A DNA stretch of 64,000 nt from an uncultured delta proteobacterium. GTDB lineage: Bacteria > Desulfobacterota > Desulfobacteria > Desulfobacterales > B30-G6. Position numbers and translations under genes: made by a program. The notes under the pieces are model-generated. The model was given only the letters and a program-made list of their open reading frames with translations, did not search any database and had not been told where the DNA came from. The stretch lies in contig CAWGLD010000001.1 in the NCBI GenBank assembly GCA_963823335.1, positions 832,001 through 896,000 of the forward strand. Direction: 5' to 3'. This document shows, one piece after another, positions 1 through 64,000 of this stretch (the first letter of the stretch is position 1; the number at the start of each line of letters is the position of its first letter).

Positions 1-429
1 GCCATATCACGAAACCGGGAAACCGGAAAGATTACCGAACACTTCGCGCGCCTGAAAGAACCCCACTGCCTCGGCCATGAACAGGAAGAAATCCAGACGG
101 TCAGCGCGTGGGTCGAAAAGCAGGGTCTGGTTCCGTACAACGAACAGAACGACAGGCTCATGGACATCATTGCGTTGAAAAACCGCTTGATACCCGGCCC
201 CCTCGATCTCGCCTTCGGCAGAATGTTTTATCTGGCGATGTACGATCTGGACACCTTTCGCAGAAAAATTTTTCAAGATGGGCTTTTATCTGATTTTAGC
301 GTGGAAACAAGGTTGTTGGCAGACGCAAAAAAGGACGACACGCTGTTGCTGCAGATCGGGCAGGCCTGGATAAAATCAGAACTGTTGAAGCTTCGCGCCA
401 AAACCAGCAGGGATCCCTCCACTATTTAG
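1..429 (+). CDS. YkgJ-family Cys-cluster protein, 5'-truncated by window edge
   Basis: Frame 1 is open from base 1 (..EPHCLGHEQEEIQTVSAWVEKQGL..FYLAMYDLDTFR), paralleling PEFCLGQ..WSADQG..FMASYNMDAFR of the adjacent YkgJ protein. Confidence 0.75.
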   Translation, partial: AISRNRETGKITEHFARLKEPHCLGHEQEEIQTVSAWVEKQGLVPYNEQNDRLMDIIALKNRLIPGPLDLAFGRMFYLAMYDLDTFRRKIFQDGLLSDFSVETRLLADAKKDDTLLLQIGQAWIKSELLKLRAKTSRDPSTI

Positions 430-481
430 AGTTCGTCCATAAATGGTCTTTTCACGCCCTGCCAGTGTTGGGCGGCATGAT

Positions 482-1264
482 TTAGCGAAGACGGATTTTC
501 TTGGTCGGAACCCCCCAAACAAACAATTTGATCCAGTCAAAACCAAAAAGCATCAGATCAACGTCGTCTATTTGGATTTTTTTGAGCAGATCAGCCTTGA
601 CCTTGTAACGCTTCAACAGACTGCTCTCAAAGACAAACACTCTGAAAGCGTCCATGTTATAGCTGGCCATGAAAGCCATTTTTGCCCGATTTCCCTGGGG
701 GCCTTCACGGCCCCAGGGATCTTTTTGGAACAGCTGTTTGACCTCAGACCACTTTCTGGACATCTGCTGGTGCTTTAGCGCCCCTTGATCAGCGGACCAG
801 GTCTGAAGCGTCCAGCCATGGTTTGCATGCTGGCCCAGACAGAATTCAGGGGGTCTGAAAAAACCGATCAGCTCAGGTTTCCGGCTTTTCCCAGGATACT
901 GCAATCCGTATTCCACAGGAAATGTCCTGCAGGTGTAGGGTCGATCCGTATACACACGACAACCTGACGGCTCGGAAAAAATGCAGGTCTGATCTTCGTC
1001 ATCCGACATCTTCAGGAGCACATCCGGAAAAAAATTGCCCTTTCGCATCACCACATCGACATATTTTTCAAAAAATACGTCAGCGGAAATACCCAGCCCG
1101 TTCCTCAGTTGAAGCACATCATATGGATACAGGAACAGATTCAGATTGCGGCAGCATTGGTTGAAACAGGCGTATTCCGGACGGCACTGAAATGAAAAGC
1201 GGTTCGCTCCTCTTAGCCTTTTTCCAGATATATGCTCAACGTCTTCAAGTTTGATGGATTTCAT
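482..1264 (-). CDS. YkgJ-family (CxxCxxCC) Zn/Fe-chelating protein
   Basis: FQC..CFNQCC, CIF, GCRVYTDRPYTCRTFP motifs; start re-placed at ATG 1264 (MKSIKL). Confidence 0.8.
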   Translation of the reverse strand: MKSIKLEDVEHISGKRLRGANRFSFQCRPEYACFNQCCRNLNLFLYPYDVLQLRNGLGISADVFFEKYVDVVMRKGNFFPDVLLKMSDDEDQTCIFSEPSGCRVYTDRPYTCRTFPVEYGLQYPGKSRKPELIGFFRPPEFCLGQHANHGWTLQTWSADQGALKHQQMSRKWSEVKQLFQKDPWGREGPQGNRAKMAFMASYNMDAFRVFVFESSLLKRYKVKADLLKKIQIDDVDLMLFGFDWIKLFVWGVPTKKIRLR

Positions 1265-1486
1265 AATTCGATCACGTACTGTTGTTATTGAAGACCCCCG
1301 CGACATGCGAAGCACTGCCGAACGGCAGAACCTATGGGGAATGCGCTCGCTTTTTCGGTTCACAGCCCGACAAATCGTCTTTACAAACAATTTAGCCGTA
1401 TTAGTTTATTCAAAAGAAGGTCTGATTGTAAAGACCAAAGTAATCACCTGGCAATGCCAAGCGTTGTCACGCCAAGGAATCTTCAG

Positions 1487-2038
1487 ATGACGGGCCACCA
1501 TCTTATTCTAGGAGAACAGCTTGACTATCTGACCGGCGAAGTCCTTGCAGACACTCACGACGAGAGATTTCGCCAGGCATTGGCTAAACTGCTCGTCGAG
1601 AAAAAAGGCTACGACAAGTCCGACATACTGCCCCGCAGGAAGTTGATTGTCACGGCCGGAGACAAGTGCGCCCAGATTCAAATCGACCTCACCGTTTTGC
1701 TGAACCATGCTGTGGCCATGATCCTTCGATATGGACCCGGGTCCCTGGTAACCCGCCATCGTCCAGCCATTGCGGCATCGCGTGTCATGACGCCTTACCA
1801 GATTCCCCTGGTCGTGGTAACCAATGGCCTTGATGCAGATGTCATTGATGGTAAAACAGGCCGTGTCATCTCAAAGGGCCTCGACACCATCCCGGACAGG
1901 CAGACGCTTCTTGCTCGATGCCATGCCGGAATCAAAGAATCCATTTCCCCGGACAGAGCCGAATCTGAACAGCGAATCCTGTATGCCTACGATGTGGACG
2001 ACAGCTGTCCTTGTGATGATACTATATGCAGGTTATAA
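1487..2038 (+). CDS. Stand-alone HsdR N-terminal-like (PD-(D/E)xK fold) protein
   Basis: DTHDERFRQ..LVEKKGY..I, VVVTNG motifs; ATG 1487 preferred; C-terminal CPC..C. Confidence 0.6.
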   Translation: MTGHHLILGEQLDYLTGEVLADTHDERFRQALAKLLVEKKGYDKSDILPRRKLIVTAGDKCAQIQIDLTVLLNHAVAMILRYGPGSLVTRHRPAIAASRVMTPYQIPLVVVTNGLDADVIDGKTGRVISKGLDTIPDRQTLLARCHAGIKESISPDRAESEQRILYAYDVDDSCPCDDTICRL

Positions 2039-2057
2039 ATATTTCATGCGCCTCTCC

Positions 2058-2095
2058 TTGAACAAGTTGGAAACAGTATTATAATACGGTATAAT
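2058..2095 (+). promoter_or_regulatory. Two overlapping sigma70-like promoters
   Basis: TTGAAC-16-TATAAT (2058-2085) and TTGGAA-17-TATAAT (2067-2095). Confidence 0.4.
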
Positions 2096-2345
2096 GCGCG
2101 GTTCGATAGTTACTGGCGGCTCTTGGCAGCAGCATCGCCACAGAACTCTGGGAAGGGATATGATTTCTCATTAAATCATGTAACGATTTTATTTTTCTTG
2201 CATTTTTTTCTTGCATTTCTTAATGTTGTCTTATAATTCACTACCCGAAAACGGGGTGAATGAAAAACACGTTGTTTTATAGCGCCGCATATTATGAAAG
2301 TTTTAGGCGGCTTTAAACCCAAATACCGACTAAGGAGGTGGGGGT

Positions 2346-2885
2346 ATAGCCTTTCCAAAACGACCAAACAGATACGATAAATCGGACCGAACCAATATAA
2401 ACAAGAACATAAGAGCAAAAGAAGTCAGAGTCATCGACCCGGATGGAACCCAGGTAGGTGTTGTTCCTACTTATAAGGCCCTTGCCATTGCCGGTGATTT
2501 CGGTCTTGATCTTGTGGAGGTTTCTCCGAATGCCAATCCGCCTGTCTGTAAAATTATGGACTATGGTCGATACAAATACGAGCAGACCAAGAAACAGCAG
2601 GAGGCCAAGAAAAAACAGAGTACTTTTCAAATAAAGGAAATCAAGGTTCGGCCCAAAACAGGCGAACACGATATCCAGGTAAAACTGAATCATATCAATC
2701 GGTTCATTGAAAATAAGGACAAGGTCAAAGTAACCGTCGTCTTCAGGGGACGCGAGATTACGCTTTCTAATCGCGGCCGGGAATTGCTCGCTCACATTGC
2801 ACAGCAAGCCGAAGAATATGCCAATGTGGAACAATACCCCAAACTCGAAGGACGAACCATGACCATGGTGCTGGCACCAAAATAG
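2346..2885 (+). CDS. infC: Translation initiation factor IF-3 (non-canonical ATA start)
   Basis: SD AGGAGGT 2333-2339, then in-frame ATA 2346; INKNIRAKEVRVID..LDLVEVSPNANPPVCKIMDYG; ORF track start (2514) misses the N-terminus. Confidence 0.95.
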   Translation: MAFPKRPNRYDKSDRTNINKNIRAKEVRVIDPDGTQVGVVPTYKALAIAGDFGLDLVEVSPNANPPVCKIMDYGRYKYEQTKKQQEAKKKQSTFQIKEIKVRPKTGEHDIQVKLNHINRFIENKDKVKVTVVFRGREITLSNRGRELLAHIAQQAEEYANVEQYPKLEGRTMTMVLAPK

Positions 2886-2953
2886 CATATGTCTGTAGAT
2901 AGTAACGCAGCCTAAATGTGTTAATCAAACTATCATAATCTGTTATCAAACTC

Positions 2954-2997
2954 TGGCGTGAACGGATATATTCACCGTGTTCACGCCATCTGTTTTT
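2954..2997 (+). terminator. Hairpin with T-tract between infC and rpmI (terminator/attenuator candidate)
   Basis: TGGCGTGAAC 2954-2963 pairs with GTTCACGCCA 2979-2988, followed by TCTGTTTTT. Confidence 0.5.
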
Positions 2998-3073
2998 AAG
3001 AATAAAATCGTTTTACGATTTTATAAAACGCGACACTGTCGCTCCTAAGAGCTATTAGAGGAAAGGGGCTAAC

Positions 3074-3271
3074 ATGCCAAAGATAAAAACAAATCGAGCA
3101 GCTGCCAAGCGATTTAAAAAAACAGGCACAGGAAAATTCACCTTTTCAAAGTCACATGCCAGTCACATACTGACAAAAAAAACGACCAAGCGAAAACGGT
3201 CACTGCGACAGGGCCAGATCATCAAGAAATCAGATGTCAGGGAGATCAAACTGCTGCTCCCCAATGGATAA
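3074..3271 (+). CDS. rpmI: 50S ribosomal protein L35
   Basis: [20 protein letters not shown]; context. Confidence 0.98.
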
Positions 3272-3314
3272 AGTCCATTGATGATCTATTCCGCTTACAG
3301 GAGGATAATAAAAA

Positions 3315-3665
3315 ATGCGTGTTAAAAGAGGTTTCAAAGCCAGAAGAAGAAGAAACAAAGTTTTAAAATTAGCCAGGGGATATCGCGCCGGACGCAGCAA
3401 ACTGTTTCGCACGGCTGCAGATGCGTTGGACAAAGCCCTGATGTACGCCTACCGGGATCGCAGGGTTCGTAAACGTGACTTCAGAAGACTCTGGATTGCA
3501 AGAATCAATGCCGCGGCACGTATGAACAGTCTTTCTTACAGTAAATTCATGCATGGGTTGAAACTGTCTAACATTCAATTGGACCGAAAAGTGCTGGCGG
3601 ATCTGGCGATTTCAGATCCATCGGGTTTTTCTAAAATCGCCGGTCTTGCCACTGAACAAATTTAG
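3315..3665 (+). CDS. rplT: 50S ribosomal protein L20
   Basis: [29 protein letters not shown]. Confidence 0.98.
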
Positions 3666-3685
3666 CACAGGCTAGCAGAGTCACC

Positions 3686-4693
3686 GTGAATAAACATATC
3701 GAGCAAATCCATCAGGACGTTCTGGAAAGTCTTAACAATGCCAAGGATCCTACGGAGATCCAGACGCTTTCGGTACAATACCTTGGCCGGAAAGGTCTGA
3801 TAACCAGAGTTTTAAAGGGAATCTCTCAGCTCCCCAAAGAGGAGCGCCCAGATGCCGGTAAAAAAGCCAATCAGGTCAGGGTCGCGGTAGAAAAGGCGGT
3901 CCAGGATGCCCTGCAGAAGATTAGCACTAAAAACATTACCACCGAAGATACCATCGATGTCTCACTGCCCGGTCGGACACCTCTAAAGGGTTCTCTACAT
4001 CCCGTTTCACAAACCCAGCAGGAAATCTGTGATATTTTCAGTCGGCTCGGCTTCGATGTGGCCGAAGGTCCGGAAGTCGAATCAGACTACTACAATTTTG
4101 AGGCACTCAACTTCCCCAAAAATCATCCGGCAAGGGATATGCAGGACACGTTTTTTGTTTCAGACGACATTGTCCTGAGGACCCACACATCACCCATGCA
4201 GATTCGCATCATGGAAAAAACAACCCCGCCGGTTCGGGTTGTAACGCCCGGGAAAGTTTTCCGCTGCGATTCGGATATCACCCATACACCCATGTTCCAT
4301 CAGGTCGAAGGACTGCTGGTTGACACGGATATTTCCTTCGGGGACCTGAAAGGGATTCTCACCACCTTTATTCATCAGATGTTCGACGAAGAAACCAGCC
4401 TGCGGTTCCGACCCAGTTTTTTCCCGTTTACAGAGCCAAGTGCGGAAGTGGATATTCTGTGCGTCATGTGCAGGGGTAAAGGATGCAGGGTCTGCTCCCA
4501 GACCGGATGGCTGGAGATTCTGGGCTCAGGCATGGTACATCCGGCCCTGTATGAAAATGTGGGCTATCCTTCTGAAAAATATACAGGTTTCGCATTTGGA
4601 ATGGGTGTCGAAAGAATTGCCATGCTCAAATACGGCATTGACGATATAAGAAAATTTTTCGAAAACGACATCCGCTTTTTACAACAATTCTAA
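3686..4693 (+). CDS. pheS: Phenylalanine-tRNA ligase alpha subunit
   Basis: HPARDMQDTF, LRTHTSP, FRPSFFPFTEPS, GFAFGMGVER. Confidence 0.98.
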   Translation: MNKHIEQIHQDVLESLNNAKDPTEIQTLSVQYLGRKGLITRVLKGISQLPKEERPDAGKKANQVRVAVEKAVQDALQKISTKNITTEDTIDVSLPGRTPLKGSLHPVSQTQQEICDIFSRLGFDVAEGPEVESDYYNFEALNFPKNHPARDMQDTFFVSDDIVLRTHTSPMQIRIMEKTTPPVRVVTPGKVFRCDSDITHTPMFHQVEGLLVDTDISFGDLKGILTTFIHQMFDEETSLRFRPSFFPFTEPSAEVDILCVMCRGKGCRVCSQTGWLEILGSGMVHPALYENVGYPSEKYTGFAFGMGVERIAMLKYGIDDIRKFFENDIRFLQQF

Positions 4694-4750
4694 TAACATC
4701 GTTCCACGATTTTATTAGCATACGCTTTTTAGGTATACACTTTACAGGTA

Positions 4751-4955
4751 CCTAAATTGAGCAATTGTCGAGGTTGCCGTAGCTACAAGGAAAATGCCGT
4801 TTCGCTATAGTAGACTATGCGGAACGACATTTGACGCTGTAGATGCGCTAAGATCGGCAATCCCGAAGGGTTTCAAATTTTAAGAATCCAATTAGATAAC
4901 ATCCTCTAAAAAGGATAAAATTAAATTTCTTAAAATTTGAAACGCTCAAGTTAGG
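4751..4955. mobile_element. MITE-like element with terminal inverted repeats and two long internal hairpins
   Basis: TIR CCTAAATTGAGC (4751-4762)/GCTCAAGTTAGG (4944-4955); 17-bp perfect IR 4870-4886/4927-4943; left hairpin homologous to 21919-22030. Confidence 0.6.
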
Positions 4956-4967
4956 AGGTGGTTTTAT

Positions 4968-7382
4968 ATGAAGCTAAGTCTCAACTGGCTGAAAACATTT
5001 GTTCCCATTGAATTGAAACCGGACGAACTCGCGGCAGCCCTCACCATGGCCGGACTCGAAGTGGATGCTGTATCCGATCGGTTTGAATATCTCAAGAGCG
5101 TCCTGGTCGGCCGTGTTGCAACTGTCAAAGACCACCCCAACGCAGACAGGCTGAAAGTCTGCGACGTGGAGATTGGCGAACGGACAGTGACAGTCGTTTG
5201 TGGCGCACCAAATGTCAGAGAGGGGATGTTATCACCCCTAGCACTTCCCGGCACCTGTTTCCCCAATGACAGAATTCTGGAAAAAGGGGTCATCCGGGGA
5301 GTCTCTTCGGAAGGAATGCTCTGCAGTGAAGCCGAGCTCCAGCTTGGCACAGATACATCCGGTATCATGACCCTGGGCGACAACCTCACCATAGGCGAAG
5401 CCCTTTCCAAAGCCTTGAACCTGTCGGACACCGTGATAGAAGTCGATCTGACGCCTAACCGTCCGGACTGCCTGAGCATGATCGGTACCGCCCGTGAAAT
5501 TGCCGCCATCGTAAAAAAAGAACTCTCCCACCCGGACACCACCCTTCCGGTTTCCGGAAAAGATATTCACGAGCGAACGTCCGTTACAGTGGACGCACCG
5601 GATCTCTGTCCCAGATATGCAGCGAGAATCATTGAAAACATCACGGTCGCGCCATCTCCTTTCTGGCTCCAGGAACGCCTTCGCTCAGTCGGGTTGAGAC
5701 CCATCAACAATATCGTGGATATCACCAATTTTGTTCTCATGGAGTACGGCCAGCCCTTGCACGCCTTCGACCTGGACAGCCTCGAAGAACGTAGGATTGT
5801 GGTGCGGACGGCGGCCGAAGGCGAGCTGTTTACAACACTCGATGAAAAAGAGAGAACCCTTTCAAAAGACATGCTGCTGATCTGTGATGGTAAAAAGCCC
5901 GTCGCCATAGCCGGTGTTATGGGGGGAATGAACTCCGAGATTGAGGCCAAAACCCGCAATGTCCTTCTGGAGAGTGCCTATTTCAATCCGGTAAGTATTC
6001 GCAAAACATCCAAAAACCTTGGTTTGAACACGGATGCATCTCATCGATTCGAACGGGGTATCGACCCTCAGGGAACCCTTGTAGCCCTTGACAGGGCAAC
6101 CCGGTTAATTGCAGAGCTTGGCAATGGCCACATTATAGACGGCCTAATCGACAAATGCGGAGACCTTCCACATCCACAGACTATCCTCCTGAGTACCAAA
6201 CAGACCAACCGGCTCCTTGGTACTGATTTCAACCGTAAGGAAATCCGCGACTTTCTGGTTTCCGTTGGATTCGATATCAGAGAAGACACGGCAGACATAC
6301 TCTCGGTCACGGCACCTTCTTTCCGGGTGGATATCAAAAGACCTGAGGATCTCATGGAAGAAGTGGCACGGCTTTCAGGTTACGACCACATACCCACCAC
6401 CTATCCATTGATCCCCGCCGAAGCAAGAACACCACAGACCGTCATCGACCATCGGCGGTATACCAAGGTCATCATGAACGGGTTTGGATTCGACGAAGCC
6501 ATCAATTACAGTTTTATGGACAAAATGGATTGTGACCGTCTCCTGCTCCATCCGGATGACTATCGACGGAGTCTGGTGGAGATTTTAAACCCCTTGACGG
6601 AAGACCAAACTGTCATGCGGTCTACCCTGCTCCCGGGACTTTTGAAATCTGCCCACCGAAACATCTCTCAGCAATCAAAGACCAGCCGGCTGTTTGAAAT
6701 AGGCAAGGTATTCATCGGCAAGGGCAAAACCCATCTGCCGGAAGAAATCGAAATATTGGCAGGACTCTGGACCGGATCGCGCACTGATCTTTTATGGAAT
6801 GTTCCCGAAACAGCCTGTGACTTCTATGATCTCAAAGGAGTTGTGGAAGGTTTTTTCACTGCACTCAAAATCAAGGGCATCTCATTCACGCGTATGCCTG
6901 TCGATACCTGTTCCTATATAAAGAACGGTTTTGCGGCGCTGCTTGTTACAGGCGACACACCCCTGGGCCTGGTGGGAGAACTGCACCCCCAGGTACTGAA
7001 GAACTATGGTCTGAAGCAGACAGCGTTTTATTTTGAGCTTGACATGAACCGGCTCTATGGCATGATACCTGAAGATCTGCAGGCCAGACCGATACCCAAA
7101 TATCCTGCCACGTCTCGAGACGTGACGGTCATTGTCGATCAGGACATCGAGTCCAGCAGCCTGCTGGATTTTATAAGAAATCTGAAGGAAGGGCTGGTGG
7201 AACAGCTTAGCATCTTTGATGTTTTTGCTGAAAAACCCATCCCCGCCGGCAAGAAAAGCGTCTCTTTCAGGATCGTCTACCGTTCCCATGAAGAGACATT
7301 GGAAGATGATACGGTAAACAATATTCACAAACGCCTATCCGAAAGGTTGATCGCTCATTTTAATGCTGCATTACCTGAGTAG
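4968..7382 (+). CDS. pheT: Phenylalanine-tRNA ligase beta subunit
   Basis: HPNADRL, VVCGAPN, SEGMLCS, TPNRPDCLS, RFERG, DLMEEVARL, C-terminal FDX-ACB domain. Confidence 0.98.
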   Translation: MKLSLNWLKTFVPIELKPDELAAALTMAGLEVDAVSDRFEYLKSVLVGRVATVKDHPNADRLKVCDVEIGERTVTVVCGAPNVREGMLSPLALPGTCFPNDRILEKGVIRGVSSEGMLCSEAELQLGTDTSGIMTLGDNLTIGEALSKALNLSDTVIEVDLTPNRPDCLSMIGTAREIAAIVKKELSHPDTTLPVSGKDIHERTSVTVDAPDLCPRYAARIIENITVAPSPFWLQERLRSVGLRPINNIVDITNFVLMEYGQPLHAFDLDSLEERRIVVRTAAEGELFTTLDEKERTLSKDMLLICDGKKPVAIAGVMGGMNSEIEAKTRNVLLESAYFNPVSIRKTSKNLGLNTDASHRFERGIDPQGTLVALDRATRLIAELGNGHIIDGLIDKCGDLPHPQTILLSTKQTNRLLGTDFNRKEIRDFLVSVGFDIREDTADILSVTAPSFRVDIKRPEDLMEEVARLSGYDHIPTTYPLIPAEARTPQTVIDHRRYTKVIMNGFGFDEAINYSFMDKMDCDRLLLHPDDYRRSLVEILNPLTEDQTVMRSTLLPGLLKSAHRNISQQSKTSRLFEIGKVFIGKGKTHLPEEIEILAGLWTGSRTDLLWNVPETACDFYDLKGVVEGFFTALKIKGISFTRMPVDTCSYIKNGFAALLVTGDTPLGLVGELHPQVLKNYGLKQTAFYFELDMNRLYGMIPEDLQARPIPKYPATSRDVTVIVDQDIESSSLLDFIRNLKEGLVEQLSIFDVFAEKPIPAGKKSVSFRIVYRSHEETLEDDTVNNIHKRLSERLIAHFNAALPE

Positions 7383-7390
7383 GGAGCCTT

Positions 7391-7729
7391 ATGAAACAGA
7401 CAGCGGTTTCAATCCCTGACAAACTCTATTTTAAAATTGGAGAAGTCTCCGAACTTCTCGGGCTGCCGACACATGTCCTCCGCTTCTGGGAAACGGAGTT
7501 CAAGAAAATCAAGCCCAAGCGTACGTCTTCAGGTCAGCGTCTATACCGTAAAAACGATGTTGCTTTTATTCTCAAGATTAAACATCTCCTCTATGAGAAG
7601 GGATTTACCATATCAGGTGCCCGGCAACATTTAAGAAGTAAACAGGATTTCGTAGAAGAGCTACCGCAGACATTATCCGTCAGCGAACTTCGCCACGAGC
7701 TTGAACAGATCAGGGAGCTTATTAAATAG
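7391..7729 (+). CDS. MerR-family transcriptional regulator
   Basis: YFKIGEVSELL..HVLRFWETEF..P.R..GQRLY; usual position after pheT. Confidence 0.9.
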   Translation: MKQTAVSIPDKLYFKIGEVSELLGLPTHVLRFWETEFKKIKPKRTSSGQRLYRKNDVAFILKIKHLLYEKGFTISGARQHLRSKQDFVEELPQTLSVSELRHELEQIRELIK

Positions 7730-7751
7730 TTCCCGTTATTAAGAAAAATCA

Positions 7752-7781
7752 TTGACAGGTTACACTTTTTGTCTTAATTAT
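7752..7781 (+). promoter_or_regulatory. sigma70-like promoter for tRNA-Gly/rimP operon
   Basis: Perfect TTGACA at 7752, AT-rich -10 (TAATTA) 17 nt downstream. Confidence 0.5.
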
Positions 7782-7794
7782 TCTTTTCTGGAAA

Positions 7795-7870
7795 GCGGGC
7801 ATAGCTCAGCTGGTAGAGTACAAGCTTCCCAAGCTTGGTGTCGCGAGTTCGAATCTCGTTGCCCGCTCCA
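7795..7870 (+). tRNA. tRNA-Gly (CCC)
   Basis: Acceptor stem GCGGGCA/TGCCCGC, D-arm AGCTCAGCTGGTAGAG, anticodon stem CAAGC-TTCCCAA-GCTTG, GTTCGAAT T-loop, encoded CCA; 76 nt. Confidence 0.97.
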
Positions 7871-8011
7871 TGAATGCCCGGCTTTTCAAAGGCAGTATGG
7901 TATATCGGGAAAAGCACTTTTGTCTATGAACGTTGTGTAATTTTTTTCGAATGGTTATGGCTATGAACTGACAAGATTTTATCGACCGAAAGAACTTTCA
8001 TAGATGAGGAG

Positions 8012-8034
8012 AAACGGGCTTTTGCCCGTTTTTT
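8012..8034 (+). terminator. rimP-leader intrinsic terminator/attenuator
   Basis: AAACGGGC-TTTT-GCCCGTTT followed by TTTT, directly upstream of rimP-nusA. Confidence 0.75.
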
Positions 8035-8058
8035 ATTGGACAATAAACGTTGCAGGAC

Positions 8059-8595
8059 ATGAAACAAAAGAAAATAAAAAACCGTATTAATAAAAAGAAT
8101 CCGCGACAGCAGGCCGCTGCCACCCTGTCTGACAGGGCGTTTCTTGCCAGTGTAAACCGCCTGGTGGAGCCTGTTTGCGATGCGGAAGGACTTGAGTTGG
8201 TTCATACAGAATATCAAATGGAACCCGGTGGAAAGGTGCTTCGACTGTATATTGACAAGCCCGACGGCATCAGCATTGACGATTGCGCCGCTATCAGTCG
8301 TCAGGTGAGCGATCTGCTGGACATATATGTCCAAAGTGACCATCGCTACCGTCTGGAGGTTTCGTCACCAGGATCGAATCGGCCGCTTACCAAGCAGGAT
8401 GATTTCCATCGCTTTAAAGGCCAATCGGTCCGAATACAATCTTCCCGTTCGATTGATGGACAGAAAAATTTTAAAGGAACGTTAACAGACATTAAAGATG
8501 GGATCGTAACGCTGACGGTTGTGGAAAATTCTGTGGCTATCCCCTTTGAGGACATAACCAAAGCGCGACTTATCAACTATTCTGGAGAAAACTGA
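8059..8595 (+). CDS. rimP: Ribosome maturation factor RimP
   Basis: LRLYIDKPDGISIDDC..IS, YRLEVSSPG..RPL. Confidence 0.96.
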   Translation: MKQKKIKNRINKKNPRQQAAATLSDRAFLASVNRLVEPVCDAEGLELVHTEYQMEPGGKVLRLYIDKPDGISIDDCAAISRQVSDLLDIYVQSDHRYRLEVSSPGSNRPLTKQDDFHRFKGQSVRIQSSRSIDGQKNFKGTLTDIKDGIVTLTVVENSVAIPFEDITKARLINYSGEN

Positions 8596-9989
8596 TGTTT
8601 ATTGCAGATATCAAACGAGTTGTCGAACAGATCAGCAGGGAAAAAGGCATCAACGTCGAGGTACTAATAAAGGCATTGGAAGAAGCCCTGAGGTCGGCTG
8701 CCAAGAAAAAATTCGGCAACAAGGTCGACATCGAAGCCCAGTACTATGAAGAAACAGGCGAGATAGAAGTTTTCCAGTTCAAGGAAGTTGTCGAAACGTT
8801 GACCGAACCGGAAACCCAAATCAGTTTTGAAGAAGGCCGTGAATTGGATCCCGATTGCCAAATCGGAGACAGTCTGGGCACCAAAATGGATGCTACGACA
8901 TTTGGCCGGATTGCCGCCCAGTCGGCAAAACAGGTTATCATTCAAAAAATGAAGGATGCTGAAAGAGATGTCGTCTATTCCAGTTTCATCGATCGTAAAG
9001 GTGACATTGTCAACGGTATTGTTCAGCGGGTCGATCGCGGGGACATCATCGTCAACCTTGGCCACACCGAAGGTGTTCTGCCAAGCCGGGAACAGGTGCC
9101 CAGAGAGTCTTATCGCCGCGGTGATCGGATTCGTGCGCTTATATTGGATGTCCTGCATGAATCGCGGGGCCCGCAAATTCTCTTGTCCAGAACACATCCG
9201 GATTTTCTGGTACACCTGTTCAAGACGGAAGTGCCTGAAATCAGCGAGGGTATCGTCGAAATCAAGGGTGCCGCAAGGGAACCTGGCGTCCGGGCCAAGT
9301 TCGCGGTTTCATCCAACGACTCGGATATCGACCCTGTTGGTGCATGTGTCGGGATGAAAGGTTCGCGTGTCCAGAATGTCGTCCAGGAACTACGCGGCGA
9401 AAAAATAGATATTATCCCCTGGCATGTGGATGCCGCCAAATTTGTGTGCAACGCGTTGGCACCCGCTGAGATATCCAGAGTGATTATCGATGAAGATAAC
9501 AAGTCCATGGAGGTAATCGTTCCGGATGAATTTCTCTCCGTAGCCATTGGAAAGCGCGGTCAAAATGTGAGACTCGCCTCCAAACTGACCGGCTGGCACC
9601 TGGATGTCAACAGTGAGTCCAGTTACAGCGAAGCCATGAAGAGCGGATATGACTCTCTGGTCGCACTACCGGGTGTGGGCATTAGCATGGCGGATTCGCT
9701 CTTCGAAAAAGGGCTCTATTCAGCCGAGGAACTCATCAAAGTCTCTGTAGACGATCTTACTCAAATACGGGGCATCGGAGAAGAAAAAGCAGCGACGTTG
9801 ATCAAAAACGCACAAAATTATCTGGCTGACGTAAAACAGACCGCCGCTTTAGAAAAACAGGAACGTTTGGATGCAGAGACAACAGCCGACACGGTGTCCC
9901 AAGACCCGGAAACTGTTTCTGATGAAGATTCGAAGGACAGCACTGAGAACAATGAGAGCGCGGAAGCGAAAAACACTCAAGAAAATTAA
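8595..9989 (+). CDS. nusA: Transcription termination factor NusA
   Basis: FGRIAAQSAKQVI, AREPG.RAK, DPVGACVGMKGSRV, AIGKRGQNVRLA; C-terminal HhH and acidic tail. Confidence 0.98.
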   Translation: MFIADIKRVVEQISREKGINVEVLIKALEEALRSAAKKKFGNKVDIEAQYYEETGEIEVFQFKEVVETLTEPETQISFEEGRELDPDCQIGDSLGTKMDATTFGRIAAQSAKQVIIQKMKDAERDVVYSSFIDRKGDIVNGIVQRVDRGDIIVNLGHTEGVLPSREQVPRESYRRGDRIRALILDVLHESRGPQILLSRTHPDFLVHLFKTEVPEISEGIVEIKGAAREPGVRAKFAVSSNDSDIDPVGACVGMKGSRVQNVVQELRGEKIDIIPWHVDAAKFVCNALAPAEISRVIIDEDNKSMEVIVPDEFLSVAIGKRGQNVRLASKLTGWHLDVNSESSYSEAMKSGYDSLVALPGVGISMADSLFEKGLYSAEELIKVSVDDLTQIRGIGEEKAATLIKNAQNYLADVKQTAALEKQERLDAETTADTVSQDPETVSDEDSKDSTENNESAEAKNTQEN

Positions 9990-10026
9990 GCGTACTTTTT
10001 TATCACGTGAAGGTTAAGGGGGATGG

Positions 10027-12648
10027 ATGGGAAAGATCAGGATATATGAACTTGCCCGGGAATTAAACATGACCAACACCGAGCTGGTCGACAGGCTTCA
10101 TGAGATTGAATACCCTGTAAAAAGCCACATGAGTTCCATTGACGAATTGGATCTGCCGGATCTCAAGGCAAAACTCAGTGGTAAAAAGAAACCGGCAAAG
10201 CTGGAAGAAAAGCGAATCAAGCCGACCGTCATACGCAGGCGCCGGGTCAAAACCGTCAAAAAACCCGAGGCCGTCAAGACTCCCTCTCAGCCGGAACTAC
10301 CTGAAAAAGAAGCAATTCCCGCGGCTGTCGAAGAAATAAAAGACACACCGGTCCTAAAGGAAGAGGCACCAATAGAAACCACCGTGGAAACGCCTGCGGA
10401 GGTTGTTGCCGCTGACGAGACAGTCTTGCCGGATGAGACCGTTGTACCAGACGAAACTGTTGCGGAACCCGAAAAAAAAGAGGCGCCCAAAGCAAAAAAG
10501 CCCGCGCCTGTCAAGCCGCTAAAAAAGAAAAAGAAAGAGACACCGGCAAAAATTATCAAGCCGCCCCCGCCGCCCAAAGAAACAGACCCGGCAGAAGCCC
10601 AGCAAACACCTGCCAAACCGAAACAACCAGCTCGCGGGCCCATTGCTGCAAAACCTGCTCCATCCGCTCAAGAGCCATCCTTAAAAGACAAGAAAAAGAA
10701 AGGACGCAAGAAAACAGAGCCCGAGGAGCCGGATAAAAAATTCTTTAAAAAGAAGATCGCTTTCCGGAAAAAAGAAGTGGTCGAGGGCAAAGATCTCTAT
10801 TCAGGCAGTTCCAAACGTCTGCGCAAGGGTAAAAAGGGCGCCAAATCCAAAATGGAAAGGGGCTTGAAGCCGCAGATTACAACGCCAAAAGCCATCAAAC
10901 GTCGGGTCAAAATAGATGATACCATCATTTTGGCAGAGTTGGCCAAACGGATGGGAATCAAGGCCAACGAAATGATCGCCAAGTTGATGAGCCTGGGTGT
11001 CATGGCGACGGTCAATCAAACCATCGACTTCGATACGGCTGTTCTTGTTTCCACGGAGTTTGGATATGAACTGGAAAAGGCATCCTTTGAAGAAGATAAT
11101 TTACTCAAAGCCGTCGAGGATGACCCCAAAAATCTCACCGTGAGACCTCCTGTGGTAACCATCATGGGCCATGTGGACCACGGAAAGACCTCCTTGCTGG
11201 ATGTTATTCGAAAAACAAGAGTAACAGAGCTCGAGGCCGGTGGTATTACACAACATATCGGTGCATACAATGTCACCACGCCAAAGGGACAGGTTGTATT
11301 CCTCGACACCCCCGGACATGAAGCTTTTTCAGCCATGCGGTCACGTGGTGCAAAAATAACGGATATCGTTGTTCTCGTAGTTGCTGCCGACGATGGTGTC
11401 ATGCCGCAAACCATCGAAGCCATCAATCACTCCAAGGCTGCCGGTGTACCCATAATTGTGGCTGTCAACAAGATCGACAAAGACAATGCAGATACGGAAC
11501 GTGTTCTGAGAGAGCTGTCTGAAAACGGTCTGGTAACCGAAGAATGGGGTGGTGATACCATCTTCGTGAAGGTTTCAGCAAAGAAAAACATCGGTATTGA
11601 TGACCTGCTCGAAATGATCCTCCTGCAAACGGAAATGCTGGAATTGAAGGCCAATGCAGACAAACTGGCCAGGGGTCATGTTGTGGAGGCCAAACTCGAT
11701 GCCGGCCGAGGACCGGTCGCCACTGTTCTGATCCAGGAAGGAACGCTTCGCGCCGGTGACTCCGTTGTGTGCGGTATACACTATGGAAAACTTCGGGCGC
11801 TCTTGAATGATCTCGGGCAGCAGGTCTCTTCGGCCGGACCGTCCATGCCGGTTGAGATCATCGGCCTGTCAGGCGTGCCCTCGGCCGGGGATGAACTCGT
11901 TTCCGTAACCGATGAAAAAGATGCCAAACAGATCAGCCAACACAGGGTCCGTAAACAACGCTCGGTTGATTTAGCCAAAACCAGCCGTCTGAGTCTGGAC
12001 GGCCTGTTCGAAAAAATGAAAGCCGGCGAGGTAAAAGACCTCAATCTGATCCTGAAGGGAGATGTTCACGGATCCATCGAAGCGCTCAAGGAATCTCTCT
12101 CCAGTCTCAGCAATAATGAAGTCAATATTAACATCGTTCATGGCGCCACCGGTACCATCACCGAATCCGATATCTCTCTGGCCGCCGTATCCAATGCCAT
12201 TATCGTGGGCTTCAATGTGCGTTCCAGTTCAAAGGTACAGGAAATGGCCAATGAAGAGCAGGTCGACATTCGCTACCACAATGTCATTTATGATGTGATC
12301 AAAGAAATCCGGGATGCCATGCTGGGATTGATGTCTTCGACATTTAAAGATAGAACCCAGGGATGGGCGGAAATCCGCGATGTTTTCAATATTCCCAAAA
12401 TAGGTACCATTGCGGGTAGTTATGTCACCGAAGGCAGCTTTGAAAGAGGCAAGCTGGTTCGGTTGCTGCGGGACGGCATCATCATCTATGAAGGAAAACT
12501 TTCTTCCCTAAGAAGGTTCAAGGACGATGTCAAAGAAGTTCAGAACGGTTATGAGTGCGGTATCGGCATCGAAAATTTCAACGATATCAAGATCGGCGAT
12601 ACCCTGGAGTGCTATTATAAAGAAGAAATCAAGCCGGAATTGGATTAA
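10027..12648 (+). CDS. infB: Translation initiation factor IF-2
   Basis: [50 protein letters not shown]. Confidence 0.99.
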
Positions 12649-12652
12649 AAGA

Positions 12653-12745
12653 CCGGTTTTAGGTTTGAAGTGTTACGTTTTAGGTTTGAGCTCCAGCTCT
12701 GTAGAACTTATGAACCTAACACCTAAAACTTAACACTTAACACGG
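12653..12745. repeat. Inverted arrays of degenerate heptamer repeats
   Basis: Left GGTTTTA GGTTTGA AGTGTTA CGTTTTA GGTTTGA; right ACCTAAC ACCTAAA ACTTAAC ACTTAAC. Confidence 0.8.
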
Positions 12746-12754
12746 ACGTTTGAA

Positions 12755-13042
12755 ATGGTCGTTGGTTTAGGCATTGTCACTTTCCGGATTCATGGGTGCC
12801 GCTCGTTGAAAGAAAAAAGGAGTATCGTTAAGTCACTGGTTCGACAGGTTCAAAATAATTTTAACGCTTCTGTGGCCGAAGTAGGCGCTCATGACATCTA
12901 TCAAAAAACGGAAATCGGTTTTTCACTGGTGGGCACAGATCAGCGGGTCGTTAACTCAAAAAGCGATAAGATTTTAAATATGCTCGAGGGCATGGGTTTG
13001 GCGGAACTCATCGACAGTGAACTGGAGATTATCCATCTATGA
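12755..13042 (+). CDS. DUF503 (YlxP-like) protein
   Basis: SLKEKRSIV..FNASVAEV; position between infB and rbfA. Confidence 0.9.
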   Translation: MVVGLGIVTFRIHGCRSLKEKRSIVKSLVRQVQNNFNASVAEVGAHDIYQKTEIGFSLVGTDQRVVNSKSDKILNMLEGMGLAELIDSELEIIHL

Positions 13043-13422
13043 ATATGAAGCCATTTTCGCGTTCAGAAAGGGTCGGGGGCGTGATACAAAAAGTCCTTTC
13101 AGAACTTCTCCACAAAGACATCAGTGATCCGCGGCTTGAAAATGCAACGATTACAGGTGTTAAAATGGGACCGGATCTGAAAACCGCCTATATTTATTAT
13201 TCAACCTATCTGGGGGACAAGGAAAATGCGGACATAGCCCAAGGCTTTCAAAGTGCTAAAGGATATGTCAAGCGGCATCTTGCCGGCAAACTCGGGCTTC
13301 GCTATATGCCGGAACTCAAGTTTATTTATGATACGTCGTTTGACTACGGCATGAAGATAGAAAAACTACTGAAATCGGTTGCACCCGAAAATGAAACAGA
13401 TCATTCAACAACTGAAAAATAG
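13039..13422 (+). CDS. rbfA: Ribosome-binding factor A
   Basis: RSERV..DPRL..TITGV..DLK..LRYMPELKF.YD.S. Confidence 0.96.
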   Translation: MNMKPFSRSERVGGVIQKVLSELLHKDISDPRLENATITGVKMGPDLKTAYIYYSTYLGDKENADIAQGFQSAKGYVKRHLAGKLGLRYMPELKFIYDTSFDYGMKIEKLLKSVAPENETDHSTTEK

Positions 13423-14362
13423 TCGCAGCGTTCTGATCGCTTCTCATATCAATCCGGATGGGGATGCCCTGGGATCTCTCTTGGCTCTGGGTCTGGCAAT
13501 GGACGTCTTAAACATAAAAGCGACCTTATACAATGAAAGCGACATCCCGGCTGTTTACCGTTTCCTACCGGAGATCGGCCGCATTCAAAACCAGATCAGT
13601 CGGGTTCATGCCTATGAAACAGCTATTATTCTTGACTGTAGCAATCTGGATCGTATCGGCCGCGCCACCGACATCGTCACGCAGATTCCCATGATTATCA
13701 ACATCGATCACCACGCCACCAACACGCATTTCGGTGAACGCCTTCTCATCGATGACAAGGCCTGTGCAACGGCTGAACTCGTTTTCCGTCTGCTGAAAGA
13801 GATGGCGATACCCATCAGTCTTGCCATGGCAACATCCATCTACACCGGAATCGTTACCGACACCGGGTCCTTTCGCTTCTCGAATACCAATGCTTCCGCT
13901 TTTGAGATATGCAACCAGATGGTTCAACTGGGTGTTAAACCGATTCATATTGCCCAGCATCTGCATGGACCCTATTCTCTGGGTCGCATCAAACTGTTGA
14001 ACCAGGCCCTCGAATCGATCGAAATATCAAATAACGGAAGTCTTTCCCTGATGACCCTTACCCAGAAAATGCTAAGGGATACCGGGACACAACCCGGAGA
14101 TGCAGAAGGGCTGATCCATTACGCCCGCAGGATAGAAGACGTCAAGATGGCCGCGTTGATACAGGAACAAGCCAACGGCAGAAAGCATGCCACGGCAGAC
14201 AAAAAATATCATGTGAGTCTCCGGTCGAACGGATCAATCGATGTCGCCGCCATTGCATCCACATTCGGCGGGGGGGGGCATCCGAGTGCGGCTGGGTTCA
14301 GTATCGAGTCCACGATTAAGAAAATAAAGGAAACCATCAAAGCAATTCCGGAAATAAATTAA
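13391..14362 (+). CDS. nrnA: DHH/DHHA1 oligoribonuclease NrnA
   Basis: SHINPDGDALGS, NIDHH, TDTGSF, SLRS, GGGGH..AAG. Confidence 0.88.
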   Translation: MKQIIQQLKNSRSVLIASHINPDGDALGSLLALGLAMDVLNIKATLYNESDIPAVYRFLPEIGRIQNQISRVHAYETAIILDCSNLDRIGRATDIVTQIPMIINIDHHATNTHFGERLLIDDKACATAELVFRLLKEMAIPISLAMATSIYTGIVTDTGSFRFSNTNASAFEICNQMVQLGVKPIHIAQHLHGPYSLGRIKLLNQALESIEISNNGSLSLMTLTQKMLRDTGTQPGDAEGLIHYARRIEDVKMAALIQEQANGRKHATADKKYHVSLRSNGSIDVAAIASTFGGGGHPSAAGFSIESTIKKIKETIKAIPEIN

Positions 14363-14367
14363 ATTAG

Positions 14368-15276
14368 ATGTCTTTCGATCAGCATGGATTTGTCGTTATC
14401 GACAAACCGGAAAACCTGTCCTCTGCACGCGTTGTATCGCGGGTAAAAAGGACTCTCAAAGCCAAAAAAGTCGGCCATGCAGGTACGCTCGATCCCTTTG
14501 CAACCGGCGTGATGATCTGCTGTGTCAACCGCGCCACCCGGCTGGCCAGATTTTTTCTGGGAGGAGATAAAAAGTACGAAGCACTGCTTCATCTGGGCAT
14601 AGAAACCGATACGCTGGATGCTACTGGTCATATAACATCGGAAAGACACGTTCCGGATTGTCCAGAGACTGAAATTCAAGCTGTGTTCAGATCTTTTACT
14701 GGACTGCTCGAGCAGGTGCCGCCTGTTTATTCTGCCTTGAAGCACAACGGGGTACCCCTGTACAAATACGCGCGGCGTGGAAAACCGATTCAAAAACCGG
14801 CGCGACAGATTATGATTTTGGGTTTAGATATAACCGATATTCATCTGCCCTATATCCAGTTTGAGGTGACCTGCTCTGCAGGAACGTATATTCGAACACT
14901 CGCAGCCGACATCGGCACTGCATTCGGTTGCGGTGGACATTTAAAAAAGTTGAGACGCACCCAAAGCTCTGGTTTTTCGATTGCCGATGCAATGACACTG
15001 GAAACATTTGAGGGGCGTGCGACGGGCGAAGCGTTTTCCCGGTATGCTGTGGGGTTAAGGGAAGCACTCAGGTATATGCCGGAATGGACGGCCGGCAGAG
15101 ACTTGAAAAACAAAATCGTCAATGGCGTTCCATTGACGCAAAAGGATATTATCCTGGAAGAAACACCAGACCAGGGCAAATTTATTAAAATTATCGATGA
15201 CGGCAGAGAGCTTCTCGCTGTGATTGAACGAAATGAAACAGCTGGAAAATACAATTACTGCTGTGTTTTCAACTGA
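14368..15276 (+). CDS. truB: tRNA pseudouridine(55) synthase
   Basis: KVGHAGTLDPFATGV, QVPPVYSALK, CSAGTYIRTL. Confidence 0.97.
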   Translation: MSFDQHGFVVIDKPENLSSARVVSRVKRTLKAKKVGHAGTLDPFATGVMICCVNRATRLARFFLGGDKKYEALLHLGIETDTLDATGHITSERHVPDCPETEIQAVFRSFTGLLEQVPPVYSALKHNGVPLYKYARRGKPIQKPARQIMILGLDITDIHLPYIQFEVTCSAGTYIRTLAADIGTAFGCGGHLKKLRRTQSSGFSIADAMTLETFEGRATGEAFSRYAVGLREALRYMPEWTAGRDLKNKIVNGVPLTQKDIILEETPDQGKFIKIIDDGRELLAVIERNETAGKYNYCCVFN

Positions 15277-15392
15277 GTCAACTACCACCCGTGAAACGGG
15301 TGGCTTGGATTTCCCCCAAAATGGGGAAAAACAAAGGAGACGGCACGTCTCCGTAAGTTCAGGTTCGGAACCGCGTGCCAAGCACGCGGTTT
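15277..15392 (+). mobile_element. Non-autonomous IS200/IS605 (IscB/HEARO-like end) palindromic element
   Basis: Begins GTCAACTACCACCCGTGAAACGGGTGGCTTG, followed by three more hairpins; no ORF. Confidence 0.6.
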
Positions 15393-15502
15393 GTAGAACA
15401 ATCAAAGAAAAAATGCCGTTTTTAACTTTCTCTATTTCGCGTATTCATAATTAATGCTATTTTCCATAACAAACAAATTCTTAAATAGGAGGCTTAAAGA
15501 AA

Positions 15503-15772
15503 GTGGTGTTTACAACAGAAAATAAAAAAGAACTGATCGATCAGTATAAGACCCATGACAGTGATACCGGATCGCCTGAGGTTCAGGTCGGTCTTCTGAC
15601 TCACCGCATCACCTACCTGACCGAGCATCTCAAGATACACAAGAAAGACCACCATTCCAGAAGAGGATTGCTGAAGATGGTCGGCCAGCGGCGAAGACTT
15701 TTAAATTATGTTAAAAACAACGATGTTAAACGATACCGATCCATCATTGAAGCTCTGGGGCTTCGACGATAA
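15503..15772 (+). CDS. rpsO: 30S ribosomal protein S15
   Basis: [24 protein letters not shown] start with SD. Confidence 0.98.
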
Positions 15773-15793
15773 GGTCAAACTATAAACAAATCT

Positions 15794-15858
15794 TCAGTTT
15801 AGGGTCTCAGACCTGTCGACGATGTTTTTGCATCACGACTGTGCGCCCTTGCAACTGA
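15794..15858 (+). promoter_or_regulatory. Long interrupted stem-loop in pnp leader (possible RNase III site)
   Basis: Nested pairings TCAGTT/AACTGA, AGGG/CCCT, GTCG/CGAC, GATG/CATC. Confidence 0.5.
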
Positions 15859-15872
15859 GTTAGGAACACTAT

Positions 15873-17954
15873 ATGGAATTTTTATTAGAAGCAGATCTGG
15901 GTGGAAAGACCCTCAGTATTCAAACCGGTAAGGTTGCCAAACAGGCATCTGGATCGGTTGTTGTCAGATACGGGGATTCCACCGTTCTGGTTACCGCTGT
16001 GTCGTCCAACGATGAGCGCAATGTCGGATTTCTTCCTTTATCCGTTGAATATCAGGAAAAAATATATGCTGCCGGGAGAATACCCGGAAATTATTTCAGG
16101 CGAGAAATCGGACGCCCAAGCGAAAAAGAGACCCTGACAGCGCGGTTGATCGATCGTCCCATACGCCCGCTTTTCCCAAAATACTATAATTTTGAAACCC
16201 AGGTCATTGCCACCGTGCTGGCTATGGATCAGGAAAATGATGCCGATGTGATGGCCATGGTGGGTGCTTCGGCCGCCCTCACCGTTTCAGACATCCCGTT
16301 TGCAGGCCCCATCGCATGTGTCCGTGTGGGCCGAATCCAGGGAGAACTCAAGATCAACCCCACCATCTCCGAATGCGCTGAGGCCGATATCAATATTATT
16401 GTGGCCGGCTCCAAAACGGGTGTGGTCATGGTGGAAGGCGGCGGTAATGTTGTCAGTGAAAAAGAGATGCTCGACGCTATCTTTTTTGGTCATCAGGGGC
16501 TTCAGCCGCTTATCGACATTCAGGAAAAACTGCGCGAAGCCTGTGGAAAACCCAAAAGAATTTTTACCCCACCCGAGACAGACGAAGCGCTGGTGACAGT
16601 CGTTCATGAGGCTGCTGCCGGAAACATTCGGGAGACCTTGGCCATACCGGATAAAATGCCCCGCTATGATGCCATGAGACAAGTGAAAATAAATCTCATG
16701 CAATCATTGGGTGATGATTATGCAGACAGAGCCGAAGAGATTTCGAAAATTTTTGGAGATCTGAAAAAATCCATCAGCAGAGATATGATTCTCAAGGAAA
16801 ACCGCCGCATCGACAACCGCAAATTCGATGAAGTCCGACCTATTTCCTGCGAGGTGGGGCTTCTTTCCCGGCCCCATGGAAGCGCGCTCTTCACCAGAGG
16901 AGAAACACAGGTACTGGGCGTGTTGACACTGGGATCCGGCCCGGACGAACAACGTGTTGAAACCCTCAGCGGAGAGGAATCTCGCCCATTCATGTTGCAC
17001 TACAATTTCCCGCCATTTTCGGTCGGGGAGGTCAAGCGTATCGGCGGCCCAAGCCGAAGAGATATTGGTCACGGGGGTCTTTCCACTAGAGCCATCGAAA
17101 AGGTTCTGCCTGACAAGGATGTCTTTGACTATACCATCCGCCTCGTTTCAGAAGTTCTGGAATCGAACGGTTCTTCCTCCATGGCTACGGTTTGTGCGGG
17201 AACCCTGGCCTTGATGGATGGGGGTGTCCCCATCAAAGCACCGGTTTCCGGCATCGCCATGGGGCTCGTTAAAGACGGTGACCAAACAATCATTCTGTCC
17301 GATATTCTCGGTGATGAAGACCATACCGGAGACATGGATTTCAAGGTTGCCGGAACCGCCGAAGGAATTACGGCACTCCAGATGGACATCAAAATTCTGG
17401 AACTCTCCAAGGATATCATGGAGGAAGCACTTGAGCAGGCTCGCAAGGGACGCCTGCACATTCTGGAAGAGATGATGAAAGCCCTGGACAAACCCCGGGA
17501 AGACATCTCTCCCTTTGCACCCAAGATATTTGCCCTGGAAATCAACCCGGATAAAATTAGGGAAATCATCGGTCCAGGAGGCAAGGTGATTCGTGCTATC
17601 CAGAGTGAAACCAATACCAGGGTTGAAGTCGATGATTCCGGCGTTGTCAAGATCGCCGCGGCATCTTCCGAAGATCTGGAAGCGGCCATAGCGATGATAA
17701 AGGACATTACCAGGGAAGCTGAAGTAGGTGCGGTCTATGACGGCACCGTGGTCAAAATCACCGATTTTGGCGCCTTCGTACAGATTTTACCGGGAACGGA
17801 CGGTCTGGTTCATATTTCCCAGTTGGCCAATTACCGTGTAAAAAAAGTCACCGATATCGTCAAAGAAGGTGATACCCTCAAGGTTAAAGTACTGGAAGTC
17901 GGAAGGGATGGTAAAATCCGTCTAAGCCACAAAGCTGTACAGGAAGATGAATAA
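15873..17954 (+). CDS. pnp: Polyribonucleotide nucleotidyltransferase (PNPase)
   Basis: [43 protein letters not shown] and S1 domains. Confidence 0.99.
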
Positions 17955-19224
17955 CTACCCCGGGGCAAGTAAATCCGACCTGAACAACGGCGTAAAAATC
18001 ATTACCAAGCAAATGCCGTATGTTCGCTCGGTGACGATGGGCATCTGGGTCAATGTCGGGTCCAGGGATGAGGCCATTGCTGAAAACGGTCTGTCTCACC
18101 TTATCGAACATCTGATCTTCAAGGGAACAGAAAAGCGCTCCGCTTTTCAAATCGCCAAGGAGTTCGATGACATTGGTGGGCAGACCAATGCATTTACAAC
18201 CATGGAAAATACCTGTTTTCATGCCAAGGTGATGGATTCACACCTGGAAACCATGATCGAGGTCATGTCCGACATTTTTTTGAATTCATTGTTCGATGAA
18301 GAAGAAGTGCTCAAGGAGCGACCCGTTATTCTGCAGGAAATCGGGATGGTTGAAGACAGTCCCGATGAATATATTCATGTCCTTTCCGGAAAACACTTCT
18401 GGGGGGATCATCCTTTGGGTCGTTCCATTCTTGGCACCCGTGAGAACATCCTTCGATTTGACGCTGAAACCATCAAGCAATTCTTTCAGCGTCTCTATCA
18501 ACCGGATCGCATCATCATTTCTGCCTCCGGTAACGTGGATCATCAGAAGTTCGTCGATCTTATCGGCCCGGCCTTCGAATCCATTCAAAAAGGCGATGGC
18601 TTTCCCGAAAGAAAGATACCCGCCGGCAACACCAGCGTCAATCTCCACGCCAGAAAACTTGAGCAGACCCATATCTGTATCGGGCTAAACGGCCTCTCCA
18701 CGGGCCATTCCCAGCGATATGGTTTCTCTCTCATGAGCACCCTTTTGGGCGGCAACATGAGCTCCCGGCTATTTCAGGACATTCGGGAAAAAAGAGGCCT
18801 GGCCTATACGGTCTATTCGTTTGTGTCCACCCATGTGGACAGCGGTATGTTTGGTGCCTACGCCGCGGTAGATCCTGCCAGGGCCTTTGAAACCGCACAG
18901 TTGCTGGTGAACCACATGCACAACCTGAAAAAGCACCGTGTTCAGGAATCCGAACTCAGGGGTGCCAAAGAGTACATCAAGGGAAATCTGTTGCTGTCAT
19001 CTGAAAGCAGTGAGAACCAGATGGTTCGACTTGCTCAGAATGAAATGCATTTCAAACGCCAGGTCCCGTTACAGGAAGTGGTGGAAAAGATCGATGCTGT
19101 CACAGCAGATGACATCCAGGATATCGCTGACAGACTTTTCAGCAACAGCAAGACATCCCTGACCGTGCTGGGCCAGACCAAAGACAAAAAAGACTACGAA
19201 AACATTTTGAGCCCTTTAATCTAA
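17947..19224 (+). CDS. M16 (pitrilysin) family zinc peptidase
   Basis: Inverted HxxEH ([11 protein letters not shown]), [16 protein letters not shown]. Confidence 0.93.
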
Positions 19225-19270
19225 TTTGATTCCGGCCCGCGCTGAAAGCAGCGGGGAATTTACATATTTC

Positions 19271-19729
19271 ATGACGTATCACCCCGCCATTCAACTTCGA
19301 CGCCTGCAACCCGAGAGAGACATGGATATCCCTTTGCCTGCCTATATGACACCTCTGGCAGCCGGCATGGATGTCTGTGCAGCCATCGAAACAGCTGAAC
19401 ATCTCGCTCCCGGAGACATCGTCCTTATCCCCACGGGTCTTGCCATGGCGATCCCAAGGGGGTTTGAAGTCCAGGTTCGACCCCGGAGTGGACTGGCTAT
19501 CAAACACGGCATCAGTGTTGTCAATGCACCAGGTACCATCGATGCGGACTACCGCGGCGAAATCAAAGTTGGCCTGATCAATCTGGGTTCAAAGCCCTAT
19601 ACGGTTCACCGGGGAGATCGTATTGCCCAATTGATCGTACAACAGGTATATCAGGCAAGCATCACGCTGGTGGATGAACTCGATGAAACCGAGCGCAACG
19701 AAGGGGGCTTCGGGCATACGGGGAAGTGA
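19271..19729 (+). CDS. dut: dUTP diphosphatase
   Basis: AAGMD, RPRSGLA, GTIDADYRGE, RIAQ, RNEGGFGHTG. Confidence 0.97.
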   Translation: MTYHPAIQLRRLQPERDMDIPLPAYMTPLAAGMDVCAAIETAEHLAPGDIVLIPTGLAMAIPRGFEVQVRPRSGLAIKHGISVVNAPGTIDADYRGEIKVGLINLGSKPYTVHRGDRIAQLIVQQVYQASITLVDELDETERNEGGFGHTGK

Positions 19730-19731
19730 TT

Positions 19732-19818
19732 GCAGGGGTGAGTGAGGGTCTGAGGATTGGAGGGGTGGAGGGTAGCTATAAGCAGTAAGCACCTAACAGT
19801 CTGAACACCTGAAACGCT
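19732..19818. repeat. Octamer+heptamer composite repeat, copy 1
   Basis: GAGGGT CTGAGGATT GGAGGGGT GGAGGGTA then GCTATAA GCAGTAA then CTAACAGT CTGAACAC CTGAAAC. Confidence 0.65.
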
Positions 19819-19866
19819 ATCAAGGATATGTTTTTCAATTTACAGACAAAAAAATCAAGTGTTCAC

Positions 19867-20727
19867 ATGAACCCGAACAAAGCATCAACCTCAAAAATCA
19901 CACCGCAAACATCCGAGCACCTGACCGTCTGTATACTGGCCAGCGGCAGCAAGGGGAATGCCATTCTGGTCGCTGACCAAAATACCAGGGTTCTTTTTGA
20001 TGCAGGTCTGTCTGGAATTGAGATTGAACGCCGTTGCAAATCAAAAGGGTTCCATCCCGACCAATTAGATGCCATTGTCGTTTCTCACGAACACTCGGAT
20101 CACATTCAGGGTGTTGGTGTTCTGGCCCGGAGATTTGGCCTGCCGGTTCATATCTCTAAAAGAACCCGCCAGACCGCAGGCGCCTTGCTGGGGAAAATAG
20201 CCGATATTCGACATTTTGAGTGCGGAACCCCCTTTACGGTCAATACCTGGACCATTTCGCCATTTTCCATCTCCCATGATGCAGAAGACCCTGCTGGATT
20301 TACCATTCTCAACAATGGCATGAAAATCGGCATCGCCACCGATCTGGGCGTGGTCACTGCGATGGTCAAGGAACGTCTCAAGGCGTGTCAAATACTCATT
20401 CTAGAGGCGAATCATGACCCGCAGATGCTCATCAATGGACCCTATCCATGGCCCTTGAAACAACGCATCCAAAGTAGAACCGGCCATCTTTCCAATGAGG
20501 CCTCTAGAGAGCTTGTAACAGCTCTGAAACATAAAGGCCTTCAGCATGTGGTTCTCGCGCACCTGAGCGAAACCAACAACACACCCCAGAAGGCCCTGCA
20601 GGAGGTCGGTCTGGCATTGAACGATTGTAATACACAATTACATGTTGCAACCCAGGATGTTTGTGCGGAGATACTGCAAATAGAAGGGTTTAAGGGTTCA
20701 CGGATTGGAGGGTTGGCGGGTGGCTAA
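19867..20727 (+). CDS. YycJ/WalJ-like metallo-beta-lactamase hydrolase
   Basis: LASGSKGN, SHEHSDH, ISHDA, TDLG, EANHD, GHLSN, HLS. Confidence 0.88.
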   Translation: MNPNKASTSKITPQTSEHLTVCILASGSKGNAILVADQNTRVLFDAGLSGIEIERRCKSKGFHPDQLDAIVVSHEHSDHIQGVGVLARRFGLPVHISKRTRQTAGALLGKIADIRHFECGTPFTVNTWTISPFSISHDAEDPAGFTILNNGMKIGIATDLGVVTAMVKERLKACQILILEANHDPQMLINGPYPWPLKQRIQSRTGHLSNEASRELVTALKHKGLQHVVLAHLSETNNTPQKALQEVGLALNDCNTQLHVATQDVCAEILQIEGFKGSRIGGLAGG

Positions 20728-20776
20728 TAGCAATTAGCCCTAAGCCAAAAGCGACGAACAGCCTACAGTCTAAAAA
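20683..20776. repeat. Octamer+heptamer composite repeat, copy 2
   Basis: GAAGGGTT TAAGGGTT CACGGATT GGAGGGTT GGCGGGTG then GCTAATA GCAATTA GCCCTAA GCCAAAA then GCCTACA GTCTAAA. Confidence 0.7.
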
Positions 20777-20803
20777 CCAAACCAACACAATACGGAGCAG
20801 AAA

Positions 20804-21754
20804 ATGTCAGATACCATTTACGATGTCATCATCATTGGAGGCGGCCCGGGAGGGCTGACAGCTGGTATTTATGCTAAGAGAGCTGCCATGAATGCGGTCT
20901 TGATCGAAAAAGGCGCCCCCGGCGGTCAGATCATTAACTCAGATGAAGTTGAAAATTATCCGGGATTCGAACATATCAGTGGTGCCGAGCTGGGGATAAA
21001 GTTCAGCCAGCATGCCGGCAGCTATGGCCTGGAAGTCATGGGACGCGAGGTTGCGGCTATCATACCTGGTGCGGATTCGCATACCGTGAAACTGGACAAC
21101 GGTACCATCCTCAAGACGCATGCGCTGATTCTGGGCACCGGCGGAAATCCCCGAAAGCTCAATATCCCTGGCGAAAGCGAATTCTACGGGAAAGGTGTCT
21201 CTTATTGCGCAGTTTGCGACGGCTTTTTTTTCAGGGGCAAGACTGTTGTGGTGGTGGGTGGTGGCGACTCGGCAACAGAAGAAGCACTCTATCTGGCCAA
21301 GATTACCGAAAAGGTCTACATCGCCCACCGCAGAGATGCCTTGCGGGCCGGCATGCTCCTGCAACAACGTGTTTTCGATGAATGTAAAATTGAGATGCTC
21401 TGGAACACTGTCTTAACCAGTATCAAGGCCAATGACCAAGGTGTCTATGCAGTAGACCTGAAAGACACCCAGACAAACGATGAACGGGAGCTGTCAATAG
21501 ACGGCGTGTTTATCTTTATCGGGTTTGAACCCAACAACGGTATCGTACCAGCCGGTGTCAAGATGTCGGTGGAGGGCAACGTCATCACCGATGAAAAATG
21601 CGAAACTGCCATTCCCGGTATCTATGCCATCGGTGATATCAGGGAAAAATATGCCCGGCAGATAATAACAGCAGCTGCCGATGGGTGTGTGGCAGCACTT
21701 GCCGCAGCCCACTATGTGGAAGCCAAAAAAGCTAAGGATTCGTGTACCGTATAA
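20804..21754 (+). CDS. trxB: Thioredoxin-disulfide reductase
   Basis: GGGPGG, VENYPG, GVSYCAVCDG, VGGGDSA, HRR, YAIGD. Confidence 0.96.
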   Translation: MSDTIYDVIIIGGGPGGLTAGIYAKRAAMNAVLIEKGAPGGQIINSDEVENYPGFEHISGAELGIKFSQHAGSYGLEVMGREVAAIIPGADSHTVKLDNGTILKTHALILGTGGNPRKLNIPGESEFYGKGVSYCAVCDGFFFRGKTVVVVGGGDSATEEALYLAKITEKVYIAHRRDALRAGMLLQQRVFDECKIEMLWNTVLTSIKANDQGVYAVDLKDTQTNDERELSIDGVFIFIGFEPNNGIVPAGVKMSVEGNVITDEKCETAIPGIYAIGDIREKYARQIITAAADGCVAALAAAHYVEAKKAKDSCTV

Positions 21755-21850
21755 GGAGGGTGAAGGGTTTGAGGTTGGAGGGGTCAAGGGTGACTGAAAG
21801 CAATGAGCCATAAGCAGTAAGCTATAAGCTGCTAAAAGTATAGCCTAAAT
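21755..21850. repeat. Octamer+heptamer composite repeat, copy 3
   Basis: GGAGGGT GAAGGGTT TGAGGTT GGAGGGGT CAAGGGTG then ACTGAAA GCAATGA GCCATAA GCAGTAA GCTATAA. Confidence 0.7.
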
Positions 21851-21918
21851 TCCTATAATGCTATAGAGGAATGCAGGTCTCGGGTGTTTTACGGAACACT
21901 CAATATGGGAAGTTCCAA

Positions 21919-22030
21919 GTTGAGCGACTTGTCAGTTTGCTGCAGATACAAGGAAAATGTTGTTGCGCTATAGTGAACTATGCGCAATGGCATTTGACAC
22001 AGTAGCTGCGGTAAAATGGACGTCGCACAT
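21919..22030. repeat. Second copy of the hairpin element at 4757-4861
   Basis: Shared TTGAGC..TACAAGGAAAATG..CGCTATAGT..ACTATGCG..CATTTGAC..GTAG. Confidence 0.75.
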
Positions 22031-22031
22031 C

Positions 22032-22064
22032 AAAAAACAATGGGCGGCCTGACCAGGGCCGCCC
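22032..22064 (-). terminator. Intrinsic terminator (minus strand)
   Basis: GGGCGGCC-7nt-GGCCGCCC followed on the minus strand by ATTGTTTTTT. Confidence 0.75.
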
Positions 22065-22370
22065 GATGAAAAGAGAAAGGAGGTATGGATAAAAAGGAAT
22101 CAGTGATGAGTCGATTCCATGGATCCTGAGTGGCTTCCCAAAAATGCCGTTTGTTGTCCGGGTCACATCTCTTTTTTTTATTTTGAAGATGACCGGAAAA
22201 GATGCACGTACACCCGAGAAGCCTTGATAAATGTCACCTCAAACTTTCGTTCGCATTGGTTAACCTTTGGAGGCGCGAAGGCCGTCACGTGGTTTTTTTG
22301 TCGGTATTGAAGTTGGGCGACATTTTCATTCTGTATCTGACAAAGAGCATTTACTACGCGCTGTTTGATT
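22032..22370 (-). ncRNA. Candidate small RNA with anti-SD CU-rich motif
   Basis: Hairpins, then ACCUCCUUUCUCUUUUC, then terminator; sigma54-like promoter upstream; 5' end uncertain. Confidence 0.45.
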
Positions 22371-22379
22371 ATTTTATAT

Positions 22380-22395
22380 TTCAAATACTGTGCCA
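22380..22395 (-). promoter_or_regulatory. sigma54-like -24/-12 promoter
   Basis: Minus strand TGGCAC-AGTAT-TTGAA (one mismatch to TGGCAC-N5-TTGCW); palindrome TGACAAAAATTGTCA at 22483-22497 about 90 bp upstream. Confidence 0.4.
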
Positions 22396-22516
22396 AAATC
22401 ACATTTTCTTCACAACCCCTATATTTTATTGTAAATAATTTATTTTTCACATCAAAACCGCTTGACGGTTTTCAGACAAACGTGACAAAAATTGTCATGT
22501 TTTTTGCCATAAATTG

Positions 22517-23623
22517 TCATATTTGTACTAAATTGTACTCTCGAGAGCCCAATCCCAGATGTTCCGCATAAGCGAGTTGAATGGTCCAGTCAGTTTTTGG
22601 ATACAGGGTCCTGAATTTATCGGATCCGGCTTCCCTACCTTCCTTCAAGCATGAATCCGGCAGGCCCGGCTCTTTGTTCACCAGATCCACGGAAGCCTGG
22701 TCGATGGCCACAGGATCAAGGGAAGCCAGAATACCGATATCCCGCACAATGGGTGCATCTGCCACTGGCCAACAATCACATGCCGGTGACACATTGGTGA
22801 TAAAATTGATGAACAAGGATTTGTCTTGCTTGTTCTTCAATACCCCCATGGCGTATTCCACCATTTTCTCCATAAAATCCGGTATGGATTTACCGAATTG
22901 CACCTGAATGGCCATCTGAGGGCAAATGAGAATACATTCCCCACAGCCGATACATTTTTCAGGATCGATGATAGCCTTTTCCTCCGTCAGAGATATGGCG
23001 CTCTGGGAACAATGATCCATGCATCCGCCGCAACCGATACATTTTTTTCGCTTGACCTTGGGCGCGATACCTGAGTGCTGCACCAGTTTGCCGGCTCTTG
23101 AAGCACATCCCATACCCACATTCTTTAAGGCGCCGCCAAATCCGGTCAGGTCGTGCCCCTTGAAATGTGCCACCGATATAAGGGTATCTGCATTCACGAT
23201 TTCAGACCCAATGTAGGCTGTTTCCACATGTTTCTGGTTGATGAAAACTTCGGTCTGGCTGCGCCCCATCAAGCCATCGGCGATGATAATCGGTGCGTCC
23301 ACCACCACATATGAGAATCCATTCTGGATGGCGGTGATGGTGTGGTTGACAGCGTCTCCCCGTGAACCCTTGTAGAGGGTATTGGCATCTGTAACAAAGG
23401 GTCTTCCGCCTACCTCTTTGATCTTCTGGACAATTTCACGAATAAAAATAGGCCGGATAAAAGCCGTGTTGCCTTTCTCACCAAAATGGAGCTTCAAGGC
23501 CACCAGATCGCGTTTACTCACCACACCGGACAGACCCGCAGCCTCCAAAAGCTTACCAAGCTTTTGGAATAAATTGTCCTTCCAGGTTGCCCGTAAATTG
23601 ATAAAATAAACATCACTCGACAT
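22517..23623 (-). CDS. DUF362 protein with 2x[4Fe-4S] ferredoxin domain
   Basis: KLHFGEKGN, HFKGH..GFGGALKN.GMGC, CIGCGGC..C, CIGCGEC..CP, CDC. Confidence 0.9.
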   Translation of the reverse strand: MSSDVYFINLRATWKDNLFQKLGKLLEAAGLSGVVSKRDLVALKLHFGEKGNTAFIRPIFIREIVQKIKEVGGRPFVTDANTLYKGSRGDAVNHTITAIQNGFSYVVVDAPIIIADGLMGRSQTEVFINQKHVETAYIGSEIVNADTLISVAHFKGHDLTGFGGALKNVGMGCASRAGKLVQHSGIAPKVKRKKCIGCGGCMDHCSQSAISLTEEKAIIDPEKCIGCGECILICPQMAIQVQFGKSIPDFMEKMVEYAMGVLKNKQDKSLFINFITNVSPACDCWPVADAPIVRDIGILASLDPVAIDQASVDLVNKEPGLPDSCLKEGREAGSDKFRTLYPKTDWTIQLAYAEHLGLGSREYNLVQI

Positions 23624-23655
23624 GCAAACCTCCTTTGGTATATGATACGTTTCAT

Positions 23656-24336
23656 ATGGACATTATATCAAAATTAGCGCTGCTCGACCAGCTCTACAGC
23701 CTGTTTGACGCGTTTACCGACACAGAAGCCCTCGCCTGCAAGAGACAATGTGCCACCTGCTGCACCTGCAACATGACCTTGACCACGTTGGAAGGATATA
23801 AAATTATATCCCTTCTGGGTGCAAGGATAAAAGCAACTCTTGTCCAGCATATTTATGATGCTGTCGATCAAAGACGCTTTACACCGCAAATCACCACCAA
23901 CCAGATGGCTCGTCTCTGCATGACCGGTCAGGAAATTCCAGAAGAAATCATCGATCCCGCATGGGGATCCTGTCCGCTTTTGTCACAAAATGAATGCCCC
24001 ATCTATCCGATACGACCCTTTGGCTGCCGGTGCATGGTATCCAAAACCATCTGCGCTGAAACCGGGTATGCCGACATGGACACATTTACCCTCACCGTAG
24101 CGAATCTGTTCAATCAATTCATCGAACATCTGGATCAAGACGGAATGTCCGGCAACCTGATCGATGTGCTGCTGTTCCTTGATGACGAAAAAAATATTAA
24201 GGCATATCAATCGGCTAAGACGGACATTGCCGCGGAGGGATTGATCCCCAACAGCCCTATGCCGGTGCTGATGATACCCCCGGAACACCGGGAGCGGGTT
24301 GATCCACTTTTAAACGCCTTAAAGGAGCTGCTTTGA
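23656..24336 (+). CDS. YkgJ-like Cys-cluster protein
   Basis: ACKRQCATCC, CPLL..CPIYPIRPFGCR. Confidence 0.75.
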   Translation: MDIISKLALLDQLYSLFDAFTDTEALACKRQCATCCTCNMTLTTLEGYKIISLLGARIKATLVQHIYDAVDQRRFTPQITTNQMARLCMTGQEIPEEIIDPAWGSCPLLSQNECPIYPIRPFGCRCMVSKTICAETGYADMDTFTLTVANLFNQFIEHLDQDGMSGNLIDVLLFLDDEKNIKAYQSAKTDIAAEGLIPNSPMPVLMIPPEHRERVDPLLNALKELL

Positions 24337-24602
24337 AAGCCACAAACACATCAGAAGACCTTCATAGTATTCCCGGGGTCGGCCCAAAACTTGCCCAAGC
24401 ATTGATGGACCTCGGGTATCTGCGGGTTTCTCAACTGCGGGATGCTGATCCAGAACAGATGTATGAACAGCTAGGTGCGCTCCGCGGTATGCACATCGAT
24501 CGATGTGTGTTGTACGTGTTCCGGTGTGCCGTCTACTTTGCCGACAATACCGTGCATGACCGGGAGCGTTTAAAGTGGTGGAATTGGAAAGATACTCTGT
24601 AG
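24333..24602 (+). CDS. Helix-hairpin-helix protein (Cdd1/mitomycin-resistance-like)
   Basis: IPGVG..A..L.DLG, DPEQMY, DRCVLYVFRCAVY, WWNWKD. Confidence 0.8.
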   Translation: MKATNTSEDLHSIPGVGPKLAQALMDLGYLRVSQLRDADPEQMYEQLGALRGMHIDRCVLYVFRCAVYFADNTVHDRERLKWWNWKDTL

Positions 24603-24608
24603 ATCCGC

Positions 24609-25448
24609 TCAGAAGCTGATCAGCTTTTGGGCATTCTCCCCACAAACCGCGTTCATTTCCTCCTGTGTCAATCCTGCGGCCTCGAACTCCTTGAAATACC
24701 GTGAAGGTCTGATCAAGGGGAAATCCGTTCCAAAGAGGATTTTTTCCACACCGACAATGTCGATGGCGTGCCGGTAAATGGCAGGATGGTATAAAAACGG
24801 GGATGCTGCCGTGTCCAGCCAGACATTCCTCAAGGCTTCCCTGACCTCTTTTTTCAAAAGCCCATAGAAAAAGATCCCCCCGCCCCAATGGGCCAGAACG
24901 ATCTTATTGCCCTGAAATCGTGTGACAATATCGTATATCTGGGCCAGAGTGTTCTCTGATTTTCCAGGGTACATGTGCCCCACAGGTTCGTTGGTGTGAA
25001 TCAATACCGGTAGATCTTTTTCCTTGCAGATCGCCATGATGGGTGCCAGGCTGTCCCGTGCCTCACAGACAATGCCGGTTTCGTAAAAAGCCAGTTCCCC
25101 TACCCCGGACAGACCGCCGGCAATGCACCGCGTAACTTCTGAAGCGGCGCTTTCACTGCAGGTATCCAGGCAGCAGAATCCTTTGATCCGGTCCGGATAT
25201 TTTGCCACCACCTCCATGATATAATCATTGTGCATCGTCGAATATTCCTTATTTTTCCAAGGAAATCCGAATGCTACGGACACATCTACCTGTTCTTCAT
25301 CCATCACCCGGAGCATGTCACGGCCGCCGATAAGTTTGGCTTTTTCCCATGCATAGAGCATCTTGAAGGCGGGTTCGCCCATAAAATATTTTTCGCGGTT
25401 TTGCCGCATGCTTTTGGGAAACAAGTGCGTATGGAAATCGATTATCAC
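24609..25448 (-). CDS. Amidohydrolase_2 family protein
   Basis: IIDFHTH, GVGEL, LIH, LAHWGGG, DTAA, LFGTDFP. Confidence 0.88.
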   Translation of the reverse strand: MIIDFHTHLFPKSMRQNREKYFMGEPAFKMLYAWEKAKLIGGRDMLRVMDEEQVDVSVAFGFPWKNKEYSTMHNDYIMEVVAKYPDRIKGFCCLDTCSESAASEVTRCIAGGLSGVGELAFYETGIVCEARDSLAPIMAICKEKDLPVLIHTNEPVGHMYPGKSENTLAQIYDIVTRFQGNKIVLAHWGGGIFFYGLLKKEVREALRNVWLDTAASPFLYHPAIYRHAIDIVGVEKILFGTDFPLIRPSRYFKEFEAAGLTQEEMNAVCGENAQKLISF

Positions 25449-25765
25449 GTTTCACTCCTCCAGAATCGCGTGCTTCAAATTTCGTTTTCTGATCATCCCA
25501 CAGTCCGGATGCCATTTTTCTACGCTTTCCACAACCTATTTTTTAAGCACGGCTTGCCGAACGCAACAAATTGATAGATAGTATAATAAAATTATAGGAC
25601 GTTTTATCGAACGCGACATTTTCGCTCCAAAACAAAAAAATATAATTTTTACCCCTGCAGCAAGCTACAGAGTATTTCGGAATTTTTGCTTCAATCCCAT
25701 GGGTTTGCTCTTTGGCCCGGACATGTGATAACTATAAAGACAACTATTGGATAGGAGGTTTAGCG

Positions 25766-26833
25766 ATGGCGAAGCTGTTTTCACCTTTAAAAATCAAAGA
25801 CATTGTTTTCAAGAACCGTATATTCGTCTCACCCATGTGTCAGTACTCCTCTGAAAATGGACTGCCGAACACCTGGCACCTGGTGCATTTGGGCACCCGT
25901 GCCGTGGGTGGTGCCGGTTTAGTGTTCGCCGAGGCGACAGCTGTCTCCCCGGAGGGGCGGATTTCACCTGGAGATTGCGGTATCTGGTCAGATAAGCACA
26001 CGGAGGCGTTCACACCGATTGCCGCCTTTATCGAAACCCAGGGAGCGATTCCGGGAATCCAAATCGGACATGCCGGACGAAAGGCTTCCACAGACCTGCC
26101 GTGGCAAGGAGGGCTTCCGTTGACGGAAGGAAACGGCGGATGGCAACCGATCGCTCCCAGCCCTGTTGCCTTCGATAAAACACATCCCGTGCCGAGGGAA
26201 ATGACCGAAGCGGATATGGATCGTGTCGTCGCCGAGTTTACAACGGCTGCCCAAAGAAGTCTTTCGGCCGGTTTTAAAGTTCTGGAACTTCACATGGCCC
26301 ATGGGTATCTGATACATCAATTTTTGTCGCCGATATCGAATCGGCGAAATGATCTGTGGGGCGGAACGCTTGAAAACAGACTGTCTTTTCCCCTCAGGAT
26401 AGCAGCGGCTGTTCGGAACGTTTGGCCCGAAAACCTGCCCCTGTTTGTACGGATTTCCTGTACTGACTGGGTCGAAAACGGCTGGGACCTTTCCCAGTCC
26501 ATCGATTTATCAAGACGGCTCAAAGATCTGGGTGTAGACTTTATCGACTGTTCCAGCGGTGGAACCGTCCCCGATGCACGTATCCCGGCAGGTTCTGGTT
26601 TTCAAGCCGTGTTTTCAGCTGCTGTCCGCAAAGCTGTCGACCTTGCAACCGGAGCCGTAGGTTTGATTACAGCACCGGCCCAGGCCGAACAGGTTCTGGT
26701 AACCGAACAGGCCGATGCCGTTCTGCTGGGACGGGAATTTTTACGCTCGCCCTATTGGCCGATGATCGCTGGTGCCGCACTGGGTGTGGATCTGGAATGG
26801 CCGGATCAATACAAACGTGCCAAACCGATGTGA
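25766..26833 (+). CDS. NADH:flavin oxidoreductase, NamA/YqjM-type old yellow enzyme
   Basis: NRIFVSPMCQYS, HAGRKAS, HMAHGYL..FLSP.SN.R. Confidence 0.92.
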   Translation: MAKLFSPLKIKDIVFKNRIFVSPMCQYSSENGLPNTWHLVHLGTRAVGGAGLVFAEATAVSPEGRISPGDCGIWSDKHTEAFTPIAAFIETQGAIPGIQIGHAGRKASTDLPWQGGLPLTEGNGGWQPIAPSPVAFDKTHPVPREMTEADMDRVVAEFTTAAQRSLSAGFKVLELHMAHGYLIHQFLSPISNRRNDLWGGTLENRLSFPLRIAAAVRNVWPENLPLFVRISCTDWVENGWDLSQSIDLSRRLKDLGVDFIDCSSGGTVPDARIPAGSGFQAVFSAAVRKAVDLATGAVGLITAPAQAEQVLVTEQADAVLLGREFLRSPYWPMIAGAALGVDLEWPDQYKRAKPM

Positions 26834-27066
26834 GCACCGGAAACGAATAGACGGGCTATGGGAGAGAGAAATATCCTCTCAACTCAGGAACTATTTGAAA
26901 TGACTCCTTACGGAACATATTTCCGACACCGACGATTGAAGAACCTCGCAGCGACCCCCATCGAGTGTGATGGGCATACCATTGTACATTTGTTTTATGG
27001 GGCACTACAATGGCGGTCTATCTCAATAGCGCACTGTAAACAACACCGGTTAAGGAGGACTATACC

Positions 27067-28146
27067 ATGTCAATTCTTCACTCGAAAGCCGTTCTCGATC
27101 TTATATCATTACAGAATCACCTGGTCATGGCGCCCATGACGCGAAACCGCGCTACCGAAAATATCCCCAACGCACTCATGTCGGAATACTACGCACAGCG
27201 TGCCACGGCGGGACTCATTGTTACCGAGGGCACGTCGCCATCACCCAATGGCTTGGGTTATCCGCGTATACCGGGCATCTTCTCCCCGGCCCAGATCAAA
27301 GGATGGGAACCCATTACCGCTGCAGTGCATGCCAAGGGCGCGAAAATAGTCATCCAGCTCATGCACTGCGGACGAATTGCCCATCCACTGAATCTGCCTG
27401 CAGGCGCACGCATGCTGGCGCCTTCGGCGGTGGCTGCTGCGGGGGAGATGTACACGGATGCCGAAGGCATGAAACCACATCCCGTGCCGCAGGCGATGAC
27501 CGAAATAGACATCAAGTCCACCCTGGCGGAGTTTGTTCAGGCTGCAAAAAATGCCATGACAGCGGGTTTTGACGGCATCGAGCTGCACGCCGCGAATGGC
27601 TATCTGCTCGAACAGTTCATCCGCCCCAACACGAATCAGCGCATGGATCGCTATGGCGGTGCCATCGAAAACCGCGCGCGTTTTGTACTGGAAGCGGTCG
27701 ATGCGGTAATTGGTGCCGTCGGAAAAGACAAGGTAGGCATCCGGCTTTCGCCATTTGGTGTATTCAACGACATGCCGTTGTACGATGCGATGGCGGCGGA
27801 TTACACCTATCTGGCACAACAGCTAAATGCCCGCAAACTGGCCTATATTCATCTCGTAGATCACGCTGCCATGGGGGCGCCTCCGGTACCCGATACCATG
27901 AAGTCGGCCTTTCGCAAGCTATTCAAGGGGACCCTGATTCTCAGCGGCGGTTATGATGCTGAACGTTCTGAGAACGATCTGACCGCGGGCAGATGCGATC
28001 TCATCGCCGTGGGGCGTCCTTTCCTGGCCAACCCCGACCTGGTGGTTCGCTGGAAATCCGGTGCGGCCCTGAACGAACCGGATATGGCGACTTTCTACAC
28101 TCCGGGACCCAAGGGCTATACCGATTACCCGACACTTGAGAAATGA
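27067..28146 (+). CDS. Alkene reductase, NemA-type old yellow enzyme
   Basis: MAPMTRNRA, YYAQRA, HAANGYL, GRPFLANPDL, GYTDYP. Confidence 0.92.
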   Translation: MSILHSKAVLDLISLQNHLVMAPMTRNRATENIPNALMSEYYAQRATAGLIVTEGTSPSPNGLGYPRIPGIFSPAQIKGWEPITAAVHAKGAKIVIQLMHCGRIAHPLNLPAGARMLAPSAVAAAGEMYTDAEGMKPHPVPQAMTEIDIKSTLAEFVQAAKNAMTAGFDGIELHAANGYLLEQFIRPNTNQRMDRYGGAIENRARFVLEAVDAVIGAVGKDKVGIRLSPFGVFNDMPLYDAMAADYTYLAQQLNARKLAYIHLVDHAAMGAPPVPDTMKSAFRKLFKGTLILSGGYDAERSENDLTAGRCDLIAVGRPFLANPDLVVRWKSGAALNEPDMATFYTPGPKGYTDYPTLEK

Positions 28147-28176
28147 AATCGTCCATCTTAAAATATCGGGAGGTTT

Positions 28177-29331
28177 ATGGGAAAACGAATTGTTAAATAC
28201 AGCCTGCTGCTGCTTATCATTGCTCTTATTGCCTTGGGCATTAGGCACTACACACGAACCAAACCCTTGGAAGTAGCCGTAAAACCCGTTACCATCGGTA
28301 CGGTGGAACGAACGGTGGCCAATACGCGGGCAGGAACCGTCAAGGCCTGCCGCCGGGCCAAGCTTTCGCCGAGCATCGGGGGTCAAATTGCCATATTACC
28401 CATAAACAAGGGAGACGCGGTTCAGAAAGGACAATTGCTTCTGGAGATTTGGAACAAGGACCTGCTGGCCCAGGTGGCTTTGGCGAAACAGGAAATTGAC
28501 GCCGCCCGGCATCGTGTCAGATCCGTCTGTACGCGGGCGGACATTGCCCGTCAAAGTGCCGACAGACTGTCCGAATTGAACCGCATGATGGTTGGAACAC
28601 AGGAACGAACAGACACCGCGGAAGCCGAAGCCAAGGCCTTGAAAGAAGAGTGCGCAGGCGCCGACGTCGAGGTAAGTGTCCGCATGGCCCGGCTTTCCTT
28701 CGCCAAGGCCAACCTGGAACGTACCCGCCTGACGGCTCCATTCAACGGGACCGTCGCCGAAATAAACGGGGAACTGTTCGAGTACGTCACCCCATCCCCC
28801 CTGGGTGTTGCAACACCCCCTGTAGTTGACATTATCGGCAGTAATTGTTTTTATGTGATATCTCCCATCGATGAAGTGGATGCTGCCGTTATACGGGCCC
28901 AAATGCCCGCCCGCATTACCATGGATGCTTTCGGAACACGGCAGTTTGACGGTCGGGTGCGCAGAATCGCCGATTACGTGCTCGATGTCGAGAAACAGGC
29001 CCGCACCGTGGACGTGGAAATTTCCTTCGACAACCCCTCTGATATCGAAAATCTGCTGGCAGGATACAGCGCCGACATCGAAGTGATTCTTGAAGTGCGA
29101 AAGGATGTGATTCGTGTTCCCACCGAAGCGGTCATGAATAACCGGCGGGTGTTTGTGTTTTTACCGGCTGAAAAAAAGATTGTGGAAAAAGAAATTCGTA
29201 TGGGCATATCGAACTGGGATTGGACAGAAGTTCTGCAGGGGCTTTCGCCCCAGGAACTGATCGTGGTCAACGTGGACAAACCCGGTCTCAAGGACGGTGC
29301 ACCTGCCGTTCGTTTAGAGGAATCCCTGTGA
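28177..29331 (+). CDS. MacA-like periplasmic adaptor (membrane fusion protein)
   Basis: N-terminal TM, lipoyl halves (GGQI..GDAVQKG; APFNG.V), IDEVD. Confidence 0.88.
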   Translation: MGKRIVKYSLLLLIIALIALGIRHYTRTKPLEVAVKPVTIGTVERTVANTRAGTVKACRRAKLSPSIGGQIAILPINKGDAVQKGQLLLEIWNKDLLAQVALAKQEIDAARHRVRSVCTRADIARQSADRLSELNRMMVGTQERTDTAEAEAKALKEECAGADVEVSVRMARLSFAKANLERTRLTAPFNGTVAEINGELFEYVTPSPLGVATPPVVDIIGSNCFYVISPIDEVDAAVIRAQMPARITMDAFGTRQFDGRVRRIADYVLDVEKQARTVDVEISFDNPSDIENLLAGYSADIEVILEVRKDVIRVPTEAVMNNRRVFVFLPAEKKIVEKEIRMGISNWDWTEVLQGLSPQELIVVNVDKPGLKDGAPAVRLEESL

Positions 29332-30014
29332 TAACGATCCACATGGAAAGCATAGGGCGAAGCTTTCGGGTGGGAGATGAATCGGTTCAGGCCCTGAGCC
29401 GTATCAACCTTTCCATAACAAAGGGAGAATATATTTCCATTATGGGTCCGTCCGGATCGGGGAAATCGACCCTGCTGAACATTTTGGGTCTTCTGGATCG
29501 ACCCAGCGCAGGCATCTATCGATTTGAGGACACCGATACCACCCGACTGGATGACCGGCAGCAGGCCCAGGTCCGGCGGCATAAGATCGGATTTGTCTTT
29601 CAATTTTTTCACCTTATCCCAAGGTTGACTGCTGCAGAAAATGTGGAGCTCCCGTTGATACTGGCCGGTGAAGATCCTGGAAAGCGTAAACAACGCGTCA
29701 AGGAAATCATGGCGCGGGTGGGGCTGTCGGACCGGGCCAAGCACCGCCCGGAACAGCTCTCAGGCGGCCAGCGACAGCGAACGGCCATAGCCAGGGCGAC
29801 CATTATGAATCCGGCTGTCATTCTGGCGGACGAACCCACCGGCAACCTTGACAGAGCATCCGGAAGTGATGTCATACAGACCATTGAAACCCTCAATGGT
29901 GAGGGGATGACGGTGGTCCTGGTCACCCACGACCCGGAACTCGGCGAACGTACCCGGCGGCGGATACAAATGGTGGACGGCCGGATAGTCTCAGACAGCG
30001 GAGAAAAAGAGTGA
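29328..30014 (+). CDS. ABC transporter ATP-binding protein (MacB/LolD-type)
   Basis: GPSGSGKST, LSGGQRQR, LADEPTGNLD, VTHD; GTG start overlapping the upstream stop. Confidence 0.93.
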   Translation: MITIHMESIGRSFRVGDESVQALSRINLSITKGEYISIMGPSGSGKSTLLNILGLLDRPSAGIYRFEDTDTTRLDDRQQAQVRRHKIGFVFQFFHLIPRLTAAENVELPLILAGEDPGKRKQRVKEIMARVGLSDRAKHRPEQLSGGQRQRTAIARATIMNPAVILADEPTGNLDRASGSDVIQTIETLNGEGMTVVLVTHDPELGERTRRRIQMVDGRIVSDSGEKE

Positions 30015-31216
30015 ATATTCGCGATCTTGTCCGATTCTCCATCCGGGCCCTGTCCGGTTATCCGCTGCGGACCGGTCTGATGCTGCTTGCCATGGCCATG
30101 GGTGTCTGCTCCGTTGTTGTGCTGACGGCGTTGGGTGAAGGCGCCCGGCAGTATGTGGCCGGGCAGTTCACATCTCTGGGGACCCACATATTGATCGTTC
30201 TTCCGGGACGCAACGAGACCACCGGAGGCCCGCCACCCATGATGGGGGCGACACCGCGCGATCTGACCGTGGAAGATGCCATGGCGTTGAAACGAAGCAG
30301 TGCCGTTCACCGGGTGGCGCCCATCATGGTAGGTTCGGCACCCGTAGCCTATGCCGGCCGTGAAAGGGAAGTAACGATTCTAGGCTCCACGTCTGAACTG
30401 TTCGGGATTCGGGATCTTTCCATGGCCCAGGGCCGGTTTCTTTCCGAAGGAGACGTCACGCGCGCGGAGGCCGTTTGTACGCTGGGACAAAAAATCAAAG
30501 CGGAATTGTTCGGCAATGCTTCAGCTTTGGGCCGTTTTGTCCGTATCGGTGATCGGCGGTTTCGCGTTGTTGGCGTGCTGGCAAAGAAAGGGCAGTCTCT
30601 GGGACTTGACATGAGTGACGTGGTGGTGATCAACGTTGCATCGGCGGCGGCGCTCTTCAACCGGGCATCTCTTTTTCGTATTCTGGTTCAGGCCAGAAGC
30701 AGGGATGCCGTCGCGCGCGCCAAGACAACGATGCTTGAAATTATTCGTGACCGACATGATGGTGAAGACGATGTGACCATCATCACCCAGGATGCCCTGC
30801 TGGCAACATTCGATCGTATTTTTATCACCCTGACCCTGGCTGTTGGCGGCATCGCTGCCATCAGTCTGGTCGTGGCAGGAATCCTGATCATGAATGTGAT
30901 GCTGGTTGCCATCTCCCAGCGTACATCAGAGATCGGACTGTTAAAAGCCCTTGGCGCACCCGGGCGTCAGATCTTAGGTCTTTTTTTAACCGAGTCGGCC
31001 TTCCTTTCCCTGGTGGGGGCGGTCCTGGGCCTGGCACTGTCCGCCGGCGGCTGCATCCTCATGCAGCGGCTGTTTCCTGCCTTTCCAATCACGGTGCCGC
31101 CCTGGTCTCCGGCGGCTGCCGTCGGTGTGGCCCTTGCCAGCGGTTTGATTTTCGGCGTTATTCCGGCCCGAAAAGCAGCCCGCATGGATCCGGTTGCGGC
31201 GCTGTCCAGGCGCTGA
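30011..31216 (+). CDS. MacB/FtsX-type ABC permease
   Basis: R..LM, periplasmic core, IMNVMLVAI.QRT.EIGLLKALGA, PARKAA..DPV.AL. Confidence 0.92.
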   Translation: MNIRDLVRFSIRALSGYPLRTGLMLLAMAMGVCSVVVLTALGEGARQYVAGQFTSLGTHILIVLPGRNETTGGPPPMMGATPRDLTVEDAMALKRSSAVHRVAPIMVGSAPVAYAGREREVTILGSTSELFGIRDLSMAQGRFLSEGDVTRAEAVCTLGQKIKAELFGNASALGRFVRIGDRRFRVVGVLAKKGQSLGLDMSDVVVINVASAAALFNRASLFRILVQARSRDAVARAKTTMLEIIRDRHDGEDDVTIITQDALLATFDRIFITLTLAVGGIAAISLVVAGILIMNVMLVAISQRTSEIGLLKALGAPGRQILGLFLTESAFLSLVGAVLGLALSAGGCILMQRLFPAFPITVPPWSPAAAVGVALASGLIFGVIPARKAARMDPVAALSRR

Positions 31217-31260
31217 TTTGAAAATTTTATGAAAAATTTGGATTGAGAAGAACTTTTAAT

Positions 31261-32460
31261 ATGTTTTTTCGTGATATCCTGATACTTTCTCTGCAAAGCA
31301 TCCGAAGCCAGCGCATGAGAAGTTTTCTGACAGCGCTGGGCATCGCCGTGGGAATTGCTGCCGTGGTGCTTCTGACATCCCTTGGGGAAGGGGTTCACCG
31401 TTTCGTGCTGGCCGAGTTCACTCAGTTCGGCACGAACCTGATCGGCATCACACCCGGCAAGACATCCACCATGGGTATGTCGGGAGCGGTTATCAGTAAT
31501 GTCAGGCCCCTGAGTTTGACCGATTCACTGGCACTCGCCAGGTTGTCGCGTGTAACTGCCACCGTGCCCGTTGTACAGGGAAATGCGGCGATCGAACACG
31601 GGAGCCGGACTCGTCGAACCTATCTGTTCGGTGTCGGCTCTTCTGCACCGGCAGTCTGGCAGTTAACCGTGGCCCAGGGTCGGTTCCTGCCCGAGGACGA
31701 CCCTCGCACGGCGCGGGGTTTTGCTGTTCTGGGCAGCAAGGTCAAGGACGAGCTTTTCGGAACTGAAAATCCTTTGGGAAGGCGCATCCGCATCGGTGGT
31801 GAGCGCTACCGGGTAATCGGTGTCATGGCATCGAAAGGTCAAATGCTCGGTTTTGATCTGGATGATGCCGTTTACATCCCGGTGGGACGGGCCATGGCCA
31901 TATTCGACCGGGAGAGCCTGATGGAAATCGATCTCCTGTATGCCGCCGGAAGCGATGGGGATGAGGTAGCGCGGCGTGCCAGGGAATTGCTGACAGCCAG
32001 GCATGGGTCAGAAGATTTTACGGTAATCACCCAGACCCAGATGCTGGAGGTTCTTGGCTCAGTGCTCAATGTTCTCACCATCGCAGTGGGGGCGCTGGGC
32101 GGAATTTCACTGCTTGTCGGGAGTGTTGGCATTCTGACCATTATGATCATTGCGGTTCGGGAACGCACGGCAGAGATCGGCCTTCTCAGAGCCCTGGGCG
32201 CCGGGCGACGGCAGATCATGAGCATTTTCATTGCGGAAGCCATTGTGCTGTCGAGTATCGGTGGTCTTGCCGGCCTGGTGTTGGGTTCCGGCAGCGCCTG
32301 GCTGCTGGGAAAACTCGTACCGGCACTTCCGACGCATACCCCCCTGATCTATGTGCTGTTGGCCCTGGCCCTTTCCGCCTTCGTCGGGCTCATGTCCGGT
32401 GTGCTCCCCGCGCGTCACGCCGCCGGGCTCGATCCGGTGGAAGCGCTGCGCGCCGAATAG
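31261..32460 (+). CDS. MacB/FtsX-type ABC permease (second subunit)
   Basis: RSFLTALGIAVG, ERTAEIGLLRALGA, DPVEALRAE. Confidence 0.92.
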   Translation: MFFRDILILSLQSIRSQRMRSFLTALGIAVGIAAVVLLTSLGEGVHRFVLAEFTQFGTNLIGITPGKTSTMGMSGAVISNVRPLSLTDSLALARLSRVTATVPVVQGNAAIEHGSRTRRTYLFGVGSSAPAVWQLTVAQGRFLPEDDPRTARGFAVLGSKVKDELFGTENPLGRRIRIGGERYRVIGVMASKGQMLGFDLDDAVYIPVGRAMAIFDRESLMEIDLLYAAGSDGDEVARRARELLTARHGSEDFTVITQTQMLEVLGSVLNVLTIAVGALGGISLLVGSVGILTIMIIAVRERTAEIGLLRALGAGRRQIMSIFIAEAIVLSSIGGLAGLVLGSGSAWLLGKLVPALPTHTPLIYVLLALALSAFVGLMSGVLPARHAAGLDPVEALRAE

Positions 32461-32496
32461 CTCGAAAAGAAGATAAATGAATGAAATTGAGATCAA

Positions 32497-33510
32497 ATGA
32501 AGAAGATCATAAGAAGTCTTTGCTGGTTTAGTGAGCGTCCATCAATCGCTGGCATATCTGACCGGCTCAATGAGATCGAAGGAAAACTCAGCGAGAAAGG
32601 TTACCTGGTTCAGACAAAACGCGTTTGCTTCAACAATACACGCATCGATGCGCTGCGCCAGTGGGAAAATAAAGACTCACTGTATCTCAGCATCGGCACC
32701 TTGAACTTTGAGTCTTTGACGGAACAGCTCACAGATTTTCTTCAAGCAGGAAATGTATCTCTCAATCTTGATCTTACAGATGGCGTTTCAGCCAAACATG
32801 TTGACGTACTGCTGCGGATTATTATGGAGGTGCCGGCCAAGACATTTAATTTCACATACACATTTCATAATCGGTCTTCCAGTCCGTTTTTTCCCTCGGC
32901 GACTTTCGAACATTCAGGTTTTGCTCTAGGCTTACAACCCACCGATCTTTCTGAAGGATGTCTGGATTTGACAGCATGGTTGTCTGCCATGGAAACCGTC
33001 TGGTTTGAGATCTGTGAGATTCTGGATGGTAACGAACGCTTCCTGGGTATCGACGCATCCATCGCGCCGCTGTTCAGGGGCGAGAGCAGCCTGGTCCATT
33101 TCGTGAAAAAGATCTTTGGCGATTTTTCAAAGGCGGTAACAACGGATTTTTTCATCAAGATCACAACGTTCCTGTCCACACGTAACCCAAAACCCGTGGG
33201 TCTCTGCGGGTTGATGTTGCCGTGTCTTGAGGATTTCGAACTGGCGGAGGAATACGAAGCAGGTCGATTTTCAATCGAAAGGAATGTCTTCCTCGCCCTG
33301 CATTCCGGACTCGGGGTAGACACCTATCCGGTTGGTATCGATGAGAATCCAGAGAGAATCCTGCAGATATTGTGTCTCCTCCAAAAACTCTCTGCCAAGT
33401 ATGAAAAGCCGCTGTCGGCCCGCTTTGTGTCCGATGGAAAAACCAAGATAGGGGAAGTATCCGACTTTCAGAACCCATATCTGAAGGATGTCAAGATCCG
33501 CCCTTTATAA
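32497..33510 (+). CDS. DUF711-family protein
   Basis: QTKRV, SPFFPSA, GIDASIAP, GLCGLMLP.LED..LA, GLGVDTYP, KPLSAR. Confidence 0.7.
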   Translation: MKKIIRSLCWFSERPSIAGISDRLNEIEGKLSEKGYLVQTKRVCFNNTRIDALRQWENKDSLYLSIGTLNFESLTEQLTDFLQAGNVSLNLDLTDGVSAKHVDVLLRIIMEVPAKTFNFTYTFHNRSSSPFFPSATFEHSGFALGLQPTDLSEGCLDLTAWLSAMETVWFEICEILDGNERFLGIDASIAPLFRGESSLVHFVKKIFGDFSKAVTTDFFIKITTFLSTRNPKPVGLCGLMLPCLEDFELAEEYEAGRFSIERNVFLALHSGLGVDTYPVGIDENPERILQILCLLQKLSAKYEKPLSARFVSDGKTKIGEVSDFQNPYLKDVKIRPL

Positions 33511-33519
33511 AGGAACATC

Positions 33520-34770
33520 ATGCAACGTCGTTTCATCCATACAGCAGACATTCACTTGGGAAAAACCTACCGCAACTCTCCCGGGGAAGCGAAGCGTTAC
33601 CAAGATTTTTTTCGATGCCTGTCGGATATTGTAAAAAATGCTGTGCTTGAAAAAGTTGATTTCGTTCTCATCTGCGGAGACTTGTTCCACACCGGACAAA
33701 TCCTGCCCAGGACCTTTGCCAAAACCATTGAAACCCTGCAACCACTTAAAATATCACGTATTCCCTGTATTGCCATCGAAGGCAATCACGACTGGATTCA
33801 CAGACGCAACAACATCTCCTGGATGGAAGCCCTTTCCGAAATGGGTTATATCCGTTTGCTGCGTCCGGCGCGCACCAAAGATGGCGGCTATCAATTCGAC
33901 CCTTTTGATGAAGAGACCGGTATGGGTGGACATGTTGAGATCGACGGCTTGAGTATTTATGGCCTTGGTTATATCGGCACCCAGGCCGGCAGCCATGTCG
34001 AACGCATCTGTAATGCGGTCAACACCGATAACAACCTGCTGCTTTTTCATGTGGGCATCTGGAAGTATTCACCAGTTGAAATTGGCAACATGAAAATTGA
34101 AGAGGCTCATCCCCTGGCCGATAAATTCAGTTATGTCGCCCTCGGACACGGACACAAACCCTATGTGATCGAAACCCCGGACGGAAAGCCTTATGCCTAC
34201 AACCCCGGGGCACCGGAAAGGGTCAACTTCGGTGAAGAAAAATATGACAAGGGATACTATTTTGTCACCTTCGAAGATGGCAATTTTATCCCGGAATTCA
34301 GACGGACCAATCCGCGTCCCATGCTGGTCGAGATAATCAATCTGGACGGTGCTGATGATGCAGATAGAGCCCTTGCCCGATATCGAGAGCAGGTCAAGAA
34401 AAAGCTGTCACTACAGACCGATGAACGTTCGCCATTGCTGGAACTGAAATTGACCGGGCGGATCGGTTTTCATCCCTTCGAGTTAGGACGTGAACGGCTG
34501 AGACTGGCCCTTGAGGATATTGCTTCTCCATTACATGTAGAAATAAAAAACCACCTTTCGCTGGTTGCCCGGACGGGTGGAGAGGAAGTCGTCAAAAAGT
34601 CCCTGGCCGAAATTGAAAACGATGTGCTGCATGAATTGATCGGCACACACAGCCAATACAGCGGTCGTGAAGAAGCCTTGACGCGCCTGTCACTATCGAT
34701 CCGAGATTTGGTCTTGAAGGGTGATGTCGAAGATGACGAACTGCTTGGGCTTCTCCCGGATAAGGATTAA
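33520..34770 (+). CDS. sbcD: SbcD/Mre11 metallophosphoesterase nuclease
   Basis: HTADIHLG, GDLFH, GNHD, FH, ALGHGH, NPG..E. Confidence 0.88.
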   Translation: MQRRFIHTADIHLGKTYRNSPGEAKRYQDFFRCLSDIVKNAVLEKVDFVLICGDLFHTGQILPRTFAKTIETLQPLKISRIPCIAIEGNHDWIHRRNNISWMEALSEMGYIRLLRPARTKDGGYQFDPFDEETGMGGHVEIDGLSIYGLGYIGTQAGSHVERICNAVNTDNNLLLFHVGIWKYSPVEIGNMKIEEAHPLADKFSYVALGHGHKPYVIETPDGKPYAYNPGAPERVNFGEEKYDKGYYFVTFEDGNFIPEFRRTNPRPMLVEIINLDGADDADRALARYREQVKKKLSLQTDERSPLLELKLTGRIGFHPFELGRERLRLALEDIASPLHVEIKNHLSLVARTGGEEVVKKSLAEIENDVLHELIGTHSQYSGREEALTRLSLSIRDLVLKGDVEDDELLGLLPDKD

Positions 34771-34773
34771 TCC

Positions 34774-37209
34774 ATGCAGATTATTTCTATCTCTTTGAAA
34801 AACATAAAATCCCACCGCGAAAAAGAATTGCATTTTGTCAACGGGATCAATGTGCTTTCCGGTGACAACGGGGTCGGTAAAAGCACAATCTTTGAGGCCA
34901 TTGGTTACGCTTTGTTTGGCGTTGATGCCCGTGACTTTGTGGGCAACATCGAGCGTTTCATTACCATCGGTGCCAAAAAGGGCGAAATTGCCGTGACCTT
35001 TGCAACGGATGAGAGTGAAACATATCGGGTTTCCCGCAGTGTTGGCGCCGGATCCAAATGGCTGTTGGCCCGGGAGATCAGCGGAGCGTTTGAAGTTGAG
35101 GACCATGCCGGAGCCCCGGAAACGGAAGCCCGGATCAAGGAACTGCTCAAACTCGATAGCGGCCGATCCCTGGCTGATCAATATAAACTCGTGATCGGTC
35201 CCTTTCAGAATGAATTTCTGGGTCCTTTTGTACTCAAGCAGCCCACCAAACGCCAGGTTGCCTTTGATGAGATTCTTGGCATCGATGCCTGGCGTAAAAC
35301 GTTCAAAGGTACCAGCTCCCTGCAGGCGTCCATCAAGAACAAGATTGAAATAATGAACGTGGAGATAGAAGGCAAACAGGAACAGGTAACCCCCCTGCCC
35401 CAACGAAAAAAAGAACTGTCCGCTTTGGTCAAAAGCGCCGGTGCCCAGCAGAAGGTTTTATCAAAAAGGAAAAAGACCTTAACGGATACAGAAAAACAGC
35501 TTACCAAACTCGATGGACAGGAAAAAACGACAAATACCGTCAAGTCCGATATCCAGGTGCTTGATAATCGTATCCGTGATGGCGAAGGGAAAATTGCCGA
35601 CCAGAAAAAACGGGTTAAAGAGGCCGAGGCGGCCCTTGAAATCCTTGAAAAGAGTCGGGCAGGCAAGGAAGCCTTTGATGCGGCTGAAGCTGATCTTAAG
35701 TCCTTACGGAATCAGGAAATGCAGAGAAGAAAGATCGAAAAGGATATCAATGCGCTGGACAAAGAAAGTGCCCGACTCTCCCAGGCATTACAACACGAAA
35801 TCCGTGAAGTCGGGAAAACCGAAAAACAACTTGCAGAAGAAGAACGTCAGCTTAAAGGTGATCAGAAAACACTGACAGCGGATGACAGCATTACCAAAAC
35901 AGCGGCCCGGCTACCGGAGTTAAGAAAGGATGAAGAAAACCTCCTCTCCGCCAAGGGTCTTCTCGAAGGAAGACGGGCAGGTCTGCTGGAAGGGAAAGAA
36001 AAACTTGCCCAAGGCAACTGCCCCTTTTTCAAGGAAGCGTGCCAGAACATTGCCGCTAAAGCCCCACGCGATGTTTTCAGTTCCAAGGTTGACGATCTGG
36101 ACAAAGAAAGCCTTGATCTGGACAACCGTTTGCGTGGTCTTAGCCGGGAGATCACAGCGGCTGATAAAGCCCAGCATGAATTAGATTCGATTAAGGTCAG
36201 AACACAGGAGATTGAAAAACAACTCATCGTCCTATCCAGGAAGCGAAAGGACAACGATACCCGCAAGCAAGCGCTTCAGAAGACTCAAAAGCAACAGGAG
36301 GCAGCTGAAAAAAAGGCCTTAGCCCGGAAGAAAGACCTGAAGACGTACCATAAGCTGGATACGGAAATAGCAAGGATCGAAAAATTGCGGACGGAGCACC
36401 AGCTTGCCCGGGATGCTTTCCTTGCCAATCAAAAAGATGCCAAGGATCTGAACAATCGACGCAAATCCCTGGAAAAGATGTTGAAGCTATTTGATGAACG
36501 AATACAGTTCCTTGCTGCTAAGCAACAAGCGCTTGGTACGTTGGAAAAAGAATATGATTCAAGACACCACGCAGAGGTTCGCCTGATAAAAGAGCAACTG
36601 CTTGCAGAACTTGCCACAATAACGCAGAAAATGAATGCTCTCGATAAGGATAGAAAGCGCCTCGAAGAAGAGATCAAAAAAATGAAACAGATTAAAGAAG
36701 AGATCAAGACGCGCCTGGCCCAAAAGAGAAGTTTTGAAGACAAAGAAGCGCTGGTCAAATTCTTACGAAACAATATCTTCAACAATGTTTCAGCGCAGCT
36801 CTCAGAACGTTTTCGGGAAGAAATAAGTTTACGGGCCGATATCATTTATCGCAATATCGCCGAAGCCGATGAAGAGCTTCACTGGGGCGATAAATACCAG
36901 ATCGTTCTGAGGGACATGCAGAATGGCGAATTAAGGGAGCGAACCGATGACCAGTTGTCCGGCGGGCAGACCATGAGTGCTGTGGTCGCCCTGCGCCTGG
37001 CCTTGCTGCAGACCATCGGTGCGAGAGTGGCATTTTTTGATGAACCCACATCAAACCTCGATGCCGCCCGCCGAGCCAATCTGGCCAATGCCTTCCGTGC
37101 CATTGATGTGGGACGTGAAGAAGTGACAGAGCATTGGTACGACCAGCTTTTCCTGATCAGTCACGATGTTGCATTTACCGAAGTGACGGATCAGATTATT
37201 TCTCTTTAA
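34774..37209 (+). CDS. sbcC: SbcC/Rad50 SMC-like ATPase
   Basis: NIKSH, GDNGVGKST, Q-loop, long coiled coil, LSGGQ, FFDEPTSNLD, ISH. Confidence 0.9.
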   Translation: MQIISISLKNIKSHREKELHFVNGINVLSGDNGVGKSTIFEAIGYALFGVDARDFVGNIERFITIGAKKGEIAVTFATDESETYRVSRSVGAGSKWLLAREISGAFEVEDHAGAPETEARIKELLKLDSGRSLADQYKLVIGPFQNEFLGPFVLKQPTKRQVAFDEILGIDAWRKTFKGTSSLQASIKNKIEIMNVEIEGKQEQVTPLPQRKKELSALVKSAGAQQKVLSKRKKTLTDTEKQLTKLDGQEKTTNTVKSDIQVLDNRIRDGEGKIADQKKRVKEAEAALEILEKSRAGKEAFDAAEADLKSLRNQEMQRRKIEKDINALDKESARLSQALQHEIREVGKTEKQLAEEERQLKGDQKTLTADDSITKTAARLPELRKDEENLLSAKGLLEGRRAGLLEGKEKLAQGNCPFFKEACQNIAAKAPRDVFSSKVDDLDKESLDLDNRLRGLSREITAADKAQHELDSIKVRTQEIEKQLIVLSRKRKDNDTRKQALQKTQKQQEAAEKKALARKKDLKTYHKLDTEIARIEKLRTEHQLARDAFLANQKDAKDLNNRRKSLEKMLKLFDERIQFLAAKQQALGTLEKEYDSRHHAEVRLIKEQLLAELATITQKMNALDKDRKRLEEEIKKMKQIKEEIKTRLAQKRSFEDKEALVKFLRNNIFNNVSAQLSERFREEISLRADIIYRNIAEADEELHWGDKYQIVLRDMQNGELRERTDDQLSGGQTMSAVVALRLALLQTIGARVAFFDEPTSNLDAARRANLANAFRAIDVGREEVTEHWYDQLFLISHDVAFTEVTDQIISL

Positions 37210-37265
37210 TACCAGGGGAAATGTCTATATATATGGATCATCTTCAAAAGAGTTGATCTAAAAGA

Positions 37266-37420
37266 AGGATTCAAGGATTCTCGGGGTCCAGGATTCGAGT
37301 GACATGCCTAAAAATTATTTGGGAAATTAAAAGGGGAGATAGGGGATATTGAGAGAATGCTGAAAACGTTGATCAAATCCCTGGAAAACAAACACTTGAA
37401 TCCTGGACTCCTTGAACCCT
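37266..37420 (+). pseudogene. Four-helix-bundle (23S rRNA IVS protein-like) gene remnant inside octamer inverted repeats
   Basis: ATG 37304 MPKNY, then in another frame FGKLKGEIGDIERMLKTLIKSLENKHLNP; flanked by GGGGTCCAGGATTCGAGTG / CACTTGAATCCTGGACTCC. Confidence 0.65.
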
Positions 37421-37448
37421 TTCATTTAAATTGGGAGTTGATTGTAAA

Positions 37449-37661
37449 ATGAGAGCAGTCGAAATAACACAAGAGCCCATCGAACTCTATAAAATTTTGA
37501 AATTCGAGAATATGGTCAGTAGCGGCGGAGAAGCAAAACATGTAATCTCCCAAGGCCAGGTTGCGGTAAATGGTGTGGTTGAAACCAGAAAACGAAAAAA
37601 GATATTTTCAGGTGATATCGTAGAATTTAAAGATGAAAAACTCCACATAAAAATCAAATGA
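37449..37661 (+). CDS. S4-domain RNA-binding protein (YbcJ/YaaA-like)
   Basis: IELYKILK..SGGEAK..I..G.V.VNG..ETRKRKK..GD.V. Confidence 0.9.
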   Translation: MRAVEITQEPIELYKILKFENMVSSGGEAKHVISQGQVAVNGVVETRKRKKIFSGDIVEFKDEKLHIKIK

Positions 37662-37670
37662 GGTTAAAGC

Positions 37671-37958
37671 ATGAAAAATATTTTTGATGGTAAAAAGACA
37701 GCAAAATTTGGGACTGAAAAAAATCCGGCTACTGTACGCGTACAAACAAAAAAGAGAGCTAAGGAATTAGAATCTGTATTTGAAGAAAACAATTGGAAAT
37801 ATACAATTGAGTTAGATCCGGAGAAACCTGAGGATACCAACGACCTGGAAATATTATTGAATCCACAAAAAACAAGAATTGCCGAAAAGAAAATAGGACG
37901 CAATGTAACCTGCCCATGCGGAAGCGGGAAAAAGCATAAAAAGTGCTGTGGCAAATAA
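37671..37958 (+). CDS. SEC-C motif protein
   Basis: C-terminal [15 protein letters not shown]. Confidence 0.85.
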
Positions 37959-38043
37959 GGGGCAGTATCACGCAAGCTGCCTGAAATAACAATTAAACCA
38001 TATTGTTCTTCAGTCTCGTATTGACAAATTTGGCGGATCAAAC

Positions 38044-39108
38044 ATGGATTCATTAAAAATTGCGGTTATTCCAGGAGATGGAATCGGGAAGGAAGTCATC
38101 CCTGAGGGTATCCGTGCCCTGGAAGCAGCCGGAAACAAGCATGATGTCCATTTTGAGTGGACTGAATTTGACTGGTCCTGTGAGACCTATCATAAAACTG
38201 GACGCATGATGCCCGAAGACGGTATCCAACAGCTCAAGCATTTCGATGCCATCTACCTGGGTGCCGTTGGTTTTCCCGGCGTACCCGATCACATCTCGCT
38301 GTGGGGGCTGCTGCTCCCCATCAGAAGGGCCTTTGACCAGTATGTCAATCTACGCCCGGTCAGGTTGTTCGATGGCGTACCTTGCCCACTGGTCGGTAAA
38401 AAGCCGGGTGATATAGATTTCTATGTGGTACGAGAGAATGTAGAAGGCGAATATTCCACGGTGGGGGGTATTCAGTATGAAGGGACAGATCACGAGGTCG
38501 TATCCCAATTGAGCCTGTTTACCCGTCGAGGCACCGACCGTATCATCAAATTCGCATTCGAGCTTGCCCAAAGCCGACCGGCCCGACATTTGACATCAGC
38601 AACCAAATCAAATGGTATCTTCCACACCATGCCCTACTGGGACAGCCGCGTCGAAGAGATCTCCAGAACCCATCCAGATGTCACGGTCGATAAATACCAC
38701 ATTGATATCTTAACGGCAAATTTTGTGCGCATGCCCGAACATTTCGATGTCGTGGTGGGTTCCAATCTGTTTGGGGACATTCTTTCCGATTTAGGCCCCG
38801 CCTGTACCGGCACCATCGCCATTGCCCCGTCAGCAAACATCAACCCCGAAAAAACGTTTCCATCCATGTTCGAACCCGTGCATGGCTCCGCTCCTGATAT
38901 TGCCGGCCGGGGAATTGCCAATCCCATTGGAACCATCTGGGCCGGCGCCATGATGATGCAGCACCTGGGATATCCCATGCTGCACGATACGTTGATTATA
39001 GCAATTGAAACCGTATTGCGTGATCCCAAGAACCTGACGCCTGACATGGGTGGCAATGCCGGTACCCGCGAACTTGGCCAGGCCGTGGTGGCGGTTATGG
39101 CCGGATAG
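38044..39108 (+). CDS. Tartrate dehydrogenase / D-malate dehydrogenase (decarboxylating)
   Basis: IPGDGIGKEV, VPDHISLWG, RENVEGEY, TKSNG..MPYWD, NLFGDILSD, FEPVHGSAPDIAG. Confidence 0.9.
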   Translation: MDSLKIAVIPGDGIGKEVIPEGIRALEAAGNKHDVHFEWTEFDWSCETYHKTGRMMPEDGIQQLKHFDAIYLGAVGFPGVPDHISLWGLLLPIRRAFDQYVNLRPVRLFDGVPCPLVGKKPGDIDFYVVRENVEGEYSTVGGIQYEGTDHEVVSQLSLFTRRGTDRIIKFAFELAQSRPARHLTSATKSNGIFHTMPYWDSRVEEISRTHPDVTVDKYHIDILTANFVRMPEHFDVVVGSNLFGDILSDLGPACTGTIAIAPSANINPEKTFPSMFEPVHGSAPDIAGRGIANPIGTIWAGAMMMQHLGYPMLHDTLIIAIETVLRDPKNLTPDMGGNAGTRELGQAVVAVMAG

Positions 39109-39286
39109 GATTAAAGCCGTCAATCGAACAAGCGGTTTTGTTTTTGTCGATATCGGTATTTTTCTGGCAACGTCCTAAAACCATTGAATGTATAACACAC
39201 CTGTTCATCTGAAATGTTGATTGACATTTGGTCGATTTCATGTTTTCTGACAAAATCTATTAAAATCCGATTACAAAGGAAGCTTT

Positions 39287-41245
39287 ATGAACAGCTTTTT
39301 TCTGTCGATCGTGCTAATCTGCGGTGGCGGTCTTGCCACCCTTTTTATTTGGCGAAAATTTATTTTGATGAAGACCGTTGCTGTCTTGACCATCAGTATC
39401 GGATGCGTCATTGGATTGTTCGATGCCCTGGTCAAACTGCTGAATCCAGGGCTTTATGGCGTGTCTTTTGAATACCTGAAACTATTCTCCCTTTCTTTTC
39501 ATATCGATGCACTGTCGGCCTTTTTTCTGGTCGCAATTTATGCCGTTTCTCTGCTTGCCGTAATTTACAGCTTTCACTACCTCAACAAACCCGAAAAGGC
39601 CCTCCGCGCGGCATCCGGCTATCTGTTCTTCTCCCTGTTGATCGTTTCCATGGCGCTGGTGGTGACCGCTGCCAATATGATCACCTTTATGCTTTCCTGG
39701 GAAATCATGTCCCTGTCATCATTTTTTCTGGTGATATATGACCACGAGTCTGCCGAAAACCGTAAAGCCGGATATCTATATTTTGTCTTTTCCCATGTGG
39801 GGGCCATGTTCATCCTGGCGGCTTTCGGTATTCTGTATGGGCACAGTGGCAGCTTTTTGTTCTCTTCCGGAGGTTCCATCCCTGATTCGGCAAAATTTCT
39901 GGTGCTGATACTCTCTTTTGTCGGATTCGGATCAAAGGCCGGTGTGTTTCCGTTTCATGTCTGGTTACCCCATGCCCACCCGGCCGCCCCGAGCCACATC
40001 TCCGCCGTAATGTCCGGCGTGATGATAAAGACAGGTATTTACGGCATTGTACGCCTGTATACCTCTCTGGGCCTTCATACGCCGTTATTTGGTGAAATCG
40101 TACTGGTTGCGGGAATGATTTCCGGTGTCCTGGGTGTTGTCTATGCCCTCGGCCAGCATGATATCAAACGACTATTGGCCTACCATAGTGTTGAAAATAT
40201 AGGAATTATCCTGATCGGGATCGGGATCGGCATGCTGGGTGTATCCTCCGGCAACCCGATCATGGCCGTCCTGGGGTTTTCCGGAGGCCTGCTGCATGTG
40301 TTGAATCACGCGATTTTCAAATCATTGCTGTTCATGGGCGCCGGCGTGGTAATCCAGAAAACAGGTACGCGCACCATCGATATGCTGGGCGGGTTGCTCA
40401 AAAAGATGAAAATTACCGGTCTCACATTCCTGGTGGGCTCTCTGGCTATTTCCGGTCTTCCGCCGTTTAACGGATTTGTAAGCGAATTTTTTATTTATTT
40501 AGGTGGATTTAGAGGCGTGGCCCTGGACAAGACAGCCTTTGTGCTGTGCATCATGGCCATTATCAGCCTGGCCATTATCGGTGGCTTGGCCCTGGCCTGC
40601 TTCACCAAGGTCGTGGGAGTGGTTTTCCAGGGAGAACCCAGGAGTTCGTGTGCCATGGCAGTGGATGAAAAAGGACCGGCTATGCTGGCACCCATGCTGA
40701 TTTTAGCCGCCAGCTGTGTCATCATCGGGGTATTTCCTCAGATGTTTATTGCCCTGGCGGTAAAGGCTGTTCCAGTCTCCGGGCTGGGGTATGGTCGCAT
40801 TCCCATGGAACCGTTTATGCAGATGACGGGAAATATCACCCTGGCCGCCACCATTTTCTTTGTCATTCTGCTGGCGCTTATCGCCCTGCGCCTGGTTTTC
40901 TACCGCACTAAAACCATTGGAAGCGCAGGAACCTGGGGATGCGGTTTTACACAACCAACCACCAAGATGCAGTATACCGGTACGTCCTACGCAGCTTCGA
41001 TTCTGGCATTTTTCAAGCCGGTCGCCCCTCTGCAAGAAGATCATCCCGCTATTCAGGGCCGATTTCCCCAAAAAACCCATTACCGCAGCCATGTGGATGA
41101 CATAGCCGAACGTCACATGGCGCGTGTGGTCGTCGACCCGGTTCTGTGGCTCTTCGACAGATTGCGCTGGATGCAGCATGGAGACATCCATTTGTATATC
41201 GGTTACATATTACTGGCCATTGTCGTGCTTTTATTTTTCGTTTAA
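39287..41245 (+). CDS. Ehr/Hyf antiporter-like membrane subunit (HyfB-like)
   Basis: WEIMSL, KAGVFPFHVWLPHAHPAAPSH.SA.MSG, KRLLAYHSVEN, NHAIFK, W.CG. Confidence 0.9.
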   Translation: MNSFFLSIVLICGGGLATLFIWRKFILMKTVAVLTISIGCVIGLFDALVKLLNPGLYGVSFEYLKLFSLSFHIDALSAFFLVAIYAVSLLAVIYSFHYLNKPEKALRAASGYLFFSLLIVSMALVVTAANMITFMLSWEIMSLSSFFLVIYDHESAENRKAGYLYFVFSHVGAMFILAAFGILYGHSGSFLFSSGGSIPDSAKFLVLILSFVGFGSKAGVFPFHVWLPHAHPAAPSHISAVMSGVMIKTGIYGIVRLYTSLGLHTPLFGEIVLVAGMISGVLGVVYALGQHDIKRLLAYHSVENIGIILIGIGIGMLGVSSGNPIMAVLGFSGGLLHVLNHAIFKSLLFMGAGVVIQKTGTRTIDMLGGLLKKMKITGLTFLVGSLAISGLPPFNGFVSEFFIYLGGFRGVALDKTAFVLCIMAIISLAIIGGLALACFTKVVGVVFQGEPRSSCAMAVDEKGPAMLAPMLILAASCVIIGVFPQMFIALAVKAVPVSGLGYGRIPMEPFMQMTGNITLAATIFFVILLALIALRLVFYRTKTIGSAGTWGCGFTQPTTKMQYTGTSYAASILAFFKPVAPLQEDHPAIQGRFPQKTHYRSHVDDIAERHMARVVVDPVLWLFDRLRWMQHGDIHLYIGYILLAIVVLLFFV

Positions 41246-41250
41246 ATGAG

Positions 41251-42180
41251 ATGATTGTTATGATTAAATCCATTCTATTCTGGGTTCTGGCCATACTTCT
41301 GGCACCGTTCTTTTCAGCGGTTATTCTGAAGGTGAAGGCTTTTTTCGGCGGGAAAAAGGGTCCTCCCCTGCTGATCAATTACTACACCCTTGCCAAATTA
41401 TTCAAAAAAGGTTCGGTTTACAGCACCAGCACAACCTTCATCTTCAAACTGGGACCCATGGTTTCGCTGGGAGCTGCTGTCACAGTCCTGTTGTTTCTTC
41501 CTTTTGCTGGCCACCCACCGGTCTTTTCGTTCCAGGGTGATCTTCTTTTCATTTTGTACCTGCTGGGCCTGGGCCGTTTTTTCACCATTGCAGCTGCCAT
41601 GGACACGGCCTCGCCATTCGAAGGGATGGGAGCCGCCCGGGAAGCTTATTTCCCGATTATCTGCGAAGCTACGTTGTTCATGATACTGATTCTGTTCTAT
41701 ATTTTGACCGGCGAATTACGTCTGGCAGCCTACTTTACAGGTAACCAGCCTTTTGGATTGTGGCAGGTGGCCGGGTCGCCCATGTTGTTTGTGGTAATTG
41801 CCTTTTTCGTTATTCTGCTGGCGGAAAACTCACGCGTGCCGGTGGATGATCCAGCCACTCATCTGGAATTGACCATGATTCATGAAGTGATGGTGCTGGA
41901 TCACAGTGGACCCGACTTTGGATTTATCGAGCTGGGATCCTTCTGCAAGCTCTTTTTCTACGCATCCATTGTCGCCAGGCTGATTATACCCATTGAATCC
42001 GGCTTTCTGGCACTGAACCTCTGTCTGTTCACAGCTTCCCTGCTGGTTGTGTATATGGCTGTGGGTGTCATGGAATCGGTCATGGCCCGTTACCGGATGG
42101 ACAGGGTTCCCAAGTTCCTCCTGACCTCTTTTGCCCTGGCCTTTTTTGCAACCGTTATTACACTGGAGTTTTTAAAATGA
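41251..42180 (+). CDS. NuoH/HyfC-like membrane subunit
   Basis: GPP..YY.L.KL..K, F.GMGA.RE, ENSRVPVDDP.THLELTMIHE. Confidence 0.9.
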   Translation: MIVMIKSILFWVLAILLAPFFSAVILKVKAFFGGKKGPPLLINYYTLAKLFKKGSVYSTSTTFIFKLGPMVSLGAAVTVLLFLPFAGHPPVFSFQGDLLFILYLLGLGRFFTIAAAMDTASPFEGMGAAREAYFPIICEATLFMILILFYILTGELRLAAYFTGNQPFGLWQVAGSPMLFVVIAFFVILLAENSRVPVDDPATHLELTMIHEVMVLDHSGPDFGFIELGSFCKLFFYASIVARLIIPIESGFLALNLCLFTASLLVVYMAVGVMESVMARYRMDRVPKFLLTSFALAFFATVITLEFLK

Positions 42181-42818
42181 GCATCCCGGTCGACATGACA
42201 TTGTCCCTTGTCCTGCTTTCGGTCCTGTTTTCGTTTGGTTCCAGCCGTCTGCCGGGGCTTATCAAGGTTCTGGCATTTCAGGGAATCGTCGTATCAATCG
42301 TCCCGCTGATAATCGGGCACGACATGACCACCGGCGGCGTTCTGTTTACGCTTGTCACCTTGACCATTCGTGGCATCGTCATTCCTTTTTGCATATATTT
42401 TGCCATTAAAAAAGTTGCCATTCGCAGAGAAGTGGAACCCATCGTCGGCTATCACGCCTCAGTTCTGGCAGGCCTGGGACTGATCGTGGCGGCCATGGTT
42501 GTCAGCCACAGATTCAATGCCCCGTCCATCAGTGCCAGCGTGCTGCTGCTACCCACCGCCATCGCCCTTCTGGTGGCAGGTATGTTTCTGCTGATGGCGC
42601 GGCGGAATGCCATCGCCATGGTGCTGGGCTATATCATGATGGAAAACGGCATTTACCTGGTGGGAACGACCTTTTCGGTGCGCGCCCTTCACATCGTGGA
42701 ATTCGGAATTCTACTGGACGTACTGGCCGGTGTCATGATCATGGCCGTTATCCTTCAGAATATCAAACAGACATTTGATGATGTGGATACCGCCTTGCTC
42801 AGAACATTAAAGGAATAG
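42177..42818 (+). CDS. HyfE-like membrane subunit
   Basis: Hydrophobic; ENG, E.G.LLD. Confidence 0.88.
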   Translation: MSIPVDMTLSLVLLSVLFSFGSSRLPGLIKVLAFQGIVVSIVPLIIGHDMTTGGVLFTLVTLTIRGIVIPFCIYFAIKKVAIRREVEPIVGYHASVLAGLGLIVAAMVVSHRFNAPSISASVLLLPTAIALLVAGMFLLMARRNAIAMVLGYIMMENGIYLVGTTFSVRALHIVEFGILLDVLAGVMIMAVILQNIKQTFDDVDTALLRTLKE

Positions 42819-42829
42819 GTGTTTGATTC

Positions 42830-44251
42830 ATGGTTGAAATCGTTTTTCTAGCCCCGTTTGTAACCGGCGTGATTGCCTTTTTCATGCCCCGCACTCTGGG
42901 ACGCTCATTGCTGGTCTTTACCGGAGCACTTCATCTGTTGCTCTCCGTCCTGCTTTGGATACGGCAGCCCGAACCACTGTTCAAATCCTATTTTGCCATC
43001 GCCCCGGAAGGAATGCTCTCTTTGCTGGTGATATCACTGCTGTTTTTTCTGATATCCATTTACACCATTGGCTATCTCAAGGTATCCGACATCAAGTCCG
43101 AGAATATATTTACCGGTTCCATGCTGTTGTTCCTGTCCACCATGACCATGGTGACCCTTTCCGATCATATCATGGTCATGTGGATCGCCATTGAAGCGAC
43201 GACCCTTGCCAGTGCACCGCTGATCTACACCCACCGCACTTCCGTCTCTCTAGAAGCTACCTGGAAGTATGTTCTGATCTGTTCTGTGGGCATTGCCATG
43301 GCGCTCTTGGGCTCGGTTCTGATCACCATTTCAATGGATGTTGGCAAGGTCGATGCACCGGTCTCCTTTTCTGCGCTTACGGCTGTTGCAACCCGTCTTG
43401 ATCCCATGTGGTTGAAGGCAGGTTTCGCTTTTATTCTGGTAGGATACGGCACGAAGATGGGCCTGGCGCCCATGCACACCTGGCTGCCCGATGCCCACAG
43501 CGAAGCGCCCAGCCCGGCATCGGCGCTTTTGTCCGGTGTACTGCTCAACTGCGCATATCTCGGAATCTTCAAAACCAATAAGATCATGCTGGCAGCCGGC
43601 CTGGGCAATTTTTCCGGTCCTATCCTTATGGGGTTCGGTCTGATTTCGATTCTGGCGGCAGGCACCTTTATTCTCAAACAGACAGAATACAAACGTCTGC
43701 TGGCATATTCGAGTATCGAAAATATGGGAATCATTGCCTTTGGAACCGGTGTTGGCGGACTGGGTGCCTATGGTGCCATGCTCTGCCTGATCCACCACAG
43801 TCTGATCAAATCTTCGCTGTTTCTGACTTCCGGAAATATTCTGCTGGGCTATGGCAGCCGACGGATTGACAAGACCGGCGACCTGGTTAACCGGATGCCA
43901 CGGACCTTTATCGCTTTTTTCGGTGGATTTGCGGCAATCGCGGGCTTACCCCCCTTCGGGCTTTTTATCGGCGAGCTGTTCGTCATCCTGGGAGCCTTTA
44001 AGGCGGGTCACTATATAGGCGTCACCGTTCTGGTGGTCAGTCTGTGTGCCATCTTTGCCGGTTTTGCCAACCAGGTTATGAAAATTTCTTTCAACACCTC
44101 AGAAGCCACGATCGGTTTGGTGGAAAAGGGCAATCTGGTCTGGCCCCAGTATGTGCTGCTATTAACCTCTCTGGTCTTGTGTTTCTGGATCCCGGACTCC
44201 CTGTACCAGACAATAATGAATGCGGTAACTTCCGTCAGTGGAGGTTTTTAA
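42830..44251 (+). CDS. HyfF-like antiporter membrane subunit
   Basis: WIAIEATTL, EATWKY..CSVGI, GYGTKMGLAPMHTWLPDAHSEAP, KRLLAYSS.E. Confidence 0.9.
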   Translation: MVEIVFLAPFVTGVIAFFMPRTLGRSLLVFTGALHLLLSVLLWIRQPEPLFKSYFAIAPEGMLSLLVISLLFFLISIYTIGYLKVSDIKSENIFTGSMLLFLSTMTMVTLSDHIMVMWIAIEATTLASAPLIYTHRTSVSLEATWKYVLICSVGIAMALLGSVLITISMDVGKVDAPVSFSALTAVATRLDPMWLKAGFAFILVGYGTKMGLAPMHTWLPDAHSEAPSPASALLSGVLLNCAYLGIFKTNKIMLAAGLGNFSGPILMGFGLISILAAGTFILKQTEYKRLLAYSSIENMGIIAFGTGVGGLGAYGAMLCLIHHSLIKSSLFLTSGNILLGYGSRRIDKTGDLVNRMPRTFIAFFGGFAAIAGLPPFGLFIGELFVILGAFKAGHYIGVTVLVVSLCAIFAGFANQVMKISFNTSEATIGLVEKGNLVWPQYVLLLTSLVLCFWIPDSLYQTIMNAVTSVSGGF

Positions 44252-45759
44252 TGAACACGACCTTTTTGGAGATTTCAAATGGTGTCGCCCTCCCCACAGA
44301 ACGGATCCCTCACCTTGCGTTTGACACCTTTCGCCAGGAAGCCCTGGATATTGTAAATAAAGGAGGGAAGGTCGTTCACTATTTTGCCTACCTTCAAGGC
44401 GACACCGTCAGACTGATGGCGATACTGCGCAAGGATTCACTGCTTGTGGCCGGCTGCGATGCACCCGACACCTATTCCGCCATGAGCAGCCAGTGCGAGC
44501 CCTTCCACATGTTTGAACGGGAGATCGCCGAGCAGTTCGGTATCCGGCCCGAGGGTCATCCCTGGTTGAAAATGGTTCGTTATCATCCCAATTATATGAA
44601 CAGGACCGACGTCTTCGATAATAATTACGCCGATGATATTCCCGGAAATTATGCCTACTACCGTGTGGAAGGTCAGGAGATTCATGAAGTGGCAGTCGGT
44701 CCCGTACACGCCGGGGTGATCGAGCCGGGGCATTTTCGATTCAACTGTATCGGTGAACGGGTGCTGAACCTGGAGATCCAGCTGGGGTATCAGCACCGGG
44801 GTATTGAAACGCTTATTCCACAGGTAGAAGCCAAACGCTTACCCCTGCTGACCGAAAGCATCGCCGGTGACACAACGGTGGGCCACTGCCTCTGTATGGC
44901 CCAGGCCGTGGAGGCCTTTTCCGCAGTCAAACCAGATAGCGGGGCGCATATCATCCGCACCATCGCCTTGGAACTTGAACGTATTCAGAATCATATCGGC
45001 GATCTGGGTGCATTGAGCGGGGACGTTGCTTTTTTGCCGCCCATGAACTACTGCGGCCGTATGCGTGGCGATTTTTTGAATATGTCACTACTGCTTTGCG
45101 GCAATCGGTTCAGCAAAGGATTTATCCGCCCGGGTGGCGTGCTTTTCACCATGGATGACGAAATCCGGAGCATTTTGACCGAGCGCATCATTGAAATCAA
45201 ACCGCAGGTCAAGCACGTGATCGATCTGCTCTTTTCGACATCCAGCGTGCGTTCACGTTTTGAAGATTGTGGCACGGTCAGCCAATCGGATGCGGAAAAC
45301 CTGGGTTTGGTAGGGCCTGCCGGCCGGGCTTGTGGCATTCCTTACGATGTCAGGCGCTGTTTTCCCAGCGAACATTATTCCGAACTCGATATTCCGGAAA
45401 ATGCCGAACACAGCGGTGATGTTTTTGCCCGGGCGAAAATCAGAGCGGACGAGACCCTGCAGTCCATCGATCTTATCCTGTCTCTGCTGAACGACCCGGT
45501 GGAAACGAATTGCACGAAGCCGGGGAATCTGTCTCTGGCACCCGATTCCTTTGTCGTAACCCTGAACGAGGCCTGGCGGGGTGAAGTTTCCCATTGTGTT
45601 TTAACAGACACGACAGGCAAAATCAGACGCTACAAGATCAAGGACCCCTCGTTTCACAACTGGAACGGCCTCTCCATGTCTCTGCGGGATACGGAAATTT
45701 CAGATTTTCCGCTCAACAACAAAAGTTACAATTTATCGTATTGTGGGTTTGATCTATAG
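44251..45759 (+). CDS. Ehr large subunit (NuoC/D-HyfG-like) lacking Ni-binding CxxC motifs
   Basis: FERE..E.FG, VGPVHAGVIEPGHFRF, LELERI, E..RG, DPSF.NW; L1 site reads ESIAGD, C-terminus NLSYCGFDL. Confidence 0.88.
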   Translation: MNTTFLEISNGVALPTERIPHLAFDTFRQEALDIVNKGGKVVHYFAYLQGDTVRLMAILRKDSLLVAGCDAPDTYSAMSSQCEPFHMFEREIAEQFGIRPEGHPWLKMVRYHPNYMNRTDVFDNNYADDIPGNYAYYRVEGQEIHEVAVGPVHAGVIEPGHFRFNCIGERVLNLEIQLGYQHRGIETLIPQVEAKRLPLLTESIAGDTTVGHCLCMAQAVEAFSAVKPDSGAHIIRTIALELERIQNHIGDLGALSGDVAFLPPMNYCGRMRGDFLNMSLLLCGNRFSKGFIRPGGVLFTMDDEIRSILTERIIEIKPQVKHVIDLLFSTSSVRSRFEDCGTVSQSDAENLGLVGPAGRACGIPYDVRRCFPSEHYSELDIPENAEHSGDVFARAKIRADETLQSIDLILSLLNDPVETNCTKPGNLSLAPDSFVVTLNEAWRGEVSHCVLTDTTGKIRRYKIKDPSFHNWNGLSMSLRDTEISDFPLNNKSYNLSYCGFDL

Positions 45760-45769
45760 GGAAATCAAT

Positions 45770-46513
45770 ATGCTTAACACGCTTAAAAACAGATTCGAAC
45801 AGGGTTACAGAACCACAAAATATCCGCAGGAAAAAATCGAACTGTGGAAGCGCTACCGCGGGCGCCCACTGATCAATAAAGACGCCCGGGATGACCTGGT
45901 CAAAACCTGTGCAGCGGCCTGCCCTCAGGATGCCATCGACACACAACATAAATTGATCGACATGGGACGCTGTGTATTCTGTGGAACCTGTGAACGCGTT
46001 TCCAAAGGAAAATTCGTCGCCTTTAGCCAGGACTTCGAGATCTCCGTGTCCGAGAAAGAACACCTGTTAACGGACGGATCTCTTCCCGAATTGGCCGCAC
46101 ATGCCCGGCAGCATTTCAAAAAGCTTTTCGGCCGATCCCTGCAGCTGCGCCAGGTATCAGCAGCCGGCTGCAACGCCTGCGAAGCGGATCTCAATGTTCT
46201 GGCGACACCCTTTTTCGACCTGGCCCGCTTTGGGATCAACTTCGTGGCCTCCCCCCGCCATGCAGACGGCATCGTCGTGACCGGTCCTGTCTCCCGCAAC
46301 ATGAAAACGGCTCTGTTTCAAACCTACGAAGCCGTAGCCGACCCCAAGGTCGTCATCGCCGTGGGCAGTTGTACCCTGACCGGCGGACCTTTCAGGGGCA
46401 GCCCCGAAATCACCGAAGGGCTGGACAGCCTCCTGCCGGTGGATCTTTATATCCCGGGATGCCCGCCCCACCCGCTGACCAATCTGCACGCCCTGCTGAC
46501 ATTTTTCAAATAA
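45770..46513 (+). CDS. Ehr small subunit: ferredoxin-like N-terminus fused to NuoB/HyfI domain
   Basis: CAAACP, CVFCGTC, GCNACE, SPRHAD..VTG, GSC, IPGCPP. Confidence 0.9.
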   Translation: MLNTLKNRFEQGYRTTKYPQEKIELWKRYRGRPLINKDARDDLVKTCAAACPQDAIDTQHKLIDMGRCVFCGTCERVSKGKFVAFSQDFEISVSEKEHLLTDGSLPELAAHARQHFKKLFGRSLQLRQVSAAGCNACEADLNVLATPFFDLARFGINFVASPRHADGIVVTGPVSRNMKTALFQTYEAVADPKVVIAVGSCTLTGGPFRGSPEITEGLDSLLPVDLYIPGCPPHPLTNLHALLTFFK

Positions 46514-46515
46514 TT

Positions 46516-47937
46516 TTACGGGCGGATGATGATGGTCGGATACAGCCCTTCCTTTTCTCCCCTTGGATAAGGCTGGATCGTGTTAAAGGAAATGTTTTGA
46601 TTTCTCTGGGCATGGCCCTTGTTGGAGTGGCCATTAAAAAAAGCACCGTTGGCTTCCAGGATATGCTGAATTCGCTCCTTGAAGGCCGTAACGAATTCGG
46701 CACCGCTGCCTTCAAAAATCATCTCCCCCTTTGAAAAGCGGCTATCTATTTTTGAGAAGGCCTTCAGGGGCATGCTGTTGCGCTCCAGGTCCTTTTCATC
46801 CGTCACCAGTCCCCAGACCAAATGACCGGCTGGAATCTTCAGCGGCTTGCGGATATCGATGATCGTATGGGGCATGACGATGCTCTCCTGGCCGATGGTC
46901 AGTCGTGACTCCGGTCGCCCCCGCAGAAAGCAGTTAAATCCAACAAAAACATCCTTTCCCAGAGCCGCTTCGATAATCTTGGCGCCATGGGCGGTAATGT
47001 CATTCCCCTCCAGGCGTGAGTTGATGATATAGCTATGCTCCTGGGCGTTGGCGCCTTTGCCGAGCCAGGCATTCTGGAGAAAGGCCCGCTGTGAGACCAG
47101 TACATTTTCACTGATATGCGTTTTGGGTTTGATTACGGCAAAGCGGTCAAGCGATGCGCTACGGGGAACAGACACGGAAGGTTCCAGATTGACCACGTTA
47201 AAAACCCGCTGAAAAGCTTCTTTGCGATCTTCCACAAAATCGATAAAGACACCCTGGGGAGAACTGCCGGCAGAAAAATAGATGTAATTGTTCAGGCGTT
47301 GGAGAGGGAACTGGTACAGGAAGTTGAACTTTTCAGGGTTGCGTACCCACACCGTCCCGGGTTCTATGTTCAGGTGGCTCACTTCCCCGGCTTGAATGTA
47401 TGAAAATGTTCCGATGAGACAGTCCTGTATGGTGGTGAGATCAACGGTTGAAAAGGGTCCCAGAAAACATCCATCCGAGGGAGAGCCGTGAATATTGGCA
47501 TAGTGGGTGGAGATGGTATCCCTGATAAAAAACTTCTCCAGTGTTTCCGGATCGTGGGAAAAATTGTGAACCAAGGTCTTGATCAGAAAGCTGTCATTTA
47601 TCTCGATCTCTTCATCCTCAGCCACCGGAATTTCAAATTCCTGGTATTGGAACAGATCCGCTTTCTGTTTGAGTTCGTCCCCCCGGACATCACTCTTATA
47701 AAGGAGGGAATTGGTCACGCTGCATTTTCCCAGAAAGTAACTGCCGGACAAATTGGAGTGCCTGAACTCAAAATTCAGGGGGTGGTGGGGCGTAATACCG
47801 TAAAATGCATAAAACTTCGTCATCTGGTTCGGCGGGATAAGATTCCGTACCAACGGATTGACATCATATTCAAGCTCCCGCAAATTGATGTTGACGCGCT
47901 GGATAATCCTGTCCAAAAGTTTTTCGAGTTCTTTCAT
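46516..47937 (-). CDS. Left-handed beta-helix protein with tandem gamma-carbonic-anhydrase-like domains
   Basis: VRGD, LVH, THYANIHG in domain 1; NAQE, TAHG, VFVGFN in domain 2. Confidence 0.65.
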   Translation of the reverse strand: MKELEKLLDRIIQRVNINLRELEYDVNPLVRNLIPPNQMTKFYAFYGITPHHPLNFEFRHSNLSGSYFLGKCSVTNSLLYKSDVRGDELKQKADLFQYQEFEIPVAEDEEIEINDSFLIKTLVHNFSHDPETLEKFFIRDTISTHYANIHGSPSDGCFLGPFSTVDLTTIQDCLIGTFSYIQAGEVSHLNIEPGTVWVRNPEKFNFLYQFPLQRLNNYIYFSAGSSPQGVFIDFVEDRKEAFQRVFNVVNLEPSVSVPRSASLDRFAVIKPKTHISENVLVSQRAFLQNAWLGKGANAQEHSYIINSRLEGNDITAHGAKIIEAALGKDVFVGFNCFLRGRPESRLTIGQESIVMPHTIIDIRKPLKIPAGHLVWGLVTDEKDLERNSMPLKAFSKIDSRFSKGEMIFEGSGAEFVTAFKERIQHILEANGAFFNGHSNKGHAQRNQNISFNTIQPYPRGEKEGLYPTIIIRP

Positions 47938-47950
47938 GGCATATCCTTAT

Positions 47951-48511
47951 CTATTCGGTTGCTTCGACTTCTTTCATGACATGGAAGGTTGCAGCAAACA
48001 CATCCGACATTCTCAGTACACCCACAATTTTCTTTTCTTTCGTCACCAGCAATGACAGATGGTATCCCGTAATCAGCTGGTGAACAGCAGTCTCGAGGGA
48101 GGTTTCTTCATTGATGTACTCACCCTCGGAAGGGGTTTGCATAAATTCTTCGACCTTGAGCTTGGCCGCTGTTGCATAGATGTCCTTGTTTGGAGGGATT
48201 GTCTGGCGGTACTGTTCCTGGCGTAGTGCAATGGACTTTGAACTAAAGCCGAATTTTCTGATATTCTTTATCCTTTCAGTTTTTTCATCCTTCGGTTCAA
48301 GGGATCTCATGAAATCCAACTGGCTTAGTTTCCCGACCACCTGTTTGTTGTTGTCCAGAACCAGCACGGCACGGTGGGAATATTGGGTGTGGCAATATTC
48401 CTCCTGGGCTTTTTCCAATGCAACCACGGCCTCGGACAGTGTCGATCCAACGGTTACGGTTGCATATTCTGAAATCGGAACCATCACGTCCTTCACACGA
48501 AATTGTTTCAT
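47951..48511 (-). CDS. CBS-pair domain protein
   Basis: VKDVMVP, VLVLD..VVG.LS..D, V.EFM, LLV..IVGVL..SD. Confidence 0.88.
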   Translation of the reverse strand: MKQFRVKDVMVPISEYATVTVGSTLSEAVVALEKAQEEYCHTQYSHRAVLVLDNNKQVVGKLSQLDFMRSLEPKDEKTERIKNIRKFGFSSKSIALRQEQYRQTIPPNKDIYATAAKLKVEEFMQTPSEGEYINEETSLETAVHQLITGYHLSLLVTKEKKIVGVLRMSDVFAATFHVMKEVEATE

Positions 48512-48613
48512 TTCTCCTCCAGGGAAGTATGGATATTACCTATTACCTGAACCTAACATGAGCACCTGAAGAACCCCGCAGCGAGTCACGGGGTCAGCAC
48601 TCGCTGTTGCAGT

Positions 48614-49000
48614 TCAACATTCGATTTCGATTTTAACTGCCGGTGTGTCCTCCATAACATGAATGGTCCTTGACATTTCAATCTTGTCCGGGTTGTCTGT
48701 GCTCTGTGAACGGAGCGCCGCTAGAAGCTCTTCCTGTTCCAGCAAAAATGACTGCCCGTGACGGTCGGTTGCCACTATCCCGCCCACCATGCCGTGATTG
48801 AAGGGAAACGCACCGAAATGTTTGGTAATCAGAATGATGGGGAAGCCCTGATTTTCATCAGAACAGAAGGCGCGGGAAGGCATGATCCTGCCTTTTTCAA
48901 AACCATATGATCTGCACAGGTTATACAATCGTGGAACAAAGACGCTGAAGCGCATCATCTTGTCGCTGATCTTAAAATCACCCATCAGACATTGCATCAT
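48614..49000 (-). pseudogene. Probable internally deleted LCIB-like (beta-carbonic anhydrase-type) gene
   Basis: AFCSDE..KHFGAFPFNHGMVGG resembles LCIB CxD..FG..F..GG.GG, then abrupt switch after DRHG to a short tail; later His/Cys ligands absent. Confidence 0.4.
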
Positions 49001-49374
49001 AAATTTCCTCTTCTTGGTCCCTTATGTTCAATACTTGTACATTCGGTGGCGAAAAACAGGATCCTCAAAACCGGCATCATCGCGGTTTTGTCGATGGGCT
49101 GCACCAGCAGCAGAAAAAATTTGGCGGCCATGACCAGAAGACAGGCTTCCTCCATGTTCAAACTTTGTATCGTCCAGGCGCCTGGTCAGGCCGAATTTGG
49201 TAGACACCCTTCCGATCATGACTCATACAAAGATAAAGTGTTTATTTTAACCTTTCGAGTTTTAGCTGTCAATCATAAACAGACGCTTCCCGGTATTGCC
49301 GTGTTGCTTTGGGCCTGATGAGAAGAATTGAAATTGGATCTTGTAATACGCTTAAGAGCGTCAAGGGATGTTGG

Positions 49375-50253
49375 TTAAGCCTTGAGTCGGTTCAACGCCA
49401 CCACGCTGCCAAAGATCAAAAGACCGCCGACCCAGAACCTCAGCGTTACGGGATCCCCAAGGAAGACAATGCCCACGATACCGGTAAAGATGACCTCGCT
49501 GGACATGAACACGCCGCCCTCCCACCCTTTGCAGTAGAAAAAGCCCTGGTTCATGAGGAGCTGGGCCGTCAGGGATGTAAAGATGATACCCAGAACCATG
49601 ACCCACTCCAACGGAGTGCCGGGCAGCATCGGCGTCATGATGAATTTGGGCGCGGTGACCAGGGTGCCCATGGTGCAGAAGTAGAGGTAGATGATGACCG
49701 GTCCGTTTTTTTCCCGCAGGCTGCGGATCAGTGTTACGGTGAGACCTGCGAACACCGCACCAAACAAGGCCATGGCCTGCCCAAAAAAAGTTCCGCCAAG
49801 TCTGAAATCGAACAGCGCGCCCACGCCCACAAGCACCAGGACAATACAGGCGATCTCAAGCTTACCGATTTTTTCACCATAGATCCGGTAGGAAAAAATC
49901 GCTGAAAACGCCGGAAACGAGTAAAAAATAACCAGCGCCGTGGACAATGGTAGCAGTTTGAGAGCGGTGATAAGGGAGATGAAAGCCACGGAACCCACGC
50001 ACCCCCGGATAATCAATAGTCGTGTATTGTTCCCAAGAAAGGGGTTGTGGTGACGACCGAAAATAAGGATAATCATGACCAGGCCCCCGAAAAAACGGAA
50101 AAACCCGATGTGCCAGACGGTGAACACCGGATTCAGGGTCTTGACGATCAGATTGAGCAGGGTGAACAAAAGCGCAGCCGACAGCATGAACAGCGGTCCT
50201 GCAAGGGCCGCGTCCATCTGAACCAGACCCCCTTTCTTTTTGGGTGTATCCAT
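49375..50253 (-). CDS. DMT/EamA-family transporter
   Basis: About 10 TM segments, FFRF, RG..G, P.F..I duplicated EamA pattern. Confidence 0.88.
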   Translation of the reverse strand: MDTPKKKGGLVQMDAALAGPLFMLSAALLFTLLNLIVKTLNPVFTVWHIGFFRFFGGLVMIILIFGRHHNPFLGNNTRLLIIRGCVGSVAFISLITALKLLPLSTALVIFYSFPAFSAIFSYRIYGEKIGKLEIACIVLVLVGVGALFDFRLGGTFFGQAMALFGAVFAGLTVTLIRSLREKNGPVIIYLYFCTMGTLVTAPKFIMTPMLPGTPLEWVMVLGIIFTSLTAQLLMNQGFFYCKGWEGGVFMSSEVIFTGIVGIVFLGDPVTLRFWVGGLLIFGSVVALNRLKA

Positions 50254-50536
50254 TTCAACTCCTTAATATTATTAAATTTTTTACAAGTTGTCATAAATAG
50301 GATTCTGACCACGGGATCTGTCAAAAACATATAATAGTTAAAAGGAAATATTCTTAATAAGTCCTTGAAACTTGACACGTCAACCAGTATTTAACAAACG
50401 TCCAAATTATCGGTTCTCTATTACAATACAATACCATTTCCACAAGATAGTTATTCTACCGGTCTACGGGGCCGGGCCAGGCTAACCAACAGTATTTAAA
50501 GAATATTTAATCAAAAACAATCCTTATATCAACTCG

Positions 50537-51322
50537 ATGAAAAGTAAAAATGAGTATCTTATAGTTGACGGAAAACGGCATGAAGCCGTCTGGCACGGCC
50601 CTTCCCCGGATGAAGCGACGACCCTCGTCTTCTTGCATGAAGGACTGGGTTGTGTTTCCATGTGGCGTGATTTTCCGGAGCGGCTGGCTGGCGCTACGGG
50701 ATGCAGTGCTTTGGTGTATAGCAGAACAGGCTACGGTCGTTCCGATCCCTGTGCCCTGCCCCGGTCAATTCATTTTATGCATGACGAAGGGCAGAAAGTT
50801 CTTCCCGAATTATTAAAATCGGCAGGTATTCGAAAATGCATTCTGGTCGGGCATTCAGATGGTGGATCAATCGCTATCATTTATGCAGGGAGCATGGCAA
50901 CGATACCCATACTTGGTTTAATCACTGAATCCACACATGTGTTTTGCGAGAAGAAAACAGTAGACGCCATTCGCAAAACCGGTGAGCTGTTCAACAAGGG
51001 AGACCTTCGTCGAAAACTCAAGAAATACCATGGTAACAATGTCGACTGTGCTTTTTGGGGGTGGAACGGTGCGTGGCTTCATCCCGATTTCAGACATTGG
51101 AATCTGGAGGAGTATGTGCCCGGAATCAAGGTTCCAATGCTCGTTATTCAGGGGGAAAATGACGAATATGGTACTCCCGCTCAAGTAGAATCGATCGCCC
51201 GTCTTTCCGGCGCCGGGGCAGAGGTATTGATGCTTTCAAATTGCGGGCATAATCCACATAAGGAACAGGATGCCGTGGTGTTTCAAGCAATGAAGAAGTT
51301 TATCTGCCGAATAAATGACTAA
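50537..51322 (+). CDS. Alpha/beta hydrolase
   Basis: FLHEGLG, GHSDGG nucleophile elbow, QG..DEYG, GH.PH. Confidence 0.9.
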   Translation: MKSKNEYLIVDGKRHEAVWHGPSPDEATTLVFLHEGLGCVSMWRDFPERLAGATGCSALVYSRTGYGRSDPCALPRSIHFMHDEGQKVLPELLKSAGIRKCILVGHSDGGSIAIIYAGSMATIPILGLITESTHVFCEKKTVDAIRKTGELFNKGDLRRKLKKYHGNNVDCAFWGWNGAWLHPDFRHWNLEEYVPGIKVPMLVIQGENDEYGTPAQVESIARLSGAGAEVLMLSNCGHNPHKEQDAVVFQAMKKFICRIND

Positions 51323-51376
51323 CCTATTAACAACTCTTTTGCTTGCTGTATGGGAAAAGGGGGGACGCTCATTAAT

Positions 51377-51646
51377 TTATAAGCTTCCCGACCGGATGCG
51401 ACCTAGAGCTGCTTCGATGGGTTGCGGGTCGATTTGCCGCATGAGGGCACCGATATGCCTGATCTGCCTGCGTCGGGCACCATGGCTCTTTATTGTACGT
51501 GCAAATTCGATAGCCTCTATAAGTTCATCCGGTAGATCCACCATCTCAAGCTGGCCGGGATTCAAGGATACCAGCTGTTCCCCCAAGCGCTGCAGGGCTT
51601 GATCTTCTTTTTTTTTCTGGGTTCTGCTTTTATACTCCGTCTCCAT
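51377..51646 (-). CDS. yjgA: Ribosome biogenesis factor YjgA/DarP (short, N-terminal part only)
   Basis: KSRTQKK.E..LQ.LGE.L, ARRRQ...IG.LMR; 89 aa. Confidence 0.8.
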   Translation of the reverse strand: METEYKSRTQKKKEDQALQRLGEQLVSLNPGQLEMVDLPDELIEAIEFARTIKSHGARRRQIRHIGALMRQIDPQPIEAALGRIRSGSL

Positions 51647-51898
51647 AACAGCTACGCTTTTCCTTTGGTGATGCATCGAGTTTATGCCCATGCAGGAAAG
51701 GCTTTTCCCACAATTCAGTTGATTTTACACCAAAACTCTTGCACTAATATTATCCCAAGAACAACATTACTACTGCAAACAGGTTCAAATGATCAAGCAT
51801 TCTTTCACTTGCTCTCTCCAGCTCGGATTGAACTGAACCTAATGAAACAGGATACCAGCGGATAGGGTTGCAAACCCTGTAAGAAAAGGCATCAAGCC

Positions 51899-53041
51899 GT
51901 GACATATCAGTATCAGAAGGACAACCAATATTTTGCCCAGGTAGCCGACGGCTTGAAAGAAGCCGGCGTAGAGGAACTGGCTGATCTCGGCGCAGAAGAT
52001 GTCCGGCCGGACTATAGTGGCATTCATTTCAAGGCCAAGAAATCCACCCTGTATCGAATCAATTATCTTACCAGGCTTCTTTCACGCTGCCTCGCGCCGT
52101 TGATAACCTATGACTGTCCTGATACGGACATGCTGTATCAGAAGGCCAAACAGATCGCGTGGGAAGATTTTTTTTCGCAAGGCAATACCTTTGCCATATC
52201 GGGGTCTGTTTCGGACAGTGAAATTTCACATTCAAAATTCGCTGCCCTACGCCTGAAAGATGCCATAGCCGATTATTTTAAAGAAAAAACAGGTCAGCGT
52301 CCGGATGTGTCGGTAAGAAATCCAGACGTCTTGCTGAACCTTCATATCAGGAAAGATAGGGCCGTCATAAGTCTGGACACGTCAGGCGGCGCACTTCACC
52401 GGCGAGGATACCGGGAAGAGGTTGTTTCGGCACCCATGCAGGAAACCCTTGCGGCTGCGATTATCCGATTCAGCAAATGGAGCGGTTCTGCTCCTCTCTA
52501 CGATCCCTTGTGTGGCTCGGGAACGCTTCTGTGTGAAGCGCTCATGCAATATTGCCACATCCCCGCAGGTATTTTCAGACAGCACTTCGGTTTTGAATCC
52601 CTGCCCGACTTTGATGGGTCCGTCTGGAATCAGGTTAAAAAGGAGGCCGACGAACAGATCCGGGAACTACCCAAAAAACTGCTTGCAGGCAGTGATGTGT
52701 CCCTGGACGCTGTCAGAGCCGCACGGACAAACCTGATGGGCCTCCATTTCGGGAACAGGGTGACCATTGAACGGCTAGACTTCCAAAAACTGCCGGCCTT
52801 TAAAGAGCACGTCATTGTAGCCAATCCACCCTACGGCATCCGGATGGGTGGAGACCGGAACCTTGACCTGTTTTACAAAAATTTCGGCGATTTTCTGAAA
52901 CAGAAATGCAAGGGCTCCACCGCTTTTGTCTTTTTCGGAGATCGGAAATATATCAAAAAAATCGGGTTGAAAGCATCCTGGAAACAGCCGATCAAGGCCG
53001 GCGGGCTTGACGGAAGACTGGTCAAATATGAGATGTACTGA
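51899..53041 (+). CDS. THUMP-domain RNA methyltransferase (RlmL-like)
   Basis: SLDTSG..LHRRGYR, AP..ETLAAA, DPLCGSGT, NPPYG.R. Confidence 0.9.
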   Translation: MTYQYQKDNQYFAQVADGLKEAGVEELADLGAEDVRPDYSGIHFKAKKSTLYRINYLTRLLSRCLAPLITYDCPDTDMLYQKAKQIAWEDFFSQGNTFAISGSVSDSEISHSKFAALRLKDAIADYFKEKTGQRPDVSVRNPDVLLNLHIRKDRAVISLDTSGGALHRRGYREEVVSAPMQETLAAAIIRFSKWSGSAPLYDPLCGSGTLLCEALMQYCHIPAGIFRQHFGFESLPDFDGSVWNQVKKEADEQIRELPKKLLAGSDVSLDAVRAARTNLMGLHFGNRVTIERLDFQKLPAFKEHVIVANPPYGIRMGGDRNLDLFYKNFGDFLKQKCKGSTAFVFFGDRKYIKKIGLKASWKQPIKAGGLDGRLVKYEMY

Positions 53042-53053
53042 AAAGGAAAAGAT

Positions 53054-53995
53054 ATGCTCAAACAGGTTCAGGCAGCAAAAAAAAGATTGAAAGGCTATGC
53101 CCATGTAACACCCGTCATGACGTCCCGGACGCTAAACCGGTTGGTCAAGGCAGAGGTGTTTTTCAAATGCGAGAATTTTCAGCGGATCGGTGCATTCAAA
53201 TTTCGCGGCGCATTCAACAGTATCAGCCAGCTTTCCGAAGCGGAAAAAGCACGCGGTGTCCTTACCTATTCTTCAGGAAATCACGCCCAGGCGGTCGCGT
53301 TGGTGGGTCAAATGATGAATATCCAAACAACCATCGTCATGCCGGACAACGCACCTGCAACCAAGCGGGCCGCTACAAAAGATTACGGTGCAACCATCGT
53401 GATATACGATCCTGAAAAAGAATCCCGAGAGGATCTTGCCAAAGAGCTAGAAGAACAAAACGGATTTACCATGATCCCTCCGTATGACCACACGCAGGTC
53501 ATCGCCGGTCAGGGGACTGCCGCTTTGGAACTGTTTGAAGAGGTCGGTCCTCTCGACATGCTGCTGGTCCCATGTGGCGGCGGCGGATTGTTGAGCGGTT
53601 CCGCTATTGCCGCCAAAGGCATGTCACCGGACTGCAGCGTCATGGGCATCGAACCGGAACTTGCAGACGACGCCACCAAATCTTTTCACACAAAAAAACT
53701 TCACCGGGTTAACAACCCCCCCACCATTGCTGACGGAACCCGTACCCCTTCATTGGGAAAACTTACTTTCCCGCTGGTGCTTGAGTATGTGGACGATATG
53801 AAAACAGTTTCAGAAAAAGCTATTGTCGATGCGGTTAAATTTTTGTTTTACCGAATGAAACTGGTAGTTGAACCATCAGGCGCCCTCGGGCTGGCAGCCC
53901 TGCTGAGTCTGTCTGTGATACCAAACGGCCGGGTGGGGGTCATCTTAAGCGGCGGCAACATAGATGCCGACACAATGATAACCATTTTAAAATGA
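53054..53995 (+). CDS. PLP-dependent Ser/Thr dehydratase family (threo-3-hydroxyaspartate ammonia-lyase-like)
   Basis: KCENFQRIGAFKFRGA, SSGNHAQ, GQGT, GGGGL, VEPSGA, SGGN. Confidence 0.88.
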   Translation: MLKQVQAAKKRLKGYAHVTPVMTSRTLNRLVKAEVFFKCENFQRIGAFKFRGAFNSISQLSEAEKARGVLTYSSGNHAQAVALVGQMMNIQTTIVMPDNAPATKRAATKDYGATIVIYDPEKESREDLAKELEEQNGFTMIPPYDHTQVIAGQGTAALELFEEVGPLDMLLVPCGGGGLLSGSAIAAKGMSPDCSVMGIEPELADDATKSFHTKKLHRVNNPPTIADGTRTPSLGKLTFPLVLEYVDDMKTVSEKAIVDAVKFLFYRMKLVVEPSGALGLAALLSLSVIPNGRVGVILSGGNIDADTMITILK

Positions 53996-54900
53996 CGATT
54001 ACCGCCATCATTCTCCTTCTGATATCCGCTTTTCTTCACGCCGGATGGAATTTCATCGGCAAACGAAACGCTCCGGAAATATCGGCATTTCTTGTTGCCA
54101 ACGTTGTGGGCGTACTCTGCCTGGCACCATTTCCCGTGTTATACCCTGAGGTGATCGGCTCATTTTCGACAAAGTCCTGGGTCTTTGTGATCGGGGCCGG
54201 TTTCTGCCAGGCCATATACTACATCTCTCTTGCCGGGGCCTATCGCAGCGGAGACATGTCCATCGCCTATCCCATTGCCCGGTCTTCGCCGGTAATTGTC
54301 GTAACGGTGGTCAGCTTGCTTATCGGCAGGGGCGATCAGGTAAGTCTGCAATGCATTGCCGGCATCGCCCTGGTGGTGGGGGGCGGCTTTTTTCTTCCCA
54401 TGCGAAGATTTAATGATTTTCGTTTGGAAAACTATCTCAATCTTTCCTGTCTGTTAGCCCTGGCGGCTGCATTTGCAACCACCGGATATTCTCTTTTCGA
54501 CGACGAAGCGCTTCGGCTTCTCAGACAAACACCACCGGCTTCGCTGGCTGTCTGGCAGATAACGGCCGTGTATGCCTTTTTTGAAGCTCTGACAACATTG
54601 ATGTGGCTGGGGTTCATTTTTTTCTGTCACAAACGCCAGCGAACCCTTTTTCCCTCGCAAATCTATAAACATTTCGGTTACGGCACGGTAATGGGACTGG
54701 CTATTTATCTGACGTATACACTGGTACTGATCAGTATGGGATTCGTTCAGAATGTCAGTTATGTCGTGGCCTTCCGCCAGATCAGTATCCCCATGGGGGT
54801 CCTGATGGGTGTTCTGCTCCTGAAAGAATCTGGCCACCGGCCAAAATTCGTGGGCGTTATTATCATGTTTACGGGACTTGTCCTTGTGGGCACGGGATGA
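53992..54900 (+). CDS. EamA-family transporter
   Basis: SA.LHA.WN, AY..GD.S.AYPIAR, YSL.D, SYVVAFRQ.S. Confidence 0.88.
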   Translation: MTITAIILLLISAFLHAGWNFIGKRNAPEISAFLVANVVGVLCLAPFPVLYPEVIGSFSTKSWVFVIGAGFCQAIYYISLAGAYRSGDMSIAYPIARSSPVIVVTVVSLLIGRGDQVSLQCIAGIALVVGGGFFLPMRRFNDFRLENYLNLSCLLALAAAFATTGYSLFDDEALRLLRQTPPASLAVWQITAVYAFFEALTTLMWLGFIFFCHKRQRTLFPSQIYKHFGYGTVMGLAIYLTYTLVLISMGFVQNVSYVVAFRQISIPMGVLMGVLLLKESGHRPKFVGVIIMFTGLVLVGTG

Positions 54901-55060
54901 TTGACCTGTGCATGATTCTCCAGCTCGGATGATTTATGCACCTGAAATGACGTCACGTCTTGAAGAATGAACCAGAGCTTGATATCTAAAATGAGCATCA
55001 TCCGTTTCTGGAAGGCTTTTTCCTTAATTTATCAGAACGGCAAGCAAAACGGAAATTTTT

Positions 55061-55849
55061 ATGAATCATACAATAGAACTGCTATCAGCCCGTAAATCAG
55101 TTCGTGCATACAAGCAAAAAGAAATCAACAAGAAGGTCAAGGATGCGATTTTTGCCGCGACGCTGCGGGCCCCCACGGCAGGAAATATGATGCTCTACTC
55201 CATTATAGAGGTTACGGATCAGGACATAAAAGACCAATTGGTAAAAACCTGTGACAATCAGCCGTTTATCGCCAAAGCCCCATTTGTTTTGCTTTTCCTG
55301 GCGGACTACCAGCGCTGGTTTGATTATTTCCTCCTGTCAGGCGTGCAACAACTTTGCGAGCAAAAGGGAACTGCCATGCGAAAACCAAAAGAGGGGGATC
55401 TTTTTCTGGCCTGCTGCGATGCCCTCATTGCTGCACAAACAGCTGTCATCGCTGCGGAATCATTGGGAATCGGTTCCTGCTACATTGGCGATATCATGGA
55501 AAACTACGAAACGCACAAGACGCTATTTGAACTGCCAGAGTATGTGTTTCCCATAACCATGGTCTGTTTCGGATACCCCACCCGGCAGCAAAGGGATAGG
55601 GCATTGACCCAACGATTTGATAAAAAATACATCATCTTTGAGAACCACTACAGACGATTTGAAAAAGAGGCCTTTAACGAAATGGTTTGCAAACGCCAGA
55701 CCCAGATGTTTGGCACCCGTGAAGAGATAAAAGGTGCCCGGAATGTTGGACAGATGATGTATCAACGGAAATTCGACGCAGATTTTGCTCATGAAATGAA
55801 CCGTTCGGTACAAGCCATGCTGCAGGCCTGGGTGAAAGAGAAGCCATGA
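55061..55849 (+). CDS. Nitroreductase (NfsA-like)
   Basis: RKSVRAY, APTAGN, QPFI..AP, AAESLGIGSCYIG, GYP. Confidence 0.9.
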   Translation: MNHTIELLSARKSVRAYKQKEINKKVKDAIFAATLRAPTAGNMMLYSIIEVTDQDIKDQLVKTCDNQPFIAKAPFVLLFLADYQRWFDYFLLSGVQQLCEQKGTAMRKPKEGDLFLACCDALIAAQTAVIAAESLGIGSCYIGDIMENYETHKTLFELPEYVFPITMVCFGYPTRQQRDRALTQRFDKKYIIFENHYRRFEKEAFNEMVCKRQTQMFGTREEIKGARNVGQMMYQRKFDADFAHEMNRSVQAMLQAWVKEKP

Positions 55850-55885
55850 AAACAATCAGTTAAACAGAATAAGGAGACACCCGTC

Positions 55886-56416
55886 GTGCGGTCAGTTCAA
55901 CATATCTCTCAAAAAGAAATCATTGACCTCCTGGGTAAGTGCTGGATGACACATGACGGCATGTGGTTTTTTCATTGCTTGCAGGAATTTGGCATTACGG
56001 CAACCAATAAAATCAACAAATCCGCTATTCAATCATTGGCTTCAATCGAAATAAAACGTATCATGCATATTCTGGAAATTGAAAAAAATATTGAAAATTT
56101 CGACGAATTCAAGTTGTTTTTCACGCAAGCTTCCAAATTGATGGTCCCTGATTTTATGAATGTTTCATTCAGTTTTCCTGAACAAAACAGAATGACCTGG
56201 ACATTTCGTCAGGGAAAATGCTTTGCCTATGAAGGCATTAAAAGACTGGGCGCCATTGACACATATGAGTGCGGTGTCCTGTTCAGAATCAAATGCTGGT
56301 TGGAAGCTCTTGAAATTGACAGCAGATTTGACCCCGAGATCGACAAGTGCAACATGCATTTCACTGGGAAATGCTCTGGGAAAATCTGTTTGTTTGAAGC
56401 AAATTGCGGTTCATAA
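55886..56416 (+). CDS. DUF6125-like protein
   Basis: KCW.THDG.WF motif, conserved-looking Cys residues; GTG start after AGGAG. Confidence 0.6.
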   Translation: MRSVQHISQKEIIDLLGKCWMTHDGMWFFHCLQEFGITATNKINKSAIQSLASIEIKRIMHILEIEKNIENFDEFKLFFTQASKLMVPDFMNVSFSFPEQNRMTWTFRQGKCFAYEGIKRLGAIDTYECGVLFRIKCWLEALEIDSRFDPEIDKCNMHFTGKCSGKICLFEANCGS

Positions 56417-56436
56417 ACGATACGAAAGGAGGCGAC

Positions 56437-56985
56437 ATGTACTTCGAAAAACCTGGACGCGACAACACAGACAAAACCATCGAACTGGCTTATGCCCGGG
56501 CCAAGACCCTGGGCATCGATGAGGTGGTGGTGGCCTCTTCAAAAGGGTACACGGCTCACAAGGTGCTTGATGTATTTAAAGGCTTCAAAGTGGTGGTGGT
56601 CACCTACCACAACGGATTTAAAGAACCTTTTAAATCTGTCATGCCGGCATCGGTTCGCATGGATCTGGAGAAAAGCGGTGCCACCGTGATATCTGCCACC
56701 CATGCGCTCTCAGGGGTGGAGCGTTCTCTTTTCAATAAATATTCCGGTGCTTACCCGGTTCTAATTATCGCAGACACCCTTCGATTGTTCGGCCAGGGAA
56801 TCAAAGTGGCGGTGGAGGTTGCCATCATGGCCACCGATGGGGGTGCCCTTTCCGGAAAAGACATCGTCTCCATCGGCGGCACCGGAAAAGGCGCGGATGC
56901 TGCACTTATCTTGAAACCGGCCAATCAGTCGCATCTTTTTGAAATGCGCGTCCGGGAGGTGGTTTGTAAACCGAGTGCGTTTTAA
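56437..56985 (+). CDS. Pyruvate kinase C-terminal-like domain protein (MTH1675-like)
   Basis: YFEKPG..NT, VVASS.G.TA, HALSG.ER, TLR.FGQG.KV..E, ICKP-like end (VCKP). Confidence 0.8.
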   Translation: MYFEKPGRDNTDKTIELAYARAKTLGIDEVVVASSKGYTAHKVLDVFKGFKVVVVTYHNGFKEPFKSVMPASVRMDLEKSGATVISATHALSGVERSLFNKYSGAYPVLIIADTLRLFGQGIKVAVEVAIMATDGGALSGKDIVSIGGTGKGADAALILKPANQSHLFEMRVREVVCKPSAF

Positions 56986-57018
56986 TGTTGGGTCCTGATA
57001 CTTCGTTGTAATAACATT

Positions 57019-57131
57019 CGTCACCATCGCGCAGGCACGTCCCAATTGACAACCCTGGATTCTCGCCTGTGCGGCGGGGTAACAATACGTCATCCCGGCC
57101 CAGTTTCACAAAAGTGGGACGCAAGCCGGGA
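57019..57131. repeat. Degenerate REP-like palindromes (GTCATTCCCGC-type)
   Basis: CGTCA..CGCGCAGGC / CTGGATTCTCGCCTGTGCG and CGTCATCCCGGC..AAGCCGGGA. Confidence 0.45.
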
Positions 57132-57174
57132 GAGTGATTTTAAAATTCTGCCCCTTCTGAGGAGAACCGGCTCA

Positions 57175-57705
57175 TTGATAAAGACAGTTTTCCCAACCCC
57201 GCAAAACACGCCTCTCGATCCGCCTTTTGACTGCCGGCGTCACGTGGTGCTGGTCTCACCCGACATCCACTGGAATACCGGCAACATCGGCCGAACCTGT
57301 CTCGGTACCGGAACGATGCTGCATCTCATCAAACCCCTTGGCTTTTCCTTGGATAGTCGATGGGTCAAACGGGCCGGTCTGGATTACTGGCAACATGTCG
57401 ATCTGAAAATCTGGCCTGATTTCCAGACCTTTATTAATACCATGGCCCCTGAAACAAATGAAATATTCCTTTTCAGCAAAAGCGGTGCAATACCCTTCTG
57501 GTCCATGCCGGTGATGAAAAGAATGTTTCTCGTGTTCGGCTCTGAAACCAAAGGACTTCCCCGGTCCATTCTCCACACCTATTCCAACGCTGTCTATCAT
57601 ATTCCCATCACAGGCCACATCCGTTCCCTGAACCTCTCTTCGGCCGTCGGCATCGTATTGTATGAAACCCTGCGCTCTTTTTGGGCCTACCAGCAAGACT
57701 GCTGA
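57175..57705 (+). CDS. trmL: tRNA (cytidine(34)-2'-O)-methyltransferase
   Basis: P.I..NTGNIGRTC, LHLIKPLGF, KRAGLDYW, FGSETKGL, RSLNLS; start uncertain. Confidence 0.9.
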   Translation: MIKTVFPTPQNTPLDPPFDCRRHVVLVSPDIHWNTGNIGRTCLGTGTMLHLIKPLGFSLDSRWVKRAGLDYWQHVDLKIWPDFQTFINTMAPETNEIFLFSKSGAIPFWSMPVMKRMFLVFGSETKGLPRSILHTYSNAVYHIPITGHIRSLNLSSAVGIVLYETLRSFWAYQQDC

Positions 57706-57771
57706 CCTGTTTCTCCGTACCCTTTTAATTCGATATATTTGATGAATTTTTGGAGGCAGGTCAGGAGCTGT

Positions 57772-57800
57772 TTGACATAAAATGGCACGTGCTTATATTA
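57772..57800 (+). promoter_or_regulatory. sigma70-like promoter upstream of clpB
   Basis: TTGACA at 57772 and TATATT 16 nt downstream. Confidence 0.45.
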
Positions 57801-57960
57801 TTCCTGTGAATTTGAGATCTTATACATATTATATCAAATAGTTAATTGATTTTTACCGCTTCTCAACAAGCCCTGGCAAATCCTGTTTGAGACTACTTAC
57901 CGGACTTTTTGAATAGCTAATTTTTTAAGACCCGGTACCCATTAAACTGTGGAGGAACAT

Positions 57961-60543
<2,583 letters not shown>

Positions 60544-60698
60544 CAATTCATCTCTTCAGCATAGGCTGTGAACTGGAACATATCTATAGCAATGATAATA
60601 AAATCGTTCCCCGATTTTATTATTGATATATTCAGCGACTCATCATACGGTTGCAGGACATCAAAAAATATAATCATTGCAATACGGTCAAAACATAT

Positions 60699-61703
60699 AT
60701 GCTTTTAACAACAAAAGATAAGGTCGACCAGTTCTACAAGCAATTCACCTCCGATGACCGGGTGCTCGTCCTGATCAATGCGGACCCGGATGCCATTGGA
60801 AGCGCCATGGCCGTCAAGCGTCTTTTGTGGCGAAAAGTGAACAACATCACCATTTCCAATATAAATATCATCGATCGACCGGATAACTGCGCCATGGTGG
60901 AGCTTCTGGGTGTCAATCTCACCTATATCAAGAATCTGGATGAAAAACGCTTTAATCGGATTGTCATGGTGGATTCGCAGCCATCCCACAATGTATTGTA
61001 TGAAAAATTCACCATCGATCTGATCATCGACCACCATCCCGATATGGGTAGCAAAACCGCTTTTCAGGATATTCGACCTAAATATGGCGCCACGGCCAGT
61101 ATCATGACGGAATATTTAAGAGCTGCAGGAATCAAACCCGCCACCAAACTCGCCACGGCCTTGCTGCTGGGTATTAAAAACGATACTGATAATTTTGAAC
61201 AGCACACACTGGTTGAAGACGTACGATCCTTTCAATACCTGTTCCGCAATGCCAATAAGCACCTGGTCAGGAAAATCGAACAATCCGAAATCAAACTGGA
61301 TTATTTGAAATTTTTCAAAAAGGCGCTTGATAACAGGCGTGTCCACAAAGGAAAGGTCTTTGCTTTCCTGGGACCGGTGCCCAATCCCGATATCTCTGTT
61401 CTCATTGCGGATTTCTTTTTAAGAATCAGCTCCATCAAATGGAGTATCGTGGCCGGATATCACCAGAAAAAACTGGTTATCATATTCAGAAGCGATGGTA
61501 TACGTAAGAATGCCGGGAAAATTGCAGAACAGGGATTCGCTGAATTCGGATCTGCCGGTGGGCGCAAAGCCATGGCACGGGCTGAAATCGACCTCTCCCG
61601 ACTGAGACCCCTCATCGATCATAAAGATGACAGCAAGGTCGTTCGCTGGATCATGAGCCAGCTCAAAACCAACAAGACAACCCCTTCCGACACAAAGAAA
61701 TGA
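60699..61703 (+). CDS. DHH family phosphoesterase
   Basis: ADPDAIGSA, MVD, IIDHH, DT, GSAGG. Confidence 0.85.
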   Translation: MLLTTKDKVDQFYKQFTSDDRVLVLINADPDAIGSAMAVKRLLWRKVNNITISNINIIDRPDNCAMVELLGVNLTYIKNLDEKRFNRIVMVDSQPSHNVLYEKFTIDLIIDHHPDMGSKTAFQDIRPKYGATASIMTEYLRAAGIKPATKLATALLLGIKNDTDNFEQHTLVEDVRSFQYLFRNANKHLVRKIEQSEIKLDYLKFFKKALDNRRVHKGKVFAFLGPVPNPDISVLIADFFLRISSIKWSIVAGYHQKKLVIIFRSDGIRKNAGKIAEQGFAEFGSAGGRKAMARAEIDLSRLRPLIDHKDDSKVVRWIMSQLKTNKTTPSDTKK

Positions 61704-62473
61704 AACCGGCATCTGTAACCATAATCGGTTCCGGCACATGTGTGCCGTCACTGAAGCGCAGTTCATGTGCCGTTCTCATGGAACTCGGTGAAACCAAACT
61801 TCTTTTTGATTCCGGGCCGGGCACCATGCATCGCCTTTTAAGCGCCGGCATCGAAATATTTGATATCGATTTTATTTTTTACAGCCATTTTCACCCGGAT
61901 CACACAGGCGAACTGGTGCCCTTGATCTTTGCCACCAAATATCCGGACGGCAGCAGACGGAACACATTGCTGACCATCGCTGGGGGCGACGGATTTCTCA
62001 ATTTTATCAATAAACTGAAAGCCGTGTACGGGGACTGGCTGGAACTGCCCAACGTCATGCTGCGCTTTCTCGAACTCGACAGCAACGGGCCGGACAGCCG
62101 ACATTTTTCCTCTTTTGCGGTGGAAACAATGCCCATGAATCACCAGGCAGAAAGTCTTGGATACCGCATCACCGATTCCAACGGCAAATCAATTGTCTAT
62201 TCAGGAGATACCGACACCACTGAAAACCTGGTTTCTCTTGCCACAGGGGCCGATCTTCTCATCTGCGAATCGGCAATGCCGGATACCTTGAAAGTCCCGG
62301 GGCACCTGACACCCTCCCTGGCCGGTGACATGGCAACACGTGCCAATGTAAAAAAACTGGTACTGACGCATTTGTACCCGGAATGCGACCGGTTCGATAT
62401 AGCGTCCCAGTGCCGTAAGACATACCAGGGGCCTCTTGTGATTGCGGAAGATTTATTGAAGATAGAGATTTGA
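61700..62473 (+). CDS. MBL-fold hydrolase (RNase Z-like)
   Basis: GSG, FDSGPG, SHFHPDH, YSGDT, GH, LTH. Confidence 0.85.
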   Translation: MKPASVTIIGSGTCVPSLKRSSCAVLMELGETKLLFDSGPGTMHRLLSAGIEIFDIDFIFYSHFHPDHTGELVPLIFATKYPDGSRRNTLLTIAGGDGFLNFINKLKAVYGDWLELPNVMLRFLELDSNGPDSRHFSSFAVETMPMNHQAESLGYRITDSNGKSIVYSGDTDTTENLVSLATGADLLICESAMPDTLKVPGHLTPSLAGDMATRANVKKLVLTHLYPECDRFDIASQCRKTYQGPLVIAEDLLKIEI

Positions 62474-63162
62474 AATATTATCCCATTTTTCTGGACATAA
62501 AAGGACGTAACTGTCTGGTGGTCGGTGGCGGCGATGTGGGCACTCGAAAGGTCGAGACGCTCCTCGAATGCGGTGCCTCGGTCACGGTCGTGAGCATCGA
62601 TGCCACCGAAAGGCTGAAACAGCTATCCGGAAATCAACGTATTACCCTTGTTTTGCGTGCTTACAGGTCTTCCGATCTGGACAGCAAGTTTCTCGTCATT
62701 GGTGCTACCAATGATGAGAAACTGAATCAACAGCTCAGCATGGATGCAGAAAAACATAAGCTGTTATGTAACATAGCCGACAGACCTGCGGCCTGTAATT
62801 TTATCCTCCCGGCCATCGTTCAGCAAGGTGACCTGGTCATGGCGATCTCTACCTCGGGAAAAAGTCCGGCTTTTGCAAAAAAACTGCGTAAAGATCTTGA
62901 AAAACAATTCGGTGAAGCATATGCAATCTTCTTGGATTTAATGGGCGCCATTCGAGGACGTCTTCTCCTGGAAAAACATGCACCGGAGCAACACAAACCC
63001 CTTTTTCAAAAAATCATTCACAGTGACATTGTTTTGTGGATCGAAAATCGCAACATGGAAGACATCGATCGTCTGCTGCTCGACGTGCTGGGTCCCGGTT
63101 ATACTGTTGACGAATTATTGAAACCCGATTTCAGACATAACGCAACAAAGGGTGCCAAATGA
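62470..63162 (+). CDS. sirC: Precorrin-2 dehydrogenase / sirohydrochlorin ferrochelatase (SirC/Met8)
   Basis: YPIFL, VVGGG.VG.RK, N.AD.P..CNF..P, ISTSGKSP. Confidence 0.9.
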   Translation: MKYYPIFLDIKGRNCLVVGGGDVGTRKVETLLECGASVTVVSIDATERLKQLSGNQRITLVLRAYRSSDLDSKFLVIGATNDEKLNQQLSMDAEKHKLLCNIADRPAACNFILPAIVQQGDLVMAISTSGKSPAFAKKLRKDLEKQFGEAYAIFLDLMGAIRGRLLLEKHAPEQHKPLFQKIIHSDIVLWIENRNMEDIDRLLLDVLGPGYTVDELLKPDFRHNATKGAK

Positions 63163-63980
63163 ACCCACTGAGCCACATGGTTGCCTTTATCTATATCCTG
63201 AGTGCCATCGGATATGTTGTATATCTTATACGCCAGGGCGCCTTCTGGTACCGGAGCGGTTTTTACCTCCTTATTGCCGGATGCTTGCTGCATACGGGCG
63301 TCATTGCTTATGGTACTCTCCGGGCCGGCCATCTTCCGGTACACAACCTGCGGGATACTCTCTCCATGGTTGCCTGGGCCATAGCCGCCCTCTATATCGT
63401 TGTTCAAACTCGCTATCACCTCAAGATATTGGGTGCATTTGCATCCCCCCTGGCTGCAGTGGTCATGGGCATCAGTACACAACTGACAACCACCGTGATG
63501 GAAGCACCGGTTGTTTTCAACAGTATCTGGCTATATTTTCATATTATTACAGTTTTTATAGGTGATGCCGCCTTTGCCCTGGCGTTTGGTGTCGGAATTT
63601 TTTACCTGGTTCAAGAGCAAGCCATCAAGACCAAAACACAAGGTTTTTTTTATCGGCGTCTGCCTTCGCTCGAATTTATCGATACCACCGGATATGCCTG
63701 CATAGTGGTCGGATTTACCCTGCTGACCATGGGTCTCATCACCGGTTTTGCCTATGCAAAGACGGCCTGGGGACATTTCTGGAGCGGGGATCCCAAAGAA
63801 ATCTGGTCCGGGATCGCCTGGCTGTTGTATGCTGCCTTGATGCACGGCCGCCTCAGTCTGGGCTGGCGCGGTAGAAAGTCGGCCATCATGGCAATCATCG
63901 GCTTTGCAGTGCTCATGTTCACTTTTTTTGGGGTTAATTTTTTTCTGAAGGGACACCACGGTGAATTCACCCGCTGGTAG
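63159..63980 (+). CDS. ccsA: Cytochrome c assembly protein CcsA/HemX-like
   Basis: TM-rich; WL.FH, LPSL, W..DPKE.WS, GWRG. Confidence 0.85.
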   Translation: MNPLSHMVAFIYILSAIGYVVYLIRQGAFWYRSGFYLLIAGCLLHTGVIAYGTLRAGHLPVHNLRDTLSMVAWAIAALYIVVQTRYHLKILGAFASPLAAVVMGISTQLTTTVMEAPVVFNSIWLYFHIITVFIGDAAFALAFGVGIFYLVQEQAIKTKTQGFFYRRLPSLEFIDTTGYACIVVGFTLLTMGLITGFAYAKTAWGHFWSGDPKEIWSGIAWLLYAALMHGRLSLGWRGRKSAIMAIIGFAVLMFTFFGVNFFLKGHHGEFTRW

Positions 63981-64000
63981 GCCGCGCAACGGCTAACGGT

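Follow-up and report, generated by a model that had tools for sequence, protein, structure and literature searches.

Why do the genes of a hydrogenase-like membrane complex end almost stop against stop with genes resembling carbonic anhydrases (CA) in an uncultured member of the Desulfobacterales? The window that raises this question comprises 64,000 nucleotides of contig CAWGLD010000001.1. In an earlier note it was described as holding a six-gene, hyfB/C/E/F/G/I-like operon of the nickel-less Ehr type, whose neighbourhood was read as a candidate CO2/bicarbonate module. Such complexes reportedly go back, as energy-converting hydrogenase-related (Ehr) complexes, to Marreiros et al. 2013.

The Ehr operon and the opposed gene unit

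The operon is complete, all six genes (39287-46513, plus strand) being recovered by Pfam and NCBIfam models as homologues of HyfB/C/E/F/G/I, that is, of NuoL/H/J-K/M-N/D/B (Table 1). EhrA and EhrD additionally match NCBIfam hydrogenase 4 subunit B (3.4e-173) and subunit F (5e-100), in each case under that model's cut-off. The open reading frame of EhrB extends over 41146-42180; its likely start is the in-frame ATG at 41251, right behind the EhrA stop, and the orthologues, which align only from residue ~4 onward, fit this choice. In EhrS, the ferredoxin part (Fer4_7 at residues 55-86, HyfH/NuoI-type matches at 10-114) precedes the NuoB-like part (Oxidored_q6 at 143-252, 8.9e-28), and the NCBIfam NuoB model is matched over its cut-off.

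We aligned EhrL with E. coli HycE, in which we take the positions of the Ni-Fe ligands as given. All four cysteines are replaced, by alanine and threonine in one motif (CGIC to AGDT) and by serine and glycine in the other (PCYSC to LSYCG, with no cysteine in register). This loss is common to the EhrL of the window and eight other Ehr large subunits (five out of five, then four more). EhrS retains all four cysteines of the HycG proximal cluster. Profile matches and HycE alignment hence agree with the operon as first described.

Table 1 Features of the locus, with positions counted from the first letter of the window
Feature	Position	Strand	Description	Evidence
Tartrate dehydrogenase	38044-39108			over TIGR02089 cut-off
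EhrA	39287..41245	+	HyfB/NuoL-type antiporter-like membrane subunit, 652 aa	Pfam Proton_antipo_M 6.6e-52, Proton_antipo_N
EhrB	41251..42180	+	HyfC/NuoH-like membrane subunit	Pfam NADHdh 7.6e-33
EhrC	42177..42818	+	HyfE-like membrane subunit, 213 aa	NCBIfam hydrogenase 4 membrane subunit 2.8e-21; Pfam Oxidored_q2 1.7e-5
EhrD	42830..44251	+	HyfF/NuoM-N-type antiporter-like subunit, 473 aa	Pfam Proton_antipo_M 3.5e-51
EhrL	44251..45759	+	NuoD/HycE-like large subunit, 502 aa; start likely, from translation	Pfam Complex1_49kDa 5.5e-36
EhrS	45743..46513	+	small subunit, 256 aa; NuoI/HyfH-like ferredoxin part fused to NuoB/HyfI/HycG-like part	Pfam Oxidored_q6, Fer4_7
LbH473	46516..47937	-	473 aa, two left-handed beta-helix parts	PDB 3C8V family
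CBS-pair protein	47951..48511	-	186 aa	Pfam CBS, 2 stretches, 3.8e-12
LCIB/theta-CA-like gene, in-frame internal deletion	48614..49000	-	128 aa vs ~383 aa full-length	BLASTP
Sigma-70-like promoter match, 11/12	49244..49272	-	upstream of remnant-CBS-LbH473 unit	consensus scan

Behind the EhrS stop (TAA, 46511-46513) only the letters TT stand before the reverse-strand stop of LbH473 (46516-18), which is the two-nucleotide spacer first noted between the opposed gene runs. The minus-strand unit, made up of the LCIB/theta-CA remnant, the CBS-pair gene and LbH473, thus lies tail to tail with the Ehr operon, and the convergence implies separate transcripts. As the promoter scan returned one site where 3.5 were expected, its match is a lead only.

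LbH473 belongs to the family of PDB 3C8V, to which it is homologous over its full length (residues 1-473, E 7.3e-159). That structural-genomics entry from Desulfovibrio desulfuricans G20 was deposited as a putative acetyltransferase; our literature search for a functional paper on it found none and matched only protein-design papers. LbH473 also exceeds the cut-off of PF18776 (Hexapep_loop; 49.8 bits against 31.5). Its C-terminal helix (residues 241-359) aligns with E. coli YrdA/CaiE (hhalign probability 94%, E 1.2e-7), from which we judge it homologous to gamma-CA-class proteins and of the fold of that class. Direct fold matches to Cam, CcmM and plant gamma-CA are weak, and the AF2 model is poor in its N-terminal half (mean pLDDT 60).

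The zinc ligands are a separate matter. Taking those of YrdA to be H67, H91 and H96, we find histidine at one of the three positions in the C-terminal helix (H317, matching H91). H67 corresponds to a gap or to I305 and H96 to I322, with histidine in 0/121 and 1/121 sequences, respectively. The N-terminal helix contains a CcmM-like motif (residues 136-186), and in the CcmM alignment the HxxxxH pair falls on H145 and H150. H150 is invariant, whereas H145, at the position of His117, is histidine in only 90/121 sequences. This alignment is weak, and hhalign offers a shifted, likewise weak alternative (probability 18%). Other conserved histidines are H124 and H188 (121/121 each) and H128 (120/121). 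The "gamma-CA-like" label given to this protein holds for its ancestry and fails for a conserved zinc triad in the C-terminal helix.

The LCIB-like gene is a remnant, as had been supposed. Residues 3-82 and 65-126 of the 128-aa frame match residues 9-88 and 320-381 of P0122, a 383-aa LCIB_C_CA protein, in two BLASTP blocks, which points to an in-frame internal deletion. The frame scores 12.6 bits with Pfam LCIB_C_CA (PF18599; gathering score 25); among 16 full-length or longer LCIB-like relatives, 8 pass that model, 6 fall short of its threshold and the other 2 do not match it. The set Cys-Asp...His...Cys, which we take from beta-CA/LCIB structures to be the metal site, is retained in 14/14 full-length copies. 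The window copy keeps the first cysteine and the aspartate and lacks the columns of the histidine (H104) and the second cysteine (C131). On these alignments the gene is judged dead in this genome, with no working LCIB-type enzyme from it. Nor did the genome, 94% complete, yield a Pro_CA or an alpha-CA match.

Linkage of Ehr with CA-type genes across genomes

The earlier note had counted a lack of enrichment of both gene families near Ehr among the findings against its proposal, and on this point the proposal is not refuted. In a sample of 201 genomes of the order, 38 carry an EhrL orthologue (at least 57% identity). LbH473 occurs in 37 of them, on the same contig in 25 and within 8 kb in 24. 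Conversely, Ehr is present at 45 of 80 LbH473 species loci; in 40 of these 45 the two stops are 9-420 nt apart. The two are arranged in four ways (convergent, co-directional with LbH473 downstream or upstream, and divergent), and Ehr adjacency switches at least 16 times on the LbH473 tree, so that the neighbourhood is not one inherited block.

Chance adjacency in the window genome could be argued from the convergence of the two units and from neighbours that are not conserved: EamA, and the tartrate dehydrogenase, which lies just upstream of Ehr here as first reported and is present in only 1/80 and 0/20 related loci. Against ~0.15 genomes expected by chance (estimated for a pair of loci in a genome of 5 Mb), the linkage counts in genomes and in species loci contradict this explanation, which we regard as extremely improbable.

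LbH473 is also tied to the CBS gene, which lies directly upstream of it in 71/80 related loci; where at least 9 kb is available on both flanks (n=35), CBS holds this position in 31 and Ehr is present in 23. CBS and LbH473 are a fixed gene pair. LbH473 also exists apart from Ehr: it is found in 69 of the 163 genomes of the order without a close (at least 57%) EhrL orthologue. Outside the order, it was not found in 8 of 10 Ehr genomes, and a need of Ehr for LbH473 there is not supported.

LCIB-like genes are rarer, present in 11/201 genomes of the order. At the same locus position the gene is full-length in L051 and L055, whereas L053 and L054 hold fragments of it and L052 lacks it; with the deletion in the window, this marks it as dispensable. 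The best seven LCIB matches in the order all lie in Ehr genomes; five are genes of full or partial length, and the other two are the remnants in G000 and G159. One genome, G062, carries on a single strand the series LCIB-x-CBS-DASS-EhrABCDLS-CBS-LbH473. Outside the order, an LCIB-like gene stands directly upstream of EhrA in 3 of 10 Ehr genomes, two of which (G320 and G409) have neither LbH473 nor an AprA match; the LCIB-like gene was not found in the other 7. On metagenome contigs, Ehr or Ehr-like genes accompany 6 of 80 LCIB loci and were not seen at 74; gaps are 10 nt (L181), 17 nt (L226) and 40 nt (L212), next to large subunits that are also Ni-less. Altogether, there are at least five separate settings, in several unrelated lineages, where an LCIB-like gene with the intact residue set directly adjoins Ehr; these include two families outside the order in which LbH473 is not next to Ehr. 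At a further locus, L217, the order is beta-CA, LCIB-like, DabB, DabA.

These patterns also bear on the possibility that the annotation of LbH473 as an acyl/acetyltransferase or thioesterase is correct and that the protein shares a stress or energy regulon with Ehr while being mechanistically separate from it. The deposition of 3C8V speaks for this, as do profile matches of LbH473 to the acyltransferases GlmU and LpxD, the frequency with which LbH473, Ehr and LCIB-like genes are each found without the others, and neighbourhoods with many two-component regulators, Usp and PPDK-like proteins. However, adjacency has persisted while the gene order was rearranged into at least four forms, with the gaps given above, two unrelated CA-fold families converge on Ehr, and no acyl-CoA-related gene recurs around LbH473. 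We consider co-regulation alone unlikely.

Anion symporters as further neighbours

The commonest further neighbours are clusters of DASS and SulP anion symporters, which the earlier note had missed. Of the 35 LbH473 loci with long enough flanks, 24 hold a DASS symporter with flanking CBS genes and 2 hold SulP; outside the order, DASS lies beside LbH473 in 7/20 loci. LbH473 loci without Ehr hold DASS, SulP-STAS, TetR, Cache-type kinases and response regulators. In the main text of PMC11887813, DASS/SulP clusters of Desulfosarcina and other Desulfobacteraceae are presented as sulfate-uptake loci, and the components described for them (DASS, CBS, Cache kinase, response regulator, SulP and TetR) are those that we see around LbH473; the words Ehr, Hyf, transferase and carbonic anhydrase occur there zero times each. 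In D. alkanivorans and D. widdelii, the DASS gene of that work abuts both CBS-LbH473 and Ehr.

The main rival explanation follows from these neighbours. Ehr would use redox energy to pump Na+ (or H+) and so drive the sulfate symporters of marine sulfate reducers, DASS being Na+-coupled and SulP H+-coupled. CBS-LbH473 would sense nucleotides (ATP/AMP/APS) and serve these transporters as a regulator or an accessory enzyme, its CA-like folds not acting on CO2. Besides the gene clusters, LbH473 tracks AprA (present in 36/40 genomes with LbH473 against 143/361 genomes without LbH473), and expression of DASS and SulP varies with sulfate level in D. autotrophicum, according to the relevant parts of PMC5840216. 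Yet this explanation leaves unaccounted for the intact LCIB-type genes beside Ehr, including those of G320 and G409, and the LCIB-DabAB locus. Sulfate transport by the DASS proteins is itself deduced, not assayed, in the pertinent sections of both papers, and in the window genome the DASS-CBS unit and SulP lie 245 kb and 440 kb away. We rate sulfate-uptake energisation as possible, with the balance clearly against it.

A possible energy-coupled carbon and anion module

Vectorial CO2 hydration is known from the cyanobacterial NDH-1MS/MS' complexes with CupA/CupB and from DabAB/MpsAB. As in those systems, a complex-I-type antiporter-like membrane module is here tied to a CA-type protein, in the case of Ehr by its genes. 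The partners nevertheless belong to other families (the LCIB/theta type and the gamma-derived double helix), Ehr retains a NuoD/NuoB-like Fe-S head, and the host is an anaerobic sulfate reducer. Among the 14 proteins encoded at 34.8-53 kb, no DabA (PF10070) or CupA/ChpY-type Pfam match was found. The resemblance is one of possible mode of working, not of family membership.

Several gamma-CA subunits of plant and protist complex I likewise lack full zinc ligands. Their gamma-CA domain (PDB 7ar8, 8bef, 7ar9) brings a gamma-class left-handed beta-helix together with a complex-I-like enzyme, as may be the case here; LbH473 differs in being twice as long, in having two helices, in often occurring without Ehr and in the weakness of the fold matches (E ~1e-3, TM 0.14-0.23). 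Ehr itself is not new: the complexes described under this name, also in PMC6349859, have the same six group-4 hydrogenase/complex I-type subunits and a large subunit without Ni-Fe cysteines, and for Margulisbacteria formate dehydrogenase is proposed as the partner. The conserved neighbours here are instead CBS-LbH473, LCIB-like genes and anion symporters.

Our preferred reading, held tentatively and at somewhat less than even chances, is that Ehr pumps ions with redox energy and works in functional connection with cytoplasmic CA-type proteins and anion symporters. From its family we infer that Ehr translocates cations or protons. Its cytoplasmic partners would interconvert or bind CO2/bicarbonate: the LCIB-type enzyme where intact, and LbH473, which the CBS protein would subject to control by nucleotides. 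Since the former is inactivated in the window genome, only CBS-LbH473 can serve there. In sulfate-reducing Desulfobacterales, the set would work with the Na+- or H+-coupled symporters DASS and SulP, and the outcome would be energy-coupled handling of inorganic carbon, pH and anions, analogous to NDH-1 Cup and DabAB. Of the CO2/bicarbonate idea first put forward for this locus, the linkage has stood; the link to the tartrate dehydrogenase is not supported, nor are a working LCIB-type enzyme in this genome and a conserved zinc triad in the C-terminal helix of LbH473.

A bolder version, which we find doubtful, adds a third kind to the known vectorial CO2-hydration systems, with Ehr as its membrane engine. 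Ehr would offer its Ni-free head or its antiporter-like arm as a docking site to the LCIB/theta-type enzyme and, in Desulfobacterales, also to the CBS-gated, gamma-CA-derived double helix, and redox-driven ion translocation would pull the reaction CO2 + H2O to bicarbonate + H+. If so, protons and bicarbonate would be supplied to a cytoplasm that consumes protons in sulfate reduction, and anion symport or exchange via DASS and SulP would be fed as well.

Many sulfate reducers pair Ehr with CA-like genes, and this pairing suggests a first testable role for Ehr, in the handling of CO2, bicarbonate or other anions.

The Ehr operon and the genes that face it

The six-gene operon of the window (see table) encodes the complex that the earlier note had called a Ni-less Ehr; the name Ehr itself was reportedly given by a paper of 2013. 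With E. coli K-12 HycE and HycG as references for the subunit alignments, the first Cys pair of HycE is replaced by A and T in EhrL, and no Cys aligns with the second pair; the pattern is the same in five of five Ehr orthologues and four further sequences. The name is therefore correct, as the Ni-Fe cysteines are replaced and the Ni ligands lost. The four proximal-cluster cysteines of HycG are retained in EhrS, by which the complex looks still redox-active. Ehr large subunits have a common motif at the HycE Ni-Fe Cys site, (A/S)GDT(T/S)(V/I)(G/C)H, and also keep a C-terminal end, NLSY(C/A)G(F/N)DL, in the window and in four loci on other contigs (L170, L174, L212, L226; down to 35% identity). 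On these alignments, the former Ni-Fe site of EhrL is remodelled, not merely decayed.

Coordinates and assignments of the Ehr operon and the opposing genes
Feature	Position	Strand	Assignment
Ehr operon	39287-46513	+	six genes (ORF listing, Pfam, NCBIfam)
EhrA		+	antiporter-like, HyfB-type, 652 aa
EhrD		+	antiporter-like, HyfF-type, 473 aa
NuoH/HyfC-like and HyfE-like subunits		+	same Ehr operon
EhrL	44251-45759	+	NuoD/HycE-like large subunit; likely start, ATG at 44251
EhrS		+	small subunit, 256 aa; residues 1 to ~110 NuoI/HyfH-like, last ~115 NuoB/HycG-like
LbH473	46516-47937	-	full-length homologue of PDB 3C8V (E 7e-159); Pfam Hexapep_loop
CBS gene	13 nt upstream of LbH473	-	
LCIB-like remnant	48614-49000	-	128 aa; matches first ~80 and last ~60 residues of 365-383-aa proteins

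A second widespread EhrL-like group, at 43-51% identity, occurs in the order and the phylum (e.g. genomes G019, G101, G190, G219 and G240); in G174 and G184, two genes of this group lie 6 kb from the gene for LbH473, the 473-aa double left-handed beta-helix protein.

After the EhrS stop (46511-46513) come two bases and then the stop of LbH473, read on the reverse strand, as the earlier note had it. A tartrate dehydrogenase gene 178 nt upstream of EhrA scores above the TIGR02089 cut-off; its proposed membership of the module was rejected, as it is found in none of 20 related loci and in one of the best 80 of 595. An EamA neighbour was likewise dropped as a conserved partner: it recurs in the window's own clade only. 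Further upstream of the dehydrogenase, a Metallophos gene and an 811-aa SMC/SbcC-like ATPase form an SbcCD-type pair (33520-37209). RNA-library contigs from four estuary studies span 27-28 of 30 bins of 37500-50400, remnant included; as contigs they carry no information on transcription, strand or level. One of them (run X12) matches the window as far as the EhrS stop and continues with 255 unlike letters, T-rich at the start; it may come from a relative with a different downstream neighbour.

The 128-aa ORF is, from its alignment, an in-frame deletion derivative of an LCIB-like gene; the Pfam LCIB_C_CA cut-off is passed by 8 of 16 scanned full-length-type relatives. The copy is dead: the first Cys-x-Asp is retained, while the conserved His and second Cys columns are lost. 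At the same position, sister species hold a full-length copy (L051, L055), fragments (L053, L054) or nothing (L052), and by these sequences the gene is decaying in the window's clade. A near-consensus promoter match upstream of the remnant is a lead only. Gene content, loss of the Ni ligands with Fe-S ligands retained, and the dead LCIB-like copy are all directly observed in the window.

LbH473 and the carbonic anhydrase fold

PDB 3C8V, from a Desulfovibrio, was deposited by structural genomics as a 'putative acetyltransferase'; in the literature searched it is mentioned only in two protein-design papers, with no functional paper found. LbH473 has more than 2,200 relatives, those named being Desulfobacterota. 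Because PaaY-model matches in the window's own genome (G000) are weak (E 7e-6), E. coli YrdA and CaiE were chosen as alignment partners. The C-terminal helix of LbH473 is homologous to both (hhalign probability 94%); it retains a single His (H317) besides the Arg and the Asn-x-Gln-Asp/Glu motif. The canonical site is missing from this helix: the other two His positions fall on a gap or I305 and on I322, with His in 0 and 1 of 121 LbH473 sequences, and canonical gamma-CA membership of this helix was rejected. In the N-terminal helix, a CcmM-like stretch aligns the HxxxxH pair with H145 and H150. Of these two, H145 is conserved in no more than 90 of the 121 sequences, and comparing profiles yields a different alignment, weak and shifted. 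Six histidines (H124, H150, H188, H317, H357, H442) are invariant in all 121, with H128 kept in 120, and may form another site.

An AlphaFold2 model built from 21 sequences (mean pLDDT 60, N-terminal half unreliable) served for Foldseek ranking only. After 3C8V, the highest-ranked matches, each of them weak, were gamma-CA-class chains, gamma-CA subunits of plant complex I and acyltransferases. G000, 93.9% complete, has no match to Pro_CA (PF00484) or alpha-CA (PF00194) at E 0.001 or better. Judging by these searches, LbH473 would be the sole CA candidate found in G000, if the organism has a carbonic anhydrase at all.

Linkage of Ehr to LbH473 and its other companions

We counted linkage in 201 genomes of the window's order, one evenly drawn set with kin included. 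LbH473 occurs in 106 of them and an EhrL orthologue (at least 57% identity) in 38, one further genome holding fragments only. Comparing places by script, we found LbH473 in 37 of the 38 EhrL genomes: on the same contig in 25, within 8 kb of EhrL in 24 and within 3.5 kb in 19. The two lie on different contigs in 12, mostly fragmented assemblies, of which at least three (G179, G113, G193) appear truly unlinked. With two loci placed in a 5-Mb genome, chance would by our own estimate yield about 0.15 linked cases among 37. Adjacency exceeds this expectation, and coincidence, which the earlier note had allowed for, is extremely improbable against 24 linked genomes.

Gene orders vary: convergent in the window, divergent in G074, and on the same strand with LbH473 either downstream of Ehr (G126, G016, G062) or upstream (G168, G058, G199, G002). 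Mere co-regulation of neighbouring genes seems to us an improbable account of these arrangements.

A second set comprised the best 80 of 595 confirmed related stretches, all at least 71% identical and biased toward near relatives. In this set and the other related loci, genes were longest-ORF calls labelled by tblastn with the window proteins; here, as in the 80 LCIB-like loci treated below, contig ends limit the visible neighbours. At least one Ehr subunit is present in 45 of these 80 loci, 40 of the 45 being convergent, mostly with 9-420 nt between gene ends. Among the 35 loci that extend 9 kb or more to either side, CBS lies directly upstream in 31, Ehr is found in 23, the DASS anion symporter in 24, SulP in 2, an LCIB-like match in 3 and the tartrate dehydrogenase in 1. 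CBS and LbH473 are a fixed pair; Ehr adjacency switches state at least 16 times on the LbH473 tree (FastTree, 121 sequences, 99 scored).

The linkage is conserved yet order-specific. In a phylum-wide sample of 401 genomes, kin included, LbH473 occurs in 40. Ten genomes outside the order carry EhrL at 54% identity or more: eight have no LbH473, one has it 32 kb away and one on another contig. Conversely, none of 20 outside-order LbH473 loci, drawn from the 32 genomes having the gene, has Ehr within 5.5 kb, and LbH473 occurs in 69 of the 163 order genomes in which no EhrL orthologue reaches 57% identity. LbH473 is therefore not an obligatory Ehr subunit.

By Pfam, the neighbours in Ehr-less LbH473 loci are a ~490-aa CitMHS/Na_sulph_symp (DASS) symporter, usually with CBS paralogues on its flanks; a ~705-aa SulP-STAS transporter with a TetR gene; a response regulator of the cytidylate-kinase-like type; and histidine kinases of the Cache type together with single response regulators. 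DASS adjoins LbH473 in 7 of the 20 outside-order loci, where a PPDK_N/PEP-utilizer protein of ~860 aa is also found repeatedly. Such proteins, of 850-920 aa and with no recognised C-terminal domain, recur beside LbH473, DASS, CBS or a distant LCIB-like gene (L142, L145, L149, L157, L159, L138, L139). The same components (DASS, CBS, two-component systems, SulP, TetR) appear in two clusters described in PMC11887813 for Desulfosarcina variabilis and 26 sulfate reducers: a 'DASS-type sulfate transporter' cluster of 30.5 kb, which includes CBS proteins and two-component systems, and a SulP cluster with TetR. The main text of that paper makes no mention of Ehr, Hyf, transferase or carbonic anhydrase, and one of its supplementary files has no Dvar_38xxx entries. 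D. alkanivorans and D. widdelii, whose genomes are complete, have one close DASS homologue each, and it adjoins CBS-LbH473 and Ehr; in G000 the DASS-CBS and SulP-TetR units lie 245 kb and 440 kb away.

Energisation of sulfate uptake by Ehr is the main rival reading of these neighbourhoods, one we rate a little lower than the CO2/bicarbonate reading below. AprA is present in 36 of 40 phylum-wide genomes with LbH473 versus 143 of 361 without, a tendency and not a test, because kin are not independent. G000 itself encodes AprA (G000:C1:828531-830429; TIGR02061 944.8 bits, above cut-off) ~1.6 kb before the first base of the window and ~40 kb from Ehr; the organism is therefore a sulfate/APS reducer.

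LCIB-like genes beside ion-translocating machines

LCIB-like genes are rare, occurring in 11 of 201 order genomes. The seven best matches are all in Ehr genomes; five are genes of full or partial length, and the other two are the remnants in G000 and G159. G062 carries on one strand LCIB-like, a 266-aa ORF, CBS, DASS, EhrABCDLS, CBS and LbH473; G152 and G181 have a CBS-DASS-CBS unit that encloses a distant LCIB-like gene (28% identity). Beyond the order, an LCIB-like gene is present in three of the ten Ehr genomes, each time as the co-directional gene directly before EhrA, 221 nt away in G320 and 137 nt in G542, with G409 known from coordinates alone. Both G320 and G409 lack LbH473, and neither has an AprA match at E 1e-100 or better.

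Metagenome contigs were scanned with the LCIB-like family alignment, and the best 80 of 389 confirmed stretches kept. Ehr or Ehr-like genes adjoin the LCIB-like gene in six: LCIB, 10 nt, EhrA (L181); distant Ehr-like ABCDLS, 40 nt, LCIB (L212); EhrS, 17 nt, LCIB, then convergent LbH473 (L226); CBS-DASS-CBS-LCIB-CBS-LbH473 facing Ehr (L227); and L231 and L232, the latter with antiporter-like genes beside LCIB. No Ehr is seen in the other 74, most contigs being short; among the 16 contigs that reach 5 kb or more downstream and 2 kb or more upstream, 3 have it. The large subunits beside LCIB-like genes are likewise Ni-less by alignment, down to 35% identity. In all 14 full-length LCIB-like copies examined, nothing is lost from the Cys, Asp, His and Cys columns, which we take from beta-CA and LCIB structures to be the metal site.

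The family also stands beside other machines. On one strand of a metagenome contig (L217:9217-16143) stand a beta-CA (Pro_CA), an LCIB-like gene, DabB (Proton_antipo_M) and DabA (PF10070); elsewhere (L251:6847-11734) the B and D subunit genes of a V/A-type ATPase flank an LCIB-like gene whose Cys/Asp/His/Cys set is complete. About ten loci have the gene near weak SulP matches. The Ehr-LCIB linkage is wider than that to LbH473, and repeated; nothing else supports the original idea of an energy-coupled CO2/bicarbonate module as strongly as this placing of a CA-type enzyme beside ion-translocating machines.

We hold this CO2/bicarbonate-coupled reading of the Ehr neighbourhood tentatively, at somewhat less than an even chance; a small share of the probability goes to none of the readings named. 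Ehr would pump ions, fed by a low-potential donor; the CA-type proteins would act on CO2/bicarbonate; CBS would gate LbH473 through an adenosyl ligand; and the whole set, with DASS and SulP, would serve inorganic-carbon, proton or anion balance.

According to PMC6349859, substrate, partner and phenotype of Ehr have all been lacking since its naming. We found no report linking Ehr to CA-fold families or anion symporters in the literature searched, a scope that left out most subscription journals. Ties to anion symporters and to two unrelated CA-fold families, which recur and survive rearrangement, now provide concrete candidate partners. The full cluster is present in cultured Desulfosarcina strains: D. 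alkanivorans PL12 and D. widdelii PP31 have DASS-CBS, CBS-LbH473 and Ehr next to one another. If the sulfate reading were true, the missing energiser of sulfate uptake would be identified. If the CO2 reading were true, the complex-I-type machines for CO2 hydration would gain a third member, and its bearers would be anaerobes responsible for much of the carbon mineralisation in marine sediments.
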